64,000 bases of DNA from Trichoplax sp. H2 (lineage: Eukaryota). The stretch lies in the NCBI GenBank assembly GCA_003344405.1, contig NOWV01000011.1:186001-250000 (forward strand), given 5' to 3'. Positions 1 to 64,000 of the stretch are shown here, piece after piece. Under the pieces are notes generated by a model that was given only the letters and a program-made list of their open reading frames with translations, searched no databases and was not told where the DNA came from. The position numbers and the translations under genes are program-made. Positions within the stretch are counted from its first letter, which is position 1. Each line of letters opens with the position of its first letter.

Positions 1-2922
1 GAAATCCTTAGTTTCTCACGTTTACAGTAGTATAGGAGACTGCAAAAATGATCTTTGGTGACATTTGGGCGTAGCTCATGACCTCAGAATTTTTAAGATC
101 CAAACAGCGAAACAGAATTGAAGTGAGATCATGTTTTTGTTTATAAGTTAAATTTTTGAACCCAATACTCTAAAGTCGATAGCGTTGTGTATGGTTATCA
201 GAGTCTAATGCGCCCGTAAGCCATGTCATGTTTAAATTTTTTTAAATTTGTATTTCATTTCGTTTACTTCATCTATGGCCGTTGAATTCCTTCTAAAGGG
301 GTTACGGAGCTTATATCTTTAGCTGTTCAACATTCAGTTGCGCTAATGCATTACCACTGGGGGTTCAAGATACGGCCTTGACCTATGGCACTTTGCACAC
401 GTTGCATTGTTGTGCCAAGTAGTGTACACTGTACAGCACGTAATAAGTAATCCAATTATTGAGATCTAGTACAATATAAACTAAAGATATAGCGTAAATA
501 TATTATGAACAAGTATCTAGAAACTAGCTATATTGTATAGCCTATATATCGTACATAACTCTTATACGTGATTAGTAACGTCAACAGATTATCTGAATAA
601 ACCAATGTTGTCCGTTGTGTCCAATTAGTGTGTGGATTACTAAATCATATTTACGGTATACCTTGCAAAGTGTTTATAGTATTTTTATTCTACCTTATAA
701 AAGATAGCAACATAAAAATAATAACAATAATAATAATAATAATGCTATATTTTTTGTATTTTACCGAAGGATAACTTGGCATAATATAAGAGGTCAAGAT
801 CTAAATTGTATTTTTATTTCAATGTGTAGATGCAACTACTTCGGTGTATGGAATGTACTTCCATGGATTATGGAGCTATATATGTATACTTGTATAACGT
901 ATAATAAGACTTATTTGCTTACAGTTTTAAAAATCTGAAAATATGCAAACTTGCAGTTCTTTGATATATCTAAATCGAATAAACCAATGTTTACAACTTT
1001 ATCGCAAGCGCTTATCAAATTTTGTTTATACGTTTTATTACTCTTTTTTTTGGACGATAAAGTGTTACTGCATGCTACGTGAGTGAATTTTAGATTTTAA
1101 ATATACTATGCTTCTAATATTTTCTTTGTACGAAAATGTTTTTACTTCTTGACCTTAAACTTTTAAGTTAACACTACTATACAGTAAATAACTAAATATT
1201 TTAGGCATTTAATCTAGATTGATAGTAAACAAGAATGAAAGACTTGTGAATCATTGTCACTATATATATAATACTCGTATATATCGTATGCATACATTCT
1301 TAAATTATTATTATAATTACATATTATATGTTTGTAAGTCTGTATTGCTTTTCAACATTGTTTCGAAGAGTTTTAGGTCGAAGTCGTAAGGGATCGGGTA
1401 TACAGTACACTATACAGCTGCTGTATCTTCAATACTATACAAAAACAAAAACGGCGATCAACGAGTGATTTAAACCATATACGCATATTTTTATATGGCA
1501 GTCTGTTAAATCAGATAAAGGTAACTTTTACGGCATAACAAGTGCTATGTGCAGGTAGCATAATAATGGATCGCTAGAAGCTACAATGTAGCTGCTACAT
1601 TGGATTACTGACAGTACTGTAGCTCATGTGTCATCAGCTCTTACAATATACAGCATAATAATCTTGGAAGTGTAAATTAATTGACTCTAACGTATTGATT
1701 GCAACATCAAGATTTATAAATGGCGATTTAATAGTCATAGAAATTATAATTGCTATAACATTATACAGTATAATCCTTTACTAGCGTATGTACAATGTAC
1801 AGTACTCACCATGCTCTGAGTTATCTATATTATAGATTGAAAGTGACCAAGTATTTACTACATATAGATGAAAACTTCAACAGTCGGTTGGACTTTTTAG
1901 CCTACCGTATATTGCACTGTCTAGCAGTTGCCCTGCTGATGTAAATTAATGCTGTAAAGTCCGTTGGCTGTACAAACAGTTGAATTTTGGTACATAATTA
2001 TAATGGCACATGCTGTACACTGTACAATATATATATATATAGTATCCACATTGCATTTTCTAGTTTCTGGTCGATGGAGCGGAAAGGTTCAATATTTTGA
2101 GCAATATAAGTGAATGAGGGATAAATAACAGGGGATTTTTTCTTTACTGTTAATTAAATAAATGTGCCCATAAATAAAGTACAGTAATGTGGCTGTACTT
2201 CAGTTTACGTAGATGGGTCAAAAATGTTCTGTAGGAGTGCCTGCTTGTACTTGACAAATTTAAATATCTCTTTCTTTGCTTTCTTTTAGACAGCACATGC
2301 ATAGTTTGATGAAAATTTTAATTTGCTGTTAATTAAATTAATTGATTCATCTGGAATTGTCAGTATACTAGTAGTACGTTACAGTACTACACGTAAGGAT
2401 TTTGATGCTCATTTGCAGCTTCCTGCTTTTTTGTCATATCGAATAGCTCCTCAAATAGGCTCATTTTGTAGACATTCTAGTTCTCTATCATAACTGGTCA
2501 ATCCCTCGTTGATTCTACTCTACTTCTCATACCATACCATGCTCTTATTTCTACTTTTTACTTTACGTTATTATCCCTATCCCTTGACTAATTCCATTAC
2601 TCTACGTTTAACTTACAGCCTGATTACACTCCTTTTATTGTTACAGTATCGTCCAATATCAGTAACTAATGTACTGTATATCGTCAGATTGTGCATTTTT
2701 GGGAATGTGGACTACTGTTTTGTCACTGACTACTAGAGTACTGTACTATCAATAGGTGTAATGACAAAGACTATACCGATTAAAGAAAACAATTTGCCTT
2801 TGATGACTGACTGAATATTGCAAAATTAATGTCACCACTGTGCTTTTCATAGTACAGACTTGTATTCTCTATAGTGAATCTGTTATTACCGACTACTCAC
2901 TGCAATCAAGCAAGAAAGCAGT

Positions 2923-2966
2923 CGTACAGTGTACAGTACAGCGTGCCTCTACAGTACTGTACTGTA
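2923..2966. promoter_or_regulatory. Cluster of TACAGT/ACTGTA motifs in the GC-richer region upstream of CEP164
   Basis: GTACAGTGTACAGTACAG...TACAGTACTGTACTGTAG is seen directly. Similar arrays occur at 22550-22600 and 51349-51402. A regulatory role is inferred from position only. Confidence 0.35.
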
Positions 2967-3561
2967 GAGTGGATGAGAAAAAAGCTTTTTCTTTTACCCC
3001 TATGCTCGGACATGAGTTACTATAAGACAGTACAGTATGATAGCAAGTGACTGCACGGGTACGGATAGACAAACGACTACAGTGTAAAGTAGAGGCAGGC
3101 GATTGTAGACAACAAGGGCCGAAAAACGACTCACCAATTGCGTCAGCAATTGGCATTTCATATGGATGACTATCGGCTACACTGACGTTTGCTACATACT
3201 ATCCTATACAAGATGCACGCTGCGCAATACAGACTCTTGCTTGTATAGGCTAGCGTTCAAATTGGCATTTTTTAGGGGGAACGTTATTACAGTAAATAAA
3301 ACGACCAACCACTGAGAAGTTGCTCATCTCTCTCCACTATGTTATAGATATTCAAAATAAAAGGGGGGAATCTATTCTATTCAGTTAGTACTACAGTATA
3401 CTACGCTATTCTAGCTTATAGGATATTATTATTTTATATTGGCGACCAGTGCAACACCATATTTCAACCGTTTTCATACATAGACTGACATTCAAATTAA
3501 CTCCTACCGTTGAGTTCACTACCGGTTGAATTATTGACAATTGTTGAATAATATTATTGTT

Positions 3562-6500
3562 ATGGTCATGGATTACGGTAATCAAGTTATCCTATCTGAA
3601 GATATTGATGAAAACTACGAACCAACAGAGGAAGGTAAGTCATCAAAGATTAATGATACTGTATAGATCTCTATACAAATCACACATTGAAATCGATCTC
3701 GACAACAATGGAGAGTGTTGATATCTAGAAAAGATCAAACGATGCATGTAGATAACAACTTGCTTTTTTAAGATTATGTCCAACTTACAGGGAACAGGAG
3801 ATAGATATCGTAAACGATAGACCATCATTACAGTACAACGATATGGGTGATCGATATTCATTGATACCTATTGAATAAATGACTATGCGACTATAAACTG
3901 CCCTTTAAAATCATCCAGAACTACACGTTTCTTCAATGGATCACACTCGTATATTCAACGTTTGAGGACTGCAATTATTAATGAATAAATCTCAATTTGT
4001 ACACTACTGGATAGTATATACTTGTATCATAGACGATGACACGGTAGAAGTTCACTTAACCTTAAAGATTCCCTTGTACCCTAATAACTGAGAGAAAAAT
4101 TTTCAATCTTTGTTCTGTTCATTTATTATCATTAAATATTGACGCAGAACTGCTATACTATGGTAATACTTCATATACATTATATTCGAATAAACGCCTA
4201 AAATAAACTTCTCCAGAAATTGCAACCGCCTTCTTAAATTACTGTATTAAACGAGAATATTGATCAGGTAACTTTTTATTCACTACCACTATCTCAAGTT
4301 TAAATCCGTAATAACTACGGGAATAATAATATTCTGGATATAATATTCACGCAAGGCAACAATTAGTTGTTGTTATTTATTTATTTATTCATTTATCAGT
4401 ACTATAGCATACATACAGCAGAATTAGTACAGTATACCGATATTAATTCAACATGAAAATTAAAAGTGATTATACACTCGATGGAATCGTTATGTACTTC
4501 CGAAAGGATATTATTACTACATGCGTGTGTCTATGTGCAGTTTTCTTCTAGCACTTAGGGCTATATCAAAGATGCTTACAAGTGCAACACGTAAACGATG
4601 ATAGCGTTCTATTAAATATTCTTTAGATACTAGAAAATGTACCGATTTAGCATTATAATTAAAGGATACAAAATTAAAATTTGTGATTGAACAACGAGAT
4701 GCCTTACCATAAATATTCGATCAGCACGCAGTGTAACAAGTTGCACAGTTAATTATAATTTGCAGATGAACTTGTTATTGATCTTACTAAATAGCACAAT
4801 CATAATCGTATGCCTATACATCGTATATAATGCGGCATTGTATCTTCTTTACATTTGTTAGAAATTCGTGAATATGCTACTGTTATTGGTATTGATCCTG
4901 ACCTTGAGCCTGAACTAATGTGGATTGCTAAAGAAGGAATTAGTGCACCATTACCACCTGATTGGAGACCATGGTATAGCATTATTTTTATGCGCAATCA
5001 TGATTTATAATATTATGCTACTGTGTAATTATAGCAACTGACCAACAAATTACAATATCAATTTAATCACTTTTATTTGCATATTTATCAGCTGAAATAC
5101 GAATTTATATCACATCTATTATGATCTTTTAATTTTTTTCCAAATTTTGCTGTTATATTTGTATACATATCCGATAGCCAAGATACCAACGAAGATATAT
5201 ATTACTTCAATTTCGCATCTGGTGAAAGTACTTGGGATCATCCATGTGACGAATACTATCGTAGGATGGCAGAAGAAGAAAGACAACGACCAAAAACCAC
5301 AACGAAGAGACCACATCGAGATGATCACGATCGTGACAATAAACCGAAAGCTAATTCTTCATCAAGCAAAGTCCTATCGGCACCTGTTAGTAATCGATAA
5401 AAAAGGAGCCTTCTTTTATTGGATATTTATTAACTTACGTTCTCTAGTATTGATGACTCTAATTTGAATTGAATAGCACAATACGTAATAGTCTTAAACG
5501 TACTAGCTATGCCTGACTAGGACTATTTATACAGATTATAGCCAAAGAACCATTGCAACCTTTAAATCGACATGCAGCATTGGTTAGTATATATCTATTA
5601 AATATCAATTGAATTAATACTCTAAAAGTCTTTATTTATGTTTTGTATATCTCGTATAGAATATATAAGCCTTTGCACATTGCACTATCCATTGAATAAT
5701 TAATTTTATATGATATTATAGGGTTCAATAAATGATCACGGTAAAGATAATGAACTTATTGAAAACAGATCGCACTATAACAAGACAGCATCAGGATCTT
5801 TGGAAGGAATGAAAATCCAAGATCAACAAAGTATGAATGTTGATGAAAGGATAACTGATATGGACGATGAATACGATATTCAAGACGTGCCCAGCGATAC
5901 TTTAAGCAGTAAAAACGACATGAAAAATTTATATATAGGTGAAGATATTCATTTAATGCCAGAATTATCCGATTGCGATAGCCAGGTATGAATCATAGGT
6001 TAAAAATCTTCTATTTAGTATAGTTTAATCTTTATCTAAGAATTTACATATTAATATAAAACTGAGTATGTAATGTATAAAGTGTTGGGACAGATTTACC
6101 TAAATACAGTAAACTCATAATAAAAAATTGCTGTAATAGAGCATTAAATATAGAAAGTACGTTCTAGTAAAATAATGACTAAATCCAATGTGATACTTTA
6201 GATAGCATCAATACTTTGTGCTAATCCTATTATAAATTACACGTAATAGAAAAGTTCCGATTTTCATCTCAACATTAAAGATGTCAAGGAGCTAGACTAT
6301 GAGGTAAGAAAGACAATGGAAGGCACTTGCATGATGTATCATTAGATAAAATTTATTTTATGTGTAGTCTAAAGTGGTTATTCGACTGGCGCAATAAGAA
6401 ATAAATAATTGTAATATCAATGTTAATTTAAAGGCATCAGATCTAGACTCCGATGTAAGATTAGATAAAGAAGGAGAAAAAGTGCATCTAGCTCTATCAA

Positions 6501-9500
6501 GTTCTGATTTGTCTATTAGCGACCATGGAGAAGTGGTATTGATAACATTAATAATTGCTTTTATTAATTATGACATAAAATACTTAATCTTATTCAGTTT
6601 TAGCTCTAGCATTGTTAGAATTTATAACAACTTTTTAAATAGACGAGGAAACAATTTTTCTTACTTTGAACTGTTCTATTTATTTTTTCAGGTTTTCCCC
6701 ATCATATCAGATGCATCAAAAGAACAAGGCGAACGCAACGACGAACGCAACGACGAACGCAAAGACGATAAGGAATCTACTCATGGTAAAGTGTCTTTAT
6801 CAACAAAATCTGCACAAGGAATAGAGGAAAAGGTTAGCTCCTAATATACAGTATTTTACGAAGAGAACACTGACCCATAATTTTATGATAATTTTAACGT
6901 TGTTATATAAACTATACTCCATCATATTGAAAGCACTTGATATTGCTAACGAGTTTAACTGATTAATTAGACACCACAAATTCAAACTAAGAGCGTAGTC
7001 AAAGAAATGGTAGATACAGCCATACAATGCTCGTTAGAAAACGCAAATCAAGCAATAAAGGACTTAAAATTAACTCATCAAGAGGAAATTGAAATAGAAA
7101 AGAGAAAATTAAAGCAACAAAATGATGATATTATCGATCAATATAAGAAAAAATTAAATACCGAACAAAGAAACGAAGAAACTCGATTACGTGCTGAAAA
7201 GGAAACATTACTAAACAAATTTCGATTACAGGTCAGCTCAGTAATATTTTATTTAATATACGTGACGTACACGTATGTACAGGAATTATTATTTTTAAGA
7301 TAAAAAATAAGCTGAAATATACTCAACTTTAATTATTAAATTTCTCGACTATTCTTGATTGTTTTCTCTGAGTAATTTATAGGTAGCTTATGACATAATT
7401 ATATTTTATTGCATTTCAATGTAACCTTCACCAGCCATAATCTTACATTCCTGTAAATTCTATACAGTTCATTTTAAACCAGTAGTTCATAAATAATTAT
7501 GTCTTACTGATTAGATCTTATTGTAATTAACTTGTGTTTTTAGACGACAATATAGATAATTATAGCAATTTAAGTATTGCAATTTTAAATTGATCAGATT
7601 AAAGATATGCAAGGCGAAGAAGAAAAATCTCTAAGGCAAGAGAAAGAAATTGAATTGAAACAATTAAGAAGTAATTTAGCGGCTGAAGTTGCCAAAGAAG
7701 AAAGCCGTTTAAAGTATGTTTTATCATAAATTTTCTTAGTTTTTCGGCTTAGTCGACATGATATGCCCCTAGTGATTGTTAATACTCGATTATAATTGCA
7801 TAAGAATGACTACGTAATTTCACACTAGCAACTCGCTACAAGATTATCAAGTTTGTATCTTGAAGTGCTCAACACCTACTGCTTATTCATACTATGCTAA
7901 GCTTAGCTAATTCTCATGTTTGATATTGATCATGGACTTTGTATAAAAATTTTAAAGATTTTCGCATAGCTTTTACCTCAATTTTAACTGAAATTTTATG
8001 ATAATTTCTATAATAGAATGGAGAAAGAAAAGAAATTGCAAGAAATGAAGCTTAGTATTGATAGAGACTTTAAAGAAAAAGAGGATATTTTAAATAAAGA
8101 GAAACAACAAATAACTCAACAATTACAGGATGCTAGACAAGAAGAAAAGAAACGAATGATGGAAGAGATCCAAGAAAGTGTTCAACAAGAAAAGGATTCT
8201 TTAAAACATAAACTACAAATTGATAAAGAAAAGGTTCAGACTATAATGGGTCTTGATACCCTTTAGACTTAATTACGATAAAGTTTTCTCTACTGTTATA
8301 TTAAACTAATTTAACCATATACGTGTTTTCTTGAGATATAATTTAATATCAACATTTTTGGTTGTGATATTCATTGCGAAAGGAAATTGATGATTATTGT
8401 CAGCAATTACAGTATGAAAGCCAAGAAACAGAACAACGACTACAGAATGAGTTTAATAAGGTAACAAAGGTGTCAATGAATTGCTTTTCTTTTGAATATT
8501 ATTCTCCTTTCGTATCTATTTAATTAAGTATCATCTTGGAGTTTGCTGTAAAAAGTTAAAAACAAATTTTAACAAAACAATATGCTTAAACCTATTAAGT
8601 AATATATTTATATGATCTTGATAACAGAAATTGACTCAATTAAAAGATCAATTGGAGAAAGATTATCAAAGTGAAGAAATTAAATTAAAAGAAGACATCA
8701 AGACCAAAACGGAAGCTTTACGCGAACAGCGACAACAATTAGAAGATGTAAATATACCTTTATATCCAATATTAGTTCAATACATACGATTAAAATGTTG
8801 AAATTACGATTCTCTTCCATTAATTATATGGACCAATGTTACTGTAAATATATTTAATTATTTCAATTCGTACGCTATCACTACAAACAATACTATAGGT
8901 TGAATTATAGATTTGCATTGGAGAGTATTGTACTTCATAGTATTTTACTCTACCAGCTATTGCGAGTACTTCTGAAGAATATTTAGTAGATATATAACTT
9001 CTCTTTGATGGAAGATATTGTAGTACTTAGTTATTCGTTAATACCTTGTTAAATACTAAATTAAGATAAAAGTATTTAATAGTCTGCAAAGCGGAGTTGA
9101 CAAAATGTGATCCAGAAAATTTATTCATTATATTACAGGAAGAAAACAATTTTAATGAAAATGTAAAGCAAACTGAAAACGAACATTCTCAAAAATTGGT
9201 AAAATGATCACATTTGTTAAGAACAGTTACTAAATGTTCCTAATTTGCTGACGAATTAGATCCTGTAAGATTTTTTTTGAGTCAAGTACACTATACAATT
9301 ATGCTATTATAATTATAGGAATTGATGAAAAAAAATTTAGATGAGCAACACAAAAATGAGTTAAACAAATTAAGAGATGAGGTATTTCATATACCGTTGA
9401 AATAAAATACTCGTATCAACCGTTTACGAATTTAGTCAGCTAAATCAAGTAAAGCTAACGTTTCTCAAGATATATTATCTCCGTTCTGTCTATCTTTTCC

Positions 9501-12500
9501 ATGCAGCAAGATAAATACGTTCAAGCGCTTTGCAAAGAACAAGATGAAAAGTTGCAGCAAATTCTCATGGTAATAAACCGTAAAAGATCTAGTAATATAA
9601 TTAATTTTCTTGAAATTAGCGGATTTTATATACATATGTTAATATAAAGTATAACATTATCATAGAAAAGAGATGTTATGACATTGTTATCGACTTCATC
9701 ATGCTACAATTTTATAGAATTATGAATCTCGGACAGATCAAATTAAAGATGAGTGGGAGAAGAAATTGTCTTCGATTAAAGCCAGTTATGAGAGTAAAGT
9801 ATGTAGTAATTGTTATACTATACGAGATATTGCTCTATTAAATGTTAAATTCTATATTATTCTATATGTATTCATGAGATTTTATCTACATGTATCTAAC
9901 AGACACTATAGTGCTAAATTTGTAATAGCAATAAATATTTATAATCTAGACTTATCACAGCAATTAATATAACTGAATAACAAATGATTTTTTTTCATTG
10001 CTGACAATATCTTCGCCTTCTATATTGTCATCTATATATATATCGTACTAGTATGTTTACGTGATTTTCCTATAATCTCGCTAGATCATGACGGCAAATC
10101 TTTCATAGATTAGTACAACACTAGTTAGGCTCATATTTCTTGGATCTATCGTAATAGCTGGGCATTACATATTTCTTTAGTCTTTAAAAAATAAATGTCA
10201 ACATGCTATCATAGCATCGTCTGTTATTTTCAATGTCTTACTGTATACTAAAATTGTTAGTTATTAGTTTAATTGATGCTTTCCATCGTTATTATGCAAG
10301 GCATCTTAGATAACTTTTGATTTATCAATAGAACAAAGTTTTACTAGAATTAGAAGCTGATATTGAGGCCAAGAAGTCAAAATTAGAGGTGTCGAGTAAG
10401 GATGCTGATGTGAAGGTGAGTACGGTGAAGCAACTAATATTGACATTATATCTATGCCAACCAAAATCATGTCAGTTCATTGCTCCTATTGACAGCGAAT
10501 TCTAAGGATAAAAATTAATTTAACTTCATTTGTTGCTGCGATTGGATGAAACTTTAGTTACAAGAGTCGTTAGCTGTTGAATTTGATCAAAAGATTAAAG
10601 AACTAAAACAACAACAACATGATTTAGAAGCTGCTATTGATAAAAGTCGTCAGGAGACTAAGAGTTTACAAAGGTATGAATTTCATAAAGTAACAACTGA
10701 TAGAAGATGGATTCATTACCAAATTTACTGAAAGCTGCATTATTAATTAATTGTAATCAGTGAGAAGAATCGTCTAAAGCGAGAATGTCAAGAAATTCTT
10801 GAAAAAAAGACGATCTATCAACGGCAAATCGAGTAAGAGAATTTTAATAGATCACTGACTTAACATATAATTAAAAATATTGCAATAGAAATAATCTGTA
10901 TCGTACGTTATTGACAAAAAGATCGAGTTCTAGAGCATGAAATACTACGGAATTGGATGTAAAAGTAAACTCACTTTCATAAAGCCGTTATTGATATTGC
11001 AATCGCAAGCGAAGCGATAATGTCATCCTTTATAGTCGGCCCTAATAATGATATTATATTCATACAATACATTTAGCCATCTATTTTGCATTATGTTGAA
11101 TTATAATAACGATTAAAACATGGTATGAATTAACCGAGCCTGAACATAATGTACCTTTCTTACTTTGGTTACTTTGGTTACTTCTTGGCCAATAATTGAT
11201 GATATTAATATACTGTATATTCATACGCGTATATAGCACTGTTCTTCTAAGATGTTACTAATAAGTCGTCGCCTATCTATAAAAATTAGAAACTTGTCTG
11301 ATCAGGCTAGCCAACTGAAGCAAGAACCTGTCAATTATGAAGAAAACATCACAACTCCTTCAAACAAGCGTCAACACCCGAAGCGCAACCGAGACATTGA
11401 AAGAGAATTTGATCAATCTGAGGTATTTTCACTTAATTGTCATAATAGCTTGGTTTCCCTTTTAATGACGAAAATATCATTTGTTAGTACATTGATAATT
11501 TATTCTCTTTATAGGGTAAGATCTACAATGGTAAGGCTGGAGCTAAGAACCGAATTCATCATGAAAAATCTAATCGACTAAAAGTAACTGATATGGCTCA
11601 AGGTAGAAAATTGGATATATTGAAATGAGAAAGCTCTTAAATAGTTCAGAAATCCCCTCGCATATTTGCTTTATTTAATAATCTTAGAAAATTTCTTTAT
11701 TTTTCGATCTAGATCGTCTGAGTAGCGATGACAATGAAGTAGTTTATAGCACCAAACCATCCCGATTCCAACAAGATTATAATATCGTAAGACGTGGTGA
11801 AAGCGCACATGTTAGGAATGAAATTGAAATGGAAGATTTAGACTATATTGATGAGTAAGAATTTTAGATACACGGTTTAATTAATCCATAGCAAAAAAGA
11901 ATCAGAGCATTTCATACAGAAAAATTTCAGCCGTATCTTCTTTATGAACCATATTAACTCCCGCTACAGAACGTCTGGTGAAAGATTAGAAGATGAAAAT
12001 CGAGCCATTAGAAATGCTAAACTTTTACTTCAGCAACAAAAATCACGATTAAAAGAACGTCAGGTTTGTATCAAATTATTACACTAATTATGTTAACCAT
12101 TTTTAGTGTCTTAATTCGATATCTTTCATACGATTTAACGTTTTATTGCACCCGTCTTACAATTATTGTTCAATAATAATTATTAGGCATCATTGAAAGA
12201 GCTGCAAGATGAATGGAAAACAGATGTTAACCGGTACTTAGGATCCGGCAAAGTATGCAAGCTGTAACTGTCGGAGTTTTGAAACTACCGCTCAGTTACG
12301 GGAAATCATTATTGATTTATATTGCTCTTTACGTTACTTAAATGATTTATACCAAAAAATACTGTATTACTTAATCCGCGTCGATAATTTGTAGCTTAAT
12401 TATTATACTTATTTCTATGCTATAAACTGTCCAGAGCTCATCTTCAGCTAGTGTATCGCTGTTAAAAAATATCAAATCAAAAATTGATCAGGTGGGTATC

Positions 12501-15012
12501 GACGTACGTGCAGTTGAATAACATCATATTACATGTCTAAGTTCTAAAGTTTTACTTATCGTAATCTATTATAAGGACCAGGAGTAAAATTACATTATTT
12601 CAAACATTTGAACCTTAGGAAGTATCTGACTTGAATGAAATTCGCCATCAGATCCTCTCTAGTCAAACTCTTGTTGACGAAAAGGAGCAAAAATTGAAAA
12701 AATTAGAAATATCACTCTTAAGTTTCCAGGTTAATTGAATTTGATAATATTTAGATATGCATTTGAGACGATAAATGCCTTTAGTCTAAGAAACTAATTC
12801 ATTACTTCACAACACGGATTTTAAATCAGAATGAAGCAATTAATTGTAAATTTATTAGTCTAACTTAATTATATCGCGCTCAATTGATGTTTATATATCC
12901 ATTTTATATATTTATTTTAAAGCAGAAACCAACTGACAGCGATTACGAGTCAAGAGGCGACATTCACTATGATGAGATATATCAACCAGAACTATTGCAA
13001 TCTCATCCAAATAAAGGGAAGCATTCAGCTAAAGGGTATCGACCACGGTCTCCCAATCAAAGATTTATTCAACCCGAAACGTCAGAAGCTAGTAGTACTG
13101 AATTCGATTATCATGTACCTTCGTCGAATAAAAAAGAAAGTAAAAAGTATCGAGATCAGTTATTAATATCGTTGCAGTCAATCGATAGCAAGTTAAATCA
13201 GGTATTGGCCACAGCTCGATCTTATACTACACCGAAAGATAATACTCCAACTCACAGAAGATCCGCTATGCCTTATTCATATTCTGCTGATGATGTAAAG
13301 CAAACTCCGAAAACAAGGTAACAGATATTACGCTCATAAAACCTTGACTTGATACTATAGCCATGCTGAACGTAAGATGGATAAACCATTGTATGTCAAG
13401 TTAATAGTAGTACAGTGATAGTTTATTTCAAATCAAAAGAAATTTCAATTAAGTTAATAGATTTAAGAAGATACAGGCTGCACCCCTAATACGTACCGCC
13501 CATCTCGTGCGAGCATGCTTTACTTTCTTATTTGATTCATAATGTGCACTTAGTAGATAATACACAATACCATGAGGACTTCTTATCAATTAAGTATTTA
13601 CTAGCAATATAAGTATAGTTATTAGCTAATCTAACTATTACTTTAATGCTCCAATAGTGATCCTGTGGATATTTACCTACAAAGAAAATGGTACTCATAT
13701 CTAAAAGGTAATGCGCAAACCAAACTTTATTAATTCATCAGCTAAATTATATTATTTAGACTTGTAGCTTGATAATCACCAATTATATCGTTGATACTCA
13801 TTCGTCAATATATTTTGGCTAGGATCACACCATTTGCCCGGCGATAGTTCCAGGCCAAAATCGATTTACAACTTAGCTAGGTAAGCTGATGTACAGTAAT
13901 AAACAATTTACCATTAATCTCATATCTTAAAGTGTAACAGTAAATCTATCTTTATCTTTAGAAATATGATAATAAATTTCGTTCACATACTTTTTTAAAC
14001 AATAGAGATACTTGGAAATCATACCCTACCAGTGCCGGAATTTCCACTGCTAACAGCAGTACTTCAGAATTAGTCCAGATACATAATTCATGGTTAAAAG
14101 ATTTTGAACGGCAGTCATATGCAATAAAATATAAGTAAGTTGACCGATTTATAGATTGATTGACTAAAAAACGTAGTTTTTACGACTATGCATAAAGTTA
14201 TAATAGCTGCGATATTACTGTCTTTGAACTCAGTAAAGTTACCTGTCCGATTCAGTAATGAATTCGTATTTCTATTAATATCGCTACACTATAGACTCAT
14301 GTCTGAGACGATTAGCTTTTAGTAAAGCAGTAACATAAGGAAGCAATGTCATATTATTTCTTACTGAAAAAGTTGCCTGGCGTCTTGTTATCATCGGAAA
14401 CATTTTATTTCTTTAAAGTATACAGTGCGTACATATTTCAAGCCTACAGATTTGTATCGAAGTACAACAGAACATATACAGTATGATCTATGAATAAGTC
14501 AATATCAATACATACTATGATTATGTTGAATAATTAAGGATAGAGTGTTTGAATTCAATTATGGATATTTATAAATATTCTGGTCGACCAATCGTTTCTA
14601 TCTTTATATTAGCTATGATTAATCAAGTAATTAATTTTACCGTATAAGCGGTGAAAGATCAGTTACAGTATCATCGTTATCAATCTGTTATCCATACACT
14701 TATCCAGGCTCTCTGCAATGTTCTTCACTTAATAATTTGGTAACGGTGGCTACGAATATCAGCGTCATATTATTCGTTTTTGCTATATACTGCTAACAGA
14801 ATCGTTTATTATTCGGAGAAAGTTATTTATTAAATCTTGATATAACTTATATTTAATTTTAAATCTTTCTTTTTTTATATGGCGACAGCTATGGTGATGG
14901 TACTCGCTTAAATAAAACAGCGCCTGGTCCCGATACCATTAAGTACAACTCCAACAACTGGAATAAGCATTCGACGCCAGATAATACATTAAGATACCCT
15001 ATCGAATTCTAA
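3562..15012 (+). CDS. CEP164: Centrosomal protein 164 (N-terminal WW domain plus long coiled coil), multi-exon
   Basis: Exons 3562-3634, 4862-4973 and 5178-~5385 splice via GT-AG to [96 protein letters not shown]. This closely matches the conserved CEP164 N-terminal helical bundle and WW domain. Many E/K/Q-rich coiled-coil exons follow (e.g. ORFs 7007-7303, 8018-8266). The penultimate exon 14006-14134 splices in frame to a last exon 14889-15012 (...TLRYPIEF*). Internal exon boundaries are not all resolved. Confidence 0.92.
6730..6768 (+). repeat. Coding 12-bp tandem repeat (GAACGCAACGAC x~3) encoding [12 protein letters not shown] in a CEP164 exon
   Basis: cgaacgcaacgacgaacgcaacgacgaacgcaaagacga is read directly and translates in ORF 6482-6844. 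Confidence 0.85.
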
Positions 15013-16474
15013 TTATTGATAAGCAAGCATTCTTAGCTTTTTAATGCCAAAATTATAAAATAAATATCCACTGATATGAATATTCTATCACAGAAAATTT
15101 ACTACTAATTTAAAGTTCTAGCGTGCTTTTTAAAGTAGGACTTCCAACTGTACCTCAGCTCCAGCGATTTCATTTCAGTTGATCTCATCTACTGTACGAA
15201 TCAACATAATACTGTAGCTAAAGTGCAAATATAACATTATTTGCGTGATTTAATAAATAGACATCGTTATTTATTTAGTAAAATTTTGAATCATGTTTCT
15301 TATCTCAGCCTATACAAAAGCTCAAGACATTGTCAGCTCTGTTCATTGCTGATTTTTTTATTCATAAGCAATATTTTTAGGTGATTTTTAAATAATAGAG
15401 GTTATAAATATCAGCTTAAGCGGTTATGGAAGTAAATCGTACCAGCTCAATATATGATAAAAATGAAATGTACAATGCACTCTTTGCTTAAATAAAACTT
15501 TATAATTACAACAGCAAATATTTTTAATGCTATATCATTTCAAGTTCCATTATGAAGGAAACGCATGCAGCGCTGTCTGATTAGATCACAGCAATAATCG
15601 AATATTTCTATCAATATATTAATAAAAGGCATTTTTAACATAAATATTCGAAAGGAAGGTAATAGGATGCTCATAAATTATAATTACTGGTTGATCCACA
15701 ATTCTAGCTAAGGGTACACCACAAAAATCAAAGAAAATGAATAACGAATTCAATTTCAACTCTGACAACTCTCTAGCAACAATTGCAGATGAAATTTAAA
15801 TTGTGTATACAGTCCAGTAATAAATTTTAAGTAATAGTTCTTATATAGATTTAATCAAATCAGTAAATATGATTCAATAATACGAGATAATTTATGGTTA
15901 ATACCGCAATCTGCCTAGTTAGATAAAAAAAGGATACATGCCACAATCCTGATTCATACATCTATATCAAATACGCGAATTTTAAAGGTGCAACAATCAT
16001 TCCTTATGAAATGTGAATTCATCCTCTATCAACTATAGCAATAAAATCTAACAAAAATAGCTCTACAATTGCATTTTATAAGCAGATTATTAACTATTCG
16101 CACAGTGATAAGAATTTACGTATATTTGTTTGAGGAAAATCAGAATGTGTTTATCTATATACGGTAATACAAGTGTTTCGGAAGACTAAATAATTTTGTT
16201 AAATCTACGCCATCTAGCACACTTTTACAACCATGAAAAGTATTATGAACGAATATGTCCAAGACTGTGAATGGTCTGTAATATTCACATTATCCAGTTA
16301 ATGTTTTATACAATTTTACTGTACAGGAACGTATTTATAATGCTTGATCTATCAAAGCAGCATATTTTCTGAATTAAAATTTAATCGCGAAGCTAGGATA
16401 TTTGCACAGGTTGTTCTGGCATGAGAAACTCTTCAGCGGTGAAAACAGTAGTTTTAAAGCATTCGTAAGCAACC

Positions 16475-19400
16475 TCACTTGACTTCTAAATTGCTAAGTA
16501 TATCTAATAAATATTTAAGCAAATAAAAAAATAATAACAATCAATACTTAATTGCAGTATTTAATAATTTCGATAAATAATTTACAAATAGCAATTAAAG
16601 ACGAGACCGCTGTATATTGGATTTTAATATAAAATTAACATCAACACATATAGATATTCAATGAGATCACTCCTGTTCTAAACTAATACAACGGTAGCAC
16701 AGTGTAAAAAATTGCATGAAGAGATCGCTTTTATTTATGTTGAAGATTCATAATTTCGTTGATATCTTGCAACAGTAGCGAGATCATGAATATTGCTAGT
16801 GGCATTAGCAATAGAGTATGATCAGCTAATGATAGCATATTTTGATTAGAACATTACCTGCAGTTCCTAAAGATGGCATAATTTTCTTATGCCTAGATAC
16901 AAGTTGTTCAATAGCAACATATCGCACCTCTACTTGTTGCAAAAGCCAGTCTTTTTGTACCAAACAATCAACAAGTTCAGTTGAAGTCTCTAATCCAATA
17001 AACATACACAATGTAGTTTTTGCATTAATTAAAGCACTGCTAAAAGCCTATTTTATTCAGAACGAACAGATTTCTAAACTTCTTTAATAAATAAATTATT
17101 AATAACGTACGTCATTTTATAACATAATCTTATTGACGAAGAAATTGTGGAGAAATATACTATTACAATTTTCCTAATTTTTTAGCAAAGGTGATCAGAA
17201 ATAATCTAAAATTGCATACCGTCTATTTTATTGTCTTTAATCAATTCATGCATAATTAGTAACAAAATTCACTAATTTCATAAAGCCTCCTTAAGCAGGT
17301 TACTTCTTCTTTCTAGAATAGTATTTTATTGTCTTTATAATACCATTCTACCGTTATTTCTGTTAGCAGATTTCATATACAGTAATGTAATGGCATCGGT
17401 TAACATTTAAAATTGACAATGGCACAGTACTTTCATCTTTTCAATTCAAGTTATTGTACCGCTAACAGAAGCGTACACTAACTACTGTAAACAAATAATG
17501 AAAACATAAGATTCCATTCATACCGGAAAAAAAAATCAATCACGATCAACTAAGAACATTAAATTAAATTATCTTACGCTTTATCTGCTCCTTTAAACTT
17601 CCATACAATTGTGATAATTTCTCTTTAGACATTTCTTCCACTATTCAATTCAACATACAAAATAAAAGGTCCAATGAGTACTTTATATGAAATAGATTCG
17701 TAGCAATAGATTATATAACATCTTTCCAAGAACTTAATTCCAGTCTTTCCACTAGATATAATTCTAGTTTAAGGCAGTTTATAGGAAGCAATTTTAATAT
17801 AGTTTAGTTTATAAGGGACCAGAATTAAAATTGTATTATTCGGATACCAAATATTAGTAATGAATTGTTAAAACTGTTATTAATATACGGGATTTAGATC
17901 TTTGGTTGGTGATATTAGTGATTCGGAGAGAAAATGATTGCTTAAAACGAAAAATATATGTAATACGACGCATTTTTCTCCAACTCTAAATTTATGTCCA
18001 AAAGGTAAGTCAAACGTTTAAAGCTATCAATTTACAGTTAATAGATCTCTTGACTAAGCAGCGTCCGTTTTTACCTCACAAATCATTCTTATTAAAAGGA
18101 TTGACTACATATCGTTTAGTGACTATTTAATACAAAATATAACTATGAATGCTATCAATCAATCAATAAGAAAAATTTTTAATAAGTTATAATCTTTCAG
18201 TAATTGTATATCATTCTATCTTATCCATTTGCTATTTTAATCTTTCTATTTAAATATTGATATCATCATGACCAGGCAATATTTAAATAATTTTAAAATA
18301 AATGAAGCTGCTGAGCAGAATAAAATATTGTACCTAAGATTAGAATCCCTAGTAGTACACGAATATACAATATCTCATGTCTACACATAAGCATAATTCC
18401 TAATTTTGATAACAAATAATTACATAATCATACAGAGTCAAAGTCTGAAGATTCTACTTATTAAGAATCGAATAGTAGAACCAAATGAATTCTGAATTTA
18501 ACCGTTCATATCCTATTCCCTATTGTGAGTAAATAAGTAATTTCAGGAATACTATAACAATCGCCACGTTATGAGAAGGGAAAAAGTAATAAATACAACC
18601 TTCAGCTTCTATTGGGTTGTTTAAGACTTTCTAAATTTAAGCTACATTTCATTAGTAGAATCCTGTTTTATTAAACCCGTACTGCAAATTTGAAAGTATG
18701 TATATATTTCACTTCGCTGATATATGGAATGAAATGACTAAAAGTAGTAATATACGCGTACAATGATTATAATTCAGAAAAATAATGTTCACCTAGTTAT
18801 GGATGAATTTTACTAGCTACAGCTAATTCTATAATCAAGCCAGACCCAAAATAATATATATGTAGTCATTAAAGTATAGATTCATAGAAATCACTAAGTT
18901 GATGACCGAGGCCGTTTGCCAAATAGTGTACCTCAATCGATTTTATTTGTTTATTAGTCGTTTCTGGTTAATATCTTGCCTATCAAATATACAACTTTCT
19001 GCACTTGTACCTTGTGCTAAACTACCGTTAATACTTTAAACCATTGCCATCGAAATATGCATCCCAGAGGATACAGAATGTAAATAGTAGATCAATTGAA
19101 ATACTTTTCATCTACACAGAAGGATAATTTTACACTGCTATAAAGTGGATTAAATTTAAGGTAACGTACGCCGGGGTTACTATGCAGAAAATGATACAAG
19201 GTAACAAATACACAATACAGTACTTATACATCTGTCATATTCCTGATTGAAAGCAATATTCTAAAGATCGATATGATTTTTTAAATTTTACAACCTGCTA
19301 GGAGATATTATTCTTAGATTACAGTACAGTACTTTCTTTCAAATCAGAATCAGTATTGCTACATACTGAATGCCAATTATAAATATCCCTTTAGCCTTAT

Positions 19401-20300
19401 TATGATCGACTATCACATGGAATAAATAATTTGTAGTGAACAACTTGTAACAGATCTGTAATCACGCTTTGCTCTTTCTATGCTACTATAAAAACCATCA
19501 CTTATACACTTGCTCGGTACAGTTAAGGAAATTGGAGATAAAAATGAATACTGCAGTACAGGCTATCAAGCAGTTTAGTATTACATGTGCGTGGTAAAAA
19601 TTTCGTAATAGAAAATGAAAACAGAAATAGAAATTAACTATCGAAAAATTATGATCAATTTATTCATTTTTATAACATTTGACTTACACTGACAGCGACT
19701 AAAACTGCCGTAATCTTTCTTGATATTAATATTATATTTGAATGGTCCAAGATCAGATAAATCGACATTGCTACCGTCTAAGCTAGTATCGCGACTAATT
19801 TTACCAGTTGCAGATGGGCTACCGCATTTGTCAGGCCTAAAACTACTACCGACAATATTGTCATCACTACAATTTGCTCCAGTTGATAACAAGTTACTTT
19901 GTGATGAAGTAAGTTGGTCACTTTCTGATTGGGTACGTTGTGGACATTGAGTATAACCGCCAATTTCAGTTTCTTTACCTAATGTTAGCATTGATTTTAA
20001 TTTGTCACGTATAGAAGTTAAGCTATAATAACTATTACTATCAACTTGACGGTTAGCAAGATTGTCTATATTTTTATCGTCGACTGATGTTAATGAAGCC
20101 GAAGTTTGCTTTGCAATTGCATGCCATTTCTCGAAACACCGGGAGTGTCCAACCACAGTAGACGAATGATAGTAACCTAACTGATTGTCCAATTTGCTAC
20201 AAATTGGACAAGTGATTAGATCGTGATCGTCTCCATAGCCATGACATATATAGCATTCACTGGATTTTAAATTGATTGTCTCAAATTCATCATGGGCCAT
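16475..20300 (-). CDS. Uncharacterised ~272-aa protein: N-terminal partial PHD/RING-CH-like Cys/His domain, Ser-rich linker, C-terminal FEZ/UNC-76/SCHIP1-like coiled coil
   Basis: Exons 20300-19688, 17640-17578, 16989-16858 and 16485-16475 have canonical GT-AG ends and consistent phase 1. The N-terminus reads CYICHGYGDDHDLITCPICSK...GHSRCFEKW. The C-terminus reads LEEMSKEKLSQLYGSLKEQIKQTSTELVDCLVQKDWLLQQVEVRYVAIEQLV, which by eye resembles the FEZ1/SCHIP1 coiled-coil core. The last micro-exon is least certain. Confidence 0.7.
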
Positions 20301-21510
20301 TATGGCATAAAGTTGTTTTTCTCCAAATACGCGATAAAATTTAGTTTATTCCAATGGAAAATATTCGACGTTAACAATATCGAATGATCAATAAATACCA
20401 GAGAAACCAAGCCAAATTTCACCTTTCAAAAATTTGTTATTCCTGCAATCGGGCGACAACATTAAATTAGATGGGAAGAGAAGAGAAAAGTTCACAATTA
20501 ATTGGAGAATGATCAATTAATACCGATCGCTATGAAAATTTATTCAACATACGACAGAGTGGAATAAGATGGAGTAACAATGCTAATTATAATGAAAAAT
20601 AATGACGTGTAATTCTGTTCAATCATACTGTATGATGGCATACAGGAACGATCGTGAATAATCATTTACCGTCGTAATTCTTCTTTTTAGCGTAGAATAT
20701 CAAATATTAGAACTAAACTGTTTGTTGAATGCTAAAAATGAATACTACAGTATTAATTCTAAATTTATTAACATAATATGGACCTGTAAAATTCAGATGT
20801 GACTTAAATAATTATAACATTCGCAATAATAAAGATGGCTCTTAACAGTAAACACATTAACGTGCAGATTTTGTAATAGCCAATCAATCATGGGTTATGC
20901 ATATACGTCGAATAATTTACCGTAGACATAATCGATTCAATAGTACAGGTGGTACGGTAAATTCTAACCATAGACGTCAAAAAATAAATCTAATGTTATC
21001 TGTATAACACGCACAGAAAATGCGAAGGATACTGCGTACAGTTTACAGTAACAGTAGTTGACAATATTTGTTTGATCCATTTATGATGGTCAAGGTCAAT
21101 CAATGTTAACGTGATAGTCGTTAATTTTTTTTGAAGTAATAAACTGCTGTAGTTATCATCTAATGGCTACTGTATTTAAAATTGAGATGGCGATTGGATA
21201 ATGGAAATAATTCGGTCATGATGTCATCCATCCAACGATTCCATGACAATAGTAACGTATTTCAATACGAGCATATTGTGATTACTGTAAGATTTACGTG
21301 CGCTATATTACGTCAAATATCTTCAACATATGGCACAAGATAGATGGTCACTTGATCTGTTTTAAAGTATTATGATTGATTGATTGATATGGTTGATTGA
21401 TGCAGTTTTTCAATCTAGTACTGTGATGTACAGTACAGTATAAATTGCCATGATAACATCGTTTTTATTGAAAAGGATGTTACTCTTTTCCTAGTCATCT
21501 GTCCTTGGGG

Positions 21511-21922
21511 TATACCGACTGAAATAAGAGTTGTATCGTAAGCTTGGAACTCAGTATAAATCAACTTGATTCTAGGCGGTCGTAGTCCATTTCACTAAAG
21601 CAAGCTAAACAATTTTAATTCATATGTTTGAGTAACGCAGTTTTAAATCCAGTTGATATGACTATCCTGTAATTTTAAATTGCAATGAAAACATCGTTCT
21701 CGTTGTAAAATTCAGTCAGTATTTTCTTAGTCCACTTTAATTTTAGCTCATTCATACTCTGGTATTACTTCTAAGCACGAGTTAATATACCGACTGAAAC
21801 AGGAGTTGCATGGAGAGTGTACTGTATAGAAGTGTAATATATAGTCAGCTTGACACTCATCATCAACTTGATAATAGCTGGCGTAATCTATTTTAAATAG
21901 TAGAAACAAGTTAAACAATTTA
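21511..21922. repeat. Two diverged copies of a ~110-135 bp unit (21511-~21620 and 21786-~21922)
   Basis: Both copies share TATACCGACTGAAA, ATCAACTTGAT and CAAG(C/T)TAAACAATTT in the same order. Confidence 0.65.
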
Positions 21923-21985
21923 ACTAGTCAGAAAGCAGTACTTTGTTTCCCTATTTTATGCCAGTATATTCTACTGTAAAACGAT

Positions 21986-22255
21986 ATTGTTGTTCCGTTA
22001 TCCATAGCAAATTACTCTATGATAGTATAGTAAAACGACAGCAACTAAGGATAGAACTGAGCTAGCTAACGATTGGATTTTTCACTTGAAACGATGGCGA
22101 ACTTTGGGTCCTTTGACAGAATTGTTGTTCCGTTATCCATAGGAAATTACTCTATGATAGTATAGTAAAACGGCAGCAACTAAGGATAGAACTGAACTAG
22201 CTAACGGTTGGATTTTTCACTTGAAACGATGGCGAACTTTGGGTCCTTTGACAGA
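21986..22255. repeat. Direct tandem duplication, 2 x 135 bp
   Basis: ATTGTTGTTCCGTTATCCATAG...GGGTCCTTTGACAGA occurs at 21986-22120 and 22121-22255. I count 4 substitutions between the copies. Confidence 0.95.
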
Positions 22256-22549
22256 ATCCTGTCAGTGAATTTCAATGTCGACCACCGTATTTCGCTATTA
22301 TATAGGCAGAATAAGCTGTTTCTAACCGGATAAAATATCCTAGAAGGCAACTACTATTTCAAAACTATCATAGTACTTACATTTGAAGCAGATTTTCAGT
22401 AGTTTTTCGTCAGTCATGACTAGAAGCAGCGTTGTTTTTTTACGACTTTAAGCCGCCATGTCTAAAAGACATGCTACGTAGATTCAGTTGTTGGCCACCG
22501 GTCAGGCCTGGATGAATGACCTGCGGTATGCGGTACATTACAGAGATAT

Positions 22550-22600
22550 ACTGTACACTGTACAATACGTACAGTACAGTGCAGTACAGTATGATACAGT
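22550..22600. promoter_or_regulatory. TACAGT/ACTGTA motif array next to a GC-richer patch, candidate promoter region for the minus-strand zinc finger-FEZ-like gene
   Basis: ACTGTACACTGTACAATACGTACAGTACAGTGCAGTACAGT shares ACTGTACACTGTACA and TACAGTGCAGTAC with the array at 51361-51403. A minus-strand GTAAGT donor lies at ~22375-22380. Confidence 0.3.
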
Positions 22601-24020
22601 TCACAAAGTGTAACGCTGTAGATCCCATCGAATCCCTCGGGGATTATCTTGCTTAATTGCCAATATAATTTACACTTTAAAACTCTGAAAATCAGAATGA
22701 AGTCTATTTATTTTAATAGATACAGCTTTATATAAAGAGTAAAGAAGCAAGAAGTATTCTACTTCAAAGAAAAACATGATGCTCGAAAAATATTCCAAAA
22801 TCAGCTTTCGGTATTACACAGCACTGTAGAGGCCCGCGATAGTAATTTACCATCGGTTTTTACGTCAAAACATACAACATTTTATTCAAATGAGGAGCAT
22901 TTCAACGTCTATAAGTACCGTTAATGATTCAATGTTGATTACTTTTAGAGTCAAACAAACACAAAAGTATAGAGATTTATATCGGATTTCAGTAACTTTG
23001 CAAAATAATATTTTGACAAGGTTGTCAGGTCAAGCGCATACGCGTATGTGGATAAATACCAAATTGGACTATAACTCAATGTTTAAAATCTAACGAAATG
23101 ATATACCCTTATCGACATCATCCTATACAGTGGAAAATGCTACTACAAATGATATAACTTTCGTCTTCAAGATCTGTATTACGCTGTTTAAAATTGAGGT
23201 TTCGAGTCGTTACAAAATGAATGAAATTCATCAATCGCTGCTATCCTAAAAAATGTTTTGTAGCTCCAGTAACACTTCTTGTTAATCAAACTACATATTG
23301 AGACCATTATAGGATTATACCAGACATTATAGCTAATATCTTGAATATTATTTTGACGTAGTTACTCTTAAAAATTAAACTTCTATCGTTCAATTCGCTT
23401 TTTTCCAATATATGATATCAATAAAATGGAAGAAATTTGCGAGATTTGAATATCATTTCGGGAATTGTTCAACCTTGGGATTGACCATAACAGTTTTGTA
23501 TGTAGTTGCCCTAACTGTGATATTATCTCATTTTACAGTAGAGAATTGTAATTTTATTCTGAATGTAAATTAGAGAAATTAAAACTGCTTGCTATATGCG
23601 GTTTGCAATTTAAGACCTTCTGCATTTCATTAACCATAGTTATAAACTCTCATATCTTATTAAGCTGCCACAAGGATCACCAGTGAACATTCGATATGAT
23701 CAAAATATCATTTCCTTTAAATAATGTAGGTATATTTTAATTTATTCATAGTATTATAAGATTATACTAGGGAAAGTAGCAGCATACATACTTAAATATT
23801 ACTAAGATTAAAATTACACAGATGTAATACCTAACATCACTTTGATTCTCTACCTTGAACTTCATTACTAATTTAATTAAATTTATCAGATGTATATCCA
23901 TATGAAGATCAGCTATGTGAGACATCGTGAAGATAGCCCGAGTAGGGCCAAATTACGTCCCCATTGGGGCAATATTTGAGTTTTGGTAACTCATTTAAAG
24001 CCCTAAGTGACGTAAAATGA

Positions 24021-27000
24021 TTATGCATTGATGCGATAAATTCTATCCTTAGAATAAATACTTTGAGGTCCATCAATAGCTGGCTTTACGGTGTAGGATT
24101 GTTCTTGAATGCAATAGATGAAAAAATTGCTTACATTATCAATATAGATCATTTAAATCTGTAATAGATTATTTATAATTCTACCGCCTAATATCAAATC
24201 TGATTTACTTTGGCAAGCTCATGGCAAGATCGAATCATAATATTAATCTCCAAAGTTCTAAATTACCTGCGCATTTTGAGACTGCAAATCCTAGCATTGA
24301 ATTAACTCGATCAAATGTGACAGAGAATCCTTTCATAACAACATCTCCCAAGATGATACCTACAGTATTGCGAGATAATTTGACTGGCATCAATTGAGAA
24401 ATACAGCAAAGCTGTAAGCAATTCTAAGCTAATCTCTGTGTAATCAGATATATTTCATGATAGGTATTACCAAATGCACCAGAAGTCCCTGCTATGCCAA
24501 AATGATAGCACGGTTTTCCATGACGTTCTTTTCCAGATAAGATGAAATATTGCTATTTAAAATAAATGTTCCAGTTACTAATACGTACGAGTAGAATGAA
24601 TTGCTACATTAATTTCCAGCGATTGGTCTTTGTGATAAATTTATCTCTAATTAATCAAAGCTGTAAAACGATTGCTCACAATTGAATAATGGGACCGAAG
24701 ATATTCTACTTTCACTAATTATATCAAATAACACACGAAAAGTATTACTAATAATTGTTGATTATCACCAAGTACAGTATAAGGATTGATCTTATTCTTA
24801 CTATGACTACAATAGGATTCATTACTGTCATATGGAAACGAAAAATATCATCACTATTGATAGCTAATTTCCAAGTATAAGGATTTATCCTATTTTTATG
24901 AATACTACAGCTACTGTAAGATAGCCGTACGAGTGCATAAAATAGCATTAATAAAAACTATAACGTCATTACATACTGTGCGCTATAAGGGATTATTTTA
25001 ATTTTGGCAATAGTATGGCTGTTGACTGTTTCCAGCAATTCGCATAAGCATTTTACGAATTGCTTAGGCATGAATCATGACTATGATACGAAATGTTATC
25101 ACATTTTAGTAATACAATGCTATGAAAAAAGTATGCTAATACGTAGTATTAGTATTAAAACTCAATTATGATTTAACATACCGATACGTAACATATCACA
25201 CTTTTAGCCATATTTATGATTACTCGTATGTAAAGATTATCTCTAGCAGTAACACCTGCTAAAACTGATTATATTACGGACGACAATATACGTTTACAGT
25301 AGGCTATCATACAAGTTTTCCAGGTATTGCTGCAGAGTACACAGTAACTAAGCAACATCTATGCAATCATCTCATAATTAATCTTTTGTAATATCCCCTT
25401 ACCATAGGCGAAAGAACTAATGTAAATTGTTGTGGTGTCTTGAAATTAGTTTTCTCGAAGGATGCCAATCGTATAGATAGGCGAATAGTTGGAAAACGAT
25501 GTTGTAACAATTGCGATTCTTCCATACATACTGCATGACCCCGATAGAAAAAACCATGCGAGAAAACCGATCGATCCTAATAAGAATTTAATTATTGGAA
25601 CGACATCCTCGTGGTTCTCGCAGATCAATGAACTTAACGAATCAAATACTTTAAGACATAAGTAAACGCAATATCATAAATACCTGAATGGAACGAAGAA
25701 AGATTGGCATTAATCGTTTATACATAAAAGGAGGAAAGCGGAGTATAGATGTTCCACTATCGACCAAGGCAGGATAATGCATGTACTAATGTCAATACGT
25801 GTGTAAAGTAACTTATATTTTAGCAAGTAATTAAAGGTATGGCATAAAACATGTTAAATTATAGTAGTTTCTCCTTTTGCAAGGATCGATTGATATAAAC
25901 ATTAGACTATACGGTAAGTAAGGAAAACCGTACGGTATAGAACTGAAACGATTTTTTACTAAAATACATCATAAATATTTGATATCTGTTCGTATCTTAT
26001 ATCGCTAATTTTAATTATTAATAACAATTTATTTCGTATTTTGGCACAAGTATGATACCTTGAAGATTAAATAGTATGGCAACAATAAGAAAGGCACAAA
26101 AATAAGTAGTATCTTACATTCACAGCAAACAGGAAACTAGTATCGACTTATTACAAATTGCCGGGTAAAATACCCAACTTAGGTGATATACATCTCTGCG
26201 CATAAAGCATATCCTGATGTTCACTTACATCATATGGTGAAAATCCAATGGATTGCCCATCAACTAATACATTTGTTAATTGAAACTGGTAATAATACTT
26301 TTCCACGATAGGTGTATAAAAGACAGGTCCAGCAAGTAAATTATTATCGATTCCGCCTAAAGTCTAGAACATTATTTATTAAGAAATCCTATTAAAATCT
26401 ATATTCTATCTAAAGCTGCTAGAAGAAAATTTGATTGAAATGCCTGATTTAGCATACGAGATATCACGATACCGGATGTATGTATAAAGTTGCTAAATAT
26501 CATTTACATTTAAAAAAAGTAATGATCTTCACATCCTAAGAGTCAAATTTTAAAATTTCTACTAATGTTATATACTTTAAAAAGAAGCTTATTTCAAAAT
26601 GCATTTTAGTGCACGGAAAACGTTGTGTTGGCAACAAATTTTTCAAAGCAATAATTCAAATTAAGGAATTTTCATACACAAAGTTATATAATACAATGTA
26701 CGATAATCATTACGCCATGTCATTTGGCATCACCTTTCAATATAACAATATTGATCGATAAAATGAAGCTCATCACTAACCATAAATCCACCACCAGTGA
26801 TATATTGATTGCCGAATAGATCCTTTCTCATCTTGCTAGCACAATAGGTTAAAGTAAATATATCGCGAATACCAGCTTGTTGAACAATTTCATTAAAGAC
26901 TGGTTTTTGATAGAAATTTCCTTGCTGATGCCATCATGAAATCATCAAAAGAGAATGCCCTCAGAGTAATATCGTTAACTCCCTTGACAGTACTCTTGTC

Positions 27001-28572
27001 CTTAAATTATTGAAATTTACTAACTTACTACTGCTGAGGCAAGCTTAATTAATTCTAATGTTAACTTATGATAATTTTTAAAATAGTGTTAGACTAACTG
27101 CTGATGATTGAAAATAAGATTAATCCAAGTGTAAACTATTTAACTTTAAATCTATTACCATATAGATTTGTTACTTTCAAGTTTTAATCAGGATAGTTAG
27201 GAATTAGTATTGGAGTAGGCTTAATTTTAATATCAAGCAGGATAAGTTATTGCTACTATTCAAGATATTGTAGATGAGCTAAGTTAAATATTTTATTCTA
27301 ATCATTAATATGAAAGGTGACTGTCTCTTTCCAGTTTTATAGAAGATATAGGTTTATTGATAGTCAGTAAAATTTTCAATCTATAGCAGAATAAAAGTAC
27401 TTACCACTGCTAAGGATGGATAGGCTAAGCCTAATATTCCGTCAAATCTTGTCGTTTCGGTAAAGAACTCTTTTTGATTTGTAATTGCTGCAAATTGGAT
27501 TCGTACTTGTTTATATAAGCCAATCCCTAAATGGAGCATATCGCTAACCAATTGACCACTCCAGTAGCCTTTAACATAGCTGGAATCGATTCGTAAATTG
27601 GTTTCTTCTAGAGTTGATGATCTAAGAAAGTGGAAAATGTTGTGCTAACATTACTCTCTATGGTAAATCAATTAATTTTCTTTTCCGGTTTATACCTATT
27701 CATATGAAAGTAATGCTTAACAACAGGGCTAGGTGCAGCCATAATTCCACAGAAACTACTTCCAGTGTCCAAGATAACCCGTAGCTATATTGGCATAAAT
27801 ATTATCCCTTACTTATGATGTATAAATAGATCTATGATCATGAAATAAGTTGACAGTTTTTTTATAATATAACGGAGATAATAAAATTAAGTAACATTAA
27901 TATATCACATCATATTGTAACTTTATGATATGATCCGGTTATTGCATTGGAAATTTTGATTTTTATTCATTTATAAATATATCTTAGCTGTATATAAAAT
28001 CGTGTCGTCTATTAAGAATGATGCATTCATAGAATACTAGAAAATATTTGGACTTTGTAATCTCCAGGCGATCCTTTAGATTTCTGGATTGTATAAACAA
28101 GCCTCTAGCCAACATTAACAGGATAACCAAGCGAAAATAGTAGCATTTTAATGCTATAGCTAGTGAAATTACTATACCGATCTAATAATCAAGTCGTATT
28201 ATCAATCACTGTACTCTGCTATCCTGCTATAATTTCATCTATCAGACTAAAATAGATAATGTCTCTATTAGTGCACTAGTTTCTTATCTTAATATTTCTC
28301 CAGTAATATAGATATACGGTCTTTATAACTTTTCAATATTTGATTACCTTTTGAGGTGGTGTTCCTAACCATATCAACATGGAATAACCAGCTTGCCCTG
28401 ATCCTCTGACTCTATCAAGGTAAATCCGATCATTTTCTAACCGATGATGCTCGATAGGAATATTTGTAAGAGATCCATCATATATTCCATTCCCACTGGC
28501 TAAGGATAATGTTGAAATACATATTATGGAATACAAGATATTCAGTATGAAGGCAAACATTGTTTTATTCAT
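24021..28572 (-). CDS. BACE: BACE-like (beta-secretase/memapsin-type) aspartic protease, paralog A; no TM segment found
   Basis: Signal peptide MNKTMFAFILNILYSIICISTLSLA. Spliced exons give VRGSGQAGYSMLIWLGTPPQK|LRVILDTGSS, flap SYVKGYW, FDGILGLAYP, TLGGID, ALVDSGTS, GIILGDVVMKGFSVTFDR...GFAVSKCA and then EQSYTVKPAIDGPQ. The 3' end is uncertain: read-through stop at 24021, or a short terminal exon near 23953-24002. Confidence 0.88.
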
Positions 28573-31047
28573 AACTTATAATTTTGAATATTGCTAATTC
28601 ATGAATCTTTTTATTGATCTAGTCAGTGCTTAATCGAGGTTATAGCACGTTGAAAATAGACACTAGCTGAACAAATAAACTTAGGAAGAAGCGATGGGCT
28701 ATGTTCTGGACGAAAGCTTTTTAAATAAAACTTTTCTTTACGTCTCTCTACTATATTACGTTATTAATTAGTATTATCAGAAAGGTAATTATATTACATT
28801 TATGAAACAGAACATTAGAGAGCTCCCATGGTCATCATTTTCATTCATTTTCATCATTTTAATGGAATTTGTGATTTTTTGTTGTTTACTCCATTTATCA
28901 GTATCATTACAAATTAAATTAATTAGCCCAGATGGTTGAAAGCTATGAAAATTTCATTTAATCTAACGTATAAATATAGTAGCTATAATTTCGATAGTAT
29001 ATTCTATAGATCTTGTACGTTATCTGATGAGCAGAACTTAAAGGTTTCCTCTAATTTATTTGCTTTAACTATATTATCTATGGTGTATTTTAAAAATCAC
29101 ATATCTGGTATGTAGAGCTTAAAGGCTTCCCAAATTTCTATGCTACAAACCGCTATAATATTGAGAAATATAGATCGATTTCGTATTGTTTCTAAGACCT
29201 TTCTAAAAAATTTTTCTTATAAATTCATGATGATGTCTTCTTTTTATCACATTACCTCAATTCCTATGTATACATGTTCCTAAAATGTTTTAGAATTCTT
29301 GATCGGTCCAGTATGATTACTAAAAGAATTTAATAAGCTCGTAATGCATGCTATGAAAGATATACGTATGTATGTTAAATGATGTCGTATCACGATCGTT
29401 GCTTCTGCTATACCGTATAAAAGTCCAAATTAAATTAGCAGTAGCAGTTATTCACATACCCCTGTGTACGGTAAATTCTTAACTAATACATCAGAATAAC
29501 GAGTGATAAATAGAGCTGTCAAGGTTATGATGCTCATAATAGCTACTACATCAACAATAGGTGGCTAAAATGTAGAGAGTTGGGTAATATAGAGTAAAAT
29601 TCATTAAATTGCAATAGCTATCCTTCATTTATTATCATTCTATATGGAAAAAAAATATCTTACTACTACATAACTGTAGCATTGGAGACGTAGAAGGATG
29701 CATAGATCGAAAATATAGACCAACATCTATTCTAGAGATATTGTATCTAGCAAGTGGAATTTAAGTTTCTACAAGTTACATACGCGTATACCACAAGTTC
29801 GATATTGGGAAATATTGATCCAGCTACTATGACTCAAAATCTTCTATGATCTTGAGATGACATTAAGAGACGCTAATTCATTTTACGTTATTTCTTAATA
29901 GTTTAGAAGTGATTTACGGCCTTCTTTATTTAACATTACCGTTAAATTTTTATCTTTGTAAATCTCTATAAACGATAGAAATATATTCGAGTCTTGTATT
30001 TCTCTTCTATCAAGCTTTACAATGATCTAAAAGTCCTTCTAAAAATTCATATAAGATTAATATGATGTCAAAATACTGATTAATATTTCTTTATCGCTTT
30101 TATATGTGGCTAGCCATGAATCTTATACTAGTTTAGCACACAATGTAGTGATGTAACCATATTTGATTATAAGGATAGCTATATTTGATATAGTTAGGGT
30201 TACTCTAAATAGATATTATCGTGAAACCAATATTGGATGATTGCTAACTACTATATTAGAAGTTGCTGATGACTAATATTATCCAGTTGACTAATTATGG
30301 TACAAGATTTATGTGGATAGAAACACTGTAGTTGTTAAGATGCCCTTCGAAGAAAGGGGCCAGATGTTAATAGAAGAGTAGTGATATCTTAAGTAAAATG
30401 ATTTAGATTCTAGAAAATAATGATGCACTATTTGAGAAAAGTATTTTGTTTGATGACTCAGATCTGATTGTAGATTAATCAAGTCGTCATAAATGGATTT
30501 AACTAAACGTACTCGTATATAAGAACTGTAGAGATGAGCTTACGAGGGAGAAGAGACTTCCACTTCGCTTTGAGCCCGGAATGCTTTAGATTATGAACTA
30601 GATTCTTGTAGTAATTAATTATTGCTCTACTATTCCTAAAATCTTATAATAAAAGCCTTTTTAAAATACCATTTGACTAAGATAGTTATTGTGAGACACT
30701 TTTATTACACACACTCTCTACTCTATTAACATTACCTTACAAATACATCTAGACTCTCCAACTGGATGAATTTAAACGCATTTCATTAATGCAAAATTGT
30801 AGCAATAAAGGGTCAATTACAGTTACGCAAGGCCATGACTAACGGTATTTACACATAATTTAAGTGGATTAAATTGAATAAAAGAACTTTAAATCTCTAT
30901 CAAATAACTACAATAAAATCATCTTTTTCACGAAAAATAGAACCCATCAATAAAGCTTTAATTCGATATTAAATCTGAGGACAATAGAATTGACCGCAAA
31001 AATCATTGTAGAATTATTCCAGCCCTTCTTGAGTTCATGATTAAAAT

Positions 31048-34000
31048 CTAATCTGATTCTGTAGGACCATTATCAGCAAGTGAATTATCACGGCTACCAT
31101 ATTGCTCTTCTGCGTTAGAGTAGGCTGGTGGATGGTGAGGAGAACTTACTTGACGATAGGGGTAGTCATTACTGCTTTTATTTCGATGATGATTAAAGTA
31201 GATGCAAGTCATGACGCCAATACTAATACAAGTCATAAATAAACTAATGCTGGCCAAAACCACAGATACAATAGCCACGCTATCTTCCGACGATGAGGAA
31301 ATATTTTGAATATTAAGGCTACCATCTAATACGTATTTATCGTTATGGATTGGACGAAAAAGGTAAATTAAAATATATGAATTAGAAAGCAATAGTAATT
31401 TTAATATATAGGAAAGAATTATAGCTTCATTATTAAGCTAGAAAATAATATAGTAGTAGTAAATAAATACTACTTCTGTAAGGGGTTTTAACTGTATGAC
31501 ATACTTTTAACCCTTTCTAGCCTATTAATCCCTGGACTGACTGTTAAATTCTTAGCTAGAAATGATATAAAAATTTCGTTAAATTTAACAGATTAAAACC
31601 ATTCGCTTACTCTATGCACGGTATAACATCAGATATCTAAGAAAGTTTAAGTAAAATCTTCTTATAGAGCAGGTAAATGAAAAGAGAATGAGGTTTATGT
31701 AAAATCAATTTCTTCACAAATTAGTCTATACGCTACCAGCTAACAGACCTGCAAAACGAGATACTGCAAAACCAACTTGATTATTTATTCTATCAAAAAC
31801 GACGGTATAACCTTCCATAAGTGCATCGCCCAATATTATAACCGGGGCATCTAGAAAGTTAAGCCAAGAATTAATGTAATGTAGATATCTTAATGTATCA
31901 AGGCAATATCATTTTGTCTTACCATTAGAGGAAGGGGAAATAGAAAAAGTATAACATGGAAAGCCCAAGTTGCGAACTGTCTCCGACAGACGTATGTATT
32001 GCTACGCAAAAATATGGAAATCATTCGGTAACTTAGTGATATCAGCCTTAATTTGTGATTTCTATCTTTAATCATTTGCAAAGTTATACGTGTATTCGTC
32101 TAGCACAATCATCTACCTTTTTGATGCGTTAACGATATTCAATTTTACCTGAGGGGAAATAGCTAAATTAAAACGGCTAGACTCGTAAGCCAACACTCCA
32201 TCTACTCCAGCTAAGGGTAAAGTAAATTCTATAATAGGTAGTGATGACCAAGCAATTCCTAATCCAGCTGGACATATTACTTCTCTTCCTTCCCAGAATA
32301 GTTTTGGTGCTTGAATCTAACCAATGAAAAGAAAATGGAGATTTCATTATGGATTAAAACGGCGATGATGTTCTCATTTCTTTGATAAAGTAATATTTAA
32401 TGGCGTTATACTCGGTTTATTCACATGCATATCAATTCCTTAAGCTTAGATTAGAAGTTTGATCAGAAATACTTCACTGTAACTTACGAATTTCTGAAGA
32501 CTATGAACTATGGTCCGGAAAACAGCAGGTGGAACGACAATCTCAGTAGTTCCACTATCGACAAAGGTGACATATTTTTCATACTAGGATTGAGAAAGAA
32601 CAGCAATTAAGGAAGAAATAGAGATCAAGTTGGACTTACCACAGATTATTTTTACTGGTGATTGTAGAGTGTCTTATTAAAGTAAGTAGGATAATCCAAA
32701 TAAGGATAAATACACAACTATTTTCTCTGTCTATCACTGTTACATAAATGGACTTGCTACAACTATATTTACTGGTAAAAAAATTTCTTGACAAATCAAG
32801 GAACCATATCTTCAAACAAAATATACCTAATTTCCTCGACGATAATGTATTGTACAACTGTTTCTTTTACACTTCACAAATTAAGATTACTACAATTACA
32901 GTTACTGACAGAAAAAATAGGATACATCCAAATAAGATGTATCCAATTTCCTCGAGAATAATGTAAAAGTATTTCCCTTCATACAGTATTAGCTGACAAT
33001 ATTGATTTAGTGTAATTATATTTACTGAAGAACGATAGAAATTCTTAACGAAATGGGGAAGATATTTAATTTTCTGGATGTGTAGGCAAAACCAGTTTTT
33101 TAAATGTCATATTACACAATAAACTTCAATGGCCGTTTCTACTATATCATTAGTTGGATTTTAAAGCAAAATTACCCCATGACAACACATTGTTATTGGT
33201 TTTCCATCCACAGATATATTTAATAGCTTGACTTCATAATACCATTTCTTGATAACTGGTGTGTAGTAAACATGACCTAAAAACAGTGTACGATCAATGC
33301 CACCAAAAGTCTAAAAGAGTACAAGATTAGAATGGATCAGTGTTTTAAAAACCGCTGATCCCAACGATTCAGGTTTTAAAACGATAGAATTTATAATCAA
33401 GCAATCGTGGATACCATTTCACCGCCATAGTTACTATCCTTTGAAGTCCAAGATAACCCTTTGCTTAGAACTGGACCATATAATGTCAAGGAAAAGATAT
33501 TGGCAATTCCAGTTTTATCGACTAATTGATCAAAGAAGGTTTTAGTCGGAGTCCCTATTGGCTATAAGAATAAACTTTGATCAGATATTTTCTGGAGAAA
33601 ACACACGTATAAAAATTCTCATGATATACGACTTCAACATATTCATTTTTTTTACTCATTTTTACGCTATCTATTGATAGAGCTAAAGATTAAATAGGAC
33701 GTTCATCTCCATCGATTCTCTTATAGTGGATCATTTGAGACTATCTATCATAGTTTGTTATAAATTCATGCGTAAAATGATGATGCGGCGGTAATATACT
33801 TATAGTAGCAAGAGAGCTAGCATCGAAGAACGAGCGGACTGTATGATGTTACCATTACTGAATATTACATTAGATATTAATAAAGAAAAATATTATTGCA
33901 TTTACCATTTCAATTGATGAATAACCCATACCAATAATGCTTTGCCATACATCACTTGATGGAAAAAATTGATAGGAATAAATAATACCTGAAAAATCTT

Positions 34001-35020
34001 GTCGTATAGCACGATTAAATCCAACGTCTAGATGGACAATATCAGACATGAGGTCACCAGTCCAAGTTCCTTTTCCATACTGGACTGTAACTTGCTGAGA
34101 TCTATTTTGAAATGTTGACGATCTAGAATAGATGAAAAATATTATCGATCCTATTAATTTATTGATACAAAAGACTATTGGATGATATTAGCCTATTAAA
34201 GTCATAGCAATACCTGCGAGAATGATAGTAGGAAGGAACACCAGCATTAGGAGATGCTGCTATAGCGAAATTGCTACTACCTGTATCGACAAGGGCGTTA
34301 AACTATATTGATGCAAAAGTAATGGATGATTTAATCGGGTTCAAGCCACGTAAAAAATAATCCTTATTTAATATAAAATCGATAAAACTTTAAAGAAATA
34401 AAAAAATAAGAGCAAGGATAAGAATTTTAGTTGGTTGATATTTTAATGGAGGTAAAAGACAGTTTTGTTTCTAGGTAAAAAGAAGTTTAAAGCTAAAATG
34501 GATTGAAGTTAAACTACGAATTAAATTTTAATGAATTAGAAAATATGAGCGAGGATTATAACTAAAGGTTATAGGCTGGTTAATATTTTTACTCTAATTC
34601 AGTAATTTGAAAAAATAATTTTCATCAAGTAGAAAGACTACTTTACAGTATACTAAAATTTATACAAGATTTAATAGAAAAATAAAACTTTCACAGAATA
34701 GAAGATAAAGTCGAAAGGCAGAAATTAAAAGTTTGTTTCTTCTTTCTCTATCAGAAGATCTAATTGGACTTTACTTGTTGTCCTGGAGTGCCAACAGTAA
34801 TATGGATAGCATAACCAATGTCTGGAAAGCCGCGCATTCTGTCTATTCGGGTAGAAAGCTCGGATGGGGCATTTTGAAAGTTATTTTCTTTCCATTTGTG
34901 CACCCGATACAACGAGTACTTATGAATCTTGACGGATTTATCAATCTTATCGAAAGGTATATCACCAGCTACCATCATAAAAGCCAAGATATTGAGAATA
35001 AATCGCCAAACAATATTCAT
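31048..35020 (-). CDS. BACE: BACE-like aspartic protease, paralog B; type I membrane protein
   Basis: Signal peptide MNIVWRFILNILAFMMVAG. Spliced exons give GYAIHITVGTPGQQ|FNALVDTGSSNFAIAA, flap VQYGKGTW, WQSIIGMGYS, TFGGID, TFVDSGTT and IILGDALMEGYTVVFDR. The final exon has TM VAIVSVVLASISLFMTCISIGVMTCIYF and a cytoplasmic tail ending at stop 31048. Confidence 0.92.
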
Positions 35021-38000
35021 TTTCTAGAAAAGTTAGGAATTTTAGAATTACAGTAGATTGTAGAATTATAGTAGGTTGTACTGCTACATCACTGAACAAT
35101 TTACGTTTACTACCGATTGATTAAAAATGTGCAAAAAAATATGATTACTCTATCAAGGCTAGTGACAAAGGCAAGCTATTGGAAGGGGTATATTTTGGTA
35201 ACTTCTAAACCGTTTTACGAACTGTTAAATTTTTGATTTAATGAATGATGAACCAGTATAAATCAAAGATTTACCGTACCGTAATTGGAAAATTTCTCTT
35301 GTAATAAAAATCGATATGAATAACTGTGGTATAGTTTTTTCCTTATTGTACGGATGGATACCACCTAATCATAATAGTTTGCTCATTTTTATCGTATCCA
35401 GTCTCAATGGATGGATATATAACGATCCAACAATAATCACCTGGTGAACTGCATACCAATTACCTAAATTAAGAAACCGTTATTTGTAATGGTTGTTCAA
35501 TTAAAATAGATAAATGAAAGGGTCACAAGTGCATAACCGTCAAAATCACCTAAGGATTAGTGAGTGCTTCAATCAGATAATACTTTGTAACGATAGATTA
35601 GGAGGGTACCAGTCTTAGTAGGGAAAAGGTTAATTTTATTACCGATCTATTTCATTCTATTAAGATACAACGGAAACAGTTTGAAATAATAAGATTACGA
35701 TAAAATTGATCGTTAATTCGATTTCTAAACGGCCTAGATTAATTCTTTAAATTAATCTTATTAATGCTTTTAATACGATGAAAATTTCATATTACTTCAC
35801 TTTAAGACAGAACGCTACGTCATAAAGATTGCTATCATTATATTATAAGAATTCGTAAACCATAAGGTTTGTATTTACTGAAAATTTAAATATAAATTGA
35901 TTTTTAGACAATGCAATTAAATATTCCAATGATTCCTTGGAGGATGGCAAAAGTTATGAAATATGGTTAGGATATGCTCTACCGTTCAAATATTGTATGA
36001 GCTACAGTAGTATACCAGACCCTGCTCATGATACCGTATTTCGCGCCCATAGTGCTAATCACATCTTATTTGCCGTCTGATACGAAATATAGATACTTTT
36101 TCATCGACAGTAGGTCACGGTCAGCACGTGCCTCTCTTCAGGCTAAATTGTGAAGCCCAAACTTTATTAAATTGCTTACTAATTCCTGATTTAGAAGGGT
36201 AAATATTAGATAATGTTACTTCGATAACATTATGAAAGGCTACCCGCTGTCTACACAGATGTGTATAATATCATAGATAAGATTGCTTATTTAAAGTTTA
36301 TCTATCTATCTATAAAGATTATATCGCGAATACTATACAAAAGTCATTCCGTAATTGTACTATCTAAATATTATTGTTGCGATATCGTAATACAGTCTGT
36401 CTTATGATTAGATAGTTAAGAAAGTTATCTGATTACCTATTGATAAAAATATTCTCAAATTTGTTACATCTCGTTAGATTCGTAGATATTATAGCGGTAA
36501 TTGTCTTGCCATCTTGTAATAGAAATTATAAATTACTTAACAACGGTAACTATCTAATGCTGTCATGCTTATGAGTAATATTGAAGGGCAGAGGCATTAA
36601 TGAATTACGACATGATTGATACGGTCAATTTTCTATCACAGGTGATTGAGTGACCCAAATCATCTGATATATTAATGACTAAAGGCTAAAATGCGGAGGT
36701 ACTATTGCATCATGAATATAATGGCTAAGTCTGATGTATTGTGCAATAATTATAGGTGAGATTGGTAGTATGAAGCATTAATGATGATAACTAATAAAAT
36801 TAAAACCTACCAGCCTGTAGAACGCAATTGTGGCCTCTGCTATACTGTACCGCACGAAAGTCCAAACGAAATTGGCAATATTGACTATTTGACATGCCCA
36901 TATGCAAGACAAACACTCCATAAATGTATCGATACAACCCCGTGATAGATAGAATTACTATAGTTGTTATGATATCTAAAAGTAGAACAGTGGGATTTAT
37001 AATAGCTACTATATCAATCATGCGAAACTACTGTAGAGCGCTGTACAATATAGAGGAATATTCATTAAATAGCAATTGCTATTATTTATCACAATTTTTT
37101 ACACGCCAGAAATATCGCGCTACTATATATTTGTAGTACTAGAGATGTAGGATGCGTAATATAAAATTTACGCACACATACATGTATTTAAATATAGATC
37201 AGAGCACCTGTTTACATTTGTAACTGTACATGCATATATAAGTATTGCATAGCCCCAAATTTAGGTAGAGATCTAGATAGGCACATAAATTTAAAATCTT
37301 GACATACAAATATTTTGAAATCATAGGTATTGTATTTTATTATAGCTGAGCATTATAGATATATAGAGAGATCATAAAATTTACGTTATAAGTTTGGAAT
37401 CTTTAAACACAATTTAAGTATGAGTATTTAATCATAGTCATTTACGCATTCCACTTTGATAAAGCTGATATAAAAGAAAATTAAATCAATCACAAATACT
37501 AAATTAATGTATATATTATTTACTATCAGCAAACTAAACTATAGATAATTGAAACCTCTGCTGTTACGGGCCGGAATTTTGGAAACATTTATATGTTACT
37601 GATATGAAGCATCAGAGGGATATTAAAATTATTTATCATCAAAGCAGAACTCACTGATGATATGTCGCAAATAGATACGAATTACTATATAGTAATCAGC
37701 AGCTCTATCTTACCAAATCATTTATAATATAATAAAGATTTGTTAGCTTATAGCAATATTTGTTGGCTTGGATGGAATATTTATGTAATGTATAAAGACT
37801 AACCTTTAATTTCTATTTGCTAAGAGCGAAATATATAATTTTTTATCGAAGCCATTAAGATTAAATCATAATTGATATATCTTACTCAAAGAATGAACTA
37901 ATGTAATAACCATTTTCTTTCCCCCTTTCACCGTTGATGAATACACGTTCGAATTATTCTCTCGATACATATAAGTAAGACTATCATTTTACATTACTTG

Positions 38001-38042
38001 ACCGACAATCTAAGGCTATAGATATCTTGAAGAATATTGTAA

Positions 38043-41000
38043 TTATTCGGTTTCAGCATATTCAGGAGGATTTCCTGGTGGGGCTTGATATCGATATGGA
38101 TAGGATCCAGCAGCTTCACTGTTGCTGTAAGCGCTACCTGCAGGATTAGGAGGTGGACGATCATAGTAAGCCGATGATGAATTTGGTTGTAGTTGTTTCG
38201 ATTCCTGAACTTCTTGTGGATCGGCATAGGGCATATCATTCCTTCCAGATTGAACCTTAAGATGGACAACCATCACCATAAAGAAGCCAATTACAAATAT
38301 AGCGGCACCCACACTACCTATAACGATAGCCACTGGACTGACATTGGACGTTCCAGTTACATCGCAGGAATTGTTACCTATAAAATCATCGAAGTTATAA
38401 AATATATCAAAGACACTTGAGATTATTAACTGCCTTGGGTGATTTAATGGCTTAAATATATCTAAGATTGTATTTGATTAAGATTTTTGATAATTATCTC
38501 TTCATCAATATCAACTATTGAGATTCATATTAATAACAATCGTGCAATAAAGCCTTTTAGAATCTTACTTGTATCCATCTAACATTTCTAATAGATACAG
38601 TAAGTTAACTTTAATTCCCTATATAGTATAAAGCAGATGCAGCGTGCTGTATGCACTCGTATCGAGTAATCAAAAGTTATAAGTAATGCCGTGTTGATAA
38701 ATATATCAGTATAGCAACCACTTGTGAAGTATGATACTAGTGAGCGAACAGATATAGTAATAAATTCTTGCACTTATACCATGATAAGACGATAAATATT
38801 TAAAACAGATTGAAAGAAATTAGCAACATTATGAAATAGTTACTAATAACTTGAAAAATTTATGCAGTATTGTCGCCATTAGTCTGCATGGATAGCACTA
38901 TTATCGATTCCTGGACTAAAATACCAAGATCGTATATATATATATATGTTACTTTATTTAACTTAGTTATCGATAATTAATCTATTTCTTACAAGATGTC
39001 GTGAGTAGATCGTAAGAATAAAATCATAAAGTTAATGTTACTTTATAAATTTAAAGGGTTGTTACCTCTTATTTGTGGTCCAAGAACGACGGGTTTAACC
39101 TGATAATTTTGTACTGTGCATATATTCATTTGCAACACAAAATATGGCAATAAGCAACAGAGAATAAAAAAAATTACCATTATCATCATCTATTGATGAA
39201 TAATTATCGATATATGATTCCTCTATCTTTGATTATAAAAATAACTTACTAGCACATTTAGAAGCTGCAAAACCGACACGAGTATTTTCCCGATCAAACA
39301 TAACAGTAAAGCCTTCCATAATTACATCACCAAGAATGATACCTATTGATTTTAGGATAGCAAAATGTTAATATACCCTTTCCTTGCGATATTATGTGTA
39401 GAGCTTATTGAGATTCTTTAATACTTTAACTCATTTAAATTAGAAATTAAGAACTTACCGGAACCTTGAGATCGTTCAACTCCGAAACCATAGCATGGAC
39501 TATTATGAACGGTAACATGTTCAGCTAATCGTAAATATTGCTGTAAATCGTATCAAGAATATGATATCGTGAAATTATTAACATAAACACCCACTTGCTA
39601 TCATATTTCAACATGAATTAGTGAAATTTCTATTATATCGTTAGTACAAAAGATGGATAGATTGTCTTATTAACATTATTATCTAATATTGAAATACGGC
39701 GCACCAATATTTTCCTGTACACCCGCAATTTAATTTCATGAATGATCTAATCAGAGGGATTTTTTTATTTTAAAGTAAGGTAAATCACAACTTGAATAAA
39801 ATCTATACATTTAAAAGTGATATGGTTAATATTGAAATATTCTTGTTGATTTAAGACTAATCGTAATGTCATTTCGCCACTATACTGTATACTACAATTT
39901 AAGATTACTGTTGGAACTTTGACTATGAAAATAGGCAGACTTAAATTTCACTTAATTAGCTTATTTACGTATTTTCGATGACTAAACTTAGCCATTAAGT
40001 GACTTTATGTCAAAACTTTAGTATTGTTTATACTTAGAATAGCTATTAAATATTAAGAGTAATTTCTGCAAAGTTAAATTAGGGATGTAGTATCAAAAAT
40101 TCTTTTGCACGGTTGAGTATGGTAATTACCTGAGGAGGAATCATAAGTGTAAATTGTCCGTGTTCTTGCTTATTTGTCTTATTAACATCGGATAAATCCA
40201 ATGCAATCTCTAAGTAGGGAAAACCATTCCATTGTGCATTATTAGCTTCCCAGCATAAAGCTTCCCTTCCTTCCCAAAATCCATTCGGTACCTGAACCTG
40301 TTATGTTTGGAGTAAATAAAATACATCGGCGCTTCTTAGTAGATTTTCTCTTGTCTAGTTTAGTATTATTTAAATGTTATGTTATCTAGTAAAGATTATC
40401 TATAACGTATATTTATTAACATAGCATAACCCTATAGTATTTAAATTTCATTGAGCAACTTATTCTTGATTACAATAAATACTAGAAATTTTTAATACGA
40501 CGTTGACCACCGTACAAGTTCTATACAGTATAGGAATATACATTAGTGCAATTTTAGGCTTACTGATGTCATTGAACGAGCAAAAGCAATAATCCTGTTA
40601 AATATTGATTCTGGAACTCGAAAATTAGTCGTACCACTGTCCACGATGGTTTTATATTGATTGTACTGAAACGATAATGGTATTAAGAAAATAAAAATTA
40701 GTACTATTGTGTTTGTATAGACTAGACTATAACCAATGTTTGTTAGGATATAATGCAACTAATCAAGTTTTTTTACTGTCGATCTAGTATTAGGTAAATA
40801 AAATTAGGAATGATTATGAATTTATGTCTATACCCTCCTGTATTATGTACTGACGGAATTAGTCATATTATAGGCTAGGGTAATTAATGAATTGTTTAAA
40901 GAATCAAAAAAGGATTCGATATAATTTAATTACAAGTACCTTGTAATTTTAATATCTTAACTTTAGACATTAGAATACATGGTACGGATATTAGAAAATA

Positions 41001-44000
41001 TCATATTTTATGGTATGAAATCATTTAGGTATTTATAATTATTAGCTCAACATTTAATGTAATTCTGTCTATGAAAGAGATTACTTCTATCAAAATTATT
41101 ATTAATTTAATACTCTAAGCTCGGGGTTGTGACTCATATCCCTAACACCTTTACCTCGTCACAGCTAAACCCTAAACTTCTGCCACCAATGGCAATACCA
41201 GTTAATGCAACTTGATAGTACCATTTCCTAATGATGGGAGTGTAAAAGATTGGTCCAGTAAATAAGCTATGATCAATTCCACCAAAAGTCTATTTTTGTA
41301 CAGAATATAGAAAGTAATATATCATCAATTCAGAAGGATAGCTCAGTAGTTAACCTAGTATTATTTGAGAAAGCTATATCTTAAGGTATTAAGAAATAAT
41401 TTATTCATTAAAGAGACTATCTCGTATTTCAGGCGATGTAGAATAGGATAAAATACATATCTCCATTTGAAATACTAATTATTGAAATACCATCTTAACT
41501 TAAAATAGGATTAACATTATAATAGAGGCTATAGCAATTTAAATTATACTCATATCTTTATTTACCATCATTCCTCCCAAGTCGACGTCATGTAAATGAT
41601 AATTTTGAGACTGTACGATTGGTCCACATAATGTTAAAGTAAAAATATCTCGTATACCAGTTTCACGAACAAGTTGGTTAAAGACTGGTTCGACTGGGTG
41701 ATAGGGGGGCTAAGATGACCAAGTTATTAACAAAACAGGAAATGGCATTGATTAAGATCAAATGGCTACGAATGATATCAATATAAATAGATAGTAGCAC
41801 ATGTATACAGAAGATTTGTTGATAATAGTAATAAAATGATAACAATAAACTTTTAGTCTACCATAGCAATAGATGGATATGCCATGCCAAGTATGCCTTG
41901 CCAATTGGAGTAGGGTACAAAAAATCTGCCAGATCTATAAATTGCTGCAAACTGAACACGTGCTGATCCATTAATTCCAACGCCTAGTCTTAAGATGTCA
42001 GATACAAGTTCTCCATCCCAATAACCTCGAGCATAACGTACCGCGAAGGTTCGATGTAAATTTACAAAAGTCGACGATCTTTATGCCACAAGATGAGTAT
42101 TGGTTATTATGGATTTCATTTGTGTGCATAAATCAGAAGATATAACGTTATTAATAAGTATTTAATTTATTAGTTTAGGTGCTATAGCTTTAAACTGTAA
42201 TGTTTATGTTGTACTACTGCATTCTTTATTTTAGGAATGTAAAGGAAATCCATAATATCACGATTCCATTTAATAATCAGAATAGTTCATATAAAAATTC
42301 AATTTTATCACATTTAAAATGGCTAAAAAAGATAACTAAGTTGAACTGTACATTCTAGATGTTTATAATGTTGTATATTATGTGACTGAAACAGTAATAC
42401 ATTAAATAGTAGTCAAACTATATATGGCTTAGGAAGGCATAAATAAATGACGGTTAATATCATACTACAAATGGATTTGTGGTTCTTATTTTGTAGATAA
42501 ATCTACGGTGGATACTATTACTGTTCGTAATAGGGAAGAATGAAGAATCTAATGGATTTCAATTGTCAATGCGTACGATAATTAGAGTCATTTAATATTA
42601 GAATGTACGGTAGTTCAGTAATTCTTTTGATATTTTATACTTACACTAATATGAATTAGATGTATAAGACAGTAACCTAAAATGTATTAGTAATTCTTAT
42701 GAATGAAGGGCAGCTATAATTATTAATGTCCATAGTTGAGATGGAATGAAGAACCTTACTGTATTTAGTTACAAAAATAATTTTATCTTAGAAAGTAATT
42801 TTAAAATGTCGATAATTTGTATTATATAAAATTATGGTAATGTAAACTGGATTCGTAAGATTTTAGCTTAAATGTATGAAATGATTGATTTAATATAGGG
42901 TGTATTATGTAAATGATTGATAAAATCATCGTATTATAGTAGAGAAGGAATTTACTATCTTACTACTTATATCATGCATCCTTACCGATAACGAAAAGTC
43001 GTTTTAAGATGAAACAATTCTACATATTTTAAAATCTTCAACTTATATTAGCATGTTTAAGTATACAAATAAGATTATAGCTAATTGCATACAAGTAAAT
43101 TTATAAAATAATGATAGATATCATTGCTATTTTATCGTACTTCTAGAATGAAAGGAAGACATTATTGCACTAAATTATTGTTCTATATAATTACTAAGTC
43201 ATTTTATCGCAATTTACAATTGTAACCAGGAATAGAATTCCTTACTAACAGATATGAATGGGATGCTTACCATGCAGTATACTCGTATGAGTTAGAAATT
43301 GAATATAACAGATTGAACTACCTTTGGAATTGGAAAAATCGTCTTATCGCAGGATTAGGAGCTGCAGCCACAGCGAAATTACTACTACCAGTGTCGACAA
43401 TGACCCCTAGCTGAAATAAAGTAGAAATAAAAGAATTTGAATATTCTCATGAAATAAAAGCCATAAACTGGATTGTAAGTGTATAAATAATAAAATTGCA
43501 ACACAAATTGGTAAGAAATTAATTATTATCAGTAAGTTTTTTTATACTCAATCTAGAATCATATTACTCTTATTGCTACTACTTTACTCTATGATCTAAT
43601 CAAATTTCCTTATTCATATTAAAGGTTAACAAATCGCTTATAGAGGAGGTTTATTACGTTCAAATTAGCCAATGTATTCCATAATAACGTTCCTTGATCT
43701 ATTCAAAATTTCTTACTTGTTGTAATAGAAAATTAATAGAGTAGATCGAACTAAAGTTAAAGTTGATGATTTATTCTTTAAATATGAATATTTATAAACT
43801 ACAGATGATCCTCTATTGCTCAGTAGTAGAAAAATTAAATCACTTACTTTTTGAGGTGGTGAACCTAGCCAAACATGAACTACGTAACCATTACCGGGTG
43901 TTCCTGTCATGGGATCCTTAAACATTCTATTATTTAAGTTTCCATTGGCAGAAGACTGTAAATGATTTGATCGTTTTAACGGTATACGGATTAAGGATGG

Positions 44001-44120
44001 ATTACTATCGTCTATTTCATCAAATAGCGTACGAAGATAACTCGCATTGGTCAAGAAAATGAATTGCAAAAGTAGTAAGGATAAAAATATTGAATTGGAA
44101 GTCCTTTTCCTAGCAGCCAT
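38043..44120 (-). CDS. BACE: BACE-like aspartic protease, paralog C; type I membrane protein, the most canonical copy
   Basis: Signal peptide and propeptide (LIRIPLKR). Spliced exons give MTGTPGNGYVVHVWLGSPPQK|LGVIVDTGSSNFAVAAAP, flap RYARGYW, NWQGILGMAYP, TFGGID, KTIVDSGTTNFRVP, GIILGDVIMEGFTVMFDR...GFAASKCA and GPQIRGNNSC. TM is VAIVIGSVGAAIFVIGFFMVMVV and the tail ends PPEYAETE*. All six BACE1-type disulfide cysteines are present. Confidence 0.93.
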
Positions 44121-45429
44121 CTTGAATGATTTTCCTGATTTCTCTGTCTGACTGTTTGAATGATTAGTTATAAATTACACAACATATGCCGCGCCGCGTA
44201 AAGTGGCTAAATTTAACTTAATATCTAAACTATTAAGTTTTGACATTGGTATTTCTTGAATGCATAAACCAACACTACCTTAATTATTGAATATCCATAA
44301 GTCATTCTCAAAGTTCAATATTGAAATGTTTTGTATAGCAAAGCATATGTTTTTTATAAATCTATTTATTGAATACAATCAATTCTTTCATATTTAATTT
44401 ATATTTAGGGAAGGTGATCTAATAAAAATCAACATGGATTAGGAAATTGATTCAACTAAAAACTACTGAACTTGACATAGCATTACGTAATATCAAAAAC
44501 ATCACTGATTGCAAACGTATAGCAAGATAGCTTCCTAAATTAAAATCACTCTTATTTTAAGATCCTAATCTGTGTTAGAGAAATAAAATTTTTCCCTTTC
44601 CCTTCTCAAGATAGACTAATAGACTAATGTGATCGAATAACTAAGTAGTGATACAGCAGAGAATCTCAAGTGTATCGTAAACTGTAAATCTTACAATTAA
44701 AAAGGAGATTTTCTCTGAAATTCGGAATCTTGATCCTATTCAGTGTCAGTGACAATTGTCAGGTGTGATACATTTTTAAAATTTCTGTAACTCCACTTTA
44801 TTTCTTAGTAATTTAGCAGAGAATATAATCATTTCTTGTTTTAAAATGTAAGTATTATATGCACTTTAGCTATGAATATCATATTAAGTAGCAAGAAATT
44901 GAAAATAGCATCAACCTAAACATGGATAAACTGTTAATTGCAGTATCCATTTTAGTTCATATACGAGTATGATACACAAGTTTCTAATGGAATTGAATAC
45001 TAATTTTCTTCAGCATCATCTGAATAAGAAGCAGACTTAGCTACTAAACGAAATAATGTAAAGTAGATAAGAAGATAATGTTAAACGTAAAACGTTGTTT
45101 TAAACAGCTGATTTATGCTAGCTATTTAGCATTGCTTCACATAGAATGCTATCAAAGTACCTACGAATAGTCAATCTTTATGTATATATTATGAAATTGG
45201 ACAGCCATAACTAAAAAGGAGCATTCACTGCCTGTTAAAATATCTTGTACATACTTTCAGCAATTTAAGTTAGATTGAACTATATAAATACAAGCAATAA
45301 TACATAAATCTAAAGGTCAAAGAGTGCGAACCAATGCAAATAAAATATCAGTTCTGATATCAAATTCACTATTCGTGCTTAAAAGTTCTGACCTATATTT
45401 ATAGACTAGACACTATAAGTTGGTAAAAG

Positions 45430-48400
45430 CTACGAAAAATCATTTTGGTTTGCATGATCTGTATTATTCGTTTCGTTTGCATCCCAGACTTCGGCGTCAC
45501 TTTTTGCCAAATTACGAAAATGCTGAAATTGATAAAAAATATTATAATCTTTAACATGTACAGTGTTTATAAAATTTAATAAGCTGAAAGAAAGATTAAT
45601 TATTAGGGTTCGATTAGAGATGATCAAATAGATACTAACTTGTGAATTTTTGAATGCAGAATATAACGTGAAAAGGACGTGTAGAGATTCTATTTTGCTA
45701 TTGTAAACGGGGATATCCAGTAAACCTAAGAAAGTATACACTTAGTCAATTACGAATACTTCCTTGGAGAAATTATCTGAACAGCTTTGGGTATATAATA
45801 ACTGGAGTTAATTATCGACAACATACCTAAAACAATATCTACATATTGACTCAAGTCGCAATCTAAGTCAGCTGTTGGTAGCCCAACCTGTATTGTATGC
45901 CATTGAGAGGTCATGAGATTAGTTTAACAAACTAAAATCTGGCATTTTACATTCATGTCATAAAGTACAATTACTTTTTCTAGTAGTTCTTCAAATTCTG
46001 CAGGCCATTCTTGCATTAAAGATTCAACATCGGGCATATTTCTAACAAATGTATTCAGAATATAAATCACTTGTAGAATAAATAATAAAATTGTAGGAGG
46101 AAATCTCAAAACGCTATGAGAGACAAGGGTAAATCATGTAATACTATTAAGTAAAATTTAATATTATAAATTTTAAGTTAGCGCATTATGGCCATACTTT
46201 GTATAATGGACATTCGGTGGTGGTTTTTGTCTGTGCAATTCACTAATAAACGACGAAATCATTAATAAATTTTAACTTTTACATACTCTTCCAATCTTGT
46301 TTTTTATAAACTTTTAGAATTTATAAATTACCCTATACTTTGGATCCATGCATCGATAGCTTTAGAATTCTTGTCGGCATGATCAATACTTCTTATCGAC
46401 TATAATTGTTTTTGATGGTAGACAATAAATTTACATTATATTTATAAATATAAATTTAGGCATAAGTTCATTCCTTTATGTTTGTATATATGCTATAATA
46501 CTTTTAATGTACTAATTTTCAATGAAACTTATGACTATCAAAAGTTCTTACCACTGATTTCGCAGAACTCTGTTTAGAGATAGTACGCAGCTGTAAATCT
46601 AGAACTAAAAATTCCAATAAGATAAAACGAGTTGTTATCTCATCTGCCAAGTGTAAAGAAAATATTGAGGATGTAGATATGATTTAATTATGTCTTTGAT
46701 TGAAAAGTTATTTATCATACCTGTAGGATCTGATTGGTTGGCACACGGTTCATCTAGTATAGCCATTCCTAATGTGTCTGTTTTATTATCGGGACGTGGA
46801 ACCTAGTATATGCCAATATAACAATGGTCAGCAAAGAGAACATTCTTTCTTATGTGATAGAAAGATTGTTATTATGTTACCTTAATAAAAGCATCAATAT
46901 CACCAACGGCAGGAATATAATCTGGAATGAAGGGCCTAAGTTTGGTGTCCAGTTCAATCGAATGAGGCGTATACCTAAATTGTGATAGATCATAACTATG
47001 TTAAATTCCGAGATAGTTCATTTCATATATATTATTACTATACCAATTAGTATGTAGCTATTTCATTTTTGATTGTACCTTGTTATATACTGAAATAAAT
47101 CCTTGATTTCACTGTTAACAGGGAGATTAGCAAATTCAGCAGGATCGTAAGCCCTATATGCGTGATATCAATTAATACAAGCAGTCAATTCATAACCTTC
47201 ATAAGCTTTAAAGAGAAATAAAATAATCGAGGCTAGCCACGGTAATGATTTAAAATTTTATATCTCTATACCCTTCTTGTCCTTCATGGTGACTAGCATC
47301 GTTACTTTGATCTTTTTCATCATCGCTTGATACGGATTGATCATCATCGTCTTCATCAATTTCGTATCCGCCACTCTTATGTTGTTGTATTTTGGTAGCA
47401 GAATGTGTATGAGCGGAACGACTAGTTGCGCTGTGTTTATTACTACCATTATTATTACTGCTGCTATTATTAGCGTTTGCATAGCTACGCTCTAGGGGTT
47501 GAACTGGATGATTTATTTTCGGTGGTTGTGGTTGAATACCAGAGGGCTGTTGAAAAAAAAAGTTAGTTCCTTGAGCGAATAACATCATGTTAATCAGATA
47601 ATAGAAAAGTCGCTATTGAGACGAATTATTCCCTAAAATATGTTCTGTAACTATCTTTTCTAGTGAATATTGAAGCAAATAACTAAGGTAATAATTCTGT
47701 CTGAAATATAATTTTAAGATAAAATTGTTAACATTATAATTTTCTTACTTCGTCAATGCTGAACTCATCACTACTAGCTTCAGGAGACTTTGGAGGAGAA
47801 TCTCCTCGTCCTCCTCTTTTAACGCCTGCATTTCGTGGTCTTGTAGGCATACCAGGTCGGGGGCTTGGTACTTCTTCGTCATCGTTCACACTTAATGATT
47901 CGTCATAATGTTGATTGGCAACCAGATTACCCTGAAAAATAAGTTAAAAGTTACCTCCCTTATATCTAATTAGGTTGCTTTATTACGATTTTGATGTGGT
48001 GATTAACGTGCGTACGTATACTCGTACAATCTATCAAATATTGATCAAACGTGGCAGTTATTCATGATGGTTCTCAACACGAATAACCACCATAATACTC
48101 TTATCCAATCACAAGCATGATGATATATTAAATCATTCAGACTAATTATGCCAATAAAAACATTTACAGTATTCTATCTCTCCAACTACAGCCTTATGAT
48201 GGAGTAAAGGCTATCGAAGCTGTCCAGATCTTGCTTAACTGCTTGATTTACATAGGACTATTGGCCATTTTATCGAGTTCGTCAACTATGCGCAATGCTA
48301 TTCGCGACATAATAACAACTGAAAATAGTTATAAAACTGTATCATCACTCTTTAATAAAGGCCGTCGATATTCGATAGTCTATTAAGATGTAGAAAATCA

Positions 48401-48676
48401 AGAATATAGCGCAAAAATTCATATTAGGACAGGATTAACTCACAGCTCCGTGTATGAATATTACAGCGAAATTTTGGAAAATTGGCAACAGAATGCGTGT
48501 TTAAAAGGATCATGCAAGGATAAATCGATACTGGTTTGCCATTGCATTTAAGCCAAAAGAGAGCTAATAAATGTAACTTTACGATAGTTATTTTTATCTC
48601 ATACTAGAGCGTGGATAGAGTTATTTTTTCTTACTTTATCGGCATAGTCGTATTGATCAGACGGGCTGTCGGCCAT
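45430..48676 (-). CDS. IFT46: Intraflagellar transport protein 46 (IFT-B core)
   Basis: Acidic N-terminus (MADSPSDQYDYADK|GNLVANQHYDESL...). Conserved core GAYDPAEFANLPVNSEIKDLFQYITRYTPHSIELDTKLRPFIPDYIPAVGDIDAFIKVPRPD...LDEPCANQSDPT, then MPDVESLMQEWPAEFEELL and LLDIPVYNSKIESLHVLFTLYSAFKNSQHF. Confidence 0.95.
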
Positions 48677-48696
48677 TGTGATTTAGTGTAATTTCT

Positions 48697-48709
48697 GTTT
48701 CTAGGCAGC
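48697..48709. promoter_or_regulatory. X-box-like (RFX) motif GTTTCTAGGCAGC about 20 bp upstream of the IFT46 ATG
   Basis: Resembles the RFX palindrome GTTNCY(N)RGYAAC. IFT-B genes are established RFX targets in animals. Confidence 0.4.
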
Positions 48710-48934
48710 CTGAGAGCTTCATTTGAATCAACACAATTGGACAGGGGACGGAAAGACAGAGCGACAGAGTGGGGCTAAAGTAGTATCAGCTTGTTAAGCA
48801 GAGGTAATGCTGATACAGGACTTACGGTAGACTACTGAGCTATAGCATCCTACTGCTCGCAAGCGCCCAGACCGCGCTTGAATTAAGATCCGGTACTGGT
48901 ACTAGTACCGAGTTGCTCCGAAGTGAAGTCTACT

Positions 48935-48947
48935 GTAACCTAGAAAC
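48935..48947. promoter_or_regulatory. Second X-box-like motif GTAACCTAGAAAC (reverse complement GTTTCTAGGTTAC) upstream of IFT46
   Basis: Shares the GTTTCTAGG core, in inverted orientation, with the site at 48697. It lies about 260 bp upstream of the IFT46 start. Confidence 0.45.
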
Positions 48948-50070
48948 CCAATCGAGGAACAAGGGTTAGGCTGGAGTAAGCCAGTCAGGACTTCTAGTAG
49001 TCCTTAGTTTTGAGAAAGAGATTGACCATTTCGAGTCTTTCTTCTAATCCTTAGTTTACTAATGGATGTGGCAATCATCGATAGACTATGTAGCGATATA
49101 GAGTAAGATAAATACCCTGGAAGTACTTCTGTTAGGTAAACCGTGGGTGAATGTTAACGTATAATAAGTCGTGGAAGACTACTAAGAACTTTTTTCTAGT
49201 AGTCTATGCTGAGTGCCATTTGTCAAGGCCTAAATTGATCATCATCATTACATTATTATTTTTTACCTCAAGTTAGTACTGTATTGGGATACTGACTCAA
49301 TTCAACTGGAATAGTATTCCTTTTTACTATCAGATGAAAGCTATACCGATAGGGGTAAAGTAAAGGAAACGATAGATTTTCCCACTTTAGTCCAGAGTCC
49401 TACGTTTTAGAGCTTTAGAACTTTTTCATTCACTATCAAGCAGGAATATCTGAGAGTAATACTGTACATTGAACTACAGGCTTTGAGTGCGATTTATATA
49501 CGTATAGTCTACTGCATGACGTTTATTATGATGGAAATAATTCATACCAAGATCTTCATACTTAAGACGGAATAGAATTAATACGATACTTTATTAATGA
49601 TGTCTCCAATGCAACAGTTGTTGATATTAAAATAAATGATGCAAAGGATAAATTATATTGCAAGAAATATTAATGAGCTAAGTACATTGTCAATAAGTAT
49701 AACAAACTACATATCGAATATTGTGGGTATGTCATGAAAGAAGCACTATTATAATATTACAGTACGACTTAATTGACATAAGATACAATTAGTTGCAATA
49801 TAAGGAGCAGTTTGTCTATTAAATCCATTCATTTTTAGTTTAGATTTATCAAGACTACTACAATAGGCAATGAGCTACTAGTTTGCGATAATATAAAAAT
49901 GTTTGCAAAAACATGTCCTCGTTGTTAAATATGCAACCAAGTATCAGGAATGTTATAAAAAGTATCTCTTCAAATGGCAATATTATAGCATGTTACTCAT
50001 CTCATACAGTACAGAACCGATAGTACATGACAGAGAATCTTTCGAGAGATTAAGCATTTGCATAGCAATA

Positions 50071-51219
50071 TTATGTTGTCTTCATTTGCCAGAGCATTTC
50101 AACCGCTTTACATATTCCCACATCGCTATAGTTGAAATAGGCCAATCCAATAAAAGTCATAACAGAAAGAATCATGATCGCGCCTTGTGTTACTCCTACC
50201 AGAGATTTGGGTAAGTAATCTCCAATTATTCCATTAAAGCCCCTGTACAAGTAGATATGACGGGTAAACAGTCTTTTTTAATACCTACATGTAGGCATAA
50301 TGTAGGCTAATAACCTTCCGTGAGGTTAAAGTGTACTTGTAGGCAATGATAAATTTTGCATACGTATTCTACAATACTGTACATGTTAATAATAAAGACT
50401 TACCAATAAACATGAGGAGGTATTAGGATAGCCAAAGAATAGTCGACGATATTTCCAGGATATAAATAACCAGCTGGTAATGCTGCTAATAAGGCAACGG
50501 AAACAATTCTCTCAGATTTCCAGTGGCTGGAAGCAGGCGATCCTTTTTTATCTGATTTAGCTGAAGGCACGTATGATAAAACATGGTAAGATAACGGTGT
50601 ACGTACAAACAGTCATTCTATTAACATGCGGAGGCCTTACAGCCATTAATTTACTTTACATAGTATCATACAATTAATTAGATAATTGCATAATTATCAT
50701 TAAGCTCAATTACTTTAGCTTTAAACTACGCTGGCACTACTATCACTGCAGTATCTCTCGAATACAACCGTTCGTTAAGAGTACATATAATACTAGTACA
50801 ACCTAAACAAGACGATGAAGTTTGCAGCTGTTTGACATTTGAAAGACCAATCATAGCTGAGAAAAAGTGTTTAAGAAAGAATTTTATTGTTAGCCCCAAT
50901 ATCGTTATAAATTAATATCTATTAATATTCATTAATTTAGCTTTAAAGTATCCAAGAGATGAAATGTACATTTACCAGGTCTGATTTTCAGAAATGGTGA
51001 TTGATTTTGAGACAACGGGGAACTCCGAAAAATCGAAGTACGGCTTATTGTAGCTAGATAACATCAATGTTTAACGAGTAAAATGAGATTGTATCGTTCC
51101 TTATTCCAATCTAAGGCTTAAAATAGTTTTAATAACATGCGAATAATTATACAGCCTAATCACGTTGTTACGAATAGCCGATGAAACTCACCAATCCTTA
51201 AACACATACGAGCAGCCAT
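50071..51219 (-). CDS. SDHD: Succinate dehydrogenase cytochrome b small subunit (CybS)
   Basis: Start MAARMCLRI (transit-peptide-like). Later exons give ASSHWKSERIVSVALLAALPAGYLYPGNIVDYSLAILIPPHVYW|GFNGIIGDYLPKSL...TFIGLAYFNYSDVGICKAVEMLWQMKTT*, matching the SDHD HW..ER, heme-ligand His, DY and YFNY.DVGI motifs. Confidence 0.93.
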
Positions 51220-51826
51220 CTTGATTAGATGGGATGGTCGACGGGTAATCCAGTCAAATGATGCTAGTGCGCAATGCAGTCGTGTGGTGCATACAAAACG
51301 GCTACAGTCTACAGGTAATCATTGTACTGTATGCGGTACGATAGAGTAGTACAGTACAGTACTGTACACTGTACTGTACACTGTACAGTGTACAGTGCAG
51401 TACGGCGATGGCTACTGTAGTACGTTGACCGCAGTCTGTTTCCAAGTCGACAAAATTAACTCTACCATCGTCGCGTAGTCCGGTCAAATTCTTTATGACT
51501 AGTGAATGTTTAGGGCATTAGACTGATGCTGTCATGACGGGATCAATACTCATACAGAGCAAAAAGAAAAACGCTCATACACTAGTAAAGTATAGATTTT
51601 TATGACATGTTCTAGTAGCATAACTGATCTTAACTGCTAGGACGATGCTCAGGAAAATTGCACTCTGGTACAGTACATGTACTGTACAAATTGTACTGTA
51701 GTTCGAAAAAGGGCCATCGGACAAGCATCATTTTCCTCCTAAATATATCATCAATAAATAAAGGGTTAATTTAGTCGAGCATCTTGCAGACATTGATTAA
51801 GTTAGAGCAACCTTGCTGCTGCAGTG
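51220..51826. promoter_or_regulatory. Bidirectional promoter region between divergent SDHD and ZRSR2, containing a 34-bp near-perfect palindrome at 51368-51401
   Basis: The head-to-head start codons are about 600 bp apart. The palindrome ACTGTACTGTACACTGT|ACAGTGTACAGTGCAGT has one mismatch. A second TACAGT/ACTGTA cluster lies at ~51669-51700. Confidence 0.65.
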
Positions 51827-54800
51827 ATGGCCGCAGATGGCGATGATGCTAATGAATCGACCAAGCTAACGTAACAGAATTATTTGTATCATTCAGATGA
51901 TTAAATTTTTGTATTAAATGCTCAATAGATTGATATGATATTCTGCTTCTTTCCAGCCATAAACAACGCAGGCAATTATTGAAGAAGGAAAAACGTCGCC
52001 AAAAGAGAATCATATTAGCTAAGGAAAAGGAAGCTGAACAAACTAAAAGTACTCTATGCAATATATAAATTAACTATAAGAGACCTTAAAATTTATATAG
52101 CATATAGTAGATATTATGACCTTTGTCTGAAATTGTTCAAATTTTGATTCGATGTGTTATGCATGGCACCTCCAATAAGTGTAGTCGTAGCTGCTGCAGG
52201 TGATCGTGTTTACTGACAAAGAATACATGTATAAGTTTTACACAAACCCCAAAGGTGGATAGTGCACGAAATAATATTCAAGTTTTACGGAGTTATTGCC
52301 CTTGCTTATATCATCATAGGCAGTGGAGAATGTTGCATTGAATGATATGATTATCACTTTCAAGATTTGCATTAGTTATTAAAATCGAGATTTAGGGATT
52401 AATCATAGTATACTTATACCCATATAGTAGTAATGACCTGCAAAACAATATAGTGAATGTATGCATTCTCCATTCTATCTTACTCAACGTTACTTTTGTA
52501 ATTTAATTCTCTAGATCCTTCGTAACTATAATCACTATTAAAATTTATTACACTACTTCTACGTTTGTACTGACGAAAGCTCAATTGTTAGCTTATTTAT
52601 GAATATTTTTTACTACTGTTGCATATCTGGTTAGCCCTTGACGCCGTAATTGAGAAGCATGGTAGTATGTAAGTATCAAATTACGTACGCATATTTAAAT
52701 ATGGCATACGCATTGGAGTGAATTACTGACGAAATGGTAAAGACTGTTTATTGATTTCATCTTATGACTGTTTCAACAGTGAGGGATATGAGGAATTTCA
52801 AGTAGGTAAAGAAGAGGAGGAATTGAAGGAACGGTAATTTATTTTTACGACTTATATTCTATTTGAATTGACACTTTCTATAGGTGCATATGTCTAATGT
52901 TTATTCTTCATGTAATGGCTTGAATAGAGCTAGATTACATCAGGTATGGCTAAAAAAGGAGGAAAAATTTAGAAATGAATTCCAGTCTAGGCAGGAACTA
53001 ATCAAGAGAATACAAGAAGAGGAGAAGCAAAGGGTGAGTACAATTATTTGATTGTATACAGATCTTGATGATACTGTAATGACGGTATTTCGCTAAAAAT
53101 TTGTCTCTTCTGCAAATATCATAGGCTGCGGAAAATAATGTTAGTATGGAAACAGATTATCAGGAAATTGACTGGCTTTCATGTTATTTGTATCATGTTC
53201 TAGTAGACTATATTATGTTGTTAATTTTCTTATGGAGGCTATATACTGTAGATATTAAGTCTATGCAGCCATATACATTTTAAAAATACGACCTACAAAC
53301 TTGTTAATTGATATTCTTTGTAGCTTTGAGAATTATAAAATTTTGCGATACTTTCTGTGGCGACATAGCCTGGTTTAAAATGTTAATGACTTTACACAAA
53401 TTAAACGATTAAATAGAGCTACTGTAAAAACTAACTAGCCTATGACTATGTTACTTCGCTTAACTTAATAAACCTCAAATTAGGAAAGCAACACATCTGG
53501 CAGCGATGCGGATGAATCAAATCAGGTTATTGTTCTCAACTTTATTTTCAATATTCAGTAAATATAGCTAGGGATGCAACTTATTTACGTAATTAATTGA
53601 TCTTAAAGTTTCTGAGACTGTTTGATGTTTAATATGAATGTTATAAAATTCATTAGGATAAGACGCCATTCCATAATCCCTTTGCTGCGTCAACTAACAA
53701 TCAGTATGTTAAAGGCGAAGAGGTAAATATGGTTGCATCATCTCTAAGTAGAAATGTTCCTTCTTAAATGCAATGATAAGATTATGCAGCAATAGCTGTT
53801 GTGAATTGTTTAATGTTTTAGTGATCTGTTATGATTGTTGTACCACATATGCCTCACTTTTTACAGACTTTTGTTGAATCAAAACCATGCCCGTTCTTCA
53901 ATAAAACTGGAGTTTGCAGATTTGGAGATAGGTTATAATTGTTAATGCAACACAGATTATACGTGCAGATATCGGGCTACTTAGATTTGTCAAAACATTC
54001 TTTTCCGTAGGTGTTCTCGCTTACATGTACATCCTGAAAGTAGTCGTGTGCTCCTTATACCAAATATGTTTACGAGTATTGGTTTATCGGAAGGTTTACA
54101 GGATGAACAAGAATTTGATACTAACTTAGAAGTAATTAACAGAATCCATTATTTTTTAATAGTTTTGGAAAGATTTCATGGTACCTTTTGTTGTCGTTAT
54201 CTTAGTACTCCGAAAATGACTTAAGATCACAATTTATAGAATTTTATAACGATATTTATCCAGAATTTCAAGCTGCTGGCGAAATTAGAGAATTTAAAGT
54301 ATGAATAGTCATGAAGTTATTTACTAATGAATATGATTTATGATATCTATTTAACAAATGCTTTTCTTTCTATTAATTGTAATTGCTGTTTATCAATTAT
54401 CTTTTCAAGATTTGCTGTAATTATGAGCCTCATCTTCGCGGTAATGTGTATGTAGAGTATCAGAGGTAAGACCTACTTGAGAATAAGGAAAACTTAAATG
54501 ATAATTGTACTAAGGTTTATTGCTAAATCTGATATTATAGTGAAGAAGAATGCCATAAAGCTTTTCGGATGTTTCATGGTCGTTGGTACGCACAGCGGCA
54601 GCTATTTTGCCAATTTTCTCCGGTTAATAATTGGAAGTCAGCTATATGTGGTTCGTTGCTTCAATATTGCATTTACTTGTATACCTGTACCGATTGTTTG
54701 ATACATTTTCGTAACTATCATAAACCTATTTACTTTCCTTTAAGGTTTGTTTCGTCAAAAACGCTGTCCAAAAGGAAAGCATTGCAATTTTTTGCATGTT

Positions 54801-55326
54801 TTTGAAAACCCTGTAGCACAGTCTACAAGATCTGCCTTTAATGATAGACATAGAAGACATAGTTTTAATAATAATCGTTCCGTGAGAGACTATGGTAAAA
54901 TAGAGAATAGAAGTTCACGTTCCGATAGGCACCGCAATCATGATGATAGAGTGAGAAGGTCCGATTGGCACGATAGACATAATCGACGTGACAGAAGGTA
55001 TAGATATGTAGATGTAACTATTGCTGGTCGTATGCACTATTTTGTATTATTAACCTTACCTTAAATATCTTAATTTATGATGAAAACCGTTGGATTTTAG
55101 CCGAGACAATGATAATTATCGTCATGAAAAGCGATCGAAGCGGTCACGATCACCGACACATGATAGCGATAATCACGTAGATCGAAAACGTAGGAAAAAG
55201 CATAAACATAGATCCCGAGATTCTGCGGACAAGGAAGAAAGCCAGCGCGAGTCTATTCGATCAGAGAAACGGGACCGGAAATCTCATCACAAAAAGAAGA
55301 GATCTTCTAGTAAGCATAATGAATAG
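51827..55326 (+). CDS. ZRSR2: U2AF35-related splicing factor ZRSR2/URP (CCCH-UHM-CCCH plus RS-rich tail)
   Basis: N-terminal HKQRRQLLKKEKRRQKR. ZnF1 CPFFNKTGVCRFGDRCSRLH. UHM EFYNDIYPEFQAAGEIREFKICCNYEPHLRGNVYVEYQSEEEC...GRWYAQRQL. ZnF2 WKSAICGLFRQKRCPKGKHCNFLHVFENP. An R/S/H-rich C-terminus runs to stop 55326. The long charged N-terminus and GRWYA/CNFLHVF motifs favour ZRSR over U2AF1. Confidence 0.93.
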
Positions 55327-56309
55327 CACAGGAGGTAATTCATCGGCTTACTAATTAGGAAGAGTAAATCTATTACATGGGCAATTTGGTCAGACTGTCC
55401 TAGGAACCGTGTTTTATCATACGAAAGGAAGATTAACTTAATCTATGTTATATCACATTGTATATAATGCTAATGCTCCGAGGGAGAAGCAACCGTCACC
55501 ACGGTCCAAAAAACTAGACACTCTAAAATATACACTATTGCTTTCTTTGTGTTGGTAATTTCATGAAGATAAAATTTTAGGTATAGTTTATTCTTACCTT
55601 TAATAACGAAATTTACATGAATTTTATACAGACGCTGTATGCACACAAAGTGCGTTAGTAATATTTTTCACAAAGCTATTAACATATGATACATAAAATA
55701 GCTCAAAAAAGGAACTCATTGTATTGTATTTATCAACAATTCGACAGAACATACTGAAATAAAAAAATTGATCGTAATTATATATCTGAAATTGCTCCTA
55801 TATGAATTAGTATGAAGCATGCGCCAAAATGTTAACGTGTAATCACGCCGGCTGAGTAAGCGCAAGTTTGTTGACATTGAAATCAGCTATAGCTCAAAGT
55901 GTTATAGTCAGATAAGTACTGCAAGGACATTATTTTACATGAATGGTATACTCCAACACAGACAATCTTGGAAACGTTACAATGTTATTTCGCAAATTAG
56001 AAAAATTGCTACAATAAAAGAAGGTAAATTCCCTTTAAATTTTTTAGAAAAGAATATCGGTACCATACCTCTAGAGCGGGTAAGTATCTTACATAATTCA
56101 AAGACTTAGATCTTAAAATAGAACAGCGTAAAAATTTAGTTTATTACCATACATCATCATTTTTTTCCATTTTTAGTAACATCCTGCTAAGCTCTTGTAA
56201 GAGGATTGTAGCTATGACAGTACAGCTACTAAATATAAAGATTATTAAACATTTTTGAGCCGTTACAACGCCATCCTGTACATTTACTGTTGATAACTGA
56301 CGCTATCTT

Positions 56310-59300
56310 CTAGTTCCTTAATACTGCCAAGGTGACCATTCCGAGTAAAAACGATGCAATAAGCTTGTAAGTCACAGGAACATGAAGAAAAGTTGGTACA
56401 TTGCCCGCTTTTTCTTCTGGCAATGGTAACAGCAAAATGGCAATACAAATAATGGCCAATAGGACAACGATTACATTAATGCCACTATCTAGTAAAGTGA
56501 GAAAAATATTTGGAGCTAGTGTTAGCAAGAAGCAATGTACTGCTACTAAAATGTCATATTGAGGTACATCTATATTTCTCGAATACATAGTATTATGCAA
56601 TCGCAATTGTGAGTGCAGAATGGTAGATGGTAATGTACCGGATACGTGTTAAACGATTATTACATGGACAAGTACTTGCTAGCTAACTCGAACTTGGGAA
56701 CAACTATCCGGACCATAAATTAGCTATAAATGTTATACTTTAGCCACAGAATAAATAAATGGTAAATGACAATCAAGGTTATAACACCGTCAAACCTTGT
56801 GAACCGTTGATATTGTTGCTGCCATGGCGTTGCATGAAACTTTGACTATTATCATTAATCTGCAAAGGTTATGATAAATTTATTAAAAGACATCCTGTGT
56901 CCTATTTCGAGAAGTATAAATTGAATTACAACATGATCACTTGTGATATTAATGTCAATTACTTACTGAATTTCGGTTATCGGAATTATCAGCTGTAGAT
57001 CCGCTTTCGACGGCAACTTTGATATCTCTCTTTCCAATGATTTTGTCTACACCATGTTCGTATAACTGAATACGAAACTTGTTGTTATGCAAATCTTGCA
57101 GCGGGTTTTCGTCATTAAAACGTATTAATCTAGATGAGACAAAACATTCATAGCTGAGCTACAGCTAATCTTAAATGTGATCTATGTAAGTGATATCCGA
57201 TACTTGACCAAATGAAACTAAATTACAGTTTCTTGTCTGCTCAAGATGTGGTTATCAACTAGCCATTTATTGATGTTAAGTTGTCGAGAGTGATTTATTA
57301 AAGCGCTCGGAAAAGGAAAACTAAGCTAGAGTTCCAGCTTGAGCTATTATTATTAGTGTAATTTTGTAGGTTCCTGTATTGGGTTTAGTAATTTAATTTT
57401 TACCAGGAAATAGCACAAACTTAACAAATTGTACCGATATAACTACGAGCTTTTCAAGTTTACGAAGTGATGATTTCTCTTTAAACCCTTGGTTCGATAT
57501 AACTTATAGCATGTTTTGTGTCATTTAGGCAAATCAAATTCATATTGTGGTTACATTTAACACTCATTTTGTGTCAATTGACAGTAGTGTAGCCAATGCT
57601 ATTGAATATTGAACATTGTAATACAGGTCTATAGAGTTGATGTGTTTCTGTGAAAGAATGTAATTTGATACAGAATCATCAACCTAGAGAGTAAGATGAG
57701 ATCTCTGCTTACTAACATATCGACACGGCATTTAGTCTTGATTAAACCTTCACTATCGGATAGGACATAATTCGACGGACAATTGGATAGCACTATGTAG
57801 AAAAGAAGAAAGAAATAATATTTCATTGATTGATTTTAAGGTATACACGTAAAGTATAATCTATTAACGTAATATAAAGTGTAATTATAATTATTACAGC
57901 TTTAGATTGTGGCATAAGACTAGGGTATAGTAAAATATGCTGATAGTCCTAAAAATAGCAATACTATATACAGTACAGTATAATCATTAGTCAAGTAAAG
58001 GTGTGATCAGATATACAGTAGTTATAGTACAGCATAGTGTAATAAGTTCTGCAATAGCTTGACACAGTATAGCGATGAGACAAACAAGTCATCATCAAAG
58101 CTCATCGCTATCTACGTAATACATTATATATTACACAGTATGTACTAATTTTGACATGCTAGTTGTTAATTCTTGTTGGCCGATTAAAGTATATCTCATT
58201 ATCTACAAGGAAATTGTTATTCTATGGTATAGAAACAATATTCCTTGTTATGATCATTCTATATTGAAAGTCGCTTTTCTTAAATATATACTTTTTAGTT
58301 CTTGTAGGTCAAGCGAAATGACTAGAGTACTTACTATCTTATACTAAAATAGCTATCAATTCATGTTCTAGTACAGATGTAAACAACGTTTATTATTATC
58401 ATGTTTATGCGTATGTTGCCTGGGTCGCTTTCTTGTCCGTATAATTTATCGTACTGGGTATGCATGATGCACTAAGTTTGACAGATTTTTAAATCCTGTA
58501 GGGTTATAGCAAAAGTACATTAAAGTTAACTAGAGTGTATGGTGTCATGTATTAAGATAAATGTCATTCCATGTTCTAGTCTATAGGTGAAAACAATGTT
58601 TACTATCATGATCATTCTACAGTATGTTGTCAAAGTCGCATTTTGTATACCGTACTATATGAATAAATGTACAACGGAGGTATTTCTCCTGTATCTCTCT
58701 GACATATCCTAATTTTGACCTCCTTTTTCTTGTAGTAGAGTTATAGGTAAAGTACTGTTAACTAGAGTACAGCTTGTCCTTTACAAAAGTATTGATCATT
58801 TCATGTCCTAGTAGAGGCGTAAATCCTGTTTACGATAATGATTATTATTCAATGCTACCTAATTCACTTTCTTGTATTTATGGTATGTAGTAGGTATGTA
58901 CTAATTTTGAAGTCTTGTAGCATTGTAGGTAAAGTAAGATAGACCAGAAAAAGTCTTATCCTCTACCAAGGCGACAGTCATTCTGTGATGTAAACATTAT
59001 TTACTTATTTTTTGATGATGCTAATGCTATCAGAGTTGCTTTGTTGTATACAGTACTATACATTATACAGTCGATCGTATTGTACCTTAAGTAAAATATC
59101 AACGACAAATGCTGTACTCAATCCTTCAACAAGAGTCCTACTTCCAATAGGTAGGATACTAAAATTTTTCTGTTAGGAATTGCCACCGTACTTAGATTAG
59201 TATTTAGATATTATAATCATCAGCTGCAGTAAGTTTCAATACCCTATACTGTACCTTTCAAAAGTAAATCATGCAGTGAGAGTATAGTACTATCTATTCT

Positions 59301-59595
59301 ATACTTGCGCTGTCAACTTGAATAAAAATACTTTTCTCCGATTAATGATAATAACATTCTACAGAGTCAAACATGAAAGTAAGTCTGTCGATTTACCTTT
59401 AAACCGTACGGTAAAATCGTAAGTGTTATAAATAGTAAGTATTTGCTTGTAACTCGATTTATCATTCTCGATGAAGGATAACGTAGTCGGGAAAGCGAAG
59501 ACCGGTACATTTTCAACGGTAATATTGTTGTTGTTGTTATTACTTTGTGAAGTTATCATGGATAATTTCTTGGACGATTTCATAGAAGATTGCAT
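56310..59595 (-). CDS. MOSPD1: Motile sperm domain-containing protein 1/3-like (MSP domain plus two C-terminal TM helices)
   Basis: VPVFAFPTTLSFIENDKSSYKQILTIYNTYDFTVRFK|VLSNCPSNYVLSDSEGLIKTKCRVDI|LIRF...KFRIQLYEHG...IGKRDI. The C-terminus VIVVLLAIICIAILLLP...VPTFLHVPVTYKLIASFLLGMVTLAVLRN* matches the MOSPD1 pattern. Confidence 0.9.
58135..59050. repeat. Degenerate tandem array of about 4 units (~210-235 bp) in MOSPD1 intron 1
   Basis: ACTAGAGT recurs at 58321/58529/58761 and CATGT(T/C)CTAGT at 58362/58570/58802. TATGTACTAATTTTGA recurs at ~58139 and ~58895, and ATGATCATTCTA occurs twice. Confidence 0.7.
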
Positions 59596-62023
59596 CAAGG
59601 AATGAAAAATAGATCGTATGAATTAATCCAATTAATAGGCTATAAGCTTGAATTTCTATCCTGGTTGAATTAATTGGCCATCATGAAGGACATGATCGAA
59701 TGTTTCTGCTCATCTCGTCATAGCCAAGAAGTGATTGAAGATGAAATCTCAAAGAGGATCGCTGAATGATGATTTCTTTCTAGTGTTTTACTACTTCTAC
59801 TGTCATAGTGTATCGCACCCTCTATAATACCATGGTCAAGACTAAGGACATGGTACTGTACCGTATTAGTGTACGTTGCCAGATCTGAGCCAGATGATAT
59901 ATTACACTAACTCAGCAAGATTGGCATTATGTCATGTTCTGACTAGGCTGTGAACTGTATATAATTATTCTTTTTCGATATGAAATAGTACCGGCATAAT
60001 TATTATTATTCATTACCAAATGAACTATTATAGCTTGATGATGCCGACTACACCATCAATTTTTTCTTTTACCTGTATAGTCTATCTATATACAAGTCGT
60101 GTGCCAGCAATGTCTAATGCCAGTCTACTAAAGCTATCAATCTGCATAAAAAGCGCACAGCTGTTGCAACTATATACGCGTAAATCTCCAAGAGTTACGA
60201 GTATTTTAGGAGTATACGACTCAAAAAATGATTAATGATACTGTAATTACTAATAGATTAAATTAATTTCGTGATGCCTCTTATGTAGCAGATAAACATA
60301 TTCTTAGTTAATTGCACCTTGCACGGGTATCAGCTGCACGATCTCCATTAATAGGGTTCCCCCTACTTGCGCTAGCATTTCATGCGTGCCGTACCGTGGC
60401 AATAACTTGATGTAAAAGATCTCTGCAAGCATCGGCTTTCACCAGTACTATATGCAACGCAACAGATGTTGAATTAAAATTAGTTTTTGATGAATTAAGT
60501 AACCACGGGATACACCTTGAGTAAGGGAGATAGAAATTGCATACGCTATAGAATCCCTGTTATATAGCTTATTCTAATAGCGTACTACATTTACATACGC
60601 AGTGAGCCAGGTAATTCAGGAGCATGCAACCGAAAGAAAAATCAATTAGAATTATTGATATATATTAACCAGCCTTGTTATGCCCCTTCTAAAGAAAAAG
60701 TCGACATGCTTGGGCATGAATGAATCACATTACTACTTGTACTACTTGCTCCAACTCACACAAAGAATGTGGCATCTTGTTACATCAACTCCGAAGACTA
60801 TCACTGAATAAAATAAAATGGGTAAAAATTTTACAATATTTCACATACAATCCTCTTGTTATACCATGTGCTGTGTTACGATCGATTTGATAAAGGAATA
60901 AATCGAGAGGGGGTGATTATACGACAATCACTTACTGCACAACAACGACAATAGTCACAATTTATGCGCAGGTTATACAGTAGTAGATGACTAAAGAACG
61001 AGAATCGCCTGCAATATATTAGACGCTCTCTTAGTTTTATCTGTCACCTTCAATCAATTAATATTGTTACTGTGCGTAATAACTCATACGTTGCATACAG
61101 TAATATAAAATGATAACCATTTACTCTGATACAACAAAATGCCGCTGTACTTAGGTAGACAACTGCACATAGGCGTATCAAAATACCATGTCACAATATC
61201 AACCAGCTGGCCTTCCAAAGTAAAAAATTTCAACCGATACATCTTTTTCAAAGTTGTTATTGTACTTTTTAATTGCATAATCAAGAAGCCTATGATTCAG
61301 TGATGCAAAGCAAATGTTGCACTAATTACACAATTTTAGTATTATACTTGTATACTATTCATGTTAGTTATACAATTGTCGGTGAATGCTTAGTTGCATA
61401 GAGGTTGATTGATTACAAACTTGCATTTGCTATATATTCGAAGTGAACCTTTACATAAGCAAACAAAAACAACAAAGCTCTACCGCAATTCAAGTTAAAA
61501 TAATATTATTTCCAAATAGAGGCATCAATAGGTACTCATCCTACGGTACAGTAGTACCCCCCTTTGAATCACATATACCAGAAAGATATATTCTGCACTG
61601 CTAAGTGAAACCATTTTCTAAACAAAATATAACCATTTATAACCTTAGCCTATCGTAATTCTATACTATCAGTACAAGCAACATTGAACTTTTATATTTC
61701 AGAACCATATAATCAATATGCTGTACTGTAGCTATATATTTTTCCAGGTATACCGTTCTTCAATCAAGTGGTAGTTTATCAGATGCCATATATTAAATGC
61801 CAAATAAAATAATACATCATACGTATATTACGAAGGTATTGTATTATGGGATAAATTACATGCGCCTCCAGTCTTTATGAAATTCATTACTCTAGTTATT
61901 TAAAGCACTAAATTGACATGCTATCGTAGATGTTATTATTGTGATACTAAATTAAATTTTTATAATTCAGTAAGATGATTACATTCTTTCTCTAAATTTA
62001 TACCTAGACGATCTAGGTACAGA

Positions 62024-64000
62024 TTAATCTACTTTCACTACGGAGTAGATCTTTCTAACAAATGTGTAACACGATAAGAAGCCAACGGTACCTAAAATTG
62101 TTTTAAAAATATAAAATGAAAGGTATCAAGATGATTTGCAAGAACCAAGAATGATTACGTTTCCTTACCAGTTAAGAGGAAGAACAGCAGCGTCATGAGT
62201 ATGGTATAACCAAAAAAGAGGAAAGTACTTGCACCACCAGTAATAGATAAATTTGAAATAAAGAAGTGTATTGAATAAATGAATAGATAGATAGCTGTAC
62301 TACCACTTGTTAGAAATGATCGCCACCACCAATGATAGTCCTATTGCAAAGTAGAAACGTCAATGTATAAGAGTCACACTCTTGCTAATTCGTGTACGAC
62401 TGTCGTCAATTTATTAACTTATTTATCATGATACCACATGAATCAAATATATTGCAAATATTTTCCGTAATCATAGATTTTGTTAACCTCTGAACAAAGA
62501 TGGAAGTAGCACAATAGAATTGTTGTCTCGGCGCATGTTACAATCAAAATAGAAAATACCAAGAAGAGAAAACCAAACATGTAATATATTTGATGTGACC
62601 TATAATTAATGGTAGCAATATTATCATTCAGTAACCATGCTATACTGTTTATTGAAGCTACATATCAATAATTTCAACGTACTGCTTACCATAAGCTATT
62701 CATAATGAAAAACATTTGAATAAAGATACATCCAAATGGTAAGATTCCTCCCATGAGAATGCACGGTAATGGTCTAGTGAAAAATGGCTATATACGCGTA
62801 ACAAAAGCATCAATATAGTCAATCGCTTATGCTATTTGATAGGAACTACCATAGAGTAATAACTGAATAGCTTACTTGCTCAGGTATTTGTCTAGGTATT
62901 TGATTTGTTCTGACAGGATTTTCGATAGTCTATAAAGTAAAAATGGATTTATTGATGTTACTCCCATAAAACCTTACTATAATCTATTTTTCTTAAAAGA
63001 AGATAAAATAGCAACACTGGCATATTACCTTTTTCCTAAAACCAAAGAATGCTCCTACAAAAGTCAGCGGTGTTGAAACACCAAACCTACGTCGGACAAA
63101 TACCAACACGATGAAATATTCCAATATTACATCAGATTAGAAATCCAGTAAGCAAGACTAGGGGTGAAAGTTTACTAACGAGTAACTATTGTAATGTGTC
63201 ACACTGACCATAAAGCAATTAAGGCTATTAAAGTGCCAAAGGGAACAGCTGCAGATGATCGCCTTGCCCACATCACTAGGTTCAATAGGAAGAAGATTGC
63301 AAAGCAAACACTAATGAAAAATTAAAAGCAAGTATTTAGTGTTAAATTGGAACAGGGTGAGTTCATATTTATTAACCAAATAAAAAAGTATTTCTTGGTA
63401 ATCTTAATTTCTGTTAAATACAGTTATGTAGAATATGCATACCCAGGTATGAAAAAGGCAGTCATGATTACGTTAGTTTTCCATTTTTCTCCACCAATTG
63501 CTGCAAATCATAATTATCAACGGTTTAATTAATATGGCTACTTTTACGCCAACTGTTTTAGCTTTGCCTAGGATAGATATTAAATTTACCTTTGTAGATC
63601 CTAGCTGAAATATATCCTGCACAACATCCCAAACAGACGTACAAAACCTACAATAACGAATAGTGTCATCAAAAAAATTACAAAAGCAGGCATAAATCTA
63701 TAAATAAATACCGTAGCGCAAGTCATGAGTCCACCACGGTTAGCAGGAGATAAAAATCCCAAGCATGCAAAAACTGTAAAGGAAAGAAAGTGCAATATTA
63801 TTGCAATGACAAGAACAAGTGAAGTCATATGATTGTCTTGGACTTACACAATGTTACCACGGTCATTATAAAAGTTTGTGATCCAGTGCCAACTAAAACC
63901 GACAGCAACATTCCTCTTTTAGGAGGTCTAAAGACATCGCCGTGAACTAATTTCCAACCAAATTCTTCTTGTGCATCTTCCTAAAATTTTTAAAAAATCA
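62024..64000 (-). CDS. TM9SF2: Transmembrane 9 superfamily member 2 (nonaspanin), 3' part; the gene continues beyond the window
   Basis: [28 protein letters not shown]..., [83 protein letters not shown] and the C-terminus KIYSVVKVD* (stop at 62024). Confidence 0.95.

Follow-up and report, generated by a model that had tools for sequence, protein, structure and literature searches.

A spliced gene very probably encoding a divergent EURL/C21orf91 family protein, Cys/His-rich at its head and helical at its tail

Architecture and transcription of the locus

The window, meaning the whole 64-kb stretch of DNA that was analyzed, carries on its minus strand a gene whose coding exons (20300–19688, 17640–17578, 16989–16858, and 16503–16475) join to a frame of 278 codons. 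The first coding exon lies in a stop-to-stop frame of 235 codons, which is the longest among the 12 frames of at least 110 codons found on both strands of the window and is longer than expected by chance. The ATG is located at 20300, with an in-frame stop upstream of it, and 613 coding bases extend to 19688, where GTAAGT follows. Exon 17640–17578 (63 nt) is preceded by AG and followed by GTAAG; exon 16989–16858 (132 nt) has AG upstream and GTAAT downstream. The terminal coding exon begins at 16503 and finishes with a TGA at 16475. All coding introns are in phase 1. The features of the locus are as follows.

22381..22517, minus strand: 5′ non-coding exon; its donor end at 22381 is firm, and 22517 is a minimum given by a loose end of 137 letters
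19688..20442, minus strand: first coding exon, with the 5′ UTR at 20442–20301, the ATG at 20300, and codons 1–204 plus one base
20100..20291, minus strand: Cys/His-rich head, residues 4–67, by its Pfam EURL match
19689..20099, minus strand: Ser/Thr/Asn/Asp-rich linker, residues 68–204, by composition and the alignment with the relative P0002
17641..19687, minus strand: intron of 2047 nt, GT..AG, phase 1; joint in X1, X10, and X11
17578..17640, minus strand: second coding exon (63 nt), in which the C-terminal helix begins; a 63-nt X1 contig at depth 104 and both flanking joints
16990..17577, minus strand: intron of 588 nt, GT..AG, phase 1; joint in X1, X10, and X11
16858..16989, minus strand: third coding exon, 132 nt, bulk of the C-terminal helix, by its Pfam EURL match and the AlphaFold2 helix
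16504..16857, minus strand: intron of 354 nt, GT..AG, phase 1; joint in X1, X10, and X11
16475..16503, minus strand: last coding stretch, nine codons plus TGA; the exon goes on as 3′ UTR below 16475

Contigs from four sequencing runs (X1, X10, X11, and X13) were compared with the locus. X10 and X11 are recorded as RNA, and X1, X10, and X11 represent at least two studies. The joints 17640/19688, 16989/17578, and 16503/16858, which skip 2047, 588, and 354 nt, respectively, are present in each of X1, X10, and X11, and every one of them reads CT..AC on the plus strand, corresponding to GT..AG on the minus strand. Depth at the joints is 33–112 versus 0–12 across most of the intron sequence, and a single X10 contig of 253 nt spans all three. 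RNA contigs cover 19688 to 20442/20443 at a depth of 61–112 (X1, X10, and X11) and the last exon from 16505 to below 16000. X13 exhibits a flat, low depth of 0–12 without joints and counts neither for nor against splicing. The locus is therefore transcribed and spliced as predicted in the preliminary description, which had been made from the sequence alone and had joined 19688 to 17640; this junction is seen as a GT..AG joint in three of the four runs. With sequence and contig joints in agreement, its gene model represents a real, expressed, and spliced gene. The C-terminal peptide given there is the joined product of exons 17640–17578 and 16989–16858, and the contig junctions link the Cys/His-rich head and the helical tail into one protein.

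At the 5′ end, the RNA contigs of X10 and X11 extend past 20442 by 106 and 137 letters. The first 30 extending letters equal 22381–22410 with one mismatch (0 such matches expected by chance), and GTAAGT stands at 22380. The exon with the ATG thus starts at 20442 and is preceded, across a splice, by a non-coding exon whose end is 22381, which adds to the earlier model. Rfam, applied at gathering scores, yields 0 matches in the window, and a tRNA search yields 0 genes, so that RNA genes give no clue to the taxon.

Head, linker, and tail of the encoded protein

The N-terminal head comprises about 65 residues. Its 75-residue piece matches the Pfam family EURL (PF06937) over profile positions 5–73 of 283 with 26.9 bits and an E-value of 4.2e-6, the curated cut-off being 24.7 bits. 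The full 204-residue exon translation scores 23.2 bits against the same profile, and P0002, a relative with 72% identity, scores 23.3 bits. Candidate zinc ligands are C16, C19, C31, C34, H45, H52, C55, and H60, in addition to H20, and all are conserved in P0002. They are spaced as C-x2-C, 11 residues, C-x2-C, 17 residues, and H-x2-C-x4-H. Judged by this pattern, the head probably binds zinc.

The preliminary description had taken the head for a partial PHD/RING-CH-like zinc finger. Herein, the Cys/His-rich nature of the head holds and the RING/PHD family match does not: the generic zinc-finger profiles reach 7.7 bits for zf-RING_2 (cut-off 27.3), 10 bits for Prok-RING_1 (cut-off 29.1), and 14.1 bits for PADR1, and the PHD profile gives no row for the head in the Pfam scan. 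With a PHD-type finger, the head shares two C-x2-C pairs followed by H-x2-C, so that its first three ligand pairs come in the same order. Unlike RING, RING-CH, RINGv, and PHD domains, its fourth ligand pair is incomplete, consisting of a lone H60, perhaps together with H45. A RING/PHD cross-brace was defined by eight ligands plus a profile match; the head offers seven to nine candidates and lacks the complete fourth pair. A language-model search with the head points to RING, PHD, C1, and RING-variant clusters with scores of 0.81–0.88, all below 0.9 and serving as leads only. The AlphaFold2 model of the head, built from an alignment of two rows, has a mean pLDDT of 46.9 and was judged unusable.

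The head is followed by a linker of about 135 residues rich in Ser, Thr, Asn, and Asp, which is probably disordered. The linker has no Pfam match, the 204-residue exon translation containing one matched stretch only. Two of its blocks, at about residues 90–129 and 173–202, are invariant relative to P0002. Six coding differences occur in other runs, four synonymous and two residue-changing, and the latter both fall inside the linker, numbers being small. In the search of solved structures with exon 1, all four rows are the 4F2 heavy chain (SLC3A2) with E-values of about 0.056; they lie over the low-complexity linker and are irrelevant to the assignment.

The tail is an amphipathic helix of about 60 residues at the C terminus, encoded by the small exons. 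For the 43-residue exon that forms its bulk, AlphaFold2 predicts a single helix at residues 2–36 of 43 with a mean pLDDT of 89.9. A crude heptad test on residues 205–262 gave a score that was reached in 898 of 5000 shuffles and is not significant. The same 43-residue exon matches EURL over profile positions 239–271 of 283 with 15.8 bits and an E-value of 0.0099, which alone is below the family cut-off; EURL is the sole family listed for it in the Pfam scan. Solved structures searched by sequence with the helix exon returned 0 rows, and a protein-atlas search with it returned no usable match.

Assignment to the EURL family and alternative readings

EURL, the "early undifferentiated retina and lens" protein, corresponds to C21orf91 of human chromosome 21. 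By sequence, both ends of the protein described here are assigned to this family, and the two matches stand in colinear order, the protein having 278 residues and the profile 283 positions. Like EURL/C21orf91, the protein places a Cys/His head at profile positions 5–73 and a helical tail at 239–271, in the same order and at a similar overall length. Unlike the Pfam EURL profile, it is highly divergent, and the central profile positions 74–238 (about 165) are without a match. As a control, 140 random stop-to-stop ORF pieces of 43–87 residues were drawn by script from the 347 pieces of this kind in the window that lie clear of the coding exons, and 0 of the 140 matched EURL with E-values up to 10. 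A coil-like control piece matched six generic helical or coiled-coil families, none of them EURL. The Pfam scan covered 24,736 families. The locus very probably represents a divergent member, most likely the orthologue, of the EURL/C21orf91 family (PF06937), in what appears to be the genome of a non-vertebrate animal.

The similarity to EURL is detectable by the curated Pfam profile only. A word-seeded search of 5.8 billion proteins with exon 1 retained 2 of 90 candidates, namely the window's own ORF (P0001) and P0002, and residues 1–75 retained the same two out of five candidates. Among 1.84 billion representatives, searched exhaustively with a profile, P0002 alone was returned. The word-seeded search with the helix exon against longer proteins produced one candidate and none that scored. 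Among 182 pattern matches in metagenomes, one locus (L001) was confirmed and then rejected: it lies on an unrelated contig of 58–63% GC, and its match is a chance copy of a seven-residue word in a 793-residue ORF of bacterial type.

The preliminary description had read the gene as an unusual or lineage-specific domain fusion, which does not hold, given that both ends match one known family colinearly. It had itself counted the placing of the entire protein in an established family as evidence against its reading, and EURL is found at both ends. The gene is not a new fusion because head and tail together constitute the ordinary EURL architecture; as a domain fusion it is without significance, this architecture being present in Pfam already.

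The tail had further been likened to the coils of FEZ/UNC-76 and SCHIP1. FEZ1/UNC-76 proteins are kinesin-1 cargo adaptors, and SCHIP1/IQCJ-SCHIP1 is a scaffold with a C-terminal leucine zipper. The present protein resembles FEZ1/UNC-76 in that part of it is helical and probably a coiled coil, with a pattern that appears similar by eye. It differs from them by its Cys/His head, which FEZ proteins are not known to have. With SCHIP1, it shares a conserved helix at the extreme C terminus after a long low-complexity region; the N termini differ. Neither a FEZ nor a SCHIP-1 row appears with E-values up to 10 in Pfam scans of the 204-, 20-, 43-, and 75-residue exon translations scanned separately, and this absence is a weak test because an intron divides the coil, whose exons were scanned apart, and because HMMER filters discard most matches with E-values greater than about 0.1. 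An assignment of the tail to these families is unsupported. Fitting the FEZ1 pattern of the preliminary description to the peptide demands a four-residue gap between the two halves of the pattern.

Three other readings were weighed against EURL membership. The first accepts the locus as an EURL member and derives the EURL C-terminal helix and the coil of FEZ and SCHIP1 from one ancient ancestor, so that one interaction module would be shared between the three families. It is compatible with EURL membership, and the by-eye resemblance would then be real at the superfamily level. This resemblance to the FEZ/SCHIP1 tails, together with the confident prediction of a long helix, speaks for it. The missing FEZ/SCHIP-1 profile match in the exon-wise scans speaks against it, as does the fact that composition alone makes amphipathic helices look alike. 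In addition, no relevant literature pairing SCHIP1/SCHIP-1 with FEZ/FEZ1 was found, and the searched text of the EURL paper PMC4941730 contains neither "FEZ" nor "SCHIP" (0 occurrences each). We regard a shared coil as rather doubtful.

Less probable is a lineage-restricted orphan, for which both EURL profile matches would be chance or convergent products of a Cys/His pattern and a helix. It would account for the low scores of 26.9 and 15.8 bits, the unmatched profile center, and the single relative in very large protein collections. It does not account for the fact that, out of 24,736 families, two independent pieces both single out EURL, each at its proper end and in the proper order within a protein whose length suits the family; nor does it account for a head above the curated cut-off or for the empty control set, and it is very unlikely. 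That a partial PHD/RING-CH finger was fused to a coil of the FEZ/UNC-76/SCHIP1 family, giving a new lineage-specific or ancestral adaptor, is hardly credible: a single transcript does carry both the Cys/His head and the helical tail, the tail does resemble the FEZ1 pattern by eye, and the language-model leads do include RING and PHD clusters, but both ends match the single family EURL, the RING, PHD, FEZ, and SCHIP-1 profiles are short of their cut-offs or give no row in the exon-wise scans, and the FEZ1 pattern fits only with its gap.

Distribution and possible function

The window has a CpG value of 0.91, meaning no depletion, which suggests that the genome is probably non-vertebrate. PMC8008080 states that C21orf91 occurs in jawed vertebrates alone, in parallel with the occurrence of myelin. 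A recognizable EURL gene in a genome that is probably non-vertebrate is at odds with this statement. A search for literature on EURL homologs or C21orf91 in invertebrates found nothing relevant.

By analogy with mouse EURL, the protein may act as a small, non-enzymatic adaptor. Its helix, and perhaps the head too, would bind CCDC85B/DIPA-type coiled-coil partners, and partner binding would then shift the stability of beta-catenin. For mouse EURL, PMC4941730 reports that FLAG-EURL coprecipitates with GFP-CCDC85B, and that myc-beta-catenin rises with EURL, which also abolishes the reduction brought about by CCDC85B. Orthology, as distinct from family membership, and a role involving CCDC85B and beta-catenin would be carried over from such mouse work only, and for the present protein we infer the partner and the pathway as well as the binding of zinc and the pairing of coiled coils.

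In the EURL papers that were text-searched, "zinc" is absent (0 occurrences). The conservation of the Cys/His pattern in the head points to zinc binding, which would offer a concrete way into the molecular function of a gene of the Down syndrome region. Taken further, EURL might be an old animal adaptor family rather than a myelin-tied invention of jawed vertebrates, combining a two-zinc, RING/PHD-like head with a C-terminal helix that shares ancestry with the coil of FEZ/UNC-76 and SCHIP1. This is unlikely in its full extent. If true, it would place a poorly understood gene of the Down syndrome region into a superfamily of coiled-coil cargo and scaffold adaptors and would supply a testable biochemical mechanism for EURL/C21orf91. 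Two smaller points may be of interest to specialists, namely an EURL gene that probably lies outside the vertebrates and a candidate zinc-binding head. Sequence databases may already contain invertebrate EURL members.

Gene architecture and transcription

The gene occupies the minus strand and encodes a protein of 278 codons, in which an N-terminal Cys/His-rich region (head) is joined by a linker to a C-terminal helix (tail) encoded by small exons. Its coding exons are as follows:

20300-19688, minus strand, first coding exon, ATG at 20300, 613 coding bases, then GTAAGT
17640-17578, minus strand, second coding exon, 63 nt, AG before and GT after
16989-16858, minus strand, third coding exon, 132 nt, AG before and GT after
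16503-16475, minus strand, last coding stretch, AG before, TGA ending at 16475

On reading the sequence, all three introns between coding exons are in phase 1. The exon coordinates of the preliminary description are exactly those recovered here from splice signals and the 278-codon frame. The frame of the first coding exon (235 codons) is the longest stop-to-stop frame on either strand of the 64-kb window, where only 12 frames reach 110 codons at 31.8% G+C. An in-frame stop is present upstream of the ATG. Positions 20300-20308 of the minus strand hold a very short upstream ORF, made of an ATG, a single codon, and a TAA whose last A is also the A of the main ATG; this TAATG arrangement might influence start-site use.

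Contigs from four public sequencing runs (X1, X10, X11, and X13) were placed on 16000-20800. X10 and X11 are recorded as RNA libraries, and X1, X10, and X11 represent at least two studies. The joints 17640/19688, 16989/17578, and 16503/16858 are all present in these three of the four runs, each reading CT..AC on the plus strand, that is, GT..AG on the strand of the gene; depth at the joints is 33-112 versus 0-12 in most intron bins. X13 shows no joints and a flat, low depth over the same region. A single 253-nt X10 contig spans the first coding exon, both small exons, and the last exon. Since it crosses all three joints, head and tail lie on one RNA, and the junction 19688/17640 proposed earlier is borne out by the joints in X1, X10, and X11.

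The ATG-bearing exon begins at 20442, and RNA contigs extend past this position by 106-137 letters. The first 30 of these match 22381-22410 with one mismatch, and GTAAGT stands next to that site; therefore, there is an extra noncoding 5' exon, set off by an intron of 1938 nt. On the other side, RNA contigs ending at 16505 continue below 16000 by up to 2434 letters (an X10 record of 2940 nt), which points either to an extended 3' UTR or to overlap of the 3' UTR with a convergent plus-strand transcript.

Assignment to the EURL/C21orf91 family

Pfam scans were run on the separate exon translations. Residues 4-67 of the 204-residue first-exon product match positions 5-73 of the 283-position PF06937 (EURL) profile with 23.2 bits (E 5.4e-5), and the first 75 residues alone reach 26.9 bits (E 4.2e-6), the curated cut-off being 24.7. 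The 43-residue translation of exon 16989-16858 matches positions 239-271 and no other family (15.8 bits, E 0.0099), a score that by itself lies under the EURL cut-off. The central 165 profile positions are without a match in these separate exon scans. The protein, at 278 residues, is within five residues of the profile length. For a control, a script picked 140 at random from the 347 stop-to-stop ORF pieces of 43-87 residues elsewhere in the window, and none matched EURL at E up to 10; one coil-like piece matched six generic helical families, EURL not among them. Because two independent pieces fit both ends of the profile in order, with similar length and a clean control, the gene is assigned to the EURL/C21orf91 family: by its sequence, it is a new, divergent member of an already known family and probably the orthologue. 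The unusual domain fusion of the preliminary description thus gives way to the ordinary EURL architecture, as head and tail both match PF06937.

Word-seeded and exhaustive profile searches (1.84 billion representatives) recovered only the window's own ORF and one relative, P0002, which matches EURL with 23.3 bits and is 72% identical to the gene product by BLASTP (69% in the alignment). Positions 6001-6171 of a metagenome contig, L001, were rejected as a relative, being part of a 793-residue bacterial-type ORF on a contig of 58-63% G+C that shares a chance 7-residue word with the head.

The head residues C16, C19, C31, C34, H45, H52, C55, and H60 (and H20) are all conserved in P0002. Their spacing is C-x2-C, 11 residues, C-x2-C, 17 residues, H-x2-C-x4-H. 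The first three ligand pairs of the head follow one another as in a PHD-type cross-brace finger, and the fourth pair is incomplete. The earlier term "partial PHD/RING-CH-like" hence holds as a description of ligand order but not as family membership, since the Pfam profiles give 7.7 bits for zf-RING_2, 10 bits for Prok-RING_1, and no PHD row. A language-model search of the head returned RING, PHD, C1, and RINGv clusters as leads only (scores below 0.9), and its AlphaFold2 model has a mean pLDDT of 46.9. The head is a probable zinc module with putative metal binding.

Ser, Thr, Asn, and Asp abound in the linker (residues 68-204), which lacks His altogether. Four of the six coding differences in other runs are synonymous, and the two that change a residue both fall in the linker, although these numbers are small. 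The tail exon is predicted by AlphaFold2 as one helix (pLDDT 89.9). A crude heptad test gave no significant result, its score being attained by 898 of 5000 shuffles; a coiled coil or dimerisation element is plausible.

The tail had been likened to the FEZ/UNC-76/SCHIP1 coil. Neither exon translations nor control pieces gave a FEZ or SCHIP-1 row in Pfam at E up to 10, a weak negative because HMMER filters discard the majority of matches beyond an E of about 0.1 and an intron interrupts the coil. To fit the peptide, the FEZ1 pattern used for the likening requires a 4-residue gap. No relevant paper emerged when the literature was searched for SCHIP1 or SCHIP-1 together with FEZ or FEZ1, and the words FEZ and SCHIP are absent from the EURL paper PMC4941730. 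The tails of EURL, FEZ, and SCHIP1 may descend from one superfamily-level coil, a possibility of low probability.

Function by analogy and taxonomic range

The function of EURL proteins has been studied in mouse and human. In the EURL study, FLAG-EURL coprecipitates with GFP-CCDC85B, a coiled-coil protein, EURL increases myc-beta-catenin and abolishes the decrease caused by CCDC85B, and cortical progenitor proliferation and neuronal differentiation are altered when Eurl is disturbed (PMC4941730). Oligodendroglial differentiation is likewise disturbed by C21orf91 overexpression (PMC8008080). By analogy, the gene product may be a small nonenzymatic adaptor. Its tail helix would bind CCDC85/DIPA-type coiled-coil proteins, and the zinc-type head could serve as a second binding surface.

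The overexpression paper describes C21ORF91 as conserved in jawed vertebrates, absent from jawless fish, and a gene that "closely mirrors" the distribution of myelin (PMC8008080); the EURL-family gene in this window is at odds with that distribution. Literature searches found no paper on an invertebrate EURL member. Such members may already exist in databases. Two modest leads are that the family may range beyond vertebrates and that a protein family of the Down-syndrome region contains a probable zinc module. At 31.8% G+C, the window has a CpG observed/expected ratio of 0.91 and a TpA ratio of 1.01; strong CpG depletion is a feature of vertebrate genomes, and the window therefore probably belongs to a non-vertebrate animal.

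Neighbouring genes

The neighbouring genes are of animal type: several encode aspartyl proteases, one is of the TM9SF/EMP70 kind, and one frame has a coil weakly similar to PKK. Neither Rfam at gathering scores nor a tRNA search gave any match in the 64 kb.

6971-7303, plus strand, PKK coil (polo kinase kinase/SLK-type C-terminal), weak match, E 0.0044
27384-27644, 26154-26363, 24238-24423, minus strand, aspartyl-protease exon set 1, PF00026
41856-42080, 40546-40758, 39236-39367, minus strand, aspartyl-protease exon set 2, PF00026
62446-62664, 63604-63843, minus strand, EMP70/TM9SF-type gene exons, PF02990, 49.4 and 16.6 bits

Coil-like frames surround the PKK match (6398-13321), which suggests that a plus-strand gene runs towards the EURL gene. 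The aspartyl-protease genes (PF00026) are paralogues in tandem, at least two in number, on the minus strand at 24238-27644 and 38043-44174, with a further stretch at 31048-31437; one exon pair is 47% identical. The cluster possibly holds three copies. The frames 38043-38477 and 31048-31437 are weakly alike and resemble membrane-anchored tails with PPxY-type motifs, and the cluster is suggestive of membrane-bound, BACE-like proteases.
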